The notes beneath the pieces were generated by a model. That model saw only the letters and a program-made list of their open reading frames with translations. It did not search any database and had not been told where the DNA came from. Source: Candidatus Nomurabacteria bacterium RIFCSPLOWO2_12_FULL_46_14 (lineage in GTDB: Bacteria > Patescibacteriota > Minisyncoccia > Phycocordibacterales > UBA9973). From it: a stretch of 32,681 nucleotides of DNA. This document shows, one piece after another, positions 1 through 32,681 of this stretch; the stretch's first letter is position 1; each line of letters opens with the position of its first letter. The translations under genes were made by a program, and so were the position numbers. The stretch lies in assembly GCA_001786225.1 (NCBI GenBank), contig MFVV01000033.1, forward strand, positions 3,336 to 36,016, in the 5' to 3' direction.

Positions 1-270
1 GTAGCCTGGCTCAAGCGGCACTATTTCGCCATTTGCATCAAAAAGTTTGACCGGGAAGGAAGCCTCAAAATACCAATTACCCCGCGCCTCGCCTTTGATA
101 AAAAGAGGGTTGGTCACCAGGTCATTGGCTCTGGGAGAAGCGACCTTGATTAAATCTTTATAAACTGTTTCTTCGGCAAGAGGCGCCGTTTTGTTATTGT
201 AAAGCAAATAATAAAGACCCGCGCCCATAATTGTCAAAATTATTATTAAAATCAATAATTTTTTACTCAT
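1..270 (-). CDS. Gmad2-like Ig-fold envelope protein (partial; the 3' end runs off the window)
   Basis: ATG at 270..268, then an open frame to the window edge. The protein starts MSKKLLILIIILTIMGAGLYYLL (N-terminal TM anchor). It continues NPLFIKGEARGNWYFEASFPVKLFDANGE, which matches the GxARGxWxFEASFPV signature typical of Gmad2 Ig-like domains. TGCTATAAT (277..285, minus) lies 6 nt upstream of the ATG. Confidence 0.7.
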   Translation of the reverse strand, partial: MSKKLLILIIILTIMGAGLYYLLYNNKTAPLAEETVYKDLIKVASPRANDLVTNPLFIKGEARGNWYFEASFPVKLFDANGEIVPLEPGY

Positions 271-289
271 TTTTAGATTATAGCACAGA

Positions 290-427
290 TTACTTTTCTA
301 TCAGACTGGCCTGGAATGCCGTTTCAAAAACGCCGTCGTAAGCCCGAATGACGATATTGTAGGCCAGGGCAGAACTGATAATCGTAAAAGCAAGAAAATA
401 AAGCAAGGTCCGGTTCAATTGATACAT
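290..427 (-). CDS. possible 45-aa small membrane protein (not in the ORF track)
   Basis: ATG 427..425 to TAA 292..290. Translation: MYQLNRTLLYFLAFTIISSALAYNIVIRAYDGVFETAFQASLIEK, with one hydrophobic helix. No family recognised, and its 3' end overlaps the -10 box of the next gene. Confidence 0.25.
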   Translation of the reverse strand: MYQLNRTLLYFLAFTIISSALAYNIVIRAYDGVFETAFQASLIEK

Positions 428-458
428 TTTTATATTCTAGCATTTTTATTCCGTTTTT

Positions 459-467
459 TGCTATAAT
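459..467 (+). promoter_or_regulatory. extended -10 box TGCTATAAT, 7 nt upstream of the ATG at 475 (leaderless-type promoter)
   Basis: The sequence reads ttttTGCTATAATtatcagtATG. There is no Shine-Dalgarno between the box and the start codon. Confidence 0.5.
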
Positions 468-474
468 TATCAGT

Positions 475-1026
475 ATGCAGAATTTTAAGTTTATTTTGTC
501 CTCCATTATTGTCCTCATTCTTCTCTCCCTAGTCGGCTATTGGGCGGTGGCCACCCTGGAACCCGGCAGTGTGCACGCGGAGAGGGAAAAAAGAAAGGAA
601 CTGGAAAAGATTAATAAGGAATTAGAAAAAGAAATAAAGGACCTGAAAGAGCGTTTGGCTCTGCTCCAGCCTGAAGTAGAAGAGGAACCCGTCGCCGCGG
701 TGGGCACTCGGGATGCCATAACTACGGTGGAACCGGAGGAAAATCAAAACGAAACCTCCAAATACCAGAGCCTGATAGACCAATTGCAAAAAATGGCGGA
801 AGATAAAGTTTCCCTGAAAGAAAAATCCAAGGGGACGAGGGTGGGCGCGGTGCAGACCTTCCTGAATATTTACAACAATACTTCCAAAAGGGTGGATAAC
901 GACTACGGCGCCAGCACCAAGGCGGCCGTGGCCGATTTCCAGAAAAAAGAAGGATTGACCGCGGATGGACAAGTTGGCCCTTCTACCCTACTCAAGATGA
1001 TAGCGTGGCTGGAAAACAATTCGTAA
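475..1026 (+). CDS. membrane-anchored coiled-coil protein with a C-terminal peptidoglycan-binding (PG_binding_1-like) domain
   Basis: N-terminal TM helix FILSSIIVLILLSLVGYWAV. KE-rich coiled coil EREKRKELEKINKELEKEIKDLKERL. The C-terminus GTRVGAVQTFLN...DNDYGASTKAAVADFQKKEGLTADGQVGPSTL matches the PG-binding repeat pattern. Confidence 0.75.
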   Translation: MQNFKFILSSIIVLILLSLVGYWAVATLEPGSVHAEREKRKELEKINKELEKEIKDLKERLALLQPEVEEEPVAAVGTRDAITTVEPEENQNETSKYQSLIDQLQKMAEDKVSLKEKSKGTRVGAVQTFLNIYNNTSKRVDNDYGASTKAAVADFQKKEGLTADGQVGPSTLLKMIAWLENNS

Positions 1027-1033
1027 TTAGTAA

Positions 1034-1237
1034 TTACGGGCAAAGAGTAAATTCGCAGTTGGGACCAGTGCGGCCCACATAACTGCCATCCGGGCAGAGC
1101 TTGGCCTCCATGGTGCAAAAAACCCGTTCCTTCTCCGGCGAAGAAAAAATGGGCAAGGGCGCCATCCTTAGGGCGTAAACCATCGCCGCGGCCACTATAA
1201 GCAAAATCACTATGGAAATTATTAATGACTTGTTCAT
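1034..1237 (-). CDS. small membrane-anchored cysteine-motif protein (hypothetical)
   Basis: ATG start and one TM helix (IISIVILLIVAAAMVYAL). It then has four Cys in CTMEAKLCPDGSYVGRTGPNCEFTLCP. TGATATAAT lies 7 nt upstream of the ATG. Confidence 0.6.
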   Translation of the reverse strand: MNKSLIISIVILLIVAAAMVYALRMAPLPIFSSPEKERVFCTMEAKLCPDGSYVGRTGPNCEFTLCP

Positions 1238-1293
1238 AACTTATATTATATCATAATTGATTTTTAGCCTTATTTCCTATATATTTGATAAAT

Positions 1294-1366
1294 CCGCCCG
1301 TAGCTCAGTCGGTAGAGCAGCTCCCTTTTAAGGAGACGGTCGAAGGTTCGATTCCTTCCGGGCGGA
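1294..1366 (+). tRNA. tRNA-Lys (anticodon UUU)
   Basis: Hand-folded cloverleaf. Acceptor CCGCCCG/CGGGCGG, D arm GCUC..GAGC, anticodon stem GCUCC/GGAGA (one G.A at 27:43). Anticodon loop CUUUUAA with UUU at 1327..1329. T arm GAAGG-UUCGAUU-CCUUC, discriminator A. CCA is not encoded. Confidence 0.9.
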
Positions 1367-1431
1367 CACGAGAAAGAAATTTTCTAGCGACGGCGAGAAA
1401 ATATTCGTGGCGACAAAGTCAGGCAATAACG

Positions 1432-1800
1432 CTAAACCGCCTGAAGGAGGAATTGCTCCAAAGCCTCTTCATTGTCTCGGCCCCATTCTCGACTCTCCGG
1501 CAGGATGTAGGAAATCCGGGTGGCAAAGTTTTTTAATTCCTTTTCGGAGAATTTGCTGAAGTTGCGCTTGAGAATCATATCCTTGGCTTTCCAAAAAAGC
1601 ACGCCAGCAAGTTCTTCCAAGGCCACTCCCCGCCGGAGCGCCTGCCGATAGAGAATCCATAGATTAAGCCTGTCTCGGCCAGAGAAAGCGTTGGCCAGGA
1701 GAAAACTGTTAAACTTTTTTTCTTTCAGAGGAGTAAAAACTTCTTCTTCGGGAATCTCCGCGGGAACTTGATATTTTTTTTCTTCAAAAAGGTAGGCCAT
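1432..1800 (-). CDS. 122-aa protein resembling only the C-terminal domain of DNA polymerase III delta (HolA-like)
   Basis: An internal ATG at 1800 abuts the stop (1802) of the upstream gene. FLLANAFSGRDRLNLWILYRQALRRGVALEELAGVLFWKAKDMIL resembles the helical domain III of HolA. The longer 173-aa ORF-track version overlaps the ICMT gene. Confidence 0.5.
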   Translation of the reverse strand: MAYLFEEKKYQVPAEIPEEEVFTPLKEKKFNSFLLANAFSGRDRLNLWILYRQALRRGVALEELAGVLFWKAKDMILKRNFSKFSEKELKNFATRISYILPESREWGRDNEEALEQFLLQAV

Positions 1801-1801
1801 T

Positions 1802-2287
1802 TTAAAATTTAACCGATTTCTTGTACTCCAGATAGGCGGAGCCGTATTTCTTTTCCAAAATTTTCTCTTCCTCGGTGATAAAAAGCGCGCGAGTAACCAC
1901 GAAGGCCAGTAGAATGAAAAGCATAACAAAAAGAGCGTTGGCCGAGAGCCCAAAGCCGAAGAGAAGGAAGAAAAGGCCCCAGTGGGTAGGGCTCCGGGTA
2001 AAGCGATACGGCCCGCGGCGGAAAGAATCTGGGCTGAAATTATCTTTGGCCGCGTCTAAATGGCGGGAGCTCCGCTGGGCCCAGAGAACAAGTAGGGTGG
2101 CAAAAACGATAACGACAAGGCCCAGAGCTCTCCCGGCCTGGCCCGGAATCGGCTTAATCGGGAAAATTAAATCCAGATACACGCCTAGTAGAAAAAAAAG
2201 GAAATAAAAAAGATAGGATTCAGCCAGAATCTTATGAATTCTTCCGGATTCCGCACGTATATTTTTTTCTAACCAAAATTTAATCAT
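1802..2287 (-). CDS. isoprenylcysteine carboxyl methyltransferase (ICMT)/phospholipid methyltransferase family membrane protein
   Basis: Four to five TM helices. The C-terminal RGPYRFTRSPTHWGLFFLLFG...EEEKILEKKYGSAYLEYKKSV is the typical ICMT/PEMT-family signature. TGATATAAT lies 8 nt upstream of the ATG. Confidence 0.75.
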   Translation of the reverse strand: MIKFWLEKNIRAESGRIHKILAESYLFYFLFFLLGVYLDLIFPIKPIPGQAGRALGLVVIVFATLLVLWAQRSSRHLDAAKDNFSPDSFRRGPYRFTRSPTHWGLFFLLFGFGLSANALFVMLFILLAFVVTRALFITEEEKILEKKYGSAYLEYKKSVKF

Positions 2288-2313
2288 AATTTTAGATTAT
2301 ATCACAAAATCTC

Positions 2314-4725
2314 TCATTTGACCTCGTCTAAATTATCCCCCGCACCGACACGAACCTGTAGAGGCACCTCGGCCTTCAAATTAAGATAGGACCTCGGCAG
2401 AACAGCCTCCATGGCTCTTTTTATTATATCCCTGGCTTCCGACAAAACCTCCTCGTCTATTTCATACACTAGTTCGTCGTGTATCTGGAGCACCAGGCGC
2501 GCCCGGGAGTCCAGGCCGTTTTTTGCCAAATCCTCCTCTACGAAGCGGATAGCCAGCTTGATAATGTCGGCGGCGGTGCCTTGGAGCGGGGCGTTGGTGG
2601 CGGTGCGCAAAGCCATGTTTTGGAGATAGGAAATTTTAGAATTTATATTTGGGAAACGGCGCTTGCGGCCAAAGAGAGTTTCGGTGTAGCCATTCTTCAG
2701 GGCAAAAACTTTCACCACCTCCAAATAATCGCGAATGCCGGCGAATTGGCGGAAATAATTATCGTAGAATTTTTGCGCCTCGGCTCGGGTACTTGCCCCG
2801 CCGAGGGCGGGGCCGCCCAAATTTTTCTGCAAAGCGGAAACACCCATGCCGTAGATAATGCCGAAGTTAATCACTTTGGCCCGCCGGCGCATCTCCGCGT
2901 CCACTGCCTCCGGGGGCACGCCGAAAACAAACGAGGCCACTCCCGTGTGAGCGTCCCGGCCCTCGCGGAAAATTCGAGTCATCTTTTTGTCGCCGGAGAG
3001 TATGGCCGCTACCCGCAGTTCAATCTGGCTGTAATCAAAAGCGAGGAGCTTGGCTCCGGAGGGAGCGATGAAGCCGGTGCGGATTCTCCGGCCCAGAGCG
3101 GATTTGATGGGCAGATTCTGCAAGTTGGGGTCTTCGGAAGAAAACCGGCCGGTGGTGGTGCCGTTCTGGAGGAACCGAGCGTGGAGGCGGCCGTCAGGGC
3201 CCGCCCGGAGAGGAATAACATCCACATAGGTGGATAGAAGCTTCTGCAATTCTCGGTAAGCTATTATTTCTTTTATTATCGGATTGTCTTCTTCCAACTC
3301 CTCCAGCACTGAAATTTTGGTTGAAAACTTCCCGCTGGGGCTTTTTTTTCTTCGCCCCTTGATTTGAAGTTTGTCAAACAGCACTTCAGCCAACTGCGAC
3401 GGCGAGTTTATGTTGAAGTCCGTGCCAGCCAACCGGTGTATTTTTGCTGTAAGCTTATCCAATTCTCTATGGTATTCCGAAGACAATTTCGCAAAGTATT
3501 CCGGATTGATTAAAATTCCGTAATTTTCCATGGCCTCCACCGCCGGAATAATCGGCTTTTCTATTTCCGTAAAAACTTTTTCCAATTTATCTTCTTTTAA
3601 TTGGCGAAGAATTATTTCGTTCGCTTTCTCTAGAGACTGGGTCTTAGCATAGGCCAAGATGTCCGGCAGGGTCGGATTAGCCACATCGGAATTAAGGAGC
3701 CAGAGAGCGATAGAGGTTTCTTTAAGCAGGGCCTGGTCCGGAGAGCTTTCGGGCTGTTCCGCCACACTCGGGCCGTCGCCAAAAAAATTAGGCAGGCGGG
3801 CAAGCAGGCTCCGGAAACCGAAGCGAGAAAATATTTCTTTGATTTTCTCTCGGTCGGCGGATTGCCAGAAGGTTTGAGCCGGCAGGGCAAAATCAACGGG
3901 TGCGTCGGTTCTTATCTTAGCCAAGGTTTTTGAAAAAAGCGCTTCCTCCTCATTGTCCTTTAATAAATTAATTATACGTTCGGAGAGTCCAATTTCTTTA
4001 AACTTTTCACTTTCAATTTTCAATTTTTTGTATATTTCTTCTACGGTCCCGAATTTCGCGATTAAATTAGTAGCCGTCTTTTCTCCTATCCCCTTAATAC
4101 CAATAATGTTGTCCGAGGGGTCTCCGCGCAAGCCCTTGTAGTCCGGTAGGAGCTGGGGCGGAAAACCGAAGCGCTCTGTCATTCTTTCTTCATCATAAAG
4201 AATCGTATCGTTGATTCCCTTTTTAAGAGTGTAAACCTGCACTCTTTTATCATCCACCAACTGCATAGTGTCCATATCCCCGGAAGCAATGATAATTTTA
4301 AGTCCAAAGGTCGAACCTTGAGAATTTTTAAAGGTTCGACCTTGGGAATGCTGAACAATAGTTCCGATAACATCATCCGCCTCAAAACCCGGAGAATCGT
4401 ACCTGGGGATGTTGAAGGCTTCAAAAATCAGATGGGAGTCTTTAAGCTGGGTAATCAGCGCCTCGTCCGCTTTGGCCCGCAGGGCCTTGTAGCCGTCGTA
4501 AACCTCGTGGCGGAAAGTCTTACCGGGGAGGTCGTAGCAGGCCGCGATGTAGTCCGGCTTTAGCTCGTTAATAATTTTCATCAGCATTGCCGAGAGGCCG
4601 TAAAGAGCGCCAGTAGGCTTGCCGTCCGAAGACATAAATTCCGGCAGGGCGTGATAAGCCCGGTGGATTATGGCGTGAGCGTCAAGCAAAACCAGGGTTT
4701 TAAGAGAGGGAGATTTAGCCGACAT
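2314..4725 (-). CDS. polA: DNA polymerase I (5' nuclease plus family A polymerase; short vestigial 3'-5' exo region, Taq-like length)
   Basis: 803 aa. 5' nuclease motifs: LLDAHAIIHRAYHA, GFEADDVIGT, GDMD, GIKGIGEKTA. Polymerase motifs: DYSQIELRV (motif A), RRRAKVINFGIIYG (motif B), QIHDELV (motif C). Confidence 0.95.
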   Translation of the reverse strand: MSAKSPSLKTLVLLDAHAIIHRAYHALPEFMSSDGKPTGALYGLSAMLMKIINELKPDYIAACYDLPGKTFRHEVYDGYKALRAKADEALITQLKDSHLIFEAFNIPRYDSPGFEADDVIGTIVQHSQGRTFKNSQGSTFGLKIIIASGDMDTMQLVDDKRVQVYTLKKGINDTILYDEERMTERFGFPPQLLPDYKGLRGDPSDNIIGIKGIGEKTATNLIAKFGTVEEIYKKLKIESEKFKEIGLSERIINLLKDNEEEALFSKTLAKIRTDAPVDFALPAQTFWQSADREKIKEIFSRFGFRSLLARLPNFFGDGPSVAEQPESSPDQALLKETSIALWLLNSDVANPTLPDILAYAKTQSLEKANEIILRQLKEDKLEKVFTEIEKPIIPAVEAMENYGILINPEYFAKLSSEYHRELDKLTAKIHRLAGTDFNINSPSQLAEVLFDKLQIKGRRKKSPSGKFSTKISVLEELEEDNPIIKEIIAYRELQKLLSTYVDVIPLRAGPDGRLHARFLQNGTTTGRFSSEDPNLQNLPIKSALGRRIRTGFIAPSGAKLLAFDYSQIELRVAAILSGDKKMTRIFREGRDAHTGVASFVFGVPPEAVDAEMRRRAKVINFGIIYGMGVSALQKNLGGPALGGASTRAEAQKFYDNYFRQFAGIRDYLEVVKVFALKNGYTETLFGRKRRFPNINSKISYLQNMALRTATNAPLQGTAADIIKLAIRFVEEDLAKNGLDSRARLVLQIHDELVYEIDEEVLSEARDIIKRAMEAVLPRSYLNLKAEVPLQVRVGAGDNLDEVK

Positions 4726-4731
4726 TAGGTA

Positions 4732-4740
4732 ATTATATCA
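4732..4740 (-). promoter_or_regulatory. extended -10 box TGATATAAT, 6 nt upstream of the polA ATG
   Basis: The minus strand reads agTGATATAATtacctaATG. Confidence 0.5.
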
Positions 4741-4754
4741 CTCCGGGGTGTATT

Positions 4755-5219
4755 TTAGACGTATTTTATTTTAAAGCCCCTGCGCCCTTTTTCAATATGC
4801 GAAATTTCTATCTGGTGGTGAGACTTCGGCATAACCTTGGCGACCCTCTCCGGCCATTCCAGTAAAACAAGGTTCTTGGGATTTTTGATTATCTCTCGCC
4901 AACCCAGATAAAGAAGTTCTTGGCCGCTCTTTAGGCGATAGGCATCTAGATGAAAAAGGTTTTCTATCGGCTCTCCTTGGAGAGGGTAGCGCCGGATAAT
5001 AACAAAGGTGGGGCTTGGCATTTTTCTTTTTATCCGGAGCAGTTTACCGACAGCTTGAACGAAGGCGGTTTTGCCGGCCGAGAGCTCTCCAGACAAACCC
5101 ACAACTATTGCCCGCTTCCTTATTCGGGAAAACAAAACGCGCCTCAAAAAACCACGGGCTATTTCTTCCGTTTCCTTTTTACTCCTGGATATTTTTGACA
5201 CAGAAGCCATGTCTGACAT
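4755..5219 (-). CDS. tsaE: tRNA threonylcarbamoyladenosine (t6A) biosynthesis ATPase TsaE
   Basis: 154 aa. P-loop GLSGELSAGKTAFVQAVGK, then HLDAYRL and the LLEWPE motif typical of TsaE/YjeE. Confidence 0.85.
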   Translation of the reverse strand: MSDMASVSKISRSKKETEEIARGFLRRVLFSRIRKRAIVVGLSGELSAGKTAFVQAVGKLLRIKRKMPSPTFVIIRRYPLQGEPIENLFHLDAYRLKSGQELLYLGWREIIKNPKNLVLLEWPERVAKVMPKSHHQIEISHIEKGRRGFKIKYV

Positions 5220-5234
5220 ATTACCACAACATTA

Positions 5235-5243
5235 TGATATACT
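5235..5243 (+). promoter_or_regulatory. extended -10 box TGATATACT, 7 nt upstream of the ATG at 5251
   Basis: The sequence reads atTGATATACTgatggcaATGgct. This argues for 5251 as the pilB start rather than 5071, 5209 or 5245. Confidence 0.4.
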
Positions 5244-5250
5244 GATGGCA

Positions 5251-6948
5251 ATGGCTGATTTTGATGAAGAAAAACAGAATAAACAGCTGGAGGATTTGCG
5301 CCGGGAGGAGGAAGAGCAACTGATAGCGACTCTGGCCGAATCTAAATACGGCCTGCCCTACATCAACCTGACCCGTTTGGGAGTGGACAACGAGGCGCTC
5401 CGCGCCATTCCGGAAGCGGAAGCGCGAGAACTCAAGGTGGCCCCATTCAAGCTCTCCGGCAAAAATATTTTCATTGCCATCCGTTCGCCGGAAGAAAATC
5501 TTTTTGCCAAACTCAAGGAAGATATGGAGCGAAAAAATCTTGTCCCCTCTTTTTATATGGTTTCCCTGGCCTCTCTCAACAAAGTCTGGGAGAGATACCA
5601 GGAGCTTTCTCTGGCGGAGAGTTCTAAAGAAGGAGGCGTGGACATTTCTGGCGAGGTGCTCCGGCAGACCGCGGAAAGCATTCACCAAATAGAGGACATC
5701 GGCAAGCTTATCACCGAGACGGCGGAGGGTAGCAAAATTCACAAAGTCTCCCGGATGCTGGAGGTAATCCTCGCGGGCGCCATCGCCATTAAAGCCTCGG
5801 ACATTCATATTGAGCCGGAAAAAGACCGCGGCCGTATACGTCTGCGTCTGGACGGAGTCCTCCAGGATGTAGCCTTTTTTGACCTGGACTTGTACCGATT
5901 GCTCAACTCCCGCATCAAGCTCCTCTCCGGACTCAAGCTTACTTCCAAAATAACCCAAGACGGCAGATTCTCCATTATGGAAGCGGGCACGGAGCTCTCC
6001 ATCCGCACTTCTCTCATTCCCGGCACTTATGGCGAAGCTATTGTCCTCCGTATCTTAGACCCCAAGTCCATCCAGGTACCCCTGGAAGAACTTGGCATTG
6101 AGCAGTATCTCTTCTCCATTGTAGAGCAAGAAATAAGGAAGCCCAATGGCCTCATCCTGGTAACTGGGCCAACCGGCAGCGGCAAAACCACCACCCTTTA
6201 CGCCTTCCTGCGTAAAATATATTCTACGGAGATAAATATAATCACCATCGAGGACCCGGTAGAGTATCATCTGGAAGGCATAACCCAGACCCAGATCAGC
6301 CAGAAAAGAAATTACAATTTCCCCGAGGGCCTACGTTCCGCTCTGCGCCAGGACCCAGACGTAATCATGGTCGGCGAAATCCGCGACACGGATACCGCAA
6401 AAATCGCGGTGCAGTCGGCGCTCACCGGCCATATGGTCTTCTCTACTCTCCACACCAATAATGCCGCCGGGGTTATTCCTCGCCTGATTGACCTGGGAGT
6501 TAATCCCAAAATCATGGTGTCCGCTCTATCGCTTTCCATGGCCCAGCGCCTGGTGCGCAAGCTCTGCTCGGAGTGCAAGACGGAAAAGGTGCCTACCGAA
6601 GATGAGACGGCAACATTGAAACTCGTTATGCAAAGCATCGAAGAAGAGGGTAAGGACTTTTCAAAATACAAAATAGACAAGAATGCGCCGGTCAAACTTT
6701 ATGAAGCGCCTGGCTGTGAGAAATGCAACATGACCGGCTACAGGGGCAGAATCGGCATATTTGAAGCCATCCAGACCGACGCGGAAATAGAAAAAATAAT
6801 TCCGACTAATCCCAGCGAGCGGGAAATAAAAAAAGTGGCCAAACAACAGGGCATCCTCTCCATGCGTCAAGACGGCTTGATAAAAATACTCTCCGGCATC
6901 ACTTCCTTAGCCGAAGTAGCGAGTGTGGTGGATATGCGGGAGGAGTAA
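5251..6948 (+). CDS. pilB: type II secretion / type IV pilus assembly ATPase (GspE/PilB family)
   Basis: Walker A GPTGSGKTTT. Asp box IITIEDPVEY. Walker B DPDVIMVGEIRD. His box GHMVFSTLHTN. Tetracysteine CSEC...CEKC. The start is ambiguous (5209, 5245 or 5251); 5251 was chosen from the promoter spacing. Confidence 0.9.
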   Translation: MADFDEEKQNKQLEDLRREEEEQLIATLAESKYGLPYINLTRLGVDNEALRAIPEAEARELKVAPFKLSGKNIFIAIRSPEENLFAKLKEDMERKNLVPSFYMVSLASLNKVWERYQELSLAESSKEGGVDISGEVLRQTAESIHQIEDIGKLITETAEGSKIHKVSRMLEVILAGAIAIKASDIHIEPEKDRGRIRLRLDGVLQDVAFFDLDLYRLLNSRIKLLSGLKLTSKITQDGRFSIMEAGTELSIRTSLIPGTYGEAIVLRILDPKSIQVPLEELGIEQYLFSIVEQEIRKPNGLILVTGPTGSGKTTTLYAFLRKIYSTEINIITIEDPVEYHLEGITQTQISQKRNYNFPEGLRSALRQDPDVIMVGEIRDTDTAKIAVQSALTGHMVFSTLHTNNAAGVIPRLIDLGVNPKIMVSALSLSMAQRLVRKLCSECKTEKVPTEDETATLKLVMQSIEEEGKDFSKYKIDKNAPVKLYEAPGCEKCNMTGYRGRIGIFEAIQTDAEIEKIIPTNPSEREIKKVAKQQGILSMRQDGLIKILSGITSLAEVASVVDMREE

Positions 6949-6953
6949 GATGT

Positions 6954-7514
6954 ATGAAAACTAATTTAGAACCTGGCGGCGGACAGATTACCGGAGAAAG
7001 CGAATTAGAAACGGGCGGAATGAGGCTGGAAAAAGAAATCCCTATCGCGGAAGATATTGCCAGATTCAGAGCAGAGTTGGAAGAAAAAATTTTTGGAGAG
7101 GGTCTGCCGGCTGAAGAATGGGCAGTCGCTTACGAAGAAATATTTCAGAAATACAAATTGAAAGATGAAATTCTGGCTAGATTAACCTTGTTGATTTTTT
7201 ATGGACTTAGTAAGGAAGAATTGGCAGACCAGCAAATTAATAATATTTTAGATGATTTAGAAGATATAGAAAAAGCCCTAATTAACCCGGAGGATTTTTA
7301 TTATCGACAATTTCTCGGGGAAAATTCGTCCGGTTCTCAAGAAGCCGAATATCGAAGGAAAATTAAAATCAGTCTAATGGCCGCTTCGGACATTTTCTTT
7401 CTTTATCAAAGAACAGGAGACATGGAGCCTGCCCGAATGACCATCAACGTTTTGGAGAAATTCCCCCTCCAGAGCTGGCCAGCGATAGTCAGACTGATAA
7501 AGTCAAAGCATTAA
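6954..7514 (+). CDS. acidic cytoplasmic hypothetical protein, translationally linked to pilB
   Basis: 186 aa with an ATG 5 nt after the pilB stop. It is preceded by GGGAGGAG, one of the few clear Shine-Dalgarno sites in the window. No TM segment and no recognisable motif. Confidence 0.6.
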   Translation: MKTNLEPGGGQITGESELETGGMRLEKEIPIAEDIARFRAELEEKIFGEGLPAEEWAVAYEEIFQKYKLKDEILARLTLLIFYGLSKEELADQQINNILDDLEDIEKALINPEDFYYRQFLGENSSGSQEAEYRRKIKISLMAASDIFFLYQRTGDMEPARMTINVLEKFPLQSWPAIVRLIKSKH

Positions 7515-7616
7515 AAGCATGCGACTAGAAACAATACTGCAACTACACACTGTTCCTGCCATTTTTGAATGTCAAGTTTATTAACACCTCATGCTTGATT
7601 TTTTTACATGACAGAC

Positions 7617-7622
7617 TATACT
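7617..7622 (+). promoter_or_regulatory. promoter: -35 TTGATT (7595..7600), 16-nt spacer, -10 TATACT, 7 nt upstream of the ATG at 7630
   Basis: The sequence reads cTTGATTtttttacatgacagacTATACTtaaaggtATG. Confidence 0.5.
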
Positions 7623-7629
7623 TAAAGGT

Positions 7630-8316
7630 ATGAGTAACAAATATGCGAAATTTATCAAGGCTTTAAGAAACGAGCGGGGGTTTTCTCAGTCGTTTATGGC
7701 TGGAAAACTTGGGATTTCAAGACCATCGTATATAGGTGTGGAAAATGGGACTCGCGAAATAACTCTAGAGGAGGCAGAAAAATTGAAAGATTTGTTTGGG
7801 ATTTCTATTGAAGAATTTGCAAATGCAACTCTCCCCCAATACGAAAAATATAAGCAAATGATTCTCGCATATCTAAAGTCCTACATGACTTCTTCTGACG
7901 GCAAAATACCAAAGACAAAATTAGCGAAGCTTTTATACCTTGCTGATTTTTCGTGGTTTTACAAAAACTTAAACAGCATGAGTGGAATGCAATACTTGCG
8001 TCGCGCATACGGTCCCGTACCAGATCCATATTTTCGAGCGCTTGATGAACTTGAGGAAGAAGGGAAAATAAAAATTGACCCCAAGGGCGATGCTCTCCTG
8101 GTTTCACTTTCTGGTTCTTCACCAAATCAAAAACTTGATAAACTATCAGAAAAGGAGTTGGAATTAATAAAAAAAATTGGCGCAAAATGGAAAGAGAAAA
8201 ATACCCGAGACATTGTCGATTTTACTCACGAACAATTACCATACAAACTCTGCTCTCCAGATGAAGTAATACCGTACGAGTTGATAATCCAGCAAGATCC
8301 CGATTATGTCTACTAA
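7630..8316 (+). CDS. XRE-family HTH fused to a DUF4065 (Panacea/SocA-like) antitoxin domain
   Basis: The N-terminus LRNERGFSQSFMAGKLGISRPSYIGVENGTREITLEEAEKL is a classic HTH_3. The C-terminal part KTKLAKLLYLADFSWFY...MQYLRRAYGPVPDPYF matches the DUF4065 pattern (KLxKLLYxAD ... YGPV). Confidence 0.8.
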   Translation: MSNKYAKFIKALRNERGFSQSFMAGKLGISRPSYIGVENGTREITLEEAEKLKDLFGISIEEFANATLPQYEKYKQMILAYLKSYMTSSDGKIPKTKLAKLLYLADFSWFYKNLNSMSGMQYLRRAYGPVPDPYFRALDELEEEGKIKIDPKGDALLVSLSGSSPNQKLDKLSEKELELIKKIGAKWKEKNTRDIVDFTHEQLPYKLCSPDEVIPYELIIQQDPDYVY

Positions 8317-8701
8317 TTATGCTGTCATCGTAGAAAAATTTGCCGAGAGACACTTTATATCTAAATTTAAGAAAAAATATAAAGGGGCTTGGGATGTTAC
8401 CTTTAGGGCCATCCAAGAAGAATTAAAACGTATTGATACACTTATAGGCGAAACTAATATTGCCGAAACTATTACCGATCAAGAAAATATAAAAATATGT
8501 AAGACAGAGTTTCGTGTTCACGGTACTCAAGAGTCAAGACATACTTCAGGAAATCGTTGTATTGTGGCTGTGGACAAAGACACCTGCGTTGTAAAAGTTT
8601 TGCTTGTTTATGCAAAAACTGATTTAACTGGCAATAGGGAAACTGAGCAGTGGAAAAATTTAATAAAAGAAAATTATTTAGAATACTCAAAAATACTATA
8701 A
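8306..8701 (+). CDS. putative cognate toxin (RelE/HigB/Gp49-like by loose motif resemblance)
   Basis: 131 aa, with its ATG overlapping the antitoxin stop by 11 nt. KTEFRVHGTQESRHTSGNRCIVAVDKDTCVVKVLLVY resembles the (K)xxR..G.GKSGGxRxIY beta-strand core of HigB/Gp49-type mRNA interferases. The assignment is inference. Confidence 0.5.
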   Translation: MSTNYAVIVEKFAERHFISKFKKKYKGAWDVTFRAIQEELKRIDTLIGETNIAETITDQENIKICKTEFRVHGTQESRHTSGNRCIVAVDKDTCVVKVLLVYAKTDLTGNRETEQWKNLIKENYLEYSKIL

Positions 8702-8747
8702 TCTATGCCCGACGACAAAAATTTAACCAAAATTATGAGGCCTTGTC

Positions 8748-10178
8748 TCACAAGTGGTAAACGGCGGCGTAGCCTCGGTCTTTTGTACATTTAAAAGCTT
8801 TGGTTAAATTATCATCCAAGTCGTCTTGTATTTTACTCTCCTGCGGCATATCGTAATTGGAATACAAAAAGTAAACCTCTCTGCCGATATAATTCTTATC
8901 CAATTCTTCTCGGAGTGAGTCAAATTTCCACGGGTCCGGGTAGAGTTTATTCTCCTTACGGGTGTAATAATAACTGATGGGAGACTGGTTGGTAAGGATG
9001 AGAGAATTGTGTTCCTGATTGGCCAAGAATTTATTGGCCTCCCAAAAACATGTTGTTGCCTGGTCGTTGGCCTTGTTTTCGTAAATTGCTGCTACTCCCG
9101 CGACCGAAATAAGCAGAATGGCTCCGACAAATCCGAGAATCAAGTTCCCGAATCTTTTCAATTCGCTCAGCAAGAACCCGACAAGAAGGCAAACGGCCGG
9201 AACTATCGGCAGGATAAACCTATTCTCCTTGTGGGGCATAAAGCTCACCACTAAAAAAAAGAAAATCACCCAGGCCAGAAGGAGTATAATTTCTCGCCTT
9301 AACCATCTTTTCTTAAAAGACACATAAAAAAGCGCCAGAAGGAATAGGCTGGCGATGACTGAAAAATTAAGCCAGGCTGATTGCAAAAAGAAGGTCCACG
9401 GCTGAACACCACCCCAGTAGGCCGAGGCTTGAAAGCCGTGGACAAACGCGCCCAGAGGATTGTCGTAATATACAAAACCGTATAGGAGCCAAGGCAGAAG
9501 AGTGAGTAAAAATACTCCTGCACCATACCAGAGATATTTGTCTTTAAGAAATTTAAATGATTTTTCTTTGAGCAGGAGATAAAATAAAAAAACCGGCCCG
9601 AGCCAAAGCGTGGTATAGCGGGCAAGCAAAGCCAGAGCCAAGAATAAGCCGAACAACATTTTATATTTATTATCTCTTCGCTCAAAGCCCCGCCAAAAAC
9701 TGATAAAAGAAAGGAGAAGAAAAAAAACTACAAAAGTATCCGTCCAGATTTGTCCGCTGGCGAAAATATGCACCGGCAAGAGAGAAAATAAAAAAGCCGC
9801 GTAAAGGCCTGCCCTTCGGTTAAATAATTCTTTACCTAAGATATAAACCAAAAATGCGGAAAGGGCGGCAAAAAATGGAAGGAGAAATGGAATCAGAAAA
9901 TCAAGATTGAAAAAATAAAAAATAGAAAGGGTGTAGGGCAAAAGCGGCGCCCGGAAACCAATATTCGGCCAGGCATAGACCGGGTCGTCCGCGGGAATGA
10001 AGTCGTTCCAACCCGAATTTTGCAAAGAATAGTTTAAGGGCTGTTCGCTCAACTGCCGGCCTAAATTGAGGTAAACGGTCTCATCCCAGCCCCGGAGGGG
10101 AGAATAAAAAACAAACAAAATTCTGACGAGAAAAGTAAAAACAATAATTAAAATGAGGAGTTTTTTGTGAAGGTCCAT
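8748..10178 (-). CDS. GT-C fold glycosyltransferase (family 39 / PMT_2 / ArnT-like) polytopic membrane protein
   Basis: 476 aa with about 11 TM helices. The first-loop motif RGWDETVYLNLG is the DE motif of PMT/ArnT-type enzymes. It has a soluble C-terminal domain. Confidence 0.75.
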   Translation of the reverse strand: MDLHKKLLILIIVFTFLVRILFVFYSPLRGWDETVYLNLGRQLSEQPLNYSLQNSGWNDFIPADDPVYAWPNIGFRAPLLPYTLSIFYFFNLDFLIPFLLPFFAALSAFLVYILGKELFNRRAGLYAAFLFSLLPVHIFASGQIWTDTFVVFFLLLSFISFWRGFERRDNKYKMLFGLFLALALLARYTTLWLGPVFLFYLLLKEKSFKFLKDKYLWYGAGVFLLTLLPWLLYGFVYYDNPLGAFVHGFQASAYWGGVQPWTFFLQSAWLNFSVIASLFLLALFYVSFKKRWLRREIILLLAWVIFFFLVVSFMPHKENRFILPIVPAVCLLVGFLLSELKRFGNLILGFVGAILLISVAGVAAIYENKANDQATTCFWEANKFLANQEHNSLILTNQSPISYYYTRKENKLYPDPWKFDSLREELDKNYIGREVYFLYSNYDMPQESKIQDDLDDNLTKAFKCTKDRGYAAVYHL

Positions 10179-11224
10179 TTTTTATTGCCGATAAAATTTA
10201 TTATAAAAGCGACACCGATGGCCAAAGTCTGGGAAATCACGTAGTAGATGTCGAAAAACTCGGTAAAAACATACAGGCAAAAAATATTTACCCCAAAAGC
10301 CGCTAGAGCCACCGCGAAAAACCTCCCGTATTTTATCATTAATTTATCCTTTAGCATCTCCCTGAACGTCCACAGCTTATTGAGAATAAAATTAAAGGTT
10401 AGAGAAATAATAAAAGACAAACTGGCGGAGATCAGATAATATATGCCGGCATATTCGGTTAGGAGATATAAAAAGGCCAGATTAACAAAGGTTCCCAGGA
10501 TGCCGACTAGGGCAAATTGAAAAAATTCAGAAACTATGTTCCTCCGGTTTGGGAGATAAGCCCATAGATTCCGTAGGTAGAAAAAAATCTCTCCGAGCCC
10601 CGCCTTGCTCTCCCCGGCCCTCCGGTCGGTGAAGGTAATGGGTATCTCTGTTATTTTACCCGGTTTAGTTTTTACCAAAATCTCCAGCAAGATTTTAAAT
10701 CCTCGGGAATTTATTTCTATATTTTTTATCAAATCTCTCCGAAACATGAAAAAACCGGACATCGGGTCTTCCACTTCGGTGAAAATTCTCGCCAGGATGG
10801 TGGCGCCCCGAGACATAAGCCGCCGTTGCCAACTAGAGCCTTCTATCCGTCCTAGTGCCATGTAGCGGCTGCCGATGGCGATTTCCGCCCCGGATGTTAC
10901 GGCATTATACATTTCCGAAAGTCTCTCCGGCGGATGGCTCAAGTCCGCGTCCATTACTCCAATAATTTCTCCGCCGGCAATCCGAAGTCCGTCGTGTATC
11001 GCGGAAGAAAGACCCAGCTTGCCCGGCCGATGCATCACTGATAGACTGGAGTAAGTATTTTTCAGGTTTTCCATAATTTCCCCCGTGCCGTCGGGAGAAT
11101 TGTCGTCCACTACGACAATTTCGCCGTCTATATTGTGGACCTCAAATTCTTTTTTTACCCGCGATAGAAGATTAACGATATTTTCCCTTTCGTTGTAAGT
11201 CGGAATGATTAGGCTTAATTTCAT
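10148..11224 (-). CDS. GT2 polyprenol-phosphate (dolichol-P-mannose synthase-like) glycosyltransferase fused to a GtrA-like membrane domain
   Basis: Motifs IIPTYNERENI, VVDDNSPDGT and MDADLSHPP are typical Dpm1/Ppm1-type GT2. The C-terminal four-TM domain FALVGILGTFVNLAFLY...NFILNKLWTF is GtrA-like. It overlaps the downstream GT-C gene by 31 nt. Confidence 0.85.
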   Translation of the reverse strand: MKLSLIIPTYNERENIVNLLSRVKKEFEVHNIDGEIVVVDDNSPDGTGEIMENLKNTYSSLSVMHRPGKLGLSSAIHDGLRIAGGEIIGVMDADLSHPPERLSEMYNAVTSGAEIAIGSRYMALGRIEGSSWQRRLMSRGATILARIFTEVEDPMSGFFMFRRDLIKNIEINSRGFKILLEILVKTKPGKITEIPITFTDRRAGESKAGLGEIFFYLRNLWAYLPNRRNIVSEFFQFALVGILGTFVNLAFLYLLTEYAGIYYLISASLSFIISLTFNFILNKLWTFREMLKDKLMIKYGRFFAVALAAFGVNIFCLYVFTEFFDIYYVISQTLAIGVAFIINFIGNKKWTFTKNSSF

Positions 11225-11240
11225 AGAAACATTTTAAACG

Positions 11241-11398
11241 AAAAAACACTAATCTCCAAACAATCCTTTTAGGGCTATGCCCCGAAAGTAACAAGCCCGT
11301 AGAGGATAGCACCAGCGACCCAGTAAAGAGTGCCAAAACGTCCTCGAGAAACTTGTATAACCTGTGGCTGATTGCTTAGAGATTAGTGCCTTCTCTCT
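11241..11398 (-). ncRNA. candidate structured RNA of unknown class (about 158 nt)
   Basis: A 19-bp closing helix pairs 11247..11265 with 11370..11388. On the minus strand the helix is complete, with two G.U wobbles; on the plus strand those positions would be A.C mismatches. Internal hairpins are GAGGA/UCCUC (11302..11306 with 11341..11345, extended by GCAC/GUGC) and GGGC/GCCC. The minus strand has TATAAT at 11411..11406 and a U6 tract (11246..11241) directly after the closing helix. No convincing ORF. Confidence 0.45.
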
Positions 11399-11432
11399 TA
11401 TATCAATTATACTATTACCCCTACCCGACAAA

Positions 11433-11441
11433 TGTTATAAT
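11433..11441 (+). promoter_or_regulatory. extended -10 box TGTTATAAT upstream of ruvB (about 62-nt leader with a small hairpin at 11474..11490)
   Basis: Sequence match only. This is the one promoter-like box here that is not immediately adjacent to its ATG. Confidence 0.35.
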
Positions 11442-11509
11442 GTTGAGAACTAAGGGGATAGTGTGTTTATAAAACTCTCCTTTGAGGAGTATAGCACAAT
11501 AATAAATTA

Positions 11510-12568
11510 ATGTCAAGTTTAAAGAACAAGAACAAAAATGAGAACGGCGACGACTTCACTTTGGTGGAAACTCTACGCCCTACCCGCTGGGATGAGTATA
11601 TCGGCCAAAAACACATAAAAGACAACGTTAAAATTCTTCTACGAGCAGCCGAGGAGCGTGGGCATATTCCGGAACACATCCTTTTTTACGGACCCCCGGG
11701 ACTGGGTAAAACTACACTCGCGCACCTGATAGCCAAGGAAACAGGCAGGCAAATGAAGATAACTTCTGGTCCTGCCATAGAAAAAATAGGGGATTTGGCT
11801 TCCATCCTGACAAACCTTTCGCCTGGAGATATTGTTTTTATAGATGAAATTCACAGACTGAATAAAATGGTGGAGGAAATACTCTATCCAGCAATGGAGT
11901 CAGGGGTTTTAGACATTATAATCGGCAAGGGCCCTTCGGCTCGCACTATCCAGCTGGACCTGCCACCTTTCACCTTAATCGCGGCTACCACCCGAGTGGC
12001 TATGGTGTCTTCCCCTCTGCGTTCCCGATTCTCCGGCGGAGTTTTCCGCCTGGAATTTTATTCTGAAGATGAAATTTCGAAAATCATCCGACGGTCCGGC
12101 AAAATTCTAGAAACAGCGTTGGAAGATGATGCCGTCTCGGAAATAGCAAAGCGGAGCCGTTTTACCCCCCGCACCGCAAATTATTTCTTAAAAAGAGTCC
12201 GGGACTTCGCGCAAGTAAACCCCGAAGGATCCCGCCAAGGCGGGACCTACGGGGCAGGCAAGAAAATTATCAGCAAAGAAACAACGAGGAGTGCCCTGGC
12301 TATGCTGGCAGTAGACGACATCGGATTAAATTCTTCAGACAGAAAGTTTTTAGAAATTTTGATAGAAAAATTCGGCGGCGGGCCGGTGGGGCTAAAAACG
12401 ATAGCCGCGGCGATGTCTGAAGAAGAAGCAACTATAGAAGAAGTAATAGAACCCTATCTAATACAGCTCGGGCTTCTAGAGCGCACCGCCCGCGGCCGAG
12501 TAGCCACCAAGAAAGCGCATGAGCATTTGGGATTTGATTTTAAAGAAGGGCAAAGAAAATTATTATGA
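11510..12568 (+). CDS. ruvB: Holliday junction branch migration helicase RuvB
   Basis: LRPTRWDEYIGQ, Walker A GPPGLGKTTLA, Walker B IVFIDEIHRL, sensor TTRVAMVSSPLRSRF. There is an about 15-aa insertion (NPEGSRQGGTYGAGKK) before the winged-helix domain. Confidence 0.95.
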   Translation: MSSLKNKNKNENGDDFTLVETLRPTRWDEYIGQKHIKDNVKILLRAAEERGHIPEHILFYGPPGLGKTTLAHLIAKETGRQMKITSGPAIEKIGDLASILTNLSPGDIVFIDEIHRLNKMVEEILYPAMESGVLDIIIGKGPSARTIQLDLPPFTLIAATTRVAMVSSPLRSRFSGGVFRLEFYSEDEISKIIRRSGKILETALEDDAVSEIAKRSRFTPRTANYFLKRVRDFAQVNPEGSRQGGTYGAGKKIISKETTRSALAMLAVDDIGLNSSDRKFLEILIEKFGGGPVGLKTIAAAMSEEEATIEEVIEPYLIQLGLLERTARGRVATKKAHEHLGFDFKEGQRKLL

Positions 12569-13056
12569 GAATTTTAGGTATCGACCCGGGATTTGAGAGG
12601 TTGGGGATAGCAGTATTGGAATCCGCCCAAGGCGGATCGTCTTCCAGCCGAAAAGAATTGGTTGTTTTTTCTGAGTGTTTCAAAACTTCTAGCAAGTTGG
12701 ACTTTGCTGAAAGATTAAAACTGCTTGGGGAAGAAGTAAAAAGGGTGATAAAAAAATACAAGCCAGAAATTCTGGCTATTGAAACTTTATTTTTAAACAC
12801 AAATCAAAAAACGGTAATGCGGGTGGCGGAAGTACGAGGTGTGGTGATTTATGAATCCAGCCAAGCGGGGATGAAAATTTTAGAAGTCTCCCCGCCTCAA
12901 ATCAAAATGGCCACCACCGGCTATGGCCGAGCGGATAAAGAACAGATAATGAAAATGGTTAGAATTTTGGTAGAAATAGACAAATCAAAAACTTCTGATG
13001 ATGAATTAGACGCCATTGCTATCGCCCTCACTGCTTTTGCGCATATAAGGAACTAG
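12565..13056 (+). CDS. ruvC: crossover junction endodeoxyribonuclease RuvC
   Basis: MRILGIDPGFERLGIAVLE (catalytic Asp), IETLFLNTN, and the C-terminal DELDAIAIAL motif. It has an ATGA overlap with the ruvB stop. Confidence 0.9.
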   Translation: MRILGIDPGFERLGIAVLESAQGGSSSSRKELVVFSECFKTSSKLDFAERLKLLGEEVKRVIKKYKPEILAIETLFLNTNQKTVMRVAEVRGVVIYESSQAGMKILEVSPPQIKMATTGYGRADKEQIMKMVRILVEIDKSKTSDDELDAIAIALTAFAHIRN

Positions 13057-13058
13057 GG

Positions 13059-13067
13059 TTATCCACA
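13059..13067 (+). promoter_or_regulatory. perfect consensus DnaA box TTATCCACA (isolated)
   Basis: An exact 9-mer 3 nt after the ruvC stop. A single copy could occur by chance. Confidence 0.3.
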
Positions 13068-13165
13068 CTTTAAGTCTTTTTGCTATTGCCAAGCGTTCTC
13101 TATTTTGATACAAAATAGGGAATTTGAGAATAGTAAGAAAAAAATTATTAATTTAATAAAAACAC

Positions 13166-13288
13166 ATGAGTTACGATGAAGAAAGTTTTATGGAAGAAGA
13201 AATAGGCGATGATTTAGATGAGCCCAGGGAAGAAGGAGTTGGAGAAGATTTCGGCCTAGATGAAGAGGACCCGGACCGGGATAGTTAA
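13166..13288 (+). CDS. possible 40-aa highly acidic micro-protein (not in the ORF track)
   Basis: ATG..TAA encoding MSYDEESFMEEEIGDDLDEPREEGVGEDFGLDEEDPDRDS, of which 21/40 residues are D or E. It is the only ORF in the 243-bp ruvC/tyrS convergent spacer. No SD or obvious promoter. Confidence 0.25.
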   Translation: MSYDEESFMEEEIGDDLDEPREEGVGEDFGLDEEDPDRDS

Positions 13289-13299
13289 AAACTCTATTT

Positions 13300-14490
13300 C
13301 TATTTTTTGACTACAATAAACTTCCCGAATCTCTTTTTGCCTATTCTGAATCGAGTGCCAGATTCCGGGATTAAATTGGGGTCTAATACAGTATCCCCGG
13401 AGTCTAGGTTTGTAACTGCATTCTCTTCCACCAATTTTCGAAAGTTGGTTTTTGACGAAACAACGCCGTTTGCAACCGCGGCATTCATTAGAGTGTCTCC
13501 CTTCATTTCTTCCATTTTTTCTGGTATCTCCCCTCTCTGGAAAGTGCGGGTGAAAGTCTCTTCCGCCTCCCTGGCCGAATTTTCATCGTTCAACTCTGCA
13601 ATAATTTGATGCGCCAATTCTTTTTTGTATTTCATGGGGTTAGTGCCCGCGGCCATCTCTTTTGTAACTTCCTTTACTTTGTCCATGGATACCGTAGTCA
13701 GACACTCAAAACATTGCGCGACAACTTCATCCGGCAGAGACATTATTTTCCCGAACAGCTCTTTGGGGTCATCATTGAGCGCAATCGCATTGCCTTCTGT
13801 TTTGCCAATCTTTCTGCCGGTGGCATCGACAATCAGCAATGTGGTCATAACGAACTTTTCTTTTTTTAACATATGGCGCATAAGTTTTCTGCCCATCAGC
13901 ATATTAAACATCTGGTCTGTCCCGCCTAATTCTAAATCTACATTGAGGGCGATAGAATCATACGCCTGCATAACTGGGTAAAGAAATTCGTTCATAAAAA
14001 CATCTTGACCCTGTTTTGTTCTTTCTTTAAATAAGTCTCTTTTTATTACTTGTTGCACCGATAGCTCGCCGGCTATCCGCATAAATTCCAATCCGCTTAA
14101 TTTATCAAGCCATTCGCTGTTGTATCTGATTTCAACCGGATTTTCTCCGTCAAAGCGCAATATTTTACCCGCTTGCGCTTTATACTTTTCGGCATTTTTC
14201 AAAACAACATCCTTGGAAAGCATTTTTCTGGTTTCTGTTTTCCCCGATGGGTCGCCAATCATGCCCGTAGAATCTCCAATTAAAAACACCACCCGATGGC
14301 CAAGCGCCTGCCAGGCCGCGAGTTTGCGCAGGCCCACCATATGGCCGATATGGAGTTTGTCCCCCGTGGGGTCGAACCCTTGGTAGAGCTTGAGTTTTCG
14401 GCCGGAACGCAAAATCTTCTCCAGCTCTTCCCGAGAAGGATAAATTTTGTCCACCCCGCGGGTGAGTAATTCGTCTATCGGGTCAGTCAT
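13300..14490 (-). CDS. tyrS: tyrosine--tRNA ligase
   Basis: GFDPTGDKLHIGHMVGL (HIGH motif), GDSTGMIGDPSGKTETR, and the KMSKS-equivalent RKIGKTEGNAIAL. TGTTAGAAT lies 6 nt upstream of the ATG. Confidence 0.9.
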   Translation of the reverse strand: MTDPIDELLTRGVDKIYPSREELEKILRSGRKLKLYQGFDPTGDKLHIGHMVGLRKLAAWQALGHRVVFLIGDSTGMIGDPSGKTETRKMLSKDVVLKNAEKYKAQAGKILRFDGENPVEIRYNSEWLDKLSGLEFMRIAGELSVQQVIKRDLFKERTKQGQDVFMNEFLYPVMQAYDSIALNVDLELGGTDQMFNMLMGRKLMRHMLKKEKFVMTTLLIVDATGRKIGKTEGNAIALNDDPKELFGKIMSLPDEVVAQCFECLTTVSMDKVKEVTKEMAAGTNPMKYKKELAHQIIAELNDENSAREAEETFTRTFQRGEIPEKMEEMKGDTLMNAAVANGVVSSKTNFRKLVEENAVTNLDSGDTVLDPNLIPESGTRFRIGKKRFGKFIVVKK

Positions 14491-14496
14491 AACTAA

Positions 14497-14505
14497 ATTC
14501 TAACA
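14497..14505 (-). promoter_or_regulatory. extended -10 box TGTTAGAAT, 6 nt upstream of the tyrS ATG
   Basis: The minus strand reads tTGTTAGAATttagttATG. Confidence 0.5.
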
Positions 14506-14520
14506 AAAAAAAGATTTTTC

Positions 14521-14529
14521 TGCTATATT
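14521..14529 (+). promoter_or_regulatory. extended -10 box TGCTATATT, 6 nt upstream of the PBP1A ATG
   Basis: The sequence reads TGCTATATTagggttATG. It is back-to-back with the tyrS box inside a 45-bp divergent spacer. Confidence 0.5.
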
Positions 14530-14535
14530 AGGGTT

Positions 14536-17025
14536 ATGAAAAGAAAGTGGTACCGAAACCGCAATCTGCTAAAAAATATGGGGCTTTTTGCCGCCGGTAT
14601 ACTAGTCTTACTCTCCGCTTTTGGCGCAATCTGGGTTGCCTCCTTCCGGATTCCGGATTTCAATTCCTTTGAAAACCGCAAGGTGGTCAATTCCACCCAA
14701 ATTTTTGACCGTACCGGTGAAGTCCTGCTCTATGACATCCATCGCGACATAAGGCGCACCAATGTTCCTTTTGAAAAAATGAGCGCTAACATCAAAAACG
14801 CGACGGTGGCGATTGAGGATTCGGAATTTTACAACCACGGCGGCATCCGCATCACCTCTATTATGCGCGCGGTGCTCTCCAACATTCTCGGCCTGGGTCG
14901 GACCCAGGGCGGCTCCACCATAACCCAGCAATTGGTAAAAAACACCCTGCTGACCTCCAAAAAAACTTACAGCCGGAAGATAAAAGAGTGGTTCCTGGCG
15001 ATGAAGATTGACAACTCCATGCCTAAGGAAAAAATATTGGAGTATTACCTCAATGAGAATCCCTACGGCGGCAATATCTACGGCATTGAGGAAGCCGCCC
15101 GGACTTATTTCAAAAAAAGCGCCGAGGACCTGTCCATTGCCGAAGCGGCTTACTTGGCGGCCATCCCCCAGTCCCCCACCGCCCTCTCGCCCTACGGCCG
15201 AAATCCGGACCGACTGGAGTCTCGCAAAAATCTGGTGCTCTCTCGGATGCTAGACTTGAAATTTATCAGCCGGGAAGAATACAATCGGGCCAAGGCGGAA
15301 ATTGTGGTCTTCGCTCCGGAGCAGAAAACGGGCATCAAGGCGCCTCACTTTGTTTTTTTCATCAAAGATTATCTGGAAAGGAAATACGGCGAAGAAAAAG
15401 TCGCGGAGGGACTCAAAGTAACTACGACTCTGGATTACTCTTTGCAGGAGAGGGCGGAGCAAATAGTCAAAGAAGGCGCCCTCCGGAATGAAAAGGACTG
15501 GAACGGCGAGAACGCGGGGTTGGTGGCCATAGACCCCAAAACGGGACAGATAATAACCATGGTGGGCTCGCGAGATTATTTTGATAAAGAAATTGACGGC
15601 AATTACAATGTGGCCACCGCCTTAAGACAGCCGGGTTCTTCCTTCAAGCCCTTCATCTATGCCACGGCTTTTGGCAAGGGGTTTACTCCCGACACTGTTT
15701 TATTTGATTTGCCGACCGAATTCAATCCGTCCTGCAGTCCCTACGGCGGAGATGGAGCCAATTGCTATATGCCCCAGAATTTTGACGGCAAAACCCGGGG
15801 GCCGATAAGCCTGCGGAACGCCTTGGCCCAATCCATCAACATTCCGGCGGTCAAGCTTTTGTACCTGGTGGGCTTAAACGACGCCATCCGGGTCGCGGAA
15901 AACATGGGCATCAGCACCTTGACCGACCCGGACCGTTACGGCCTGACTCTGGTCATCGGCGGTGGCGAAGTAACCCTGTTGGATATGACTTCCGCTTACG
16001 GAGTTTTTGCCGCAGGCGGCGTTCGGCGTCCCTATACCGGAATTTTAAAAGTGGAAGACCGGAACGGCAGAGCGCTGGAAGAATTCTCCCCAGAGGAAAA
16101 AGAAGTTCTGCCCAAGAATACCGCCTTGATTATTTCCGACATCCTCTCGGACAACGCCAGCCGGGCGCCAACCTTCGGCCCAGCATCGTTGCTTTTCCTG
16201 CCCGGCAAAGACGTGGCGGCCAAGACCGGAACCACCAACAGCAACCGGGACGCCTGGACTATGGGCTACAGCCCCGGTGTCGTGGTTGGAGTCTGGGCTG
16301 GTAATAATGACAATACCCCCATGAAAAAGGGGGGGGTGGCCATGGCTGGCCCAATCTGGAACAAATTTATGAACGAAGCCCTGAAAGTATTGCCGGATGA
16401 AAACTTTGAAGAACCCAATCTCTACGCGGACCCCGAAGTGGTCAAGCCTATTCTCCGGGGATTCTGGCAGGGCAACGAAACTTTTGTCATTGATAGAATT
16501 TCGGGTGGCCTGGCCACCGCGGCTACGCCTCCGGAGACGAGAGAAGAAAAAGCGCTTTACAATGTTCACACGATACTTTATTGGGTGAATCGCAAAGATA
16601 TCTTGGGCCCTCCGCCCGGGAACCCGGGGAGCGACCCGCAATTCGCGCATTGGGAGAGGGGGGTGCAGGATTGGTGGGCGCGCAATAGTGGGCAATACTC
16701 TCTCGCTTCCCCGCCATCAGTACCTGACAGTGTGCATGTGAGCGGCCTAAGGCCGGTTTTGAACATTTTAGAGCCGAACAGCACGGCTTTATACGATGAA
16801 GGACAGCGAATTACCATCAAGGTCGCAAGTCTGGGCGCGTACCCGATTAAAAAAATGGATGTCTTCGTCAATGGAATTTACCTCGGTAGCGCCGACGCCA
16901 ATCTGAACTTTTCTTTTATCCCCGGAGAATTGGATAATCTTATGCCGGTGAATGACTTGCGTCTCTCTTACCAAGATACCGCCTGGAACCGAGGAGAAAC
17001 GCTCTCAACCTTCAGGATGAAATAA
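14536..17025 (+). CDS. ponA: class A penicillin-binding protein (GT51 transglycosylase plus transpeptidase) with a C-terminal Ig-like extension
   Basis: GT51 motifs: EDSEFYNHGGI, GGSTITQQLVKN, RKIKEW. Transpeptidase motifs: SSFKP (SxxK), SIN (SxN), KTGTT. There is an extra about 150-aa beta-rich tail. Confidence 0.95.
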   Translation: MKRKWYRNRNLLKNMGLFAAGILVLLSAFGAIWVASFRIPDFNSFENRKVVNSTQIFDRTGEVLLYDIHRDIRRTNVPFEKMSANIKNATVAIEDSEFYNHGGIRITSIMRAVLSNILGLGRTQGGSTITQQLVKNTLLTSKKTYSRKIKEWFLAMKIDNSMPKEKILEYYLNENPYGGNIYGIEEAARTYFKKSAEDLSIAEAAYLAAIPQSPTALSPYGRNPDRLESRKNLVLSRMLDLKFISREEYNRAKAEIVVFAPEQKTGIKAPHFVFFIKDYLERKYGEEKVAEGLKVTTTLDYSLQERAEQIVKEGALRNEKDWNGENAGLVAIDPKTGQIITMVGSRDYFDKEIDGNYNVATALRQPGSSFKPFIYATAFGKGFTPDTVLFDLPTEFNPSCSPYGGDGANCYMPQNFDGKTRGPISLRNALAQSINIPAVKLLYLVGLNDAIRVAENMGISTLTDPDRYGLTLVIGGGEVTLLDMTSAYGVFAAGGVRRPYTGILKVEDRNGRALEEFSPEEKEVLPKNTALIISDILSDNASRAPTFGPASLLFLPGKDVAAKTGTTNSNRDAWTMGYSPGVVVGVWAGNNDNTPMKKGGVAMAGPIWNKFMNEALKVLPDENFEEPNLYADPEVVKPILRGFWQGNETFVIDRISGGLATAATPPETREEKALYNVHTILYWVNRKDILGPPPGNPGSDPQFAHWERGVQDWWARNSGQYSLASPPSVPDSVHVSGLRPVLNILEPNSTALYDEGQRITIKVASLGAYPIKKMDVFVNGIYLGSADANLNFSFIPGELDNLMPVNDLRLSYQDTAWNRGETLSTFRMK

Positions 17026-17044
17026 CTACTTATTTATCCCGTTT

Positions 17045-18145
17045 TCATGCGGGATTCATCGGCATAATCAGATACAAAAAAGAGCTGTCCCCGACTCCCT
17101 CAATCACCATAGGCTTACCGGAGTGATTTAAGCTTATGGAGATGCTATCCGCACCGAGGGATTGGAAGCAGTCCAAAAAATATTTGTAGTTAAAGGAAAG
17201 CTCCAGATTCTCGCCCTCTAGGGCGCCGTCCAGATAGGTCTTATTTTCGCCGACATCGTTGTTGGCCGAAGAAAGCTCAAAAATTTTCTCTTTGGGCCGG
17301 ACGCTTAAATTGAGCTGGTTCCACTTGTCGGAAAACACATTAGAGAGCTTGAGCGCGTTCAAAAGGTCCTGCTTGAGGACAATGGCCTTAGTCTCTCTAT
17401 TTTTAGGAATAATTTGGCGATAGTCCGGGAAGATTCCGTCTAGGACGCGGGAAGTCAAATAAACATTATGAGCGGTGAAAGAAATTTGGTTCTTGTTAAA
17501 GCAAACCTTGACCTCTTCATTCAACTCCCCCAGCACCCTTAGGATATCCGGAATATTCCGGAAGGGAATCAAAATTCCGGGGATGTCCGGCAACCCTTTA
17601 ACTTTTATCTTTTTCTCCGCCAAGCGGAAGGAATCGGTAGCGACAAAACGGAGCTGTCCGTCCTCGGCATAGAGGAAGACACTGGAAATCTCCGGCTTTA
17701 TGTCTGAGGGCGAAGAGCTGTAAGACACCGACTTTATGCCTTCTACCAGTTTCTTGGCTTCTATCTCAAAAGATGTTCCAACCACCGCGGGGATGGTGGG
17801 GAAATCGTCGTGGCTCTGGCCTTTCAATCTTATTCTGCTCTTTTGGGTTTTAATGGAGAGGTTGCCGTCCAAACTCTCCAATTCCGCGTTTTCGTTTTGA
17901 AATATATTGGAAAACACTCCGGCTAAAACCGAGCCGGCGACGGCAACAATGCCTTCTTTTTCCACCTTGGCGGGTATCTCCGCTTCAATACCCAAGCTTA
18001 GGTTGGTAGCCCGCAATTTTATAGACTTACCGGAAGCGATTAAAAGCAGAGAATTCAAAACCGGCAGAGTAAGATTTTTACCGGTTATTCTTTCAGTCTT
18101 CCATATAGCGTCTTTTATTTTTTCTACTTCGCATTGTGCTTTCAT
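17045..18145 (-). CDS. dnaN: DNA polymerase III beta sliding clamp
   Basis: 366 aa, immediately downstream of dnaA. It has typical three-domain length and an N-terminus KNLTLPVLNSLLLIASGKSIKLRATNLSLGIE. The C-terminus ends with MPMNP. Confidence 0.9.
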   Translation of the reverse strand: MKAQCEVEKIKDAIWKTERITGKNLTLPVLNSLLLIASGKSIKLRATNLSLGIEAEIPAKVEKEGIVAVAGSVLAGVFSNIFQNENAELESLDGNLSIKTQKSRIRLKGQSHDDFPTIPAVVGTSFEIEAKKLVEGIKSVSYSSSPSDIKPEISSVFLYAEDGQLRFVATDSFRLAEKKIKVKGLPDIPGILIPFRNIPDILRVLGELNEEVKVCFNKNQISFTAHNVYLTSRVLDGIFPDYRQIIPKNRETKAIVLKQDLLNALKLSNVFSDKWNQLNLSVRPKEKIFELSSANNDVGENKTYLDGALEGENLELSFNYKYFLDCFQSLGADSISISLNHSGKPMVIEGVGDSSFLYLIMPMNPA

Positions 18146-18197
18146 ATGTTTATATCTTTCTTTATTTAAATTATTAATACTATTAGGGCAGTTAATA

Positions 18198-18206
18198 AGT
18201 GGATAA
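18198..18206 (-). promoter_or_regulatory. DnaA-box-like 9-mer TTATCCACT (8/9) in the dnaA-dnaN spacer, next to an AT-only tract at 18229..18250
   Basis: The plus strand reads AGTGGATAA. The 112-bp spacer is very AT-rich. Confidence 0.35.
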
Positions 18207-18257
18207 GATGTTTTTGTCTTGGCGGGTAATATTTAAAAAAATATTTTTAACTGAATA

Positions 18258-19604
18258 TCACCTGAACATTATTCTTATTTGGTCTAACTCCTGAGAGAGC
18301 TGGGGGTCGGTTTTTATTTCTTCTTTTATTTTGAGATAGGAATGGATGACGGTGGTATGGTCCTTGCCGCCTAGTTTTTGACCGATTAGGGGGTAAGAAA
18401 CATTAAAGTCCTCCCGCAGGAGATACATTACCACCTGCCTGGCTCGGACAATTTCTTTCCGCCTGGTTTTTTCGTATATTGAGTTTTCGTCCAGATTGTA
18501 ATGCTCACTGACCACCTTGACCACGTCCTTAATGGCCACGGTTTTCTTGGGTTTGATGTTGTTTTTAAGCAGATTTTTCACTTCCACGGCGGTTAGGGGC
18601 TTGTTCTTTAGGCGATATTGGCAGAGAATCGTGTTCAAGCTTCCCTCCAGCTCCCTAATGTTGCCGAAAATAGCTGTAGCCACATACTCCATTATTTCTG
18701 GAGGCAGTTTGAGACCCAACTCCTCGGCTTTTACCTTAAGGATGGCCAGCCGGGATTCGTACTCCGGCTCAATAATGTCCACTATCATTCCCGCCGCGAA
18801 ACGGGATTTCAGCCGGTCGGCAAGCTCCGGTATGTGGTTGGGATGCTTGTCGGAGGAAAATATTATCTGCTTGTTGCTTTCGTGAAAAGTGTTGAAGGTG
18901 TGGAAAAGCTCTTCCTGGATTTTCTCCATTTTGCCGATGAACTGGATGTCGTCGATAATCAGGAGGTCGTACTTCCGATATTTTTCCTTGAAGGAATTAG
19001 CCTTGTTGCCCTGCAGGGAGTTTATGAAATCAGTGGCAAATTTTTCCAAAGTCATATAATGGACCTTTTTCTCCGGGAACTTGTCTTTAATGGAGTTGCC
19101 AATGGCCTGGATTAGGTGGGTTTTACCCAAGCCTGTGCCGCCATAGACAAAAAACGGATTATATTTTGTCCCCGGGCTCTCAATAATGGCTTGAGAGGCG
19201 GCGTAGGCCAGTTCATTGAAGCCTCCGACGATGAAAGAGTCAAAGCGATAGCGGGAGTTGAGATTGTCTTCCGGATTTATGTAAAGGTCCCGGAGTGGCA
19301 GTTCCTTATTGCTACCGTAAACCGCGCCGGCGGCCGATATCTCCTGCTTTTCCGATTCTATTTTGGTAATGACGTATTCCACCGCCCGCATATTTTCATA
19401 GGCGTCGGCAATGGTCTTGGTGATAAGTTTGTGGTATTTGTTTTTCAGCCAGTCCCGGACAAATTCATTGGGTACGGCAATGTAAATTATGCCCGTTTCT
19501 TCCCTTAGAATGGAGGTATTCCGGAACCAGGTGCTGAAATTCGCTTTTGAAACCCCGGTTTCTATCTCCGTGAGGCAGTTTTGCCAAAGTTCTTTTGTGT
19601 CCAT
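18258..19604 (-). CDS. dnaA: chromosomal replication initiator DnaA
   Basis: Walker A GGTGLGKTHL, Walker B LLIIDDIQF, and sensor/box VII SDKHPNHIPELADRLKSRF. C-terminal DNA-binding domain: RRKEIVRARQVVMYLLRE...IGQKLGGKDHTTVIHS. Confidence 0.95.
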   Translation of the reverse strand: MDTKELWQNCLTEIETGVSKANFSTWFRNTSILREETGIIYIAVPNEFVRDWLKNKYHKLITKTIADAYENMRAVEYVITKIESEKQEISAAGAVYGSNKELPLRDLYINPEDNLNSRYRFDSFIVGGFNELAYAASQAIIESPGTKYNPFFVYGGTGLGKTHLIQAIGNSIKDKFPEKKVHYMTLEKFATDFINSLQGNKANSFKEKYRKYDLLIIDDIQFIGKMEKIQEELFHTFNTFHESNKQIIFSSDKHPNHIPELADRLKSRFAAGMIVDIIEPEYESRLAILKVKAEELGLKLPPEIMEYVATAIFGNIRELEGSLNTILCQYRLKNKPLTAVEVKNLLKNNIKPKKTVAIKDVVKVVSEHYNLDENSIYEKTRRKEIVRARQVVMYLLREDFNVSYPLIGQKLGGKDHTTVIHSYLKIKEEIKTDPQLSQELDQIRIMFR

Positions 19605-19664
19605 AATGATTCATCATTATACTCCCCAAGCGCGAATAGCAAGCAATTTTTAACTTACTAACTC

Positions 19665-19673
19665 TGTTGATAA
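19665..19673 (-). promoter_or_regulatory. DnaA-box-like 9-mer (plus strand TGTTGATAA, 8/9 to TGTGGATAA) in the dnaA/rpmH divergent spacer
   Basis: Sequence match only. A weaker 7/9 site, GGTGGAAAA, follows at 19676..19684. Confidence 0.3.
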
Positions 19674-19731
19674 TCGGTGGAAAAAAATACAAGCAGTTGC
19701 CTAAAGCCTGATTTTAGTATAAAATCATTAT

Positions 19732-19866
19732 ATGTCCCAAACATACCAGCCTAAAAAAAGAAAGCGAGCTAAGACCCACGGATTTTTAAAGAGACGAAAG
19801 AGTAAAACTGGCCAGCGGACGCTCCAGCGCCGCAGGAGAAAAGGCAGAGCCAGGCTCGCTGTTTAA
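19732..19866 (+). CDS. rpmH: 50S ribosomal protein L34 (not in the ORF track, 44 aa)
   Basis: [44 protein letters not shown] is the canonical L34 sequence pattern. It sits in the canonical position upstream of rnpA and divergent from dnaA. Confidence 0.95.
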
Positions 19867-19872
19867 TGTTTC

Positions 19873-19942
19873 GCAGGTTTCAGGTTTTTTCTCCCTCCTC
19901 GCACATTTACCGCCTTGTCGTTCGAAAAAACCTGAAACCTGC
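19873..19942 (+). terminator. 19-bp perfect hairpin (GCAGGTTTCAGGTTTTTTC / GAAAAAACCTGAAACCTGC) with a 32-nt GC-richer loop, between rpmH and rnpA
   Basis: The arms are 19873..19891 and 19924..19942, followed by TTTCAC. It could be an attenuator or terminator between rpmH and rnpA, or a small palindromic element. Confidence 0.5.
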
Positions 19943-19958
19943 TTTCACTTATAACTAA

Positions 19959-20282
19959 ATGATTCCAAAGAAAAACAGGGTCAACCGCAAAGAAATTGAT
20001 GAAATTTTTAGGCGCGGACGCTCGCTATATTCCCCGAGCTTAACTCTTAGGTTTGTTTGGAATAAAGAAAAACTGCCCCCCAAGATTTCCTTCATCACGC
20101 CTAAAACGTTATTCCCTAAAGCTGTTAAACGCAACTTGCTCCGCCGGCGCGGCTATGCCGCGCTCCATCCCAACTTGAGCCGATTCCCTGTGGGCATATC
20201 GGGAGTTTTTATTTTCCAAAGACAGCCGAAATCCGTTTCCGCTCTAGAGGAAGAAATAGAAATAATTCTGGGGAAACTATGA
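19959..20282 (+). CDS. rnpA: ribonuclease P protein component
   Basis: 107 aa, basic. KKNRVNRKEIDEIFRRGRSLYSPSLTLRF and KAVKRNLLRRR (the RNR-like motif). Canonical rpmH-rnpA-yidD-yidC order. Confidence 0.9.
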   Translation: MIPKKNRVNRKEIDEIFRRGRSLYSPSLTLRFVWNKEKLPPKISFITPKTLFPKAVKRNLLRRRGYAALHPNLSRFPVGISGVFIFQRQPKSVSALEEEIEIILGKL

Positions 20283-20488
20283 AAAAAGCCTTAATTAATT
20301 TAATTGTCTTTTACCAAAAAAGAATTAGCGTATTTAAGAAAAAAAGCTGTGTTTTTTACCCTACTTGCTCCGAATATGCCAAAGAGGCGATTCGGAAATA
20401 TGGCGCCCTCCGGGGCGCTTGGCTCTCTCTACGCAGAATCCTGCGCTGTCATCCCTGGCAAAAAAATCATATTGACCCGGTTAAATAA
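20279..20488 (+). CDS. yidD: membrane protein insertion efficiency factor YidD
   Basis: YQKRIS....CVFYPTCSEYAKEAIRKYGALRGAWLSLRRILRCHPW is the YidD signature. It has an ATGA overlap with rnpA. Confidence 0.9.
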   Translation: MKKALINLIVFYQKRISVFKKKSCVFYPTCSEYAKEAIRKYGALRGAWLSLRRILRCHPWQKNHIDPVK

Positions 20489-20584
20489 AGAAAAATAATC
20501 GAGAAAAAGCGACGGGTGGGGGCGTGCCGTTCCGAGCGAAGCGAGGAATGGGGTTAAGGAGTTTTTTCCCGATTATTTTTCTTT
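20487..20584 (+). terminator. 98-nt imperfect hairpin element: AT-only stem (about 23 bp) enclosing a 50-nt GC-rich loop with its own inner hairpin
   Basis: AAAGAAAAATAATCG (20487..20501) pairs with CGATTATTTTTCTTT (20570..20584), extended by GAAAAAGC/GTTTTTTC. The inner hairpin is CCGTTCC...GGAATGG (20528..20552). It lies between yidD and yidC. Confidence 0.45.
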
Positions 20585-20620
20585 ATTGAAATTATGGGTG
20601 AATTCATATAGAATGAAAAA

Positions 20621-21364
20621 ATGCTTGGAAATTTATGGGATATTTTTTTATACGAGCCCTTGGTAAACCTCCTAGCCTTCCTGGTATACATTATACCCGG
20701 AGGAGACATCGGTATTGCCATCATTCTGCTTACCGTGCTGGTGAAAGCCGCTCTTTTCCCCCTATCTCAGCGCTCTATTCTAGGCCAGGCCAAAATGGCT
20801 CTCCTGGCTCCAGAGCTAAACAAAATAAAGGCAAGCGGCAAGAGTAAGGAAGAACAGGCTAAAGACACCTTCGAGCTTTACAAAAAACATAAAGCCAACC
20901 CTTTTTCCGGCTGTTTACTCATGCTGATTCAGATACCGATAATATTCGCCCTGTATTATGTTTTTTTAAGAGGGATAAACTTCGACAGCGGAATTTTGTA
21001 TTCCTTTATGCCGGTTCCAGAGAAAGTGAACATGATTTTTCTCGGTCTGGTCGATGTCAGCCAGAAAAGTCTTGCCTTGGCGATACTGGCCGGGATTTCC
21101 CAATACTTCCAAGCGCACTTTATGCCCAAGCCCACTCCTCCCACCTCTGGCCAGGGCACCTTCGCAGACAGTTTCTCGAAAAGCATACATATTCAGATGA
21201 AGTATTTTTTCCCTTTCCTGATAGCCTTCTTTGCTTACACTCTCTCCGGCGCTATAGCTCTGTACTGGATAGCCAACAATGTATTCGCCACTCTGCAACA
21301 GCTTTATACCAACAAAAGGAAACATTTAATGTTGGCCAATAAATATGCCGATGAACAAAAATGA
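20621..21364 (+). CDS. yidC: membrane protein insertase YidC (short, Gram-positive/Oxa1-like form)
   Basis: 247 aa with five TM helices. Motifs: AIILLTVLVKAALFPLS, ELYKKHKANPFSGCLLMLIQIPIIFALY and ALYWIANNVFATLQQ. TAGAAT lies 6 nt upstream of the ATG. Confidence 0.9.
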   Translation: MLGNLWDIFLYEPLVNLLAFLVYIIPGGDIGIAIILLTVLVKAALFPLSQRSILGQAKMALLAPELNKIKASGKSKEEQAKDTFELYKKHKANPFSGCLLMLIQIPIIFALYYVFLRGINFDSGILYSFMPVPEKVNMIFLGLVDVSQKSLALAILAGISQYFQAHFMPKPTPPTSGQGTFADSFSKSIHIQMKYFFPFLIAFFAYTLSGAIALYWIANNVFATLQQLYTNKRKHLMLANKYADEQK

Positions 21365-21836
21365 GATTATTAATTTAATAAGAGAACTTATTGAGAGAAC
21401 TACCGTAGGCGTAGAGGCTATAAGCGTGGCTGAGAATGATGTTGCCAAAGGCAAAGACAGCGAAGAAACAATTTGGATTCAGGCAGAAGTCCGGGAGCCT
21501 TATTTTTTCCTGGACCGCGGCGGGGAGGGGCTGTCGGCCTTAAATCATGTAGTTCGCAAAATTGTTGAAGCCAGGGTGGAAGCGGAGACCCCCTTTAACA
21601 TTATGGTTGACATCAACGGCTTTCAGAGAAAGAAAATAGAAAATCTCAAAGCCGTGGCGCATATGATGGCGGAGCGCGCCCGATATTTCAAATCCAATAT
21701 TGAAATTGATCCCATGTCCGCTTTTGAGCGGCGGATAATCCACGAGTTTTTGTCCGATGCCGCCGACCTTAAAACCGAGTCAGCCGGAGAGGGGCCTAAC
21801 CGCCGAGTGGTTATTAAGTATATCGGAGGAATATAA
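21345..21836 (+). CDS. jag: Jag/KhpB-type RNA-binding protein (KH plus R3H domains)
   Basis: R3H motif FERRIIHEFL. It ends GEGPNRRVVIKY. It sits in the canonical position after yidC and overlaps the yidC stop by 20 nt. Confidence 0.8.
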   Translation: MPMNKNEIINLIRELIERTTVGVEAISVAENDVAKGKDSEETIWIQAEVREPYFFLDRGGEGLSALNHVVRKIVEARVEAETPFNIMVDINGFQRKKIENLKAVAHMMAERARYFKSNIEIDPMSAFERRIIHEFLSDAADLKTESAGEGPNRRVVIKYIGGI

Positions 21837-21910
21837 TAAAACAAAAAAATGTCTTATAAAGGCGTACGCAGGCTGACGAGCCGGCCTTTAGAAGATATTT
21901 TTTTGTTTTA
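21837..21910. terminator. 27-bp AT-rich hairpin with a 20-nt GC-rich loop between convergent genes (bidirectional terminator candidate)
   Basis: 21837..21863 pairs with 21884..21910, with one G.U and one mismatch. The arms touch the stop codons of both jag and the 21908 gene. Confidence 0.55.
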
Positions 21911-23230
21911 TTCTAACTCCAGTTTCCAGAGATAAGAATCTTTTTTGTTGACCAAAAATAGCAGATTCTCGCCGTTCCCCAAGGCAAGCTTTACGCCATC
22001 AATTTTTGCCACCAAACTCAAATCGGCTATCAGACTGGTGTTGCCGGTTTCCACCTCCACCTTCCAGATTTCGTCCGAAAAAGAAACCTCTCCCTGGTAC
22101 CAGGTGTCGGGATAAGTGAAGCCGGTGGCTGACTTCGGCGCCGCGCAATACAGAATTTCACTCCCTCGACCCCAAACGCATTTCTCCGCCAGGGTTTGAA
22201 TGCCTAAAGCGGTGGATTCCCGGCTTTCAATTCTATAGACATTAAGCCTCAGGTTGCTGTTGCTCCAAAGAATCATTTTGCCGTCCGGACTTGCAAGAGT
22301 GGTCAGGCCGTTTATGTCGCCGAAAATCCGGCTGAAGTTTTTTGTGTCGGGGTTGAGCGCGTAAACATGGCCCGCCGTGGCGTAAGAGGGCTTGGTGGCG
22401 AGGGTAATCATCTTGGCGCTTGGCCAATATGATGTCCATTCGGTAAAGGGGGAATCAAACACTACGGTTTTCTTGCCGGTTTTGAGGTCCATTACTGTGC
22501 CGACTACTCCATCTCCGGCCGGAGTCAGATAAAATATTTTCGTGGCGTCAGGCGAGAGGCTCAAATCCGAAATATTCTCCGACAAGAAGCTCCCCCGGAC
22601 CTCGTTTTTTTCCAAAGAATCTCCACCCAAAACTTCTTTAGGCAGATTGCCCAAAAATGTTTGGATAGTCTTCTCGTCGCTCTTGAGATAGCGCATAACA
22701 ACCACCTCGCCCTTCAAGCCAAAATGCGCTTCGTAAACTTTCGGGATAAGGGTATCGGTGAACTTGCGCTCCGCTATTTGGTCCACAAACGTCTGGTAAA
22801 TGTTGCCGGTGGCCCGGTCCACATATCTTAAAGCGGGGGCGAATTCCGTGGGGAGCGAAATTGGGTTTTTGGGTAGAGAAGGAGTAGCGCCCCCTTCCTC
22901 TCCTTGGGAGAGGGCCGGGGTGAGGTTAATTTCTTTGTATCTTTCTTTAAGGAATAGAGTATAACCGGCTACCGGAACGTTTGAGACTCTAGTTAACTTT
23001 TTAGCCGCCTCGGATAGTTCGTCGGGTTCGTAGCCGGATATATCTTCCGGCGGGGTCGTTGCGGTGGGTTTAGACGAGCTTTGGCCGAAAGGATTGAAGT
23101 CGGAGAAGAAATTGGTGCCGCCCTCATTTGGAATAGTCGTGGCTGGCTCCCGGAAATACAAGTAGGCGAAAAATCCAGCCGTCAGAATGACCAGAATGAT
23201 AACTATTAAAATCAAATTTCTTCGGGACAT
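21908..23230 (-). CDS. membrane-anchored beta-propeller-like protein (TolB/PD40-like repeats), last gene of the secretion operon
   Basis: The ATG at 23230 was chosen because the ORF-track start at 23254 is a TTG. TM anchor LILIVIILVILTAGFFAYLYF. Repeated LSPDATKIFYLTP / ASPDGKMILWSNS motifs are typical of PD40-type blades. Confidence 0.65.
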   Translation of the reverse strand: MSRRNLILIVIILVILTAGFFAYLYFREPATTIPNEGGTNFFSDFNPFGQSSSKPTATTPPEDISGYEPDELSEAAKKLTRVSNVPVAGYTLFLKERYKEINLTPALSQGEEGGATPSLPKNPISLPTEFAPALRYVDRATGNIYQTFVDQIAERKFTDTLIPKVYEAHFGLKGEVVVMRYLKSDEKTIQTFLGNLPKEVLGGDSLEKNEVRGSFLSENISDLSLSPDATKIFYLTPAGDGVVGTVMDLKTGKKTVVFDSPFTEWTSYWPSAKMITLATKPSYATAGHVYALNPDTKNFSRIFGDINGLTTLASPDGKMILWSNSNLRLNVYRIESRESTALGIQTLAEKCVWGRGSEILYCAAPKSATGFTYPDTWYQGEVSFSDEIWKVEVETGNTSLIADLSLVAKIDGVKLALGNGENLLFLVNKKDSYLWKLELE

Positions 23231-23235
23231 GAATT

Positions 23236-24201
23236 TTATGATTGCACATGCCAATGGTCGCCTTCGTCAAAAAACAGCATACCGTCTTTCCTATACCAGT
23301 TTTCCTTCAACTTCTCGCCGCTTCGGATATACTGATTTAGCGCGGGAGTCCCGGTATTTCGTAAATCCACCGTGGGACTTCCTGGCCGGTGGGAAGTATT
23401 GCCGGAGGGGCCGCCATGTAGCCAGAACTCTGTGCCGCCCGTTAAGGTTAACTCACAAGTCGGACAATTGCTACGAATCATGTTAATATATGCCAAACTA
23501 AGACCCCTGGTGGAAGTGCAGTTACTGTCCCCAATATTTCGGCATTCATTATTTTTTTTGCCTATAGGTAAAGGAACTTGTGCTTGGCCAGAGGCCACAG
23601 CCCAATCATCCCCGCGCTTCATGCCGTTTTTGTATCTGCCTTGGGCGTCAGTGGTTTGAGGAATATCGTCGTCTATGACAACTTCAATTGTTTGCTTTTT
23701 TATTTTAACATCCGTTTCCAAGAGGTCGGGATTGATGGTAAAGAGTATGGTGTAAGCTCCGAGAGCGAGCAATAGGCCGAAAATCGCGTTGCGGATCCGC
23801 TCCTTGGCGTGCTCCTTGCTGGAGATAAGCTCACTGGTCATATATTCCAAGCCTCCGGCCACAATCATAACCATAGCGAGCACCGCACAGACGCCAATGA
23901 ATATTTTTATCATTAGGTTTAAGTATCGGCCTATGGAGTTAGGATTGGCCGGGTCATCTGCCGGGTTGAACCTTATGTATTCCCCTCCCACACAGTTCGG
24001 GTCCGCGGTGTCGGTGCACGGCAAGGGCTCCAGAAAATTATACCTTCGGTCTTGGCACGGAGGATTTAACTCATTTCCAAGCGGCCCGAAACGGCAATCT
24101 TCGTTCGGATCTTCTGCCGAGGCGCTGACCCCGAAGATGGGTGTAAATATCAAAACGCACAAGAGAAATGGAAATATATATTTTAATAATTTATTTTTCA
24201 T
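23236..24201 (-). CDS. T4SS-pilin-like (VirB2/TrbC-type two-TM module) protein fused to a C-terminal LAS/M15-like zinc peptidase domain
   Basis: Signal peptide ending VSASA, then a Cys-rich stretch. The pilin-like core is IGVCAVLAMVMIVAGGLEYMTS...AKERIRNAIFGLLLALGAYTILF. The C-terminal domain has SHRPGSPTVDL (an H-x7-D motif) and a terminal DHWHV (HxH), as in Hedgehog/DD-peptidase-fold cell-wall hydrolases. The ATG at 24201 shares 1 nt with the upstream TGA (TGATG). Confidence 0.6.
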   Translation of the reverse strand: MKNKLLKYIFPFLLCVLIFTPIFGVSASAEDPNEDCRFGPLGNELNPPCQDRRYNFLEPLPCTDTADPNCVGGEYIRFNPADDPANPNSIGRYLNLMIKIFIGVCAVLAMVMIVAGGLEYMTSELISSKEHAKERIRNAIFGLLLALGAYTILFTINPDLLETDVKIKKQTIEVVIDDDIPQTTDAQGRYKNGMKRGDDWAVASGQAQVPLPIGKKNNECRNIGDSNCTSTRGLSLAYINMIRSNCPTCELTLTGGTEFWLHGGPSGNTSHRPGSPTVDLRNTGTPALNQYIRSGEKLKENWYRKDGMLFFDEGDHWHVQS

Positions 24202-25187
24202 CAAAATTGAATAAGCATTTCTTTAGTAATCGGCCGGACGATTTGCTCCCGGTTGTCTATGGTAAGCGAAAGGCGGGACACACCCGAAGAATTTTCTGCC
24301 GCTTTAAGCGGGATAACATTTTTGCGATAGTCTGCGCTCCCCGCCCTCTGGTTATTTATAGACCAGCCAAAGGTCAGTTCTGGCCGGCGGATATCTCGGG
24401 GTGAAATGAAATACGGCGCCGCCAGGATTGTTGCCTCTTCTAGAATGGCGTAATTGTCCGGGAGCGCTCCATCCCAGAGCACACCCAAAGCGCTGTCTAT
24501 TTTATAAAACAATATCTTGGGCGTAAACACGCTTACTCCGACACTGCCTTCGATAGAATATTTCTGGTCGGTGGTGGAAGCGACCACCGATACCGCGCTT
24601 GTGTCTTCCAAATAATCATCCACATAGGTGAAAGAATTCTTGCCATAGCCTGAATCCGCCGCCTGATTGGTGTAATTCTTTTTCCAGGTATAAATCATAT
24701 TTTTGGGATTGACTATCGCGTTCCCCGCCTTTATCTCCGGCATAGCCACAATCTTGATTCCACTCCCAGACATAGGCAAGGCCTTGCCTTTGTAAAAAGG
24801 CGGGACATAAGAGTCGGTAGCTTGCCAGAGGAGGGTCATAATCGCGGGCCGGATGGCCACCCTCTTTTCTATTTGTCCGTCCGGCAGGTAAATCCTCGCT
24901 TCTATCTTGGTTTCAGTGTTAGCGGCTTTGGCCGTGACGGAGAAAGATTTTTTGCCTATTCCGGAGAGAGTCGTTTTGCCGTCCACTAGCCAGTCTATTT
25001 TTACAGTATCCAGATTAGATAAGAAGCTCCCAAGAGTAATGGTTACGTTCTCATACGGTGCTGGGTTCGACGGGGCTACATCTATGAAGATGCTAGTGGA
25101 ATCCACAGCCAGCGCCACCCCACCCCATGCCGTGGCAGACATAATAAAGGCGCCCAGAATAAAAAGTTTCAATCGCATATTGTTCAT
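24201..25187 (-). CDS. secreted beta-rich protein of unknown family
   Basis: 328 aa. Signal/TM LKLFILGAFIMSATAWGGVALA. The rest has alternating beta-strand-like composition in about three Ig-sized modules. No motif recognised. Confidence 0.6.
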   Translation of the reverse strand: MNNMRLKLFILGAFIMSATAWGGVALAVDSTSIFIDVAPSNPAPYENVTITLGSFLSNLDTVKIDWLVDGKTTLSGIGKKSFSVTAKAANTETKIEARIYLPDGQIEKRVAIRPAIMTLLWQATDSYVPPFYKGKALPMSGSGIKIVAMPEIKAGNAIVNPKNMIYTWKKNYTNQAADSGYGKNSFTYVDDYLEDTSAVSVVASTTDQKYSIEGSVGVSVFTPKILFYKIDSALGVLWDGALPDNYAILEEATILAAPYFISPRDIRRPELTFGWSINNQRAGSADYRKNVIPLKAAENSSGVSRLSLTIDNREQIVRPITKEMLIQF

Positions 25188-25203
25188 ATTGTATCATTTG
25201 CTA

Positions 25204-25231
25204 GCGCCTAAAGCCTAGCGCCTAACGCCTA
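25204..25231. repeat. four tandem heptamers NCGCCTA (minus strand TAGGCGN)
   Basis: gcgccta aagccta gcgccta acgccta, with a degenerate fifth unit at 25197..25203. The last unit supplies the VirB4 TAG stop. Confidence 0.8.
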
Positions 25232-27076
25232 TTTCCCCGCCGCTTCCAATTCCGCCTTGGCTTTTCTGATGGATAAAATCTGGGATGGGTCGGAAGTGAT
25301 TATCTGGTCTTCGGTGTAAGAAGCGATTACTTTGATGGCCACGTGCTTGAGCCCCGCGAAAAATATGCCTTCACCCAAGCCGGACTCCAGCAGAAGATAT
25401 TTTTCTTCATCCGTCAGGTGGAAGGTCTCCTTAACCACGTCAATGGCGGTGGGCGACTGGCCCAAGAGTAGGACAATAGAAGAATTGTGGACTATGGGCT
25501 CGCCGTATTCCGACTTCATGAAGTCTCCCGTGTCTTGGGTAATGGTGGCGAGCCCCAGATAATATTTGCGGCCGCGCTTGGCCATAGAGTAAAGAAAGGA
25601 GGCGGTATCCTCGGACTTCATCATCCACCAGGCCTCGTCTATCACCAAGAGGCGCTTCTTCAGGTTTTTGCGGATGGCGTTCCAGATATAGTTCATTACT
25701 ATGTACATAGCTACCGGTTTCAATTCGTCTTCCATATCCCGGACGGAAAAGACGATGAATTTTTTATTGATGTCCACATTGGACGGCTTGTTGAGAAAAG
25801 TTGACCAAGTGCCACGGGTGTACTTTTTCAGCCGTTCTACCACCGAATCACTGCCGTCCATGCCCGCCAGCACCATCTCAAAGTCGGAGAGCAACGGCGG
25901 TTCAATGTTCCCGAAATCCGAATTCGGGGTTATATCTTTGATGGCGTAGGTTTCGGTAATCGCTCGGTCCACCATGGTGTCTTCTTCCGGAGTGAGCCCC
26001 CCGAGCATCAGGCGGAAAAGTTTCACCAGGTTGATGGTGTTGGAACGGAGAACGTCTTCCGCCGTTTCGTCTTCTCGGGGGAGCGGCAGGTCAAAAGGAT
26101 TAATGTGGTGGTCGGAGGAGAGGGAGATGTTGAAGTACCGCCCGCCCACCGCCTCCGCCAGATATTCGTATTCCCGCTCCGGGTCTATGACGATGACATC
26201 CACGTCAAACATCAAAGACCTTAAAATTTCTAATTTTGTGGCATAGGATTTTCCTGAACCAGATTTGGCAAATGTTACGGAGTTATAATTTTCCAGGGAA
26301 AATCTGTCAAAAATGACTAAGCTGGAATTATGCCGGTTGACCCCGTAGAGTATCCCCTTGTCCGAAGTCAGGTCAAAGGAAATGAAAGGGAAAATGCTAG
26401 AGAGCGGCTCGGAGTTAAGTTTCTGGTGAATGCCGAGCAAGTCACTGCCGATGGGGATGACGCTCTTGAAACCCTCCTCTTGCTGGAAGAGAGCGGGTTT
26501 AATGTAGATTAGTTTTGATTCCAAAATAGATTTTATCTCGTTTTCAATTTTAAAAAGCTCCATCTCATTGTCTGCGTAGACGGTGATGTAGACGCCGACG
26601 TCAAACATCTTCTCCTGGGCCTGCATTAGGCTGTCGCGGAGGCCCTCTAGGTCTTGATAGGCAGTGTCTAGCATGGGGTCGCGCACCATGCCTCTGGTCT
26701 CCCGCACATTTATCTGGCTTTGGACTTCGGCTACTTTCTTTTGAAATTGGCGCAGCGCGAGCGAGGTGTCTATGGGATGGATAAAAATGGAAACATCAAA
26801 AATTTTATCCAGATTGATGATGGGCGAGAACCAGTTGTCGGAGAGGAATCTGGGGTAGGAAATTATGAAAAAGGTGCGGGCAATTTTCTCCCCCAGGTTT
26901 ATGGCCTTGGGCTCTATCTTGAGGGCCGAGGGCGCGACCACATCCTGGAGTTCCAGATTGGCCGCCTCGTAAATATCCTCCGGCAAGACGGCCACGGTGG
27001 AGGCCTTGAGCCCTGTTCCCGCGCGTCCCATTATGCTCCCGCCATTTTTCCCTAAAATTTTATCTAAGAATGACAT
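25229..27076 (-). CDS. virB4: VirB4/TrbE/PrgJ-family type IV secretion ATPase
   Basis: 615 aa. Walker A FAKSGSGKSYATK. Walker B KKRLLVIDEAWWMM. Downstream GRKYYLGLATITQ. The N-terminal domain IARTFFIISYPRFLSDNWFSPII is of the Gram-positive VirB4 type. Confidence 0.85.
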   Translation of the reverse strand: MSFLDKILGKNGGSIMGRAGTGLKASTVAVLPEDIYEAANLELQDVVAPSALKIEPKAINLGEKIARTFFIISYPRFLSDNWFSPIINLDKIFDVSIFIHPIDTSLALRQFQKKVAEVQSQINVRETRGMVRDPMLDTAYQDLEGLRDSLMQAQEKMFDVGVYITVYADNEMELFKIENEIKSILESKLIYIKPALFQQEEGFKSVIPIGSDLLGIHQKLNSEPLSSIFPFISFDLTSDKGILYGVNRHNSSLVIFDRFSLENYNSVTFAKSGSGKSYATKLEILRSLMFDVDVIVIDPEREYEYLAEAVGGRYFNISLSSDHHINPFDLPLPREDETAEDVLRSNTINLVKLFRLMLGGLTPEEDTMVDRAITETYAIKDITPNSDFGNIEPPLLSDFEMVLAGMDGSDSVVERLKKYTRGTWSTFLNKPSNVDINKKFIVFSVRDMEDELKPVAMYIVMNYIWNAIRKNLKKRLLVIDEAWWMMKSEDTASFLYSMAKRGRKYYLGLATITQDTGDFMKSEYGEPIVHNSSIVLLLGQSPTAIDVVKETFHLTDEEKYLLLESGLGEGIFFAGLKHVAIKVIASYTEDQIITSDPSQILSIRKAKAELEAAGK

Positions 27077-27082
27077 GGGGTT

Positions 27083-27129
27083 AGTTATAAAGTTATAAAG
27101 TAGAAAGTTATAAAGTTCATAAAGTTTGG
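27083..27129. repeat. six tandem 7-9-nt units, consensus AGTTATAA (minus strand TTATAACT, containing the -10-like TATAAC)
   Basis: agttataa agttataa agtagaa agttataa agttcataa agtttgg. It spans the stop of the 27117 gene and ends 7 nt before the virB4 ATG. Confidence 0.8.
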
Positions 27130-27776
27130 CTGGAACTTTGTTCCAGCTGTATCTTCCCTTCTAATTCTCCGGGGTTGAAAACTTTGTAAAAAACCTCCAC
27201 TACCGCCTCCGTGTCCAGCTGTTTAGAATTGATGCCGCAACGAGAGAGCCCTTGCTGGATGACGCTGACTCTCTGCTCCAGTTGGGACCTTTTTTCTTCA
27301 AAATTCAATTGCTCCGCCGCCAGTCTCTCCTTCTTGTTTTTTCGGCTGAAAATATTGTCCAGAATATTACTTCCACCTCCGAGTCGGGTGTGAGTATAGG
27401 GCACGACGATAAAAAAGCTTTTGGTCATAATGTTGACGCTCTCCGTAAAACTGCGGATGAACTCCATATATTCCGCCGTCTGAAGCTTGAGCAGGGGTTC
27501 GCTCTGGACCTTCATCCGGTTCTCCAGGAGGAGGAGATACGGCCGGATATCCAGCCGCCGGGACTGCACGGATATCTGAATGGGGAAATCCAAAGTGTTC
27601 AGAAAGCTCTGAAATTGCAAAATCGTGGCGTTCTGCTCGTCACCCGATTTCAGCGATAGATTAACGGAATTGGCGAGAACAATCGCCCGGAGCTCGCCGT
27701 CTTTGAGCGCGATTATACCATCGCGGACTTCCTTGATGGGGACGAACTCTTGAGTTGCTTTTGCGTTTAAGACCAT
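27117..27776 (-). CDS. 219-aa cytoplasmic protein resembling a VirB4 N-terminal domain without any NTPase motif (hypothetical)
   Basis: The ATG at 27776 lies 4 nt after the upstream stop; the ORF-track start at 27821 would overlap. QEFVPIKEVRDGIIALKDGELRAIVLANSVNLSLKSGDEQNATILQFQSFLNTLDFPIQISVQS follows the pattern seen at VirB4 N-termini. No Walker motifs. Confidence 0.55.
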   Translation of the reverse strand: MVLNAKATQEFVPIKEVRDGIIALKDGELRAIVLANSVNLSLKSGDEQNATILQFQSFLNTLDFPIQISVQSRRLDIRPYLLLLENRMKVQSEPLLKLQTAEYMEFIRSFTESVNIMTKSFFIVVPYTHTRLGGGSNILDNIFSRKNKKERLAAEQLNFEEKRSQLEQRVSVIQQGLSRCGINSKQLDTEAVVEVFYKVFNPGELEGKIQLEQSSSQTL

Positions 27777-27780
27777 AAAA

Positions 27781-28215
27781 TTATTTATTATCAGTTTTTT
27801 GTTTCTGTAAATCCAGTACATCCAAACTCCAGGCCAGGTCGCGCAACCGGCTTTGGCCCAGTCTCATCGGACTCTCGCTTAGGGCCGCAATTTTAGACAT
27901 TTCCGCCTGGGTAGCCACCTGTTTCATTTTTTTAACCTTTCTTCTCTGCCAGATGTATAATTTTTTGCCCAAGAAATATTTAAAGCCGGCCTCCAGCATA
28001 TTAATAAAGGGCTTGTTGTTCGGGCGGTAAAAGGTCAGAGCCAGAGTCAAGCCAGCAATGATGGCTATCGGCAGTATGCCCAACATCAACCCCAGTAATT
28101 TATAGAGGGTGAAGGACATCCCCGCTCCGCCGGCCAGATAAGCGAATTGCCGGAAGGTAAACGGCCCAAAAATCTTGTCTTCTATGTCCAAAAATTGTGG
28201 AACCTTGAATTGCAT
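27781..28215 (-). CDS. PrgI-family (VirB3-like) type IV secretion membrane protein
   Basis: MQFKVPQFLDIEDKIFGPFTFRQFAYLAGGAGMSFTLY, followed by a second TM helix. This is the characteristic PrgI/VirB3-like N-terminus (VPxFxxxExKIxGxxTxRQ). Confidence 0.7.
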   Translation of the reverse strand: MQFKVPQFLDIEDKIFGPFTFRQFAYLAGGAGMSFTLYKLLGLMLGILPIAIIAGLTLALTFYRPNNKPFINMLEAGFKYFLGKKLYIWQRRKVKKMKQVATQAEMSKIAALSESPMRLGQSRLRDLAWSLDVLDLQKQKTDNK

Positions 28216-28226
28216 CCCGTTAAAGC

Positions 28227-28499
28227 TTAATTAGAATCTTCTTTTAAAATCCCCTGCGCGATATATTTCTTTATAAGCGACTGATATGGCATATCTATTT
28301 CATTTGCACGCTCTTTTACTCTGGCCAATATATGTGACGGCAGGCGCAGAGAAATAGGCTGGGAGGAGGGTTTTAGAGTCGGAAATGAAATTCTCTTAAA
28401 ATCGGAAGGTTCGAAGTTCTTGGCAAGATTAAACTTTCCCCAGAAATCCCGTTCTTTGTTTTCGTCTTTAAACTTTTGAATTTTTATTTTTTTCCTCAT
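28227..28499 (-). CDS. brnA: BrnA-like antitoxin (CopG/RHH-type C-terminus)
   Basis: 90 aa. ISLRLPSHILARVKERANEIDMPYQSLIKKYI is the BrnA pattern. It overlaps the upstream toxin gene by 32 nt. Confidence 0.7.
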   Translation of the reverse strand: MRKKIKIQKFKDENKERDFWGKFNLAKNFEPSDFKRISFPTLKPSSQPISLRLPSHILARVKERANEIDMPYQSLIKKYIAQGILKEDSN

Positions 28500-28806
28500 A
28501 TAATTTATATTCTTTTTGGTTTAGGTCTCTAGCCGAGATGATTCTTACTTTATCTTTCCGAATCGTAAACACTAAGAATAAGAGCCGCTTCTTCTTCGTT
28601 CGACCAATCAAAAGATAGCGTTTTTCTTTTCCGGAATGAAGAGCATCCTTCAATATTTTTTTATTATAATCAAAGAAAACTTCTTCACATTCCTCATCTT
28701 TTACTTTATGCTTCTGATTTTTGCCTTTATTCCCGGAATCCCACTCAAAGCCCGTAAGTTTTTCGAAGTTTTTCCCTGTTTCTATTGTAGCGTCAGACAT
28801 ATACAT
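28468..28806 (-). CDS. brnT: BrnT-family (DUF497) ribonuclease toxin
   Basis: FEWDSGNKGKNQKHKVKDEECEEVFFD...HSGKEKRYLLIGRT...VRIISARDLNQKEYKLY matches DUF497 (feWD..K...N..KH.v...E...vF ... E.R ... iRiISAR). The ORF-track start at 28812 is a TTG; ATGs occur at 28806 and 28800. Confidence 0.75.
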   Translation of the reverse strand: MYMSDATIETGKNFEKLTGFEWDSGNKGKNQKHKVKDEECEEVFFDYNKKILKDALHSGKEKRYLLIGRTKKKRLLFLVFTIRKDKVRIISARDLNQKEYKLYEEKNKNSKV

Positions 28807-28822
28807 TGTCAAGCAGTTTACA

Positions 28823-29734
28823 TTATTCTATTGGTTCTCGGTAAGGATCGACTTTTGGTTTTTCTTTCGTGCTAGGCGGTAGCGGCGCGCTGGTGGGGGT
28901 CAGATTTTCCAATGTGTGTTCGGTTTTCTTAGTCTCCGTTTTTGTCGGCTCGGTGAATTTTCTGGCAAGCTCCGGGTAAACTGGTCCGGCCAACAATTCT
29001 TGGTCGTCCAAGACCGGGTCGGTCAAAACCTCTATCCCGGCTCGCTTTAAGACTTCATGCTCTTCTCGTTCTAAATTCACAGGTTTATCCAAGTTATAGC
29101 GAATGAGCATTTTTGCTCGGATATCCTTAAGTATTTTCTCGTTCACTTCGCCAGCTAATGCTGTTACTTTTTCTTCCGGCAAATCCAGACTTGCTTTAAG
29201 CACACCTTCAAACTTGTGTGGCGGAATAATATCCAGTATGACTTGAGTCATGGCTGTTTCCAATTCTCCCAATTGCGCCGTGGTCAGTTTGTGTGTTGTG
29301 GCAATAGCATACAATTTAGCTTGAAAATTTGAAGCTAGAATGGCGTTTTGCACCTCCGGAGCTAATTTTCCAAAGCGTTCATCCAGACCGGTTTCCACTT
29401 CCTCTGTGTCTGGTGTATTATAAACTTTCTTCAATTTTTCTTTTATACCACTTAGTATTTCACGGTCAATATCTGTTATAATATTATCTATTCTCAAGCC
29501 GTTTATTTTTGAATGATTTATCAATCCATCTGCAAGTTCATCGGGATGAACCAAACCAAGCACTACCAAAACCACTTCTCTTTGAAGTATCTCAAGTTGT
29601 TCTGCGTTTAGTCCATTTTTCACCCCCATACTTGTTATTTTTTCCCCCAATTTAGGGTCAGCAACAATTTTCCTTATTTCAATGGGTAATTTTCTAATCT
29701 GTCTTTTAATTATTTCTTCTACTTCTGGGTCCAT
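28823..29734 (-). CDS. hypothetical protein built from two copies of an about 100-aa helical domain plus a Pro-rich tail
   Basis: Residues about 15-100 (LPIEIRKIVADPKLGEKI...AEQLEILQREVVLVVLGLVHPDELADGL...IDREILSGIKEKL) align with residues about 125-212 (LAPEVQNAILASNFQAKL...TAQLGELETAMTQVILDIIPPHKFEGVL...VNEKILKDIRAKM). The tail ends KVDPYREPIE. Confidence 0.65.
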   Translation of the reverse strand: MDPEVEEIIKRQIRKLPIEIRKIVADPKLGEKITSMGVKNGLNAEQLEILQREVVLVVLGLVHPDELADGLINHSKINGLRIDNIITDIDREILSGIKEKLKKVYNTPDTEEVETGLDERFGKLAPEVQNAILASNFQAKLYAIATTHKLTTAQLGELETAMTQVILDIIPPHKFEGVLKASLDLPEEKVTALAGEVNEKILKDIRAKMLIRYNLDKPVNLEREEHEVLKRAGIEVLTDPVLDDQELLAGPVYPELARKFTEPTKTETKKTEHTLENLTPTSAPLPPSTKEKPKVDPYREPIE

Positions 29735-29735
29735 A

Positions 29736-32048
29736 CTATTTTACTTTTTCTAATAAGTTCTCAAATTCTTCATTTTTTATAAAGTCGCTATTTCTAAGTC
29801 TTATTGCAAGCAATTCTCCCCTTACTGCCATCATATTCCACATCGGTTTAACCATGGGTTGTGCCCATTTATTCACAGCAAGCCACTGGGCCCAAGATCT
29901 CCCGTATTTTTTATAAAGTTTTATAAACCAACTATTATTTGTTGCCGCCCATAATCTCGCCGCATGAGTTTTTTGATTATTAACCCCATACAACACTTCT
30001 GCTACCCAACATGGTGCTCCACCTGCTGGTGCTCCACCTGCTGGTGCTCCACCTGCTGGTGCTCCACCTGCTGGTGCTCCACCCGTTGCCGCGAAAGCCG
30101 CCGCCGCTTGCTGTAATTGTTTCGCTTTATTTATTGATGCCTCTCTTACTCTGGTAGCGGCTATTCTGTTTGTCATAAATTTTCCCCCACCTTCCAATTG
30201 GCGAGCATAATTTTCTCTTCTTCCCAGATTTATTTTGTCAATCTGTTGTTGTATCATATCATTATATGCTTGATTGGCAGGAGTTTTAGCACGGAACACC
30301 AAACCTCTTTCTATTCTCTCCTTTTCACTTAATTCTAAACTATTAGCAATTTTTTCTTGCTCTTCAGAAAATTCTTTTCTTTGTTTTGCAAAACCACCCT
30401 CTTTGACCTTTCCAACCATAGCAGCACCACCTGCCAATCCAGTCATACCCAAAGCTTTATCGACTCCAGGCGCCCCCCTAGCATCGAAACTTTTTCCTCC
30501 CACCCATCTTGTTGCTTGCAATGCCCCCGTCCCAATTCTGCTTTTCTCTGCCCATTTTTTGAATTTTTGGTTTTCTCCAAGATTTGTGGCAACCCTCCCA
30601 ACAGTCTGTCTTCCAGCAAATGCCGCTGCACCCAGGCCTGCACCTACAGCCAGCCCACCAGCTAGTTTTACTCCTTTCATTGCCCAGGTACCTAATTCTC
30701 CAGACCCCTTCTTGGCGTAAGAAGAGGCTTTCTGTAAAAGAATCAAAAGTATGAGCGCTGGTAGCATAGTAAATACTAAAATTTCAATCGGGTGAGCCGA
30801 CGGGTGAGCGCTTATTACTTTACTATTAAATAGATCAGTCTGAGCAATCATAAAAATGAAATACATAAAAAACATAAAAATTGTCGCCATGAATGATACA
30901 GAAAGCAGGCGGTGCGACCACTCATCCCAGCCGATATACTTCACTTTTTTAAGCGCAGGCATGGCGAAAGACATAAAAGCAAAGGGGGAAAATATTATCA
31001 AAATCCAAAGTTCCACCAAGCGCACCACAAATGCCAAGCCCGCCATGAAAAATGCGTAAATGGCATACCAAAGGATCAACCCCACGGTAAGTATTATTGC
31101 CATTTTCATAGCTGCTGGTATCTCTTTTCTGAAACCAGAAAAAAGTCGCTGGGCTACGTAAGCGCCAGCGCCTATTCCAGCGCCTACCGGTCCGCCAATT
31201 AGGAAGCCACCGCCAGTGTATATAGTAAAACCCTTCAGGCTTACCCCACCCATATGCGTCCTTTCCTTTACCTTATCGAAGAAATCTTGGGTCATAAGTT
31301 TAGTAACATCAAAATTACCAACCAACCCTCCAGAAATATCCCTTTCTCCCTCGTGGGTTGCGTTATACGATGGACCCTCTTTATTGGTTGGATCTTTAGC
31401 TTTAACTTCCATTTTATTGTAAAAAATAAGCGCTAAAACATTGGACGAATCAATGACAATTTTTGTGGCAAACATGCTGAAATTGATGAGCAGAGCCATA
31501 ATGATGACCCAGATAATCATTTTTTTGCCATCATGGCCGGCCAGGCCCAGAATGATTTTAATGGCTATATAAAGCAGAATCAGGATGAAGAAAATGTTAG
31601 ACAAGTCGCGAGTTATCCGCCATGCCTGAGGCAAAAAATCTGAAGAAGAGTAAACGCTAGCCTGTAGGCCTAAATGAATCGCCACGTTAAAGAACTTTGC
31701 CACTGAGGTCAATAGGAAACTGGGAATAGAATAAAATAGCCAGTAAGTTATTTTTACCGCACAAGCGTCAAAATCTCCTTTAATAAGGGCAAGACAACTT
31801 CCTCCTACTTCTTCCTCAAAATCTGCGGGAGTATCCTCTACCGTTACTGTAGCTCCGGGTTCGCACTTAAGGCTAGTCCCTTCGCGACCGCTAACACCCG
31901 CGACATATGCACCATTCACCTTTTCACCATCGACTGTAATGGTACATGCCTGCCCCACCTGATACGCGCTCGCCTTCTCTGTCGGTCCGAAAAATCCGGT
32001 TCCAACGAGGACTACGAGTATTAAAATGTAAGGTAAAAATTTTCGCAT
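29736..32048 (-). CDS. 770-aa polytopic membrane protein, VirB6/TrbL-like by topology and context
   Basis: Signal/TM, then a Cys-containing extracytoplasmic segment, then about 10 further TM helices with Gly-rich stretches ([28 protein letters not shown]). The cytoplasmic tail has a coiled-coil region, a (GGAPA)x5 repeat and a Trp-rich C-terminal module beginning CWVAEVLYG. Only 1-nt gaps separate it from both neighbours. Confidence 0.6.
30013..30087. repeat. 15-bp tandem repeat GGTGCTCCACCTGCT, four perfect copies plus one variant, in-frame inside the VirB6-like gene
   Basis: Units at 30013, 30028, 30043 and 30058 are identical. The unit at 30073 differs at 3 positions. It encodes (GGAPA)5. 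Confidence 0.9.
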
Positions 32049-32049
32049 A

Positions 32050-32681
32050 TTATTGCTGTATATTCACGGTTATCGTATCCGTAGCATTGCCGCCGGTTTT
32101 ATCCGCCTTCTGCCAGCAGGTTAGAGAGAAAACCTTCGGACTTTCCGGAGAAGGATAGTATGGATGCGAGGGAGGTATGGTGTTGTTGATGCCAGAAGTC
32201 TCAACTCCGCCCGCGAAAGGCGAAGAGAATTCGCAGATGGTGGCATTGGTTGAGGTCCAGGCATAAGTAAGAGTGGAACCGCTGGGGACGGTTACGCTCG
32301 GGCCATCCAAGCCATTAATTTTCAGGTCCACACTAGCCGGGAGATTCTCCGGTGGTGTTCCACCTGGCGGGGTCTCCGTATTGTCCTCCTCCTCTTCGCA
32401 GCCTTCCAGTTTTTCGCCAAAATATTCAAAATCACACTGGTCATCTTCCGGCGGTTGATTCACGCTACTCTTTAAGGCTGTTAATCCTTTGTCAAAAAAG
32501 TGGTTGAGCAACGCGTCGAATATTGCCGCGATGTTGTTGCCAAGTGCCGCGCCCAATTCGGCCTGGGAGAATTTGGAGCCAAGCGCTCGGGTGATTTGGC
32601 TGGCGGCCACATAACCCGGTGTGGTGTTTACAAGTCCTCCCGGGCAAGTGTTTTCTTCCGCCCACACCGCGTAGGCCGCCG
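32050..32681 (-). CDS. secreted protein with a C-terminal Ig-like domain (partial; the 5' end lies beyond the window)
   Basis: The frame stays open to the window edge, and the ORF-track M at 32667 is a GTG inside the open frame. An acidic linker CEEEEDNTETPPGGTPPE is followed by a beta-sandwich-like tail LKINGLDGPSVTVPSGSTLTYAWTSTNATIC...FSLTCW. The TAA stop lies 1 nt before the next ATG. Confidence 0.6.
   Translation of the reverse strand, partial: AAYAVWAEENTCPGGLVNTTPGYVAASQITRALGSKFSQAELGAALGNNIAAIFDALLNHFFDKGLTALKSSVNQPPEDDQCDFEYFGEKLEGCEEEEDNTETPPGGTPPENLPASVDLKINGLDGPSVTVPSGSTLTYAWTSTNATICEFSSPFAGGVETSGINNTIPPSHPYYPSPESPKVFSLTCWQKADKTGGNATDTITVNIQQ

What the first reader, a model, noticed from the sequence alone, without database searches (positions are those of the whole stretch)
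7595..8701. HTH-Panacea (DUF4065) antitoxin with an overlapping unclassified 131-aa toxin candidate on an AT-rich islet
The two genes have their own promoter and overlap by 11 nt (ATG inside the antitoxin's last codons). They are visibly AT-richer than the flanking pilB and glycosyltransferase genes. The first protein fuses an XRE HTH to a DUF4065 domain, the hyperpromiscuous Panacea antitoxin domain known to pair with many unrelated toxins. The second protein has only a loose HigB/Gp49-like strand motif (SGNRCIVAV) and may represent an undescribed PanT toxin family, or a small defence module, in a reduced genome.
Basis: partly seen in the sequence, partly recalled or inferred. Interest (0 to 1): 0.6.

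Follow-up and report, generated by a model that had tools for sequence, protein, structure and literature searches.

The report
Panacea antitoxin with RelE-like toxin
This is a self-contained 1.1-kb toxin-antitoxin cassette that moves between tiny Patescibacteria genomes; its "unclassified" 131-aa partner is a divergent RelE/HigB-2-type toxin that probably cuts mRNA on the ribosome, a pairing already catalogued by prediction but never tested.

Summary
Two overlapping + strand genes lie at 7630-8316 (228 aa) and 8306-8701 (131 aa), overlapping by 11 nt. The first is HTH_3 plus SocA_Panacea, both above Pfam cut-offs. The pair is AT-rich (GC 0.363 against 0.462 for the genome).

The 131-aa protein matches no curated model but is not a new fold. 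Its AlphaFold model (pLDDT 91) retrieves almost only RelE-superfamily mRNases. A family profile touches V. cholerae HigB-2. Near-invariant R84, Y102 and K104 (plus R70 or K66) align with HigB-2's validated catalytic R64, Y82, K84 and R51.

In 81 of 82 related loci a full-length HTH-Panacea gene sits directly upstream. A conserved inverted repeat and a -35/-10 pair lie 6-9 nt before the ATG, which implies a leaderless transcript. Shared DNA stops exactly at the cassette edges.

The cassette occurs in about 3% of sampled Patescibacteria species. Its similarity runs opposite to RuvB similarity, which indicates horizontal transfer. Here it lies in a 4.5-kb insertion between pilB and ruvB.

Kurata et al. 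2022 already list this architecture, including Saccharibacteria members, as untested PanT cluster T14. Verdict: an ordinary type II TA module, a new member of a known kind, of moderate-low interest.

The parts
7570..7586 (.). Putative operator: inverted repeat TGTCA-N7-TAACA (family consensus TGTCA-N6-8-TGACA) about 10 nt upstream of the -35
   Evidence: The TGTC...(G/A)ACA repeat is present in 43/78 distinct homologous upstream regions, against 0.9 in shuffles and 3/172 in control upstreams. DNA similarity to other loci begins exactly here. Binding by the HTH is inferred.
7595..7622 (+). Promoter: -35 TTGATT (7595-7600), 16-nt spacer holding TTACA/TGACA half-site-like words (7604-7613), -10 TATACT (7617-7622). 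Only 7 nt separate it from the ATG, implying a leaderless or near-leaderless mRNA.
   Evidence: Searches give the hexamers. The arrangement TTGAC-17-TAnnnT-(5-10)-ATG is conserved in 54/78 loci, against 0.5 in shuffles. TTGAC-N4-6-(T/G)ACA occurs in 50/78 loci and 0/172 controls. The transcription start was not measured.
7630..8316 (+). panA antitoxin, 228 aa: XRE-type HTH (res 9-63; 7654-7818), Panacea/DUF4065 core (res 98-205; 7921-8244), conserved low-confidence C-terminal tail (res 206-228; 8245-8313)
   Evidence: Pfam. AF2 model pLDDT 86.5. The HTH superposes on R-M controller proteins and phage repressors at rmsd about 1.5 A. The tail has mean column identity 0.67, with Y216, L218, I219, Q221 and P224 (near-)invariant.
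8306..8701 (+). panT toxin, 131 aa, RelE/HigB-2-like fold. Putative catalytic codons: K66 (8501-8503), R70 (8513-8515), R84 (8555-8557), Y102 (8609-8611), K104 (8615-8617). Family-specific invariant E112 (8639-8641).
   Evidence: AF2 pLDDT 91, pTM 0.86. Foldseek PDB. hmmsearch against HigB-2, E=0.014. hhalign 77%, E=2e-5. Conservation. HigB-2 active site from PMC5416850.
8306..8316 (+). 11-nt gene overlap (translational coupling); no Shine-Dalgarno-like sequence before the toxin ATG
   Evidence: The same -11 junction occurs in 49 of 81 loci, -14 in 16, -4 in 1, and +2 to +8 in 15.
6949..11509 (.). Context: 4.5-kb accessory insertion between pilB and ruvB, made of a 186-aa orphan ORF, the TA cassette, a PMT-type GT-C and a GT2-GtrA glycosyltransferase
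   Evidence: In five same-genus genomes pilB is followed directly by ruvB. The 186-aa ORF is absent from 25 same-genus species, and the PMT gene is present in only one. Insert GC is 0.407 against 0.462 for the genome.

Best explanation
This is a minimal, horizontally mobile type II toxin-antitoxin cassette of the PanAT kind. One leaderless bicistronic transcript encodes an HTH-Panacea antitoxin and, by translational coupling, a 131-aa toxin with a RelE/HigB-2 fold. Shown here: the domain content, the fold, alignment of the conserved residues to a validated active site, strict gene linkage, the conserved promoter and inverted repeat, and patchy, transfer-like distribution. Inferred: the free toxin enters the ribosomal A site and cleaves mRNA, using R84, Y102 and K104 with R70 or K66. 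The antitoxin binds and neutralises it, most likely with the conserved C-terminal tail and/or the Panacea core. Its dimeric HTH represses the operon at the TGTCA-N7-TGACA operator next to and inside the promoter. Loss or inactivation of the antitoxin frees the toxin and arrests translation.
For: Antitoxin domains are above Pfam cut-offs. The toxin model has pLDDT 91. About 30 of the top 35 Foldseek PDB hits are RelE-superfamily mRNases: aRelE E=6e-4 with TM 0.74, plus HigB2, YoeB, RelE, YafQ, HigB, PfiT and the Cami1 RelE domain. The profile of 94 diverse members hits VcHigB-2 as the only meaningful PDB sequence match, at E=0.014. hhalign against a bona fide PF06296 protein gives 77% probability, E=2e-5. 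Near-invariant R84, Y102 and K104 align with VcHigB2 R64, Y82 and K84, and R70 aligns with R51. Alanine mutants of those HigB2 residues lose 170- to 3000-fold activity (PMC5416850). In 81 of 82 loci a full-length HTH-Panacea homologue lies directly upstream, and the one exception sits at a contig edge. There is no conserved third gene among 138 neighbours. Promoter and operator are conserved. Shared DNA is bounded at about 7560-7570 and about 8700. The cassette is present in 12 of 401 sampled species of the phylum, always single-copy. Cassette identity runs opposite to RuvB identity: same-genus G003 has RuvB 82% and cassette 57-59%, while G440 has RuvB 60% and cassette 82-87%. Toxin-only decay supports toxicity. 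L058 and L080 carry single in-frame TAA codons in the toxin beside intact antitoxins, and no locus has a broken antitoxin next to an intact toxin. Two of the 12 phylum hits have truncated toxin matches, but their antitoxins were not checked.
Against: There is no experimental evidence for toxicity, neutralisation, RNA cleavage or DNA binding in any member. No curated RelE/ParE-type model detects the protein, and PF06296 finds nothing in the genome even at E<=10. Foldseek E-values are weak (best 6e-4), and the hhalign probability is moderate, with a single-sequence template. R70 is conserved only in the close subfamily; in the wide family only K66 is. The invariant E112-T113, an extra helix (43-50) and unusually high sequence conservation (mean column identity 70% among close members) are not features of classical RelE toxins and might signal a different substrate. 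No complex model could be made, so the neutralising element is a guess. For multidomain PanAs, NetFlax (PMC10440598) argues that Panacea may be a sensor rather than the neutraliser.
Confidence: 0.8

Rival explanations
1. The fold is RelE-like but the activity differs. The toxin would be a ribosome-independent RNase (BrnT-like), or would target tRNA, rRNA or another substrate, with the invariant E112-T113 motif taking part in catalysis.
For: E112 is the only fully invariant residue across 94 diverse members, and T113 is near-invariant. These residues have no counterpart in the HigB-2 stretch aligned by hmmsearch or hhalign. The protein also has an extra helix and a long C-terminal helix and is unusually strongly conserved.
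Against: The residues that do align are exactly the HigB-2/RelE catalytic set. The top structural matches are ribosome-dependent mRNases.
Confidence: 0.1
2. The toxin is a ParE-like gyrase poison. ParE has the same superfamily fold but no nuclease activity.
For: ParE shares the fold, and ParE-like domains are among known PanTs (PMC8832971).
Against: ParE-type structures rank far down the Foldseek list (5ceg at rank 45, probability 0.20). Conservation of the Arg/Tyr/Lys set typical of RelE and HigB-2 is not expected in ParE.
Confidence: 0.04
3. The 131-aa protein is not a toxin. It would be a non-toxic partner, such as a co-regulator or a client of a SocA-like proteolytic adaptor.
For: Toxicity is untested. 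The founding Panacea protein SocA is a ClpXP adaptor rather than a classical antitoxin (my own knowledge of the Caulobacter SocAB system, not checked here).
Against: The protein has a RelE fold with a conserved catalytic set. Toxin-only nonsense alleles occur beside intact antitoxins. The distribution is patchy and HGT-driven, as is typical of TA modules.
Confidence: 0.06
4. This rival concerns the biological role, not the chemistry. The cassette would be an abortive-infection or phage-defence switch in which the Panacea domain senses a phage cue, rather than a mere addiction or selfish module.
For: Some loci lie next to R-M genes: EcoRI methylase with GmrSD in L005, Mrr and NYN in L006, and type I and MmeI-type enzymes among neighbours. 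NetFlax proposes a sensor role for Panacea.
Against: R-M neighbours are a minority, under about 10% of 138, and no baseline for these genomes was computed. Many neighbours are housekeeping genes such as BipA and L25. In the window the neighbours are glycosyltransferases. There is no match in 50,697 phage records and no PADLOC system hit.
Confidence: 0.2

Closest known systems
PanAT systems, specifically predicted PanT cluster pT15/T14 of Kurata et al. 2022 (PNAS 119:e2102212119; PMC8832971, Dataset S1)
   Same: Both have a Panacea-domain antitoxin with an N-terminal HTH, antitoxin-then-toxin order, a -11 nt junction and CPR hosts (Ca. Saccharimonas aalborgensis, TM7 HOT_356). The T14 toxin has HHpred top hit HigB-2 (99.7%), and all members are untested. 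The +2 junction variant listed for Pedobacter also occurs in my survey.
   Different: Sequence-level identity with T14 could not be verified, because the RefSeq sequences were not retrievable. T14 also holds Bacteroidetes and methanogen members with no HTH. Every oddly labelled bin I checked that carries this family turned out to be CPR. The 2-kb 'Bacteroidia' contig L057 could not be confirmed that way; its closest homologues are CPR.
Vibrio cholerae HigB-2 / Pfam PF06296 (RelE superfamily ribosome-dependent mRNase; Hadzi et al. 2017, PMC5416850)
   Same: The fold matches (Foldseek ranks 2-3). It is the only PDB sequence hit of the family profile. The catalytic Arg, Arg, Tyr and Lys residues align with conserved family residues. 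Both have a C-terminal helix after the sheet.
   Different: The PF06296 HMM does not detect the protein. The protein is 131 aa against 110 aa, with an extra helix at 43-50. It has an invariant E112-T113 motif. The gene order is reversed: HigB-2 precedes its antitoxin, as in L102. The antitoxin is unrelated (HTH-Panacea against HigA2/MqsA-type).
Archaeal and bacterial RelE, and YoeB (1wmi, 4fxh, 7v6w)
   Same: These give the best structural superpositions, with target TM-scores of 0.70-0.74. Gene order is antitoxin first and the genes overlap.
   Different: There is no detectable sequence similarity. Their antitoxins (RelB, YefM) are small proteins with an RHH or Phd fold, not HTH-Panacea.
SocAB of Caulobacter (founding SocA/Panacea protein)
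   Same: They share the Panacea domain (PF13274).
   Different: From my own knowledge, not checked here: SocB is a DnaN-binding toxin unrelated to RelE, and SocA works as a proteolytic adaptor and has no HTH.

Membership tests
PanAT (Panacea-antitoxin TA systems) | Antitoxin carries the Panacea/DUF4065 domain (PF13274) above the curated cut-off | tested here: met
   49.4 bits against a cut-off of 25.7, res 98-205. It is the only Panacea gene in the genome.
PanAT (Panacea-antitoxin TA systems) | Conserved two-gene architecture with a small partner gene | tested here: met
   81 of 82 loci, with junctions from -14 to +8 nt. No conserved third gene.
PanAT (Panacea-antitoxin TA systems) | Partner is toxic and is neutralised by direct complex formation with PanA | not testable with these tools
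   This needs expression and pull-down experiments. The only indirect support is toxin-only nonsense alleles beside intact antitoxins.
Kurata 2022 PanT cluster T14 | Sequence clusters with WP_015641600.1, WP_129619247.1 and the other listed members | not tested
   Those sequences were not retrievable. The descriptive signature is identical: CPR host, HTH PanA, A|T order, -11 junction and a HigB-2 HHpred hit.
RelE/ParE superfamily | Fold of an N-terminal strand, a helical hairpin and a 4-stranded antiparallel sheet | tested here: met
   The AF2 model has E6-9, H11-25, H27-40, E53-59, E62-69, E83-90 and E95-103. Foldseek probability is 0.97-1.00 for the top 7 RelE-superfamily hits (aRelE, HigB2, T. 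thermophilus RelE, YoeB, HP0892), with target TM up to 0.74.
RelE/ParE superfamily | Detected by a curated sequence model (PF06296 RelE, PF05016 ParE_toxin, PF05973 Gp49, YoeB, YafQ, or NCBIfam RelE/ParE models) | tested here: not met
   No Pfam or NCBIfam hit. One of 94 members touches PF06296 at E=0.014. PF06296 finds nothing in the genome at E<=10.
RelE/ParE superfamily | Profile-level homology to a bona fide member | tested here: inconclusive
   hmmsearch against HigB-2 gives E=0.014. hhalign against a PF06296 protein gives 77% probability, E=2e-5, over 56 columns. This is suggestive but below the usual 90-95% confidence.
RelE/HigB-2-type mRNases | Catalytic Arg/Arg/Tyr/Lys set on the sheet surface (VcHigB2 R51, R64, Y82, K84) | tested here: met
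   R70, R84, Y102 and K104 align to them. R84, Y102 and K104 are at least 90% conserved in 94 diverse members. R70 is conserved only in the close subfamily, while K66 is conserved throughout. Spatial clustering could not be measured because model coordinates are not exposed.
RelE/HigB-2-type mRNases | Ribosome-dependent cleavage of A-site mRNA | not testable with these tools
   A biochemical assay is required.
Type II TA modules in general | Autoregulated bicistronic operon with a DNA-binding antitoxin and an operator | tested here: inconclusive
   The antitoxin has an XRE HTH. The inverted repeat and promoter are conserved far above controls.
Type II TA modules in general | Patchy, horizontally transferred distribution | tested here: met
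   Present in 3 of 41 relatives and 12 of 401 species of the phylum. Cassette identity is anticorrelated with RuvB identity. Same-genus genomes show an empty site.

The most novel reading that the evidence does not exclude
The cassette is not an ordinary addiction module. It would be a Patescibacteria-specific branch of the RelE superfamily, kept unusually constant (55-83% identity across distant classes). Its invariant Glu112-Thr113 motif and extra helices would reflect a changed substrate or an adaptation to the atypical ribosomes of these bacteria. Its Panacea domain would sense a phage- or host-derived cue, making it an abortive-infection or epibiont-lifestyle switch.
Probability: 0.12. 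Interest if true: 0.6.

Novelty: new member of a known kind. Interest (0 to 1): 0.3.

Why it matters
The practical value is in annotation. At least 900 protein clusters (90% identity) in public metagenomes are labelled 'hypothetical' and match no Pfam, NCBIfam, PHROG or PADLOC model. They can now be read as RelE/HigB-2-like PanT toxins with a defined candidate active site. The cassette is also a clean natural example of a minimal mobile unit: operator, leaderless promoter and two coupled genes in 1.14 kb, with sharp borders and no recombinase. It spreads among genomes of 0.5-1.4 Mb that otherwise shed non-essential DNA. If tested, it would give the first experimental data for PanT cluster T14. 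It would also be a tractable case for asking whether an HTH-Panacea antitoxin neutralises through Panacea itself or through its C-terminal tail. It does not open a new kind of biology.

Tried and rejected
1. The toxin was scanned against Pfam, NCBIfam, PADLOC and PHROGs, with nothing usable. A weak PADLOC RtcR hit (E=0.0023) was judged noise.
2. The BFVD viral fold library gave no match with E<=0.001. tblastn against 50,697 phage records gave no match.
3. hmmsearch with the narrow profile A1 against PDB gave zero hits at E<=10. Only the broader A2 profile reached HigB-2.
4. Searching the own genome with the PF06296 HMM gave no hit.
5. I tried to prove sequence identity with Kurata's T14. A search seeded with the 'Bacteroidia' L057 toxin returned only Patescibacteria or unnamed hits. 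A cluster-member look-up of ten NCBI-sourced proteins gave no RefSeq accessions. The NetFlax supplements held nothing specific.
6. I considered cross-domain or cross-phylum spread suggested by record titles (Nanoarchaeota, Pacearchaeota, Gammaproteobacteria, Bacteroidia) and rejected it. Those bins are 0.7-1.3 Mb with CPR-like RuvB. The 'Pacearchaeota' contig carries bacterial RF-1/PCRF, EF-Ts and bL31. The 2-kb 'Bacteroidia' contig is probably mis-binned.
7. I looked for flanking direct or inverted repeats, an intrinsic terminator, and Rfam RNAs at the cassette edges. There were none.
8. The fold search of the antitoxin matched only its HTH; no solved Panacea-like structure was found.
11. My first adjacency script reported 14 loci without an upstream ORF. 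This was an artefact of taking the longest-ORF start, and it was corrected by anchoring on the profile-aligned start.
Full report
OBSERVATION

The window holds two + strand ORFs, 7630..8316 (228 aa) and 8306..8701 (131 aa). The second ATG lies inside the last codons of the first gene, giving an 11-nt overlap. The first protein matches HTH_3 (E=6.6e-13, res 9-63) and SocA_Panacea/DUF4065 (E=1e-12, res 98-205), both above Pfam's gathering scores. The second protein matches nothing in Pfam, NCBIfam, PADLOC or PHROGs.

The pair is AT-rich on a genome scale. Its GC is 0.363 against 0.462 for the 526-kb genome, the 3.3rd percentile of equal-sized windows. Toxin GC3 is 0.25, below the 1st percentile of the genome's ORFs of 150 aa or more.

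THE 131-AA PROTEIN

It belongs to a large, discrete family that is annotated only as 'hypothetical'.
- At least 530 clusters at 90% identity were found from the window protein, and at least 900 from a second seed.
- An exhaustive profile search of 1.84 billion representatives found 214 clusters at 50% identity.
- Named members are Patescibacteria.
- Close members are strikingly similar, with a mean column identity of 70%.
- Across 94 diverse members the near-invariant positions are K23, K66, F69, S77, G82, R84, L99, Y102, K104, E112 (fully invariant) and T113.

An AlphaFold2 model built on the family alignment is confident (pLDDT 91, pTM 0.86). It has a beta-alpha-alpha-(alpha)-beta4-alpha topology. 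Foldseek against the PDB returns an almost pure list of RelE-superfamily mRNA interferases: archaeal RelE (E=6e-4, target TM 0.74), HigB-2, YoeB, HP0892, RelE, YafQ, HigB, PfiT and the RelE domain of Cami1. ParE-type entries rank far down the list.

At the sequence level:
- The narrow profile finds nothing in the PDB.
- The 94-member profile has V. cholerae HigB-2 as its only meaningful hit (E=0.014), aligning SGNRcI...LLvYsK with GGSRIIYYF...LLTIYGK.
- One family member touches PF06296.
- hhalign of the profile against a bona fide PF06296 protein from a Vibrio tapetis plasmid gives 77% probability, E=2e-5, over 56 columns.

Hadzi et al. 2017 (PMC5416850) showed by alanine substitution that R51, R64, Y82 and K84 form the VcHigB2 active site. 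In both alignments these fall on R70, R84, Y102 and K104 of the window protein, and K66 falls on K49. R84, Y102 and K104 are conserved throughout the family. R70 is conserved only in the close subfamily.

The protein fails every curated sequence model. I file it as a divergent member of the superfamily by fold and active site, not as a member of PF06296.

THE ANTITOXIN AND THE REGULATORY REGION

The antitoxin model (pLDDT 86.5) has three parts.
- A five-helix XRE domain.
- A Panacea core.
- A conserved C-terminal tail (res 206-228) that is predicted with low confidence.

Its HTH superposes on R-M controller proteins, phage repressors, SinR, CapH and HipB at about 1.5 A. No solved structure matches the Panacea part.

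I right-aligned 78 distinct homologous upstream regions on the start codon. They show a conserved layout: aTGTCAa-N5-6-T(G/A)ACA, then cTTGACttttTTACA, then TATACT, then 6-9 nt, then ATG.

| Element | Homologous regions | Shuffles | Control upstreams |
|---|---|---|---|
| -35/-10/ATG arrangement | 54/78 | 0.5 | 5/172 |
| Inverted repeat | 43/78 | 0.9 | 3/172 |

In the window the elements are:
- repeat: TGTCA 7570-7574 and TAACA 7582-7586
- -35: TTGATT 7595-7600
- -10: TATACT 7617-7622
- start codon: ATG 7630

The 7-nt gap between the -10 and the ATG implies a leaderless or near-leaderless transcript. No Shine-Dalgarno-like sequence precedes the toxin ATG, which is consistent with translational coupling.

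LINKAGE AND THE MOBILE UNIT

Of 82 loci holding a toxin homologue (GTDB species genomes plus two others), 81 have a full-length HTH-Panacea homologue immediately upstream on the same strand. The exception has only 105 bp of contig upstream. Junctions are -11 nt in 49 loci, -14 in 16, -4 in 1, and +2 to +8 in 15.

Among 138 immediate neighbours no family recurs more than 6 times. R-M components appear in a minority, alongside housekeeping genes. The system has two genes, not three.

Nucleotide similarity between the window and all other loci starts at 7560-7570 and ends at about 8700. It never extends into the flanks. No flanking repeats, terminator or Rfam element were found. The transferable unit is thus a bare cassette of about 1.14 kb.

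DISTRIBUTION AND HISTORY

The genome is a 0.53-Mb assembly, 88.6% complete, with a single Panacea gene. The toxin family is found in 3 of 41 related genomes. It is also found in 12 of 401 evenly drawn species of the phylum, always single-copy.

In five same-genus genomes pilB is followed directly by ruvB. In the window a 4.5-kb block (6949-11509) is inserted there. It holds a 186-aa orphan ORF, the cassette and a PMT-type plus GT2-GtrA glycosyltransferase pair. The one same-genus species with the cassette carries it at another locus.

| Genome | RuvB identity | Cassette identity (antitoxin/toxin) |
|---|---|---|
| G003 (same genus) | 82% | 57-59% |
| G440 (L061) | 60% | 87%/82% |
| G442 (L009) | 57% | 82%/78% |

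The cassette's similarity runs opposite to that of a housekeeping gene, which indicates horizontal transfer.

Record titles suggesting archaeal, gammaproteobacterial or Bacteroidia hosts are labelling or binning artefacts.

TOXIN DECAY

Two loci (L058, L080) carry a single in-frame TAA in an otherwise well-conserved toxin, next to an intact antitoxin. Two of the 12 phylum hits have truncated toxin matches, though their antitoxins were not checked. No locus shows a broken antitoxin beside an intact toxin. This asymmetry is what a real toxin-antitoxin pair predicts, although the numbers are small.

MECHANISM (steps marked shown or inferred)

1. One promoter drives both genes, and the cassette is inherited as a unit. 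Conservation is shown; transcription is inferred.
2. The antitoxin dimer binds the TGTCA-N7-TGACA repeat and related half-sites in the promoter and represses it. This is inferred from the HTH type and the conserved repeat.
3. The antitoxin binds the toxin. I favour the conserved, apparently disordered C-terminal tail. This is by analogy with RelB and HigA2 segments that fold onto RelE-type toxins, with the Panacea core as platform or sensor as NetFlax proposes (PMC10440598). It is inferred; no complex model was possible.
4. The free toxin cleaves mRNA in the ribosomal A site using R84, Y102 and K104 with R70 or K66. This is inferred from the fold and the active-site alignment.

I put 0.8 on the TA-with-RelE-fold reading as a whole, and about 0.65-0.7 on ribosome-dependent mRNA cleavage specifically.

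COMPARISON WITH WHAT IS KNOWN, AND NOVELTY

Kurata et al. 2022 (PMC8832971) describe PanAT systems. They report 343 PanAs with an N-terminal HTH and list ParE-like domains among PanTs.

Their Dataset S1 holds cluster pT15/T14.
- Its HHpred top hit is HigB-2 (99.73%), and every member is marked 'notest'.
- Members include Ca. Saccharimonas aalborgensis and a TM7 strain, each with an HTH PanA, A|T order and a -11 junction.
- Pedobacter members have a +2 junction.

These are the same signatures as in my survey. I could not retrieve those sequences to prove identity, but the match of host group, architecture, junction and fold makes it very likely.

Two earlier follow-up notes of this scan on homologous cassettes in other genomes reach the same reading. 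I had already found T14 and the operator and leaderless layout before reading those notes.

The finding is therefore a new member of a known kind that has been computationally catalogued and is experimentally untouched.
- a candidate active site
- the operator and leaderless promoter consensus
- the exact cassette borders
- the empty-site comparison
- prevalence and transfer figures
- toxin-only decay

LIMITS

Nothing here is experimental. The structural E-values are weak individually and persuasive only through their consistency. The hhalign template was a single sequence. Conservation of upstream motifs among homologous regions partly reflects shared descent, although the accompanying proteins are only 54-87% identical. 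The defence-island question lacks a genomic baseline.

Noticed in passing
window 6949-11509: The pilB-ruvB junction is an insertion hot spot. Five same-genus genomes have pilB directly followed by ruvB. The window has 4.5 kb inserted there: a 186-aa orphan ORF, the TA cassette, and a PMT-type GT-C plus GT2-GtrA pair on the minus strand. Another genus member (L094) has two different genes at the same site.
   Followed up: partly
window 6954-7514: A 186-aa ORF immediately after pilB, 5 nt downstream of its stop. It has no family hit and is absent from 25 other species of the genus. Its GC is 0.40. Its function is unknown, and it may belong to the pilus operon or to the insertion.
   Followed up: partly
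L058 3998-4396; L080 3995-4390: Toxin genes with one in-frame TAA each (codon 49 and codon 75 respectively) but otherwise conserved sequence, next to intact antitoxin genes. They appear to be recently inactivated toxins.
   Followed up: yes
L038 2372-3097: A second HTH-Panacea-like gene lies about 90 nt downstream of the toxin in this locus, with a different upstream region. It may be a tandem second PanA module or an orphan antitoxin.
   Followed up: no
L008, L045, L055, L057, L060, L067, L086 (record titles): Bins labelled Nanoarchaeota, Pacearchaeota, Gammaproteobacteria or Bacteroidia carry the cassette. Five of the seven bins are 0.7-1.3 Mb genomes with CPR-like RuvB. The 'Pacearchaeota' contig encodes bacterial RF-1, EF-Ts and bL31. 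These are taxonomic labels or binning errors, not cross-domain transfer.
   Followed up: yes
window 5071-6948: The longest pilB ORF starts at TTG 5071 (625 aa). Gene callers on identical contigs and all genus orthologues support a 565-aa product starting at 5251.
   Followed up: partly
L005 759-2892; L006 1084-2836: In two long contigs the cassette sits beside restriction or defence-type genes: EcoRI-like methylase plus GmrSD/HNH in one, and Mrr and NYN nucleases in the other. Across 138 neighbours R-M genes recur but are a minority.
   Followed up: partly

What the first reader, a model, noticed from the sequence alone, without database searches (positions are those of the whole stretch)
11241..11398. 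Candidate novel structured RNA in the 285-bp gap upstream of the GT2 gene
A 19-bp helix closes an about 104-nt interior that contains at least two further hairpins.

Strand evidence for the minus strand:
- Both imperfect positions in the long helix, and one in the inner helix (11308:11334), are G.U on the minus strand but A.C on the plus strand.
- The minus strand supplies a TATAAT (11411..11406) about 7 nt before the first helix.
- It also supplies a U6 tract directly after the helix.

The GT2 gene then has its own TAAAAT box 6 nt from its ATG. So this could be either an independent small RNA or an OFF-type leader whose P1 helix doubles as the terminator. I could not match it to SRP, 6S, RNase P, tmRNA, TPP, c-di-AMP, purine, ykkC or fluoride motifs by eye.
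Basis: seen in the sequence. Interest (0 to 1): 0.65.

Follow-up and report, generated by a model that had tools for sequence, protein, structure and literature searches.

The report
Conserved four-way-junction small RNA gene
The 285-bp gap holds a stand-alone gene for a roughly 158-nucleotide, tightly folded RNA that sits at the same spot in every related Parcubacteria (candidate phyla radiation) genome examined, matches no catalogued RNA family, and has no known job.

Summary
The minus strand of 11241-11399 folds at -66.5 to -71.8 kcal/mol (z about -7.7). It has its own -10 box (TAGTATAAT, 11414-11406), and a 26-bp closing helix followed by U6.

The same element lies upstream of ruvB, on the opposite strand, in 78 of 78 informative Nomurabacteria-type loci. 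It is also present in all 11 more distant Parcubacteria lineages sampled (Giovannoni-, Ryan-, Pacebacteria and others; RuvB 58-75% identical), always between pilB and ruvB.

Covariation supports a four-way junction of P1, P2, P3 and P4: 97% of cells are paired, 22 pairs change on both sides, and 0 of 500 shuffles reach that.

The element is not tied to the GT2 gene. None of 80 GT2 loci carries it, and the downstream neighbour is usually a convergent pilB. The leader or riboswitch reading is therefore rejected.

Rfam 15 gives no match, whether for the window, for 26 homologous loci at gathering thresholds, or for the element itself at E up to 10. Ten full-text literature searches found no description.

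The element fails the tests run here for 6S, SRP, Y RNA and mobile elements.

Best reading: a new family of stable, trans-acting, probably protein-bound small RNA. Its function is unknown. A 6S-like role is the leading specific guess, but it is weakened by the closed junction.

The parts
11406..11414 (-). -10 promoter element TAGTATAAT of the RNA gene
   Evidence: Read directly from the sequence. The motif AGTA[T/A/C]AAT lies upstream of the core in 74 of 76 homologues, at a variable distance.
11241..11399 (-). Predicted primary transcript, about 159 nt. The start is inferred as about 7 nt after the -10 box and the end as the U tract.
   Evidence: Fold -66.5 kcal/mol, z = -7.65. CM R1 scores 149 bits on 11238-11395 and finds a single copy in the window. 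The ends are inferred, not measured.
11370..11395 (-). P1, 5' strand of the 26-bp closing helix
   Evidence: 99.1% of cells paired. The outer pairs covary (columns 7:157 and 10:154, 20 double changes each). The inner 13 bp are invariant in 76 Nomurabacteria-type sequences.
11240..11265 (-). P1, 3' strand; it runs into the U tract
11377..11381 (-). CUCUA box in the P1 5' strand. It pairs with UGGAG at 11254-11258 and sits 12 bp from the junction.
   Evidence: C-U-C and its G-A-G partner are unchanged in 13 of 13 sequences from 10 or more lineages, while the rest of P1 covaries (P1 sequences).
11254..11258 (-). UGGAG, partner of the CUCUA box in the P1 3' strand
11359..11369 (-). P2 hairpin (AGCC-ACA-GGUU)
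   Evidence: Invariant within Nomurabacteria. Across lineages there are 3-4 pair types at each of its 4 pairs, all paired, and the stem varies from 4 to 8 bp.
11291..11356 (-). P3, a long irregular arm with a variable apex
   Evidence: Covariation at 44:110, 68:86, 71:82, 72:81 and 54:101. The apex carries insertions of up to about 100 nt in L172, L174 and L179.
11332..11344 (-). Conserved P3 module, 5' side (AGGAC...UUGG)
   Evidence: The G-G pairing with C-C and the G113-C241 pair are invariant in 13 of 13. The tandem U.G/G.U is found in 12 and 11 of 13, across lineages.
11303..11316 (-). Conserved P3 module, 3' side (CUGG..CUAUCCU)
11266..11288 (-). P4 hairpin
   Evidence: 7 of its 9 pairs change on both sides. 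It is present with different sequences in distant lineages and absent in L170.
11241..11246 (-). U6 tract directly after P1; together they form an intrinsic terminator
   Evidence: Read from the sequence. The last 12 nt of the core hold a median of 8 U in the homologues.
11433..11441 (+). Context: the ruvB promoter TGTTATAAT, back to back with the RNA promoter. The two -10 hexamers are 24 bp apart.
   Evidence: Read from the sequence. TGYTATAAT is found in 70 of 79 loci, and the spacing is 24-25 bp in 62 of 66 loci.

Best explanation
It is a stand-alone gene for a stable, structured small RNA of about 158 nt. The RNA belongs to a previously uncatalogued family that is conserved across Parcubacteria (Paceibacteria-type Patescibacteria) at a fixed site between pilB and ruvB.

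**Shown**
- The gene has its own -10 promoter.
- In this organism the RNA ends at a terminator made of P1 plus a U tract.
- It folds into a long closing duplex (P1) and a four-way junction carrying a short hairpin (P2), a long irregular arm (P3) and a hairpin (P4).
- It evolves more slowly than the neighbouring ruvB DNA.
- It is independent of whichever gene lies downstream.

**Inferred**
- It acts in trans as the RNA part, or a decoy, of a protein complex.
- Two elements stay unchanged while everything around them covaries, and these are read as the recognition sites. One is the CUC/GAG box one helical turn below the junction. The other is the AGGAC/UCCU plus UGG/CUG module in P3.
- Variable 5' leaders and, in other lineages, 3' trailers are trimmed back to P1.

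The partner is unknown. RNA polymerase holoenzyme (a 6S-like decoy) is the leading specific candidate, at about 0.2. It is a guess based on overall shape.
For: - **Fold and strand:**
- **Conservation and synteny:** nhmmer finds the element upstream of ruvB, on the opposite strand, in 78 of 78 loci that have upstream sequence. CM R1/R2 hits or matching folds occur in the pilB-ruvB gap of all 11 distant lineages.
- **Structure:** 97.1% of cells paired, 22 pairs changed on both sides, 0 of 500 shuffles as good, and slid registers at or below 55% paired. The top mutual-information column pairs are the predicted base pairs. Across lineages P1, P2, P3a and P4 covary.
- **Purifying selection:** the core averages 80.7% pairwise identity against 70.2% for adjacent ruvB DNA, and its length stays within 155-159 nt.
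- **Independent gene:** the -10 motif is present in 74 of 76. Downstream genes differ and are mostly convergent. One genome carries two tandem copies followed by a separate terminator, and several genomes have a separate downstream terminator, which implies processing to a discrete RNA.
- **Not catalogued:**. Ten literature searches found nothing.
Against: - There are no expression data, so transcript ends, abundance and stability are all inferred.
- No candidate partner protein was identified, and nothing nearby encodes an obvious RNA-binding partner.
- Conserved synteny with ruvB and the fixed 24-25 bp back-to-back promoter spacing could instead point to a local, cis-linked role.
- P2 is missing in L167 and P4 in L170, so the four-way junction as such is not universal.
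- Against the 6S-like sub-hypothesis: there is no RF00013 signal, the junction is closed by covarying hairpins, P1 is a perfect duplex, and no alternative 'release' helix appears when the P1 5' strand is held unpaired.
Confidence: 0.5

Rival explanations
1. It is the 6S RNA of Parcubacteria. On this reading, a rod-shaped RNA mimics an open promoter, sequesters the sigma-A RNA polymerase holoenzyme, and is released after a short product RNA is made on the P1 5' strand.
For: - The overall layout resembles the 6S description in PMC8876501 and the Rfam consensus. It has a closing stem, a central region with 14-16 nt on the 5' side, an irregular apical arm of about 66 nt, a hairpin on the 3' side, a stand-alone gene and a variable apical loop.
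- Conservation is concentrated around the centre.
- Its size matches the shortest known 6S RNAs (own knowledge: Aquifex, about 159 nt).
- An invariant inner P1 would fit a templating region.
Against: - RF00013 gives no hit even at E up to 10 on 167 nt or on 26 homologous loci.
- The centre is not a bubble. P2 and P4 are real, covarying hairpins, P2 reaching 8 bp, and only about 2+2 nt at the junction are unpaired.
- P1 is an uninterrupted 26-bp duplex, whereas 6S arms are interrupted.
- No alternative helix forms when the P1 5' strand is sequestered.
Confidence: 0.2
2. It acts locally on its neighbours. Two routes are possible. Its promoter could compete with the back-to-back ruvB promoter (transcriptional interference or shared control). 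Or convergent transcription and the P1 hairpin could terminate or modulate pilB. On this reading the RNA product is secondary.
For: - The position between pilB and ruvB is absolute in every lineage sampled.
- The two -10 hexamers are 24-25 bp apart in 62 of 66 loci, so the two polymerase footprints overlap.
- pilB usually ends within 0-50 nt of the RNA's 3' end, and in L167 the two overlap.
Against: - Promoter competition or termination needs no conserved 158-nt fold. Here the interior covaries, its length is fixed, and it is more conserved than ruvB DNA.
- In the window pilB is 4.3 kb away, yet the RNA is intact.
- The whole region from polA through tsaE, pilB, ruvB, ruvC and tyrS to pbp is syntenic in these genomes, so the linkage may be simple inheritance.
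Confidence: 0.12
3. It is a base-pairing regulatory small RNA, or a self-processing (ribozyme-like) RNA.
For: - It is a stand-alone gene with a terminator, like many small RNAs.
- Tandem co-transcribed copies in L178 need some form of processing.
- Four-way junctions with conserved internal loops occur in some self-cleaving ribozymes (own knowledge: hairpin and twister-sister ribozymes).
Against: - Nearly all conserved nucleotides sit inside helices. The loops are variable, which leaves no conserved single-stranded seed.
- No Rfam ribozyme family matches.
- A single housekeeping-type locus per genome is unlike the known small self-cleaving ribozymes.
Confidence: 0.08
4. It is a cis-regulatory leader (an OFF riboswitch) of the downstream GT2 glycosyltransferase.
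For: In this window the element lies 16 nt upstream of the GT2 start codon on the same strand, and it ends in a terminator.
Against: - None of 80 loci encoding GT2 relatives has the element.
- In most genomes the downstream gene is convergent, and elsewhere it varies, for example a lysA-like or an inositol-monophosphatase-like gene.
- GT2 has its own -10 box 6 nt before the ATG.
Confidence: 0.02
5. It is a DNA-level feature, such as a miniature inverted-repeat transposable element, or merely a long bidirectional terminator.
For: Long terminal inverted repeats enclose about 104 bp. P1 followed by U6 looks like a terminator.
Against: - There is one copy in the window and in each locus, always at the same site.
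- G.U pairs are specific to one strand.
- The interior helices covary.
- The viral contig collection gave no exact match to a conserved-core pattern.
Confidence: 0.02

Closest known systems
6S RNA (SsrS; Rfam RF00013)
   Same: - Stand-alone gene for a stable RNA of 150-200 nt.
- The 5' and 3' ends form a long closing stem, and there is a long irregular apical arm with a variable tip.
- Conservation is concentrated near the centre.
- A hairpin on the 3' side of the centre also occurs in Bacillus 6S-1 (PMC8876501).
   Different: - No score against RF00013.
- The centre is a closed four-way junction with covarying P2 and P4, not an open bubble.
- The closing stem is a perfect 26-bp duplex carrying an invariant CUC/GAG box.
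- The 6S consensus motifs are absent.
- No rearrangement helix forms.
Bacterial Y RNA (YrlA) bound by the Ro orthologue Rsr
   Same: - The 5' and 3' ends form a long, sequence-conserved stem that serves as a protein-binding site in Y RNAs.
- A multi-branched module sits on top of the stem.
- The loops are variable and the size is similar (own knowledge).
   Different: - No Rfam Y-RNA-type hit.
- No T-loop-like 7-nt loop: the P2 and P4 loops are 3-4 nt and variable.
- The stem has no conserved bulge.
- None of the neighbouring genes scanned carries a Ro/TROVE domain. The rest of the genomes could not be searched.
Signal recognition particle RNA (4.5S / large SRP RNA)
   Same: A universal, stand-alone, rod-like RNA with conserved internal loops that are bound by a protein.
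   Different: - SRP RNA is defined by a conserved apical tetraloop and the adjacent domain IV loops (own knowledge). Here the apex of P3 is the most variable part and tolerates insertions of about 100 nt.
- No Rfam SRP hit.
- The branch order differs from that of the Alu domain.
Orphan structured bacterial RNAs of unknown function (for example the raiA motif RNA, OLE RNA)
   Same: Clade-restricted, strongly covarying, with highly conserved internal loops, their own transcription unit and no known function (own knowledge).
   Different: - No sequence or structure match to any of them in Rfam 15.
- Different host clade (Patescibacteria), size and architecture.

Membership tests
6S RNA (RF00013) | Scores against the curated covariance model | tested here: not met
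   No RF00013 match at gathering score in the window or in 26 homologous loci. None at E up to 10 on 411 nt or on 167 nt. The same model scores E. coli ssrS at 139.8 bits.
6S RNA (RF00013) | A largely unpaired central bubble between the closing and apical stems (open-promoter mimic) | tested here: not met
   Both sides are occupied by hairpins supported by covariation. P2 has 3-4 pair types per pair across lineages and is up to 8 bp long; P4 has 7 of 9 pairs changed on both sides. Only about 2+2 nt at the junction are unpaired.
6S RNA (RF00013) | Helical arms interrupted by bulges and internal loops | tested here: inconclusive
   P3 is irregular. P1 is an uninterrupted 26-bp duplex in Nomurabacteria, with single mismatches in some other lineages. 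The feature is as described in PMC8876501.
6S RNA (RF00013) | An alternative helix forms when the template strand is occupied by product RNA | tested here: not met
   A consensus fold with columns 10-30 or 15-30 forced unpaired gives no conserved new helix.
6S RNA (RF00013) | Binds the housekeeping RNA polymerase holoenzyme and templates product RNA | not testable with these tools
   Needs biochemistry.
SRP RNA | Conserved apical tetraloop with domain IV internal loops; Rfam SRP models | tested here: not met
   The apex of P3 is the least conserved region (column identity 0.70) and carries large insertions. No Rfam SRP hit.
Bacterial Y RNA (YrlA) | tRNA-like module with a T-loop; gene next to rsr (Ro orthologue) | tested here: not met
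   Loops are 3-4 nt and variable. The Pfam scans of window genes and the precomputed Pfam lists of genes in 15 distant loci show no TROVE/Ro domain. The rest of the genomes was not searched.
Riboswitch or 5' leader | Consistently upstream of, and co-oriented with, a functionally related gene | tested here: not met
   Downstream genes vary and are mostly convergent. The element is absent from the GT2 loci.
Miniature inverted-repeat or other mobile element | Several dispersed copies and variable insertion sites | tested here: not met
   Single copy in 32.7 kb and in each locus, always at the same syntenic site; L178 has a local tandem pair.
Independent small-RNA gene (generic) | Own promoter, own 3' end, conserved structure with covariation, independence from flanking genes | tested here: met
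   Actual transcription was not tested.

The most novel reading that the evidence does not exclude
The element is the RNA subunit of an undescribed ribonucleoprotein that is universal in Parcubacteria. That would make it a new housekeeping-type RNA class alongside 6S, SRP and Y RNAs. The invariant CUC/GAG box in P1 and the AGGAC/UCCU plus UGG/CUG module in P3 would be its protein-recognition sites.

A more speculative variant, which cannot be excluded: the four-way junction encoded next to ruvB and ruvC mimics a Holliday junction and titrates the Ruv proteins. Probability is a few percent at most.
Probability: 0.35. Interest if true: 0.8.

Novelty: categorically new. Interest (0 to 1): 0.7.

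Why it matters
Candidate phyla radiation bacteria make up a large share of bacterial diversity. They have tiny genomes and little experimentally characterised biology.

An RNA kept at one site across lineages as far apart as Nomura-, Giovannoni-, Ryan- and Pacebacteria, and evolving more slowly than a neighbouring core gene, is very likely important to these cells. Yet gene callers annotate nothing there, and Rfam has no model for it.

- If it is their 6S equivalent, it shows how far that RNA can diverge and fills an annotation gap.
- If it is not, it defines a new ribonucleoprotein to look for.

Either way, the alignment and covariance model produced here make the question directly testable in existing metatranscriptomes and by pull-down or biochemical experiments.

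Tried and rejected
**Known RNA families**
- Rfam gave only chance matches: mt-tmRNA at 17.6 bits and two lncRNA fragments at 9-10 bits.

**GT2 link**
- GT2-anchored metagenome loci contained no element. This rejects the leader idea.

**Wider searches for homologues**
- An exact-pattern search of the viral collection for the conserved core found nothing. A RuvB search of the same collection gave one irrelevant locus.
- The first RuvB homologue search returned only relatives at 80% identity or more.
- The 50%-identity cluster representatives were mostly from Firmicutes and Proteobacteria.
- The route that worked used a 64%-identical fragment representative (P0150) as a stepping stone.

**Detection limits**
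- R1 with default filters missed most distant homologues. Switching the filters off and building a broader model, R2, recovered them.
- L172 and L174 were never detected by a covariance model. They were recognised by eye and by their fold.
- With filters off, the long P1 makes ordinary long hairpins and the reverse strand score 25-53 bits. Low-scoring hits were therefore accepted only when they lay in the syntenic gap on the correct strand.

**Structure and alternative readings**
- No 6S-type rearrangement helix was found.
- Tertiary or pseudoknot covariation: apart from one extra pair inside the P3 internal loop (54:101), the remaining mutual-information signals look phylogenetic.
- Coding potential is rejected. 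Loop lengths vary by 1-2 nt and the pattern of change is helix-type covariation.
- A 5' leader that resembles the P1 3' strand in some species never displaces P1 in the minimum-free-energy fold (74 of 74).

**Literature**
- Ten searches found no description.

Full report
**1. What is in the window**

The gap 11225-11509 lies between a minus-strand GT2-GtrA glycosyltransferase gene (10148-11224) and a plus-strand ruvB (11510-12568).

On the minus strand the sequence reads, in order:
- TAGTATAAT (11414..11406);
- a short leader;
- a 26-bp closing helix P1 (11395-11370 pairing with 11265-11240);
- three enclosed hairpins (P2 11369-11359, P3 11356-11291, P4 11288-11266);
- U6 (11246..11241).

The minus strand of 11235-11405 folds at -71.8 kcal/mol (z = -7.70, 0 of 200 shuffles). 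The predicted 159-nt transcript folds at -66.5 kcal/mol (z = -7.65). The plus strand reaches only -42.6 kcal/mol (z = -3.2).

The element is single-copy in the 32.7-kb window.

**2. Not a known family**

Rfam 15 finds only one tRNA in the window at gathering thresholds. It finds nothing credible at E up to 10 on 411 nt or on 167 nt around the element.

Twenty-six homologous loci scanned at gathering thresholds give no hit on the element. The only hit is an unrelated SAM riboswitch in L046.

Ten full-text searches combining Patescibacteria, Parcubacteria, Nomurabacteria or CPR with 6S, ncRNA or structured RNA found no description. A 2024 survey of 50 bacterial genomes does not mention these phyla.

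**3. Conservation in close relatives**

RuvB-anchored loci from 80 species genomes are labelled Candidatus Nomurabacteria, Paceibacterota or Patescibacteria, with RuvB 77-86% identical.

nhmmer finds the element in 78 of them, with E-values of 1e-15 to 1e-28 except one hit cut by a contig end. It is always upstream of ruvB on the opposite strand. The two remaining loci have no upstream sequence.

None of 80 metagenome loci anchored on GT2 relatives has it, either by nhmmer or by covariance model.

The gene downstream of the element differs between genomes. It is most often a convergent 565-aa GspE/PilB-type ATPase gene that ends within 0-50 nt. Elsewhere it is a lysA-like or inositol-monophosphatase-like gene, among others.

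In the window itself, pilB is at 5071-6948. Three small ORFs and the GT-C/GT2 pair lie between it and the RNA. The element therefore belongs to the pilB-ruvB gap, and its position upstream of GT2 here is incidental. This rejects the leader or riboswitch reading.

**4. Structure**

In 76 distinct sequences (alignment A2) the consensus fold is a four-way junction.

| Measure | Result |
|---|---|
| Cells forming standard pairs | 97.1% |
| Pairs changed on both sides | 22 of 59 |
| Cells with a change on both sides | 214 (shuffled mean 49) |
| Shuffles reaching the observed values | 0 of 500 |
| Pairing after sliding the 3' partners by 1-3 columns | 41-55% |

A structure-blind mutual-information ranking puts the predicted pairs on top. 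It adds one pair inside the P3 internal loop (54:101: A-U 41, G-C 20, G.U 13).

Invariant G.U pairs fix the transcribed strand.

The core is 155-159 nt long in all 76 sequences. Its mean pairwise identity is 80.7%, against 70.2% for 900 nt of the adjacent ruvB gene.

Within this clade the inner 13 bp of P1, the P2 stem and the junction nucleotides never change.

**5. Transcription signals**

A -10 motif AGTA[T/A/C]AAT precedes the core in 74 of 76 sequences. Its distance from the core varies, giving predicted leaders of 1-61 nt (median 17.5). Some leaders carry an extra small hairpin. P1 forms in the minimum-free-energy fold of all 74 predicted transcripts.

The ruvB promoter (TGYTATAAT in 70 of 79 loci) lies back to back with it. 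The two -10 hexamers are 24-25 bp apart in 62 of 66 loci.

Transcript starts and ends are inferred. No expression data were available.

**6. Distant relatives**

A fragment representative 64% identical to the window's RuvB served as a stepping stone to RuvB proteins of Giovannoni-, Ryan-, Pacebacteria and unnamed Parcubacteria. These are 58-75% identical to the window's RuvB.

All 11 proteins looked up lie in contigs with the same arrangement: pilB, then an unannotated gap of 185-670 nt, then ruvB.

| Locus | Best covariance-model score (bits), in the gap on the strand opposite ruvB |
|---|---|
| L176 | 138 |
| L177 | 123 |
| L180 | 96 |
| L178 | 91 and 71 (two tandem copies) |
| L168 | 41 |
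| L179 | 41 |
| L167 | 39 |
| L170 | 36 |
| L181 | 32 |

In L172 and L174 the homologue is evident by eye and by fold, with a large insertion at the tip of P3.

One caution applies. With filters off, ordinary long hairpins and reverse strands score 25-53 bits. The weaker hits therefore rest partly on their exact syntenic position and strand.

Independent single-sequence folds of all 19 sequences examined give a long P1 and a long P3. Seventeen also have both P2 and P4; L167 lacks P2 and L170 lacks P4.

In a model-guided alignment of 13 sequences from 10 or more lineages (the alignment is fitted to the model, which favours the structure):
- P1 positions show 2-6 pair types;
- P2 shows 3-4 types at each of its four pairs, with no mismatches;
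- P3a and P4 covary;
- a C-U-C/G-A-G box 12 bp below the junction stays essentially fixed;
- so do the G-G/C-C pairs, the tandem U.G/G.U and a G-C pair in P3.

In several lineages a separate terminator follows the RNA. In L178 two copies share one terminator. The mature RNA is therefore probably trimmed to P1.

**7. What it most likely is**

*Shown:* a conserved, independently promoted, single-locus gene for a compact structured RNA, under stronger constraint than its protein-coding neighbour, across a deep branch of Patescibacteria.

*Inferred:* a stable trans-acting RNA whose invariant duplex box and P3 module are recognition sites for a protein partner.

The most obvious specific candidate is a 6S-type RNA. 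The supporting points are its size, its closing-stem/centre/apical-arm layout, its 3'-side hairpin and its central conservation.

Four tests run here count against that:
- no RF00013 signal;
- a centre closed by covarying hairpins;
- a perfect closing duplex;
- no release helix.

I put the general reading at about 0.5 and the 6S-like version at about 0.2.

A local role remains possible at about 0.1, given the fixed promoter geometry. That could be promoter competition with ruvB or an interaction with convergent pilB. It does not explain the conserved interior.

The leader, mobile-element, plain-terminator and coding readings are rejected (sections 3 and 4).

**8. Novelty**

No catalogued family matches. 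The defining features of 6S, SRP RNA and Y RNA that could be tested were not met. I therefore class it as a new RNA family.

One caveat applies. Its function may turn out to be analogous to that of a known RNA, and the whole genomes could not be searched for canonical 6S, SRP RNA or partner genes.

The window's organism comes from Rifle-type aquifer metagenomes. Gene callers left the gap empty in four independent assemblies.

Noticed in passing
window 11433-11441 (+), and the equivalent site in L001-L080: The ruvB promoter TGTTATAAT sits back to back with the RNA promoter. In about 50 of 79 related loci the ruvB -10 lies inside an inverted repeat, GCTAT-N7-ATAGC (for example GCTATAATGTGTATAGC). 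This looks like an operator overlapping the -10 box and the transcription start. The window's own copy is degenerate.
   Followed up: partly
window 11231-11236 (-), with the ATG at 11224: The GT2 gene has a TAAAAT box only 6 nt before its ATG. This suggests a leaderless mRNA whose -35-like TGGAGA lies inside the 3' arm of the RNA's P1 helix.
   Followed up: no
L178 2044-2219 and 2240-2419 (both -): Two tandem copies of the RNA share nearly identical P3 and P4 but differ in inner P1 and in all of P2, with compensating changes. A single downstream terminator follows the pair.
   Followed up: partly
L167 2808-2962, L170 2741-2887, L172 2722-2960, L174 2724-2960, L179 2005-2242: Lineage-specific variants of the RNA. 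Giovannonibacteria (L167) lacks P2 and Pacebacteria (L170) lacks P4. L172, L174 and L179 carry insertions of about 60-100 nt at the tip of P3.
   Followed up: partly
window 20481-20590 (+): A second long inverted repeat: 28-nt arms, 93% complementary, 54 nt between them. It lies between rnpA (19959-20282) and yidC (20621-21364) and folds at -47.9 kcal/mol, z = -4.7. Conservation was not examined.
   Followed up: partly
window 21832-21915: A 32-nt-arm hairpin (91% complementary, 20-nt loop) between the convergent ORFs 21345-21836 (+) and 21908-23254 (-). It is probably a bidirectional terminator.
   Followed up: no
window 17045-21836: An origin-type gene cluster lies about 6-8 kb from the RNA gene: dnaN, dnaA (18258-19604, -), a 354-nt gap, then rnpA, yidC and jag/R3H.
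   Followed up: no
window 29997-30101: Six tandem copies of the 15-nt unit TGGTGCTCCACCTGC lie inside the 770-aa ORF 29736-32048 (-). That ORF has no Pfam match and sits next to PrgI-like and TraG-like genes.
   Followed up: no
window 7630-8316 (+): An ORF combining HTH_3 with a SocA/Panacea antitoxin-like domain. It lies in the stretch that separates pilB from the RNA in this genome only.
   Followed up: no
L046 5851-5958 (-): A SAM-I riboswitch (RF00162, 51 bits) in a related Nomurabacteria-type locus. It was the only Rfam hit in the 26 loci scanned.
   Followed up: no
window 11477-11489: A small hairpin, CTCCTTTGAGGAG, in the ruvB 5' untranslated region. The scan lists it as terminator-like on the minus strand.
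   Followed up: no

Follow-up and report, generated by a model that had tools for sequence, protein, structure and literature searches.

The locus analyzed here matches the MPF-FATA-derived type IV secretion systems (T4SSs) of the Patescibacteria clade, reported by Quinonero-Coronel et al. in 2025 (PMC12102498). Their repertoire comprises VirB4, TrsD, PrgI, VirB6 and VirB2-like pilins with no relaxase, and TrsD/TraC-like proteins are the commonest partners of VirB4 in the phylum. T4CP homologues are common in Patescibacteria, yet they lie distant from virB4. In Paceibacteria the T4SS is found near dnaA/dnaN/rnpA/rpmH/ksgA, and in the ABY1 class it sits with comF/recG/radA (PMC12102498). Wang et al. 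(2023) found the Saccharibacteria T4SS of Southlakia (locus tags SEML1_0006-0019), which has pilins and no relaxase or T4CP, to be essential (PMC10633639). Beyond the phylum, the order of the Clostridium T4SS genes CD1112(VirB6)-PrgI-x-CD1110(VirB4)-x-hydrolase is colinear with that of our cluster. The pilin, transmembrane protein and VirB4 of the cluster, or their orthologues, also match the NCBIfam families Mbov_0395, Mbov_0396 and Mbov_0397, which are named after consecutive genes of a Mycoplasma integrative conjugative element (ICE).

The window, that is, the whole stretch of 32,681 nucleotides that was analyzed, comes from an uncultured member of the Nomurabacteria (CPR/Patescibacteria). 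Its minus strand carries eleven tightly packed ORFs, all in the same direction, at positions 21908-32681, and our analysis confirms that they form a real, intact T4SS gene cluster organized as one operon. The co-directional arrangement and translational-coupling geometry reported in a preliminary description made from the sequence alone were borne out, with a TAA-T-ATG junction at 32050/32048, a TAG-T-ATG junction at 29736/29734 and a TGATG overlap at 24203-24199. The trsD ORF (start at 27776) follows prgI after 4 nt, and the last gene (start at 23230) follows the pilin gene after 5 nt. The two longer spacers, of 40 and 41 nt, both contain short tandem repeats. The operon ends at a hairpin formed by a 32-nt inverted repeat (21832-21915; 91% complementary, 20-nt loop), which separates the convergent stop codons of its last gene and jag and is probably a bidirectional terminator. 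The arrangement is far from chance, as 80 species-level genomes share this gene order.

The cluster has the same components as the Patescibacteria-clade T4SS, likewise has no relaxase, and lies beside the same origin genes (PMC12102498). It is another member of the T4SS type published between 2023 and 2025, not a new machine, and the earlier view that its composition was unlike any characterized system is outdated by the Patescibacteria-clade and Saccharibacteria accounts (PMC12102498; PMC10633639). Similarity and taxonomy would place it within the published Patescibacteria VirB4 clade. We consider it very likely that the cluster is the Nomurabacteria (Paceibacteria) form of this system, a vertical, chromosomal descendant of monoderm (MPF-FATA) conjugation machinery minus the DNA-processing module, which would serve as a host-contact machine. 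Three features are apparently undescribed in the accounts cited here: a triple-Ig protein of 328 aa, swappable C-terminal domains on the pilin and the insertion of a BrnTA pair.

The 615-aa ATPase of the motor (25229-27076) carries the Walker A and B motifs GSGKS and LLVIDEAW, matches NF045971 (the CD1110 family; 373 bits, NCBIfam cutoff 325) over profile positions 182-733 of 752, and also matches P-loop_TraG (1.8e-25) and the VirB4 structure PDB 4ag5 (1.1e-39). It corresponds to the C-terminal two-thirds of a canonical VirB4. The nearest plasmid VirB4s, from Firmicutes and Actinobacteria, are 29-36% identical. The missing portion is supplied by the neighboring 219-aa protein (27117-27776), which had been thought to resemble the VirB4 N-terminus without belonging to any family; it turns out to be TrsD/TraC-like, with matches to VirB4_plasma (positions 100-289; 3.4e-10), TrsD NF041427 (6.6e-6) and the CD1110 VirB4 (positions 2-121; 7.4e-6), and PF26593 (TraC-like) is annotated on an identical product. 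The two ORFs together align colinearly with a full-length Clostridium VirB4; the 219-aa protein is the detached N-terminal domain of a VirB4 split over two genes. It is present in 80 of 80 related loci at a length of about 213-218 aa. Next to it, a 144-aa small membrane protein (27781-28215) with one strong hydrophobic segment (residues 40-58) belongs to the PrgI (VirB3-like) family (PF12666; 3.8e-9, 37.4 bits, Pfam cutoff 27) and is found in 77 of the 80 loci at about 141 aa. Profile searches thus upheld the VirB3 and VirB4 assignments proposed earlier; VirB6 fared differently.

The polytopic protein in the VirB6 position (770 aa; 29736-32048) combines a signal peptide with about 6-7 TM helices (residues ~100-440); its C-terminal region is long and hydrophilic and includes (GGAPA)n, encoded by a perfect 15-nt tandem repeat (30012-30083; 4.8 copies). 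It has no Pfam or NCBIfam match of its own, the TrbL/VirB6 Pfam profile matches one of 50 orthologues (E 0.0017), and hhalign against the Clostridium CD1112 VirB6 gave a probability of 1%. Among the same 50 orthologues, 12 match NF045848 (the MMCAP2_0566 conjugal transfer protein; best 6.3e-9) and seven match NF045889 (the Mbov_0396 ICE TM protein), with the ICE TM-family matches covering model positions 5-315 of 322. Through these orthologues, the protein is shown to belong to the Mycoplasma-ICE Mbov_0396/MMCAP2_0566 membrane-protein family. Its position is that of VirB6/CD1112 in pCDC3875. The earlier VirB6-like label is therefore consistent with position, topology and the ICE-family homology of its orthologues and draws no support from VirB6 profiles, so that VirB6 identity is suggested rather than demonstrated.

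The predicted substrate of the motor is a 321-aa VirB2-like pilin fusion (23236-24201), in which a signal peptide and a Cys-rich segment precede the pilin helical hairpin (~90-157) and a linker joins this hairpin to a C-terminal domain of 145 aa. Its T4SS_pilin match falls just under the cutoff (6.8e-5), the same family is found in 59 of 69 orthologues, and it matches the Mbov_0395 pilin-like family at 6e-6. The AF2 model shows the hairpin (90-123/127-157) and a C-domain with pLDDT 90-97, whose invariant residues are C221, C229, C247, W261, H263, H272, D280, E314, H317, W318 and H319. The preliminary description had called this protein a pilin fused to a cell-wall peptidase; the pilin half stood, and the peptidase half did not, since the C-domain has no match in Pfam, PDB sequences, hhalign or Foldseek and no hydrolase fold could be assigned. 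This domain is carried by 330 representative clusters, and almost all of the 150 matches listed have it at the C-terminal end or close to it; the same C-terminal slot in relatives holds peptidoglycan-active domains. The C-domains of these pilins are swappable cell-wall-enzyme modules across species, with that of the window matching no known fold.

Three further proteins of the operon are Sec-targeted. The gene that opens the cluster in relatives is present here as its 3' part (32050-32681; 209 codons), which runs off the window and encodes a large secreted protein. Its orthologues are 586-1094 aa long, share an unnamed conserved domain at the N-terminus and vary in their Ig-like C-termini; the product itself matches no Pfam, NCBIfam or PDB family, and T2SS-T3SS_pil_N is detected in 4 of 23 orthologues. 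The 328-aa protein (24201-25187; 73 of 80 loci, about 328 aa) has 780 homologues, all hypothetical and without Pfam assignment. Its AF2 model (pLDDT 89.3) has a helix at residues 5-20 followed by three beta domains, and Foldseek matches are generic tandem-Ig arrays and adhesins only; the model predicts a membrane-anchored array of three tandem Ig/FnIII-like beta-sandwiches from an unnamed family. This protein was the candidate for a VirB8-like component, which was not found in the cluster: the 50 Foldseek matches listed include no VirB8/NTF2 structure, and the fold is an Ig array. The last gene (21908-23230) encodes a 440-aa single-pass membrane protein (69 of 80 loci, about 448 aa) with a TM segment at 14-32 and a low-complexity linker. 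Its weak matches to the TolB propeller (E 0.0014) and, as a family profile, to PDB TolB 7mx5 (E 0.029) suggest that its ectodomain is probably a TolB-like beta-propeller.

Taken as a machine, the split VirB4, made of the TrsD-like N-domain and the 615-aa P-loop part, would dock on the membrane via PrgI/VirB3 and the 770-aa protein and act on the Sec-exported pilin with its extracytoplasmic enzyme-like C-domain, while the large first-gene product, the triple-Ig protein and the propeller protein may build or decorate a wall-spanning, host-facing part. With no relaxase and coupling protein adjacent, conjugation is improbable and the most likely use would be contact-dependent exchange with a host cell, whether protein export, a pilus-like conduit or uptake. 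Assembly, substrate, essentiality and host-interaction role are here extrapolated from the essential Saccharibacteria system, which belongs to a different class (Saccharimonadia). An unlikely alternative is that the locus makes a surface fiber or anchor for adhesion and local wall remodeling, with no intercellular cargo. A VirB2-like pilin accompanied by three or four Sec-targeted surface proteins and no coupling protein would suit such a role, and pilus assembly in Gram-negative systems relies on VirB4 as its ATPase (PMC12102498). However, the 145-aa globular C-domain may clash with VirB2-type helical packing, and PrgI and the polytopic protein in the VirB6 position are channel components in related systems. 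The present data fit either a fiber only or a fiber plus channel.

The Helicobacter pylori ComB T4SS and the archaeal Ced system import DNA. A similar competence function, supplying DNA or nucleotides to a bacterium unable to synthesize them, strikes us as rather improbable here. In its favor are the lack of a nearby relaxase or T4CP, the association of the ABY1 T4SS with comF/recG/radA (PMC12102498) and the absence of nucleotide synthesis in Patescibacteria (PMC10633639). VirB4 also shows a partial CedB match (1.7e-8), but it is confined to the P-loop region of the ATPase core and falls far below the cutoff. Moreover, no competence genes adjoin the cluster, and Southlakia deleted for comEC loses competence and stays viable, so that the essential role of the T4SS there is not transformation (PMC12857230).

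The genomic setting supports a chromosomal, non-mobile system. As described previously, the cluster abuts an origin-proximal housekeeping block on both strands (17045-21836), with dnaN (17045-18145) and dnaA (18258-19604) on the minus strand and rpmH (19732-19866), rnpA, yidD, yidC and jag/R3H (21345-21836) on the plus strand, convergent with the T4SS operon; DnaA boxes are not enriched, and the origin itself was not located. At least 592 VirB4 relatives were confirmed among at least 599 pattern matches. The best 80 of these, 73-88% identical, all come from Nomurabacteria/Paceibacteria-type MAGs and keep the whole gene order; of the 56 loci with enough flank, 52 have dnaA no more than 10 kb away. 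Median identity across relatives is 83% for VirB4, 79% for DnaA and 67% for DnaN, so VirB4 is at least as conserved as the replication proteins, and component divergence tracks that of DnaA (Spearman 0.69-0.87). Profile searches of the scanned window ORFs matched no relaxase, VirD4 or integrase family, in agreement with the preliminary description, and a VirD4 query found no match in the window or within 10 kb on either side of the 80 related loci; the visible sequence spans 32.7 kb, and a relaxase or coupling protein could sit elsewhere in the genome. No tRNA or integrase flanks the cluster, the sole tRNA in the window (tRNA-Lys) being 20 kb away. Upstream of the cluster, relatives carry uvrD, ksgA and two unnamed genes and no VirD4, relaxase or integrase. 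Conserved order, dnaA adjacency, DnaA-tracking divergence and the absence of upstream mobile genes together show a vertically inherited chromosomal locus with no mobile-element genes in its neighborhood, as befits the non-conjugative machine originally envisaged, and make it highly implausible that this is an ordinary integrated conjugative or mobilizable element with its relaxase, coupling protein and integrase past the window edge, even though the window and three other, independent assemblies stop inside the first gene with the strain's own upstream sequence unseen, VirB4s of this family serve conjugation in Firmicutes, and a toxin-antitoxin pair is embedded in the cluster, this pair being an add-on missing from all 80 relatives rather than a piece of a common mobile backbone.

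That pair, correctly recognized at the outset, consists of brnT (28468-28812; PF04365, 4.4e-21), encoding the ribonuclease toxin of a type II BrnTA system, and brnA (28227-28499; PF12441, 1.1e-20), encoding its CopG-family antitoxin, both above cutoff and overlapping by 32 nt. With no homologue of either gene in any of the 80 loci, it is a lineage-specific insertion. Beside it lies the gene for a cytoplasmic helical protein of 303 aa (28823-29734), which has no TM segment and no Pfam, NCBIfam or PDB match. Its N-terminal helical module of ~100 aa is weakly duplicated (internal repeat E 0.025). A low-complexity linker leads from there to an invariant DPY(RE) tail at the C-terminus, whose D296, P297 and Y298 show little or no variation in the orthologue alignment; orthologues of 157-438 aa were detected in 50 of the 80 loci. 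A sigma-70-like TTGACA-17-TACAAT sequence lies by brnT at 28812-28784, and the GC content of the cluster is at its lowest in the part that holds brnT.

The eleven ORFs that run from 21908 to the end of the window all lie on the minus strand, and their junctions are as tight as the preliminary description had reported: TAA-T-ATG at 32050/32048, TAG-T-ATG at 29736/29734 and a TGATG overlap, which falls at 24203-24199. To these can be added gaps of 4 nt before the start of the 219-aa protein at 27776 and of 5 nt before the last gene, given its start at 23230, which is also the start in public gene calls for an identical contig. The cluster encodes a membrane-associated VirB4 motor module (TrsD, VirB4, PrgI and a polytopic protein), together with a Sec-exported pilin-type protein and another three or four proteins of extracytoplasmic location; all of these are conserved and, to judge by gene geometry, co-transcribed. 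Judged from its genes, it is a further member of the described Patescibacteria-clade T4SS and adds no new kind of system. The original observation is confirmed, and the biological inference drawn from it was correct apart from its claim of novelty and two component labels.

The 615-aa ATPase, earlier labelled VirB4, has Walker A and B motifs (GSGKS and LLVIDEAW), passes the NCBIfam cutoff for the CD1110 VirB4 family (NF045971; 373 bits against 325, over profile positions 182-733) and matches P-loop_TraG (1.8e-25) and PDB entry 4ag5 (1.1e-39). Among named families it scores best with Firmicutes CD1110 and Mycoplasma VirB4; the closest plasmid homologues come from Firmicutes and Actinobacteria, at 29-36% identity, and identity to the VirB4 proteins of 80 Paceibacteria MAGs is 73-88%. 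The proposed PrgI/VirB3 protein also scores above its Pfam cutoff (PF12666; 37.4 bits, cutoff 27) and occupies the same position in 77 of the 80 relatives. The 219-aa product, previously left without a family as "VirB4-N-like", can now be named TrsD: it matches VirB4_plasma over positions 100-289 (3.4e-10) and TrsD (6.6e-6, under the NCBIfam cutoff), PF26593 (TraC-like) is annotated on an identical product, and a TrsD-like protein was found in 80/80 relatives. Because these N-terminal matches fall in the 219-aa ORF and a one-piece Clostridium VirB4 aligns over both it and the 615-aa ORF, VirB4 is split into two genes.

The preliminary description held that the composition corresponds to no characterised system, a view overtaken by two published accounts. 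According to the main text of a survey of 3,035 Patescibacteria genomes (Quinonero-Coronel et al. 2025, Microb Genom; PMC12102498), the VirB4 proteins of this group form a monophyletic clade nested in MPF-FATA; TrsD is the commonest partner; PrgI/VirB3, VirB6 and VirB2-like pilins lie near virB4; relaxases are almost absent and T4CPs seldom adjacent; and the Paceibacteria systems sit near dnaA, dnaN, rnpA, rpmH and ksgA. The window cluster likewise combines a VirB4 of probable MPF-FATA ancestry with TrsD, PrgI/VirB3, a polytopic protein in the VirB6 position and a VirB2-like pilin by virB4, and it is chromosomal, has the same five neighbours and shows no relaxase or T4CP in the virB4 neighbourhood; nothing essential separates it from the clade as portrayed in that text. 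No VirB8-like (NTF2-fold) protein was found in the cluster, and the 328-aa protein, the one bitopic candidate modelled, was rejected as VirB8 on an AF2 model with three Ig-like domains; this absence is compatible with the clade, since the survey, too, found VirB8 to be rare outside ABY1 (PMC12102498). A 2025 review treats the Patescibacteria systems as an established T4SS subtype (PMC12857230). Absent from the survey's main text are the fusion of the pilin to wall-enzyme domains of polymorphic type, the two conserved proteins with triple-Ig and propeller architecture, the insertion of BrnTA, and a sequence link between the polytopic protein and the Mbov_0396/MMCAP2_0566 families.

In the second account, Wang et al. 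(2023, Cell; PMC10633639) showed that epibiotic growth of Ca. Southlakia epibionticum ML1 requires the T4SS encoded by SEML1_0006-0019, the sole member with genetic evidence of this kind. That system resembles Gram-positive-type systems but possesses pilins, and neither a relaxase nor a coupling protein is recognisable in it; its low locus-tag numbers suggest a position near the annotated genome start. Southlakia belongs to another class (Saccharimonadia) and has an array of about six small, individually encoded pilins, with the peptidase/lysozyme genes standing apart downstream of virB4; in the window cluster there is just one pilin gene, and its product continues into an enzyme-like domain.

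The T4SS of the Clostridium botulinum plasmid pCDC3875, of CD1110/CD1112 type, is colinear with the cluster in its series of VirB6-like protein, PrgI, an intervening gene, VirB4, another intervening gene and a wall hydrolase. Unlike the window, it encodes VirD4 (CD1115) and a MOBP relaxase; its VirB4 is a single protein of 797 aa (~32% identity), its VirB6 is small (260 aa), its SLT hydrolase (957 aa) is separate, and it has no pilin. Mycoplasma ICEs are mobile elements of wall-less hosts and carry a transposase and TraG. For the pilin, the polytopic protein and VirB4, or their orthologues, the best or only named matches are to Mbov_0395, Mbov_0396/MMCAP2_0566 and Mbov_0397, respectively, and the three Mbov names carry consecutive Mycoplasma ICE locus-tag numbers. 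All of these matches lie under the curated cutoffs and so point to distant homology rather than to membership of the ICE families.

The 321-aa pilin protein consists of a signal peptide, a VirB2-like two-helix hairpin in the AF2 model and a confidently modelled C-terminal domain of 145 aa (C-domain). The window protein matches PF18895 just below the cutoff (6.8e-5) and NF045849 (6e-6), and PF18895 is matched by 59 of 69 orthologues (best 4.7e-10). The C-domain region of the gene (23236-23712, minus strand) corresponds to a slot that is polymorphic in the related loci: the C-termini in 69 Nomurabacteria-type species fall into at least 11 unrelated domain clusters, including NlpC/P60 (12 orthologues), VanY (7), YkuD (5), Amidase_5 (4), M15_4 (3) and SLT (3), and several types coexist among loci with 85-86% VirB4 identity to the window. 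The window's own type occurs in 330 representative clusters and is C-terminal, or nearly so, in almost all of the 150 matches listed. Its invariant positions include Cys, His, Asp and Glu, and its pLDDT exceeds 90.

The C-domain had been called a cell-wall peptidase, a label left unsupported by the searches made here. It has no Pfam match and no phmmer match to PDB sequences; hhalign comparison of 13- and 220-sequence alignments of the domain with the other C-domain clusters gave probabilities of at most 2.3%; and Foldseek against PDB and BFVD returned no match for the domain at E<=0.001, the query being the full-length model, with which helical-hairpin matches dominated the lists. We infer a possible peptidase only from a VanY-like pattern of motifs, ITGGTExWLH...SHxPGSxTVDL...ExxHWH in the window against NITGGGYRS...NHNNGKAFDL...EPWHW in a VanY-type orthologue, where the reference motifs of LAS/M15 (VanY-like) zinc peptidases are SxHxxGxAxD and ExxH.

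The one reading that deserves follow-up is a pilin-anchored, swappable wall-enzyme domain. In its strongest form, which we consider tentative and on balance unlikely, the VirB2-like hairpin would deliver or anchor extracytoplasmic "warheads" that can be interchanged, in a pattern like that of polymorphic toxins. If this is correct, the contact site is where the T4SS would present or fire enzymes specific to the host cell wall, and the type of C-domain should follow the chemistry of the host wall. Alternatively, the fusion may be a VirB1 analogue with a housekeeping role, doing no more than opening the wall of the symbiont itself. PrgK of pCF10 and TraG of pIP501, multidomain VirB1-like hydrolases of Gram-positive T4SSs whose modular peptidoglycan-degrading domains (SLT, CHAP/NlpC-P60, LytM) are encoded near VirB4 according to the survey (PMC12102498), are membrane-anchored and extracytoplasmic like the pilin protein, whose orthologues carry NlpC/P60, VanY, M15_4, YkuD, Amidase_5 and SLT domains. 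The pilin protein differs from them in that its anchor is a VirB2-like hairpin, not a simple TM helix, and in that the window's C-domain has no detectable relation to their enzyme families. The pilin-enzyme fusion offers a tractable handle on function.

The VirB6-like label of the 770-aa polytopic protein survives in part. In its favour are the position of its gene, which is that of the CD1112 VirB6 in the Clostridium plasmid T4SS, a topology compatible with an extended VirB6 (signal peptide, about six or seven TM helices and a long hydrophilic tail), and matches of its closest orthologues to the Mycoplasma-ICE families MMCAP2_0566/Mbov_0396 (6e-9 to 3e-4, over nearly the whole model). Against it, the window protein itself matches no Pfam or NCBIfam family, the TrbL/VirB6 Pfam profiles match just 1 of 50 orthologues, hhalign gives 1% probability between this family and CD1112 VirB6, and the family profile has no match in the PDB. 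A perfect 15-nt tandem repeat of 4.8 copies (30012-30083) codes for (GGAPA)n in the hydrophilic tail and could be a length-variable linker.

The possibility that the cluster is an integrative conjugative element is rejected on synteny, co-divergence with DnaA and neighbourhood content. One genome per species was scanned, and this confirmed at least 592 VirB4 relatives among at least 599 pattern matches, and the loci of the best 80 of these (L001-L080, in Nomurabacteria/Paceibacteria-type MAGs) were compared by tblastn with every window protein. The locus proved to be conserved rather than sporadic: in these 80 species the order is first gene, polytopic protein, helical protein, PrgI, TrsD, VirB4, Ig protein, pilin and propeller, followed by convergent jag-yidC-yidD-rnpA and then dnaA-dnaN, with core component lengths almost constant. 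dnaA lies within 10 kb in 52 of the 56 loci with sufficient flank. VirB4 is at least as conserved as DnaA (median identity 83% vs 79%), and the identities of the T4SS components co-vary with that of DnaA (rho 0.69-0.87). The check proposed upstream of the cluster gave uvrD and ksgA in the relatives; relaxase, T4CP and integrase genes or attachment sites were found neither in the window nor within 10 kb in the relatives, and a VirD4-like sequence neither in the window nor in any of the 80 loci. The cluster is therefore vertically inherited and strongly constrained, and not an ICE.

The motor probably assembles a pilin-based structure, a channel across the monoderm envelope, or both, and the assembled structure probably serves in host-cell contact. 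The lack of DNA-processing genes and the Saccharibacteria genetics argue against conjugation and also against an essential role in transformation. Few machines have been shown to be essential to epibiotic life in this very large uncultured radiation; the Patescibacteria T4SS is one of them, and the locus provides a clean, complete Paceibacteria example of it. Its conservation is strong: over the species that were compared, VirB4 has diverged no more quickly than DnaA.

The comparison also defines the conserved accessory set of the lineage: the large first-gene product and the DPY-tail helical, triple-Ig and propeller proteins. The 328-aa protein is membrane-anchored, with three Ig-like sandwiches in its AF2 model. 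The 440-aa product of the last gene looks like a TolB-like beta-propeller, although its matches are weak (TIGR02800, E 0.0014 and 17.7 bits vs a cutoff of 343; family profile vs PDB TolB, E 0.029). For the 303-aa cytoplasmic helical protein and the first-gene family, Pfam searches of all orthologues and profile-vs-PDB searches gave chance-level matches only. The helical protein (28823-29734, minus strand) ranges from 157 to 438 aa among orthologues and ends, in their alignment, in an invariant Asp-Pro-Tyr(-Arg-Glu) tail, possibly a motif for docking or recognition.

The otherwise conserved operon is interrupted between prgI and the helical-protein gene by a toxin-antitoxin pair (28227-28812, minus strand) whose identity as BrnT and BrnA is unambiguous (PF04365, 4.4e-21, and PF12441, 1.1e-20, both over cutoff); the genes overlap by 32 nt, toxin first. 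The pair comes with a near-consensus sigma-70-like promoter (TTGACA-17-TACAAT, 28812-28784) and lies in the lowest-GC part of the cluster. It is present in an identical JGI contig but has a counterpart in 0/80 related loci, and is therefore a recent insertion.

At the end of the operon the cluster is bordered by a 32-nt inverted repeat (21832-21915) between the convergent jag and last T4SS gene, likely a bidirectional terminator; in the search for oriT-like repeats, this convergent-terminator hairpin was the sole strong inverted repeat at the cluster border. Past it lie jag, yidC, yidD, rnpA and rpmH, then dnaA-dnaN, so that the cluster adjoins a classical origin-proximal gene block. The origin itself was not located: DnaA-box matches were not significantly enriched (12 vs 6.7 expected) and none were clustered, and GC skew across the 32 kb was uninformative for placing it. 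Two further strong inverted repeats occupy intergenic positions in the block, a perfect one of 19 nt between rpmH and rnpA (19873-19942) and one of 28 nt between yidD and yidC (20481-20590). A 625-aa PilB-type T2SSE ATPase with an MshEN domain (5071-6948, plus strand), 15 kb from the T4SS, belongs to type IV pilus machinery and is not the cluster's VirB11. An HTH and SocA/Panacea-domain antitoxin-like protein of 228 aa, which overlaps a 131-aa ORF without a family, may form with it a second toxin-antitoxin module (7630-8701, plus strand).

Several smaller observations concern the cluster and the records used. Only two long spacers interrupt the operon, of 40 nt between trsD and virB4 and 41 nt between virB4 and the Ig-protein gene, and each holds a tandem repeat, AGTTATAA in 5.5 copies (27083-27126) and CTAACGC in 4.4 copies (25201-25231), respectively. 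In two relatives prgI is opposite in strand to virB4 (L052, 8849-9900, and L061, ~8734), and in L052 trsD is flipped with it; such local inversions are rare and the order is otherwise fixed. Loci L002, L018, L019 and other "binchicken" records are titled "uncultured Candidatus Saccharibacteria", yet their VirB4 is 80-86% identical and they are fully syntenic with the Nomurabacteria/Paceibacteria records, so the titles look generic or wrong. An exact-protein look-up found the 770-aa protein unchanged in three independent public assemblies (L081-L083), whose contigs stop 130-580 nt upstream of its gene, inside the first gene, as the window does (32050-32681), which hints that this gene varies between strains or contains repeats.

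What the first reader, a model, noticed from the sequence alone, without database searches (positions are those of the whole stretch)
23236..24201. Fusion of a VirB2/T4SS-pilin-like module to a LAS/M15-type peptidoglycan peptidase
The N-terminal half has a signal peptide, a Cys-rich segment and the two-helix pilin-like core (…VMIVAGGLEYMTS…AKERIRNAIFGLLLALGAYTILF). The C-terminal about 150 aa carries an H-x7-D motif (SHRPGSPTVDL) and a terminal HxH (DHWHV), the zinc ligand arrangement of Hedgehog/DD-peptidase-fold (VanY/M15-like) hydrolases. Known T4SSs keep the wall-remodelling enzyme (VirB1, PrgK, TcpG) separate from the pilin. Tethering a peptidase to the pilin-like subunit would place wall-cutting activity at the tip or base of the conduit, possibly acting on the host wall.
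Basis: inference. Interest (0 to 1): 0.6.

Follow-up and report, generated by a model that had tools for sequence, protein, structure and literature searches.

The report
Secretion pilin carrying Hedgehog-like wall peptidase
In an ultrasmall, probably host-dependent bacterium, the pilin-like subunit gene beside the type IV secretion ATPase also encodes an unannotated C-terminal domain that looks like a zinc cell-wall peptidase of the Hedgehog/DD-peptidase kind, and close relatives carry other wall-cutting enzymes at the same position, which points to wall cutting by this poorly understood machine.

Summary
A 321-aa gene on the minus strand (23236-24201) encodes five parts in order:
- a signal peptide
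- a Cys-rich region
- a VirB2/T4SS_pilin two-helix hairpin
- a short linker
- a 142-aa C-terminal domain

The C-terminal domain matches nothing in Pfam, NCBIfam, PHROGs or PDB sequence profiles. It folds with very high confidence (pLDDT 95.5). Its best fold matches in two libraries are Hedgehog N-domains, but these are weak (E 0.1 and 0.005, TM about 0.4).

Across 214 divergent relatives the invariant polar residues are H262, H271-x7-D279, E313 and H316-x-H318. These fall in the same order as the Sonic hedgehog/DD-peptidase zinc site. Profile-profile comparison is not significant.

The fusion is obligate in close relatives: 232 of 235 have the hairpin, and the three exceptions are short N-terminally truncated sequences. 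The gene keeps its place in the operon: PrgI, TraC-like, VirB4, X, this gene, Y, next to dnaA.

The key new result concerns the genus. VirB4 is 83-88% identical, yet the same slot holds the same hairpin fused to VanY, NlpC/P60, YkuD or SLT domains, or to unknown ones.

My reading is a pilin-anchored, swappable peptidoglycan-enzyme cassette, here a new LAS-like zinc peptidase (confidence about 0.65). Whether it cuts the cell's own wall or the host's is unresolved. I found no published description of the fusion.

The parts
23236..24201 (-). Whole gene: 321-aa pilin-peptidase fusion protein plus its TAA stop
   Evidence: The ORF and its translation were read directly. The start overlaps the stop of the upstream gene (TGATG), and 5 nt separate its stop from the ATG of the downstream gene at 23230. 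There are 547 homologues.
24115..24201 (-). Signal-peptide-like N-terminus (residues 1-29, MKNKLL...GVSASA followed by ED)
   Evidence: The sequence shows a Lys-rich n-region, a hydrophobic core and an A-x-A site. This is an inference, because no signal-peptide predictor was available. 203 of 214 full-length relatives start with a similar hydrophobic stretch.
23938..24114 (-). Variable extracytoplasmic N-terminal region with four Cys (residues 30-88), ending in the conserved Y-x-(L/F)-L-x-P-L-P motif
   Evidence: Alignment A1. The model confidence here is low (pLDDT 45-76). Within the genus this region is non-homologous between species, with a median identity of 18%. In relatives it is 40-430 aa long and can include Ig- or fn3-like repeats.
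23725..23937 (-). VirB2/T4SS_pilin-type two-helix hairpin (residues 89-159) with a Lys/Arg-rich connecting loop, ending in I-N-P-D-L-L
   Evidence: This protein matches PF18895 over residues 95-153 at 23.3 bits, below the cut-off, and NF045849 at E=6e-6. The AF2 model has helices at 90-123 and 127-157. 29 of 30 syntenic homologues hit PF18895. Median identity of the hairpin within the genus is 61%.
23665..23724 (-). Linker between the hairpin and the C-terminal domain (residues 160-179)
   Evidence: pLDDT is below 50 at residues 166-174. In 232 relatives the domain starts a short, fairly constant distance after the hairpin match: 13-21 aa between the 10th and 90th percentiles, overall range 11-77.
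23239..23664 (-). Unannotated C-terminal 'HWH' domain (residues 180-321), a putative LAS (Hedgehog/DD-peptidase-like) zinc peptidase
   Evidence: AF2 gives pLDDT 95.5 and pTM 0.87. The top Foldseek hits are Indian and Sonic hedgehog N-domains (PDB: E 0.1-0.3, TM 0.40) and a Microviridae protein labelled 'Sonic hedgehog' (BFVD: E 5.5e-3, probability 0.89). There are no Pfam, PHROGs, NCBIfam or PDB sequence hits. The domain alone finds 1151 clusters at 50% identity.
23455..23544 (-). Four conserved Cys (C220, C228, C246-x2-C249): two disulfides or a structural metal site
   Evidence: They are 100%, 100%, 99% and 96% conserved in 214 sequences. The role is inferred, not tested.
23416..23439 (-). 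Motif GGTEFWLH (E258, W260, H262), aligning with Sonic hedgehog VTEGW...H
   Evidence: E is 97% conserved and W and H are 100% conserved. hhalign aligns this motif to TEGW of Hedgehog.
23365..23394 (-). Motif S-H271-RPGSPTV-D279 (H-x7-D), the proposed first two zinc ligands
   Evidence: H and D are 100% conserved. They align to H140/D147 of human SHH and to the S-x-H-x-x-G-x-x-x-D motif of VanY.
23248..23265 (-). Motif E313-GD-H316-W-H318: proposed general base, catalytic His and third zinc ligand. It lies on the last beta-strand, 3 residues from the C-terminus.
   Evidence: E is 99% conserved and both His are 100% conserved. The motif lies in strand 317-321 of the model. It aligns to E176/H180/H182 of SHH and to E-x-x-H of VanY.
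24201..25187 (-). Upstream conserved gene X (328 aa, signal peptide, no family match), lying between virB4 and the pilin fusion
   Evidence: A gene of 321-334 aa is present at the same place in every same-genus locus read and, as one 327-330-aa gene, in three of the four more distant loci. L023 has two smaller genes of 128 and 235 aa there.
25229..27076 (-). VirB4-type ATPase (615 aa)
   Evidence: It matches PF19044 at E=1.8e-25 and AAA_10. It is 83-88% identical within the genus among full-length matches.
21908..23230 (-). Downstream conserved gene Y (about 440 aa, N-terminal membrane anchor, weak TolB-like propeller match). Some homologues carry PG_binding_1.
   Evidence: Homologues at the same position in L021 and L022 carry PF01471.

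Best explanation
The gene encodes a secreted bitopic-hairpin protein. A Sec signal peptide is followed by a variable Cys-rich outer region, then a VirB2-like pilin hairpin. Both ends of the hairpin lie outside the cell and its Lys/Arg loop lies inside. A short linker then leads to a 142-aa extracytoplasmic enzyme domain.

I read that domain as a new, highly divergent member of the LAS (lysostaphin / D-Ala-D-Ala peptidase / Sonic hedgehog) zinc-peptidase arrangement, closest in fold to the Hedgehog N-domain. The proposed active site is:
- Zn2+ held by H271, D279 and H318
- E313 activating the water
- H262 and H316 stabilising the transition state

Its substrate is most likely a peptide bond of peptidoglycan (stem peptide or cross-link).

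The hairpin docks the enzyme to the type IV secretion machine encoded around it (PrgI/VirB3, TraC-like, VirB4, X, this gene, Y). The wall is therefore cut exactly where the machine has to cross it.

The enzyme part is a cassette. Sister species keep the hairpin and exchange the head for VanY, NlpC/P60, YkuD, SLT or unknown domains.

**Shown:** gene, topology-compatible sequence, hairpin, domain fold confidence, invariant residues, obligate fusion in close relatives, synteny, cassette exchange.

**Inferred:** zinc binding, catalysis, peptidoglycan as substrate, docking to the T4SS.

**Unresolved, roughly even odds:** whether the wall cut is the cell's own (a VirB1-type role) or the host's.
For: **1. 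Fold.** The domain model has pLDDT 95.5. Independently, the best-matching family in the PDB is Hedgehog-N (ranks 1-5, aligned over the whole domain). The best match in BFVD is a 'Sonic hedgehog'-labelled phage protein (E 5.5e-3, probability 0.89).

**2. Active-site residues.** In 214 divergent sequences the only invariant polar non-Cys/Ser residues are H262, H271, D279, H316 and H318, with E313 at 99%.
- Their order (H, H-x7-D, E-x2-H-x-H) matches SHH: H134, H140-x6-D147, E176-x3-H180-x-H182.
- The SHH sequence was verified against 6e1h, and the residue roles come from PMC6027127.
- A relaxed hhalign alignment pairs five of these six residues collinearly with their SHH counterparts, together with the TE-x-W motif. 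H262 falls about two positions from SHH H133/H134.
- The order of secondary-structure elements also fits: helix, strand, loop with the His residues, strand with Asp, helix, strands with Glu and HxH.

**3. Cassette context.** In the same genus VirB4 is 83-88% identical. The syntenic pilin there carries above-threshold Pfam matches:

| Domain | Score |
|---|---|
| VanY | 41.8 bits |
| NlpC/P60 | 33-44 bits |
| YkuD | 58.3 bits |
| SLT_2 | 35.3 bits |

Of 30 syntenic proteins, every recognisable catalytic C-terminal domain acts on peptidoglycan.

**4. Tandem with a glycosidase.** In G029 this same domain is followed by an SLT lytic transglycosylase in one pilin protein. A peptidase paired with a glycosidase is the pairing seen in the multi-domain wall hydrolases of Gram-positive T4SSs.

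**5. Sibling cassette.** The G002 cassette (VTEGW...AHIHV) aligns to ShhN at pairwise E=1e-4.

**6. Published precedent.** In Southlakia epibionticum ML1, SEML1_0007 lies directly downstream of virB4 and scored growth-defective/essential in Tn-seq. Its residues 951-1105 are assigned to ECOD 'Hedgehog/DD-peptidase' with template 6n7g chain C, probability 0.993.

**7. Obligate fusion and synteny.**

**8. Operon content.** No other recognisable wall hydrolase is in the operon. PMC12102498 notes that most Patescibacteria with VirB2-like pilins lack a VirB1.
Against: - No sequence-based method links the domain to any LAS family:
  - Pfam, NCBIfam, PHROGs and PDB profile searches are empty.
  - hhalign gives P=0.015-0.024 against VanY and P=0.18-0.37 against Hedgehog, which is not significant.
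- The Foldseek matches are weak: TM 0.36-0.40, rmsd 9-11 A, and no match with E<=0.001. No bacterial M15 structure appears in the top 50.
- The spacing is H-x7-D, one residue longer than the H-x6-D of DD-peptidases.
- I had no access to the model coordinates. I could not check that H271, D279 and H318 converge on one metal site.
- No activity, metal content or localisation is known.
- The pilin match of this particular protein is below Pfam's cut-off.
- Whether such a hairpin with a 140-aa head can enter a pilus is unknown.
Confidence: 0.65

Rival explanations
1. The fold is the same, but the domain is not an enzyme. It would be a zinc-containing binding module, an adhesin or receptor-binding head. 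It would use a Hedgehog-like 'pseudo-active site' to grip a ligand on the host surface or a partner subunit. In that case the pilin fusion is an adhesive rather than a lytic subunit.
For: The closest structures are Hedgehog signalling domains, whose zinc site has long been treated as a binding surface rather than a catalytic one (discussed in PMC6027127). The N-terminal region of the relatives carries Ig- or fn3-like repeats typical of adhesins. The fold matches are too weak to say anything about the cleft.
Against: The general-base Glu (E313, 99%) and both auxiliary His are as conserved as the metal ligands. A binding-only site would not require that. According to PMC6027127, Drosophila Hh has lost the zinc-coordination motif (H-x6-T, H-x-Y) and this Glu, and probably its peptidase activity. 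Every recognisable domain exchanged at the same slot is a catalytic peptidoglycan enzyme. In G029 the domain is paired with an SLT.
Confidence: 0.12
2. The resemblance to LAS enzymes is convergent or accidental. The domain would be a different kind of metal-dependent extracellular enzyme, for example an amidase, an esterase acting on teichoic acids or S-layer glycans, or a nuclease. Alternatively it has a purely structural His/Cys metal cluster.
For: All sequence-profile tests against LAS families fail. TM is about 0.4, below the usual same-fold line of 0.5. The spacing H-x7-D is non-canonical. Four invariant Cys could form a separate metal site.
Against: Two independent structure libraries both put a Hedgehog-type protein first, which is the very fold predicted beforehand from the motifs. 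No nuclease, amidase or other fold appears among the matches. The HxH lies on the last strand with no following helix, so a beta-beta-alpha-metal nuclease finger does not fit. Five of the six invariant residues align collinearly with the SHH site. The cassette siblings are wall enzymes.
Confidence: 0.13
3. The hairpin is not a functional pilin at all. It would be only a membrane anchor inherited from a pilin gene. The protein would then be an ordinary membrane-tethered autolysin or cell-wall maintenance enzyme with no mechanistic tie to the secretion system.
For: The pilin-family scores for this protein are below threshold. The genome has a separate array of six plain pilin modules elsewhere (C13) that could build any filament. 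The same domain also occurs without a hairpin on a 1109-aa secreted protein about 90 kb from virB4 in another genome.
Against: The gene is translationally coupled inside the T4SS operon. It keeps its place after virB4, separated from it by one or two small genes, in every locus examined, from close relatives (VirB4 70-88% identical) to hosts of domain homologues found only by profile search. The hairpin is conserved (61% identity) while both flanks are replaced. This argues that the hairpin has a specific partner.
Confidence: 0.1

Closest known systems
SEML1_0007 of Candidatus Southlakia epibionticum ML1 (Wang et al. 2023, Cell; PMC10633639, Tables S1/S2)
   Same: Both are encoded in the T4SS cluster of a Patescibacterium just downstream of virB4: directly downstream in Southlakia, one gene further here. 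Both have an unannotated C-terminal domain of about 150 aa at the very end of the protein. The authors' structure-based annotation assigns the Southlakia domain to 'Hedgehog/DD-peptidase' with Sonic hedgehog (6n7g chain C) as template, and 6n7g_C is also among my top Foldseek hits. The Southlakia gene scored growth-defective/essential in Tn-seq.
   Different: SEML1_0007 is 1113 aa. No pilin hairpin is reported for it, and I could not obtain its sequence to test homology or look for a hairpin. A word-based search from a 1109-aa relative found only two proteins. Southlakia also has a separate lysozyme/cysteine-peptidase protein (SEML1_0006) and its pilins form a separate array. The paper does not discuss the domain.
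Hedgehog N-terminal domain and bacterial Hh/DD-peptidases (LAS arrangement; MEROPS M15A; Pfam HH_signal PF01085, clan Peptidase_MD)
   Same: [quoted passage not shown] The order of elements and of the conserved residues is the same: TE-x-W, His, His-x(n)-Asp, Glu, His-x-His. It is the best structural match in two libraries.
   Different: There is no significant sequence or profile similarity. The spacing is H-x7-D rather than H-x6-D, and E-x2-H rather than E-x3-H. It has four extra invariant Cys and an extra beta-hairpin. The Hedgehog calcium-site residues are not evident. TM is only about 0.4.
VanY / M15B D-Ala-D-Ala carboxypeptidases (PF02557)
   Same: It has the S-x-H-x-x-G...D and E-x-x-H-W motifs close to the C-terminus. 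A true VanY domain occupies the same position on the same hairpin in sister species G333 and G332.
   Different: There is no Pfam match, and hhalign gives P=0.015-0.024 only. VanY has a single final His, whereas here it is H-x-H. The Ser-x-x-Arg substrate motif of VanY (SAxR) is replaced by GGTE-x-W.
VirB1-class wall hydrolases of monoderm T4SSs (PrgK of pCF10, TraG of pIP501, TcpG of pCW3)
   Same: They are membrane-tethered peptidoglycan hydrolases encoded in the T4SS operon and needed for the machine to cross a thick wall. They often combine glycosidase and peptidase domains, as G029 does with this domain plus SLT.
   Different: Those enzymes are anchored by an ordinary N-terminal helix and are separate from any pilin. 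Gram-positive T4SSs generally have no VirB2 at all (PMC12102498, PMC12857230). Here the anchor is the pilin module itself and the enzyme head is exchanged between species.
VirB2-like pilin arrays of Patescibacteria (PF18895; Wang 2023; Quinonero-Coronel 2025, PMC12102498)
   Same: The hairpin family is the same and the T4SS type is the same (MPF-FATA-like, without a relaxase, next to dnaA). This genome also has such an array of plain pilins on contig C13.
   Different: The published pilins are short (about 100-180 aa), and no enzyme-bearing pilin is described in the two papers I read or in the library I searched.

Membership tests
LAS / Hedgehog-DD-peptidase zinc peptidases (M15A-like) | H-x(6)-D motif supplying two zinc ligands (the definition used in PMC6027127) | tested here: inconclusive
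   An invariant H271 and D279 are present, but the spacing is x7, not x6, in this protein and in alignment A1. They align with SHH H140/D147 with a one-residue insertion.
LAS / Hedgehog-DD-peptidase zinc peptidases (M15A-like) | H-x-H motif on a beta-strand (third zinc ligand plus catalytic His) | tested here: met
   H316-W-H318 are 100% conserved in 214 sequences. They lie in the last predicted strand.
LAS / Hedgehog-DD-peptidase zinc peptidases (M15A-like) | Catalytic Glu shortly before the H-x-H (E177 of mouse Shh) | tested here: met
   E313 is 99% conserved and lies three residues before H316. In Shh the gap is four residues.
LAS / Hedgehog-DD-peptidase zinc peptidases (M15A-like) | Hedgehog/DD-peptidase fold | tested here: inconclusive
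   Hedgehog-N is the top family in the PDB (E 0.1, TM 0.40) and in BFVD (E 5.5e-3, probability 0.89, TM 0.36). No match reaches E<=0.001 or TM 0.5.
LAS / Hedgehog-DD-peptidase zinc peptidases (M15A-like) | Significant sequence or profile similarity to a family member | tested here: not met
   There are no Pfam, PDB or PHROGs hits. hhalign against a Hedgehog profile gives P=0.18-0.37.
LAS / Hedgehog-DD-peptidase zinc peptidases (M15A-like) | Three ligands converge on one Zn2+; zinc-dependent peptidase activity | not testable with these tools
VanY / Peptidase M15B (PF02557) | Match to the family model above its cut-off (25 bits) | tested here: not met
   No hit was found even at E<=10, either for this protein or for 32 relatives. 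hhalign against a VanY alignment gives probability 2-3%. As a positive control, the sister-species cassette of G333 scores 41.8 bits.
VirB2/T4SS_pilin (PF18895, PF04956) | Match to the family model above its cut-off | tested here: inconclusive
   This protein scores 23.3 bits against a cut-off of 26.6 for PF18895, and 13.8 bits for TrbC. Many homologues carry PF18895 in precomputed annotation. 29 of 30 syntenic proteins match at E<=0.001.
VirB2/T4SS_pilin (PF18895, PF04956) | Signal peptide followed by two long hydrophobic helices joined by a short basic loop | tested here: met
   The model has helices at 90-123 and 127-157, and the loop is SELISSKEHAKERIRN.
VirB2/T4SS_pilin (PF18895, PF04956) | Encoded with virB4 and virB3 in a T4SS cluster | tested here: met
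   In this window and in three of the four distant loci, PrgI, a TraC-like gene and VirB4 lie upstream with one gene between VirB4 and the pilin gene. L023 has two genes between.
VirB2/T4SS_pilin (PF18895, PF04956) | Polymerises into a pilus | not testable with these tools
   No data are available. This is not shown for any Patescibacterial pilin either (PMC12857230).
VirB1-class T4SS wall hydrolase (functional class) | Peptidoglycan-cleaving domain encoded in the T4SS operon and located outside the membrane | tested here: inconclusive
   The operon position and an outward-facing topology are supported. The cleaving activity is inferred only from the motifs, the weak fold match and the cassette siblings.

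The most novel reading that the evidence does not exclude
The hairpin is a true pilin. The fusion would be built into, or would cap, the VirB2-type filament made by the plain pilins encoded elsewhere in the genome. The T4SS pilus of these epibionts would then be an 'armed' filament. It would carry a variable adhesin-like N-terminal head and an exchangeable wall-cutting C-terminal head. Here that head is a Hedgehog-like zinc peptidase that cuts the host's peptidoglycan at the contact site. The rapid exchange of both heads between species that share an 85%-identical VirB4 would reflect matching to different host walls. It would also mean that the Hedgehog/DD-peptidase fold has a large, unrecognised bacterial branch (over 1000 clusters at 50% identity) specialised for this role.
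Probability: 0.25. Interest if true: 0.85.

Novelty: new variant of a known kind. Interest (0 to 1): 0.62.

Why it matters
[quoted passage not shown] Its function is unknown. It has no relaxase or coupling protein and, unusually for a monoderm system, it has VirB2-like pilins (PMC10633639, PMC12102498, PMC12857230).

**What this finding adds.** The pilin gene next to virB4 carries a wall-cutting enzyme. The enzyme head is swapped between sister species among five or more peptidoglycan-active families. This gives the system a concrete, testable biochemical activity.
- It offers an explanation for why most of these genomes seem to lack a VirB1.
- It suggests how an ultrasmall cell breaches a wall, its own or its host's.

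**A large unannotated family.** The domain in this window also defines a family of at least 1151 clusters at 50% identity, with no Pfam model. If the fold assignment holds, it is a deep bacterial branch of the Hedgehog/DD-peptidase fold.

**Limits.** The general design (a pilin hairpin plus exchangeable wall hydrolases) has turned up repeatedly in other genomes of this scan. This window is therefore one more instance rather than a first sighting. Nothing has been tested at the bench.

Tried and rejected
**Sequence searches of the C-terminal domain** returned nothing meaningful. The best chance hits were EutN, talin and Hcp.
- Pfam on the whole protein and on 32 relatives, at E<=10
- NCBIfam
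- PHROGs
- PDB by phmmer and by two profiles

**Fold search with the full-length model** found only helical hairpins. I therefore modelled the domain alone.

**Profile-profile comparison (hhalign).**
- I compared a 214-sequence domain alignment with a VanY alignment built from related genomes.
- I also compared it with a 21-sequence Hedgehog alignment built after checking my recalled SHH sequence against the PDB.
- The expected motifs align, but P is 0.015-0.37.
- Global mode gave nonsense.

**Peptidase_M15_3 alignment from the phylum.** Only 2 of 151 genomes have the family, so I abandoned this.

**Bridging through sibling cassettes (G002, G027, G338, G028).** P values were small but not decisive, 0.001-0.2.

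**Linking to the published Southlakia gene.** I searched with the domain of a 1109-aa relative and found only 2 proteins.

**Ideas considered and rejected.**
- A lipoprotein: there is no lipobox.
- A beta-beta-alpha-metal nuclease: no helix follows the HxH strand and there are no nuclease fold hits.
- A cognate immunity gene downstream, as in polymorphic toxin loci: the downstream gene Y is conserved, not variable.
Full report
**What is there.** The interval 23236-24201 is a gene on the minus strand; the plus strand is closed by many stops.
- The tools list a TTG one codon upstream. The ATG at 24201 overlaps the stop of the upstream gene (TGATG). It gives the 321-aa product that the public protein collection also holds.
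- Five nucleotides after its TAA, the next gene starts at 23230.
- I use the 321-aa numbering. Tool outputs are one higher.

**Anatomy of the protein.**
- Residues 1-29 look like a Sec signal peptide (Lys-rich start, hydrophobic core, ASA followed by ED).
- Residues 30-88 carry four Cys and are modelled with low confidence.
- Residues 89-159 form two long helices joined by a Lys/Arg-rich loop.
- A roughly 20-residue linker follows.
- Residues 180-321 form a compact domain, with pLDDT above 90 in the full-length model and 95.5 (pTM 0.87) when modelled alone with 32 homologues.
- With a cleaved signal peptide and a basic loop, both ends of the hairpin should face outward. This places the Cys-rich N-region and the C-terminal domain outside the membrane. 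That is an inference from sequence.

**The pilin module.**
- For this protein Pfam gives only sub-threshold matches: T4SS_pilin at 23.3 bits against a cut-off of 26.6, and TrbC at 13.8 bits.
- NCBIfam gives the Mbov_0395 pilin-like family at E=6e-6.
- Many homologues carry PF18895 in precomputed annotation, and 29 of 30 syntenic proteins from related genomes match it.
- I accept the hairpin as VirB2/T4SS_pilin-type. Whether it polymerises cannot be tested here.

**Context.** The gene sits in a co-directional operon:
- three unclassified genes upstream of the TA pair (205 aa, partial at the window edge; 770 aa; 303 aa)
- an inserted BrnT/BrnA pair
- PrgI/VirB3
- a TraC/TrsD-like protein
- VirB4
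- a 328-aa secreted protein X
- this gene
- a roughly 440-aa membrane-anchored protein Y

Next come, on the other strand, jag, a 247-aa ORF that I did not scan (yidC in the related loci) and an intervening stretch, then dnaA and dnaN on the minus strand. Four more distant loci keep this order, PrgI, TraC-like, VirB4, one gene X (two smaller genes in L023), pilin fusion, Y; all four continue with jag, yidC or rnpA, and the two longest reach dnaA. In two of them Y carries a peptidoglycan-binding domain. This matches the published description of the Patescibacterial T4SS as relaxase-less, MPF-FATA-like and origin-proximal (PMC12102498).

**The C-terminal domain by sequence.**
- It matches nothing. 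Searches of Pfam, NCBIfam, PHROGs and PDB with the single sequence, with 32 relatives scanned individually, and with two profiles gave only chance hits.
- It is nevertheless a large family. A profile of the domain alone finds 1151 clusters at 50% identity with E<=0.001, and 395 with E<=1e-10.
- In 214 full-length domain sequences, C220, G224, C228, S230, W260, H262, H271, D279, H316 and H318 are invariant. E313 and C246 are 99% conserved, E258 97% and C249 96%.

**The C-terminal domain by structure.**
- The full-length model only retrieved helical hairpins.
- The domain model retrieved Indian and Sonic hedgehog N-domains as ranks 1-5 in the PDB. The alignments cover about 150 columns, with E 0.1-0.3 and TM 0.40.
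- In BFVD it retrieved, as rank 1, a Microviridae protein labelled 'Sonic hedgehog' (E 5.5e-3, probability 0.89, TM 0.36).
- None of these is significant by the usual criteria. No bacterial M15 structure is in the top 50.
Out of all folds in two libraries, that fold came first. I count that as real, moderate support.

**Residue correspondence with Sonic hedgehog.** According to PMC6027127:
- mouse Shh binds zinc with H141, D148 and H183
- E177 is the catalytic base
- DD-peptidases are defined by H-x6-D plus H-x-H

| | Residue series |
|---|---|
| Human SHH | H134, H140-x6-D147, E176-x3-H180-x-H182 |
| This protein | H262, H271-x7-D279, E313-x2-H316-x-H318 |

- hhalign against Hedgehog always picks the stretch ELTLTGGTEFWLHGG..SH..G..VDL against KLRVTEGWDEDGHH..LH.EG..VDI.
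- With a relaxed threshold it extends collinearly to pair E313, H316 and H318 with E176, H180 and H182. The P value is only 0.18.
- Against a VanY alignment made from related genomes, it pairs the same residues with the S-x-H-x-x-G-x-x-x-D and E-x-x-H motifs, at P=0.015-0.024.
- The predicted order of elements is helix, strand, loop with the His residues, strand with Asp, helix, strands with Glu and HxH. This is the order I recall for ShhN. That comparison rests on memory.

**Is the fusion conserved?**
- Of 235 family members in hand, 232 have the hairpin. The domain begins 13-21 residues (10th to 90th percentile; overall range 11-77) after the end of the hairpin match. The three exceptions are short sequences of 116-190 aa that begin within or just before the domain.
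- A more distant member (E about 1e-10) lies at the end of a 1109-aa secreted protein with no second hydrophobic segment. It is about 90 kb from virB4, in a genome whose VirB4 is 76% identical to this one.
- So the domain is not strictly confined to pilins.

**The most informative result: cassette exchange.**
- The domain is patchy: 4 of 25 genomes of the same genus have it, and 6 of 301 genomes sampled across the phylum.
- VirB4, by contrast, is 83-88% identical across full-length matches in the genus and 70-78% in the other sampled families of the order.
- I fetched the DNA downstream of virB4 in 30 related genomes. X and Y are conserved everywhere I could read them. Between them there is always a gene with the same hairpin, but with different ends.
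- Pfam identifies the C-terminal ends, all above cut-off:

| Genome(s) | C-terminal domain |
|---|---|
| G333 | VanY |
| G006, G009 | NlpC/P60 |
| G015 | YkuD |
| G012 | SLT_2 |

- G332 ends in the same VanY-type motif as G333.
- Over 30 syntenic proteins the tally is T4SS_pilin 29, NlpC/P60 3, VanY 2, SLT-type 3-4 and YkuD 1. Apart from one Ig-like domain and one short membrane repeat, no domain of another kind was recognised.
- There are also weak CHAP and lysozyme-like hits, several unknown heads, and three short pilins.
- Within the genus the hairpin has a median identity of 61%. The regions before and after it are at 18-19%, which means unrelated.
- In G029 the present domain is followed by an SLT domain (39.3 bits) in the same pilin protein.
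- In G002 the head reads VTEGW...AHIHV and aligns to ShhN at a pairwise E of 1e-4. Hedgehog proteins fill 16 of its 17 (non-significant) PDB hits.
- Every head that can be named acts on peptidoglycan, and the unnamed head here carries a LAS-type residue set. The simplest reading is that it too is a peptidoglycan enzyme.

**Literature.**
- The paper on Patescibacterial T4SS notes VirB2-like pilins near virB4, notes that most such genomes lack VirB1, and mentions no enzyme-bearing pilin.
- The 2025 T4SS review calls the pilins remarkable for a monoderm system and speculates about a conduit.
- Four further searches found no description of a pilin-hydrolase fusion.
- The closest published datum is in the supplement of Wang et al. 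2023. SEML1_0007 (1113 aa) lies directly downstream of virB4, and its Tn-seq calls are GD/ES/ES. Its residues 951-1105 are assigned to ECOD 'Hedgehog/DD-peptidase' on template 6n7g chain C, probability 0.993.
- I could not retrieve that sequence, so homology to the present family is not shown.

**Earlier notes of this scan.** After I had derived the cassette exchange myself, I looked up earlier notes. Many report the same design in other Patescibacteria genomes, and several report a Hedgehog-like unannotated domain on pilin hairpins. They agree with my reading, but they are AI notes and not independent evidence. They do mean that this window is one more instance of a recurring, apparently unpublished architecture.

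**Mechanism and its limits.**
- I commit to a pilin-anchored, extracytoplasmic LAS-type zinc peptidase that cuts peptidoglycan peptides at the T4SS (confidence 0.65).
- Own wall or host wall is open. For the cell's own wall: monoderm T4SSs need a hydrolase, and this operon has no other.
- For the host wall: both extracellular ends of the protein are replaced between species whose VirB4 is 85% identical, which looks like selection at a host-facing surface. The N-terminal ends include adhesin-like repeats.
- The counter-argument is that any wall-opening enzyme would serve a VirB1 role, so replacement could be tolerated.
- Entry of such a subunit into a pilus is speculation (probability about 0.25).

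**Scores.**
- Novelty: a new variant of known kinds. T4SS pilins and T4SS wall hydrolases are both known. Their fusion, the cassette exchange and this domain family are, as far as I could search, undescribed.
- Interest: 0.62.

Noticed in passing
G000 contig C13:2134-4311 (locus L001, 329-2761, minus strand): There is a separate array of plain T4SS_pilin genes: 91, 129, 131 and 140 aa, plus a 274-aa gene holding two pilin hairpins in tandem. It lies away from the virB4 operon. These are candidates for the bulk subunits of any filament.
   Followed up: partly
window 28468-28812 (-) and locus L042:1134-1463 (G007): A BrnT toxin gene interrupts the T4SS operon in this window, between the 303-aa gene and prgI. 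A 70%-identical copy sits at a different place in a sister species, between gene X and the pilin fusion. The toxin-antitoxin unit therefore moves within this operon.
   Followed up: partly
locus L058:1022-3355 (G029): A 777-aa pilin protein carries the Hedgehog-like domain (ITGGTEYWLH...AHWHVD) followed by an SLT lytic transglycosylase (PF01464, 39.3 bits). This makes a peptidase-plus-glycosidase head on one hairpin.
   Followed up: partly
locus L051:1062-2156 (G002); also L063 (G027) and L057 (G338): Other unannotated heads at the same slot also look LAS-like: VTEGWP..H..CHGNGTCLD...AHIHV (pairwise E=1e-4 to ShhN), and ITE(A/V)(F/W)PP..H..CH.NGTC.D...PHFS. They may be further undescribed branches of the same fold.
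   Followed up: partly
locus L052 (G026), 1185-2165 and 2202-3191, minus strand: Two pilin-fusion genes stand in tandem. They share the same hairpin and linker but have different heads. One has a weak CHAP match (E=0.002).
   Followed up: no
locus L088:94-3423 (G340 C4, about 90 kb from its virB4): A 1109-aa secreted protein carries the Hedgehog-like domain at its end but has no pilin hairpin. Its size and layout resemble the published SEML1_0007 of Southlakia.
   Followed up: partly
window 21908-23230 (-) and its homologues in L021 and L022: The conserved gene downstream of the pilin fusion encodes a membrane-anchored protein with a weak TolB-like propeller match. In some relatives it has gained a PG_binding_1 domain. 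This is another link between the operon and the cell wall.
   Followed up: no
loci L060 (G019), L061 (G336), L055 (G339): In three genomes of the same order, the pilin gene after virB4 is short (124-161 aa) and has no enzyme head. The head is therefore dispensable or is supplied elsewhere in those genomes.
   Followed up: no
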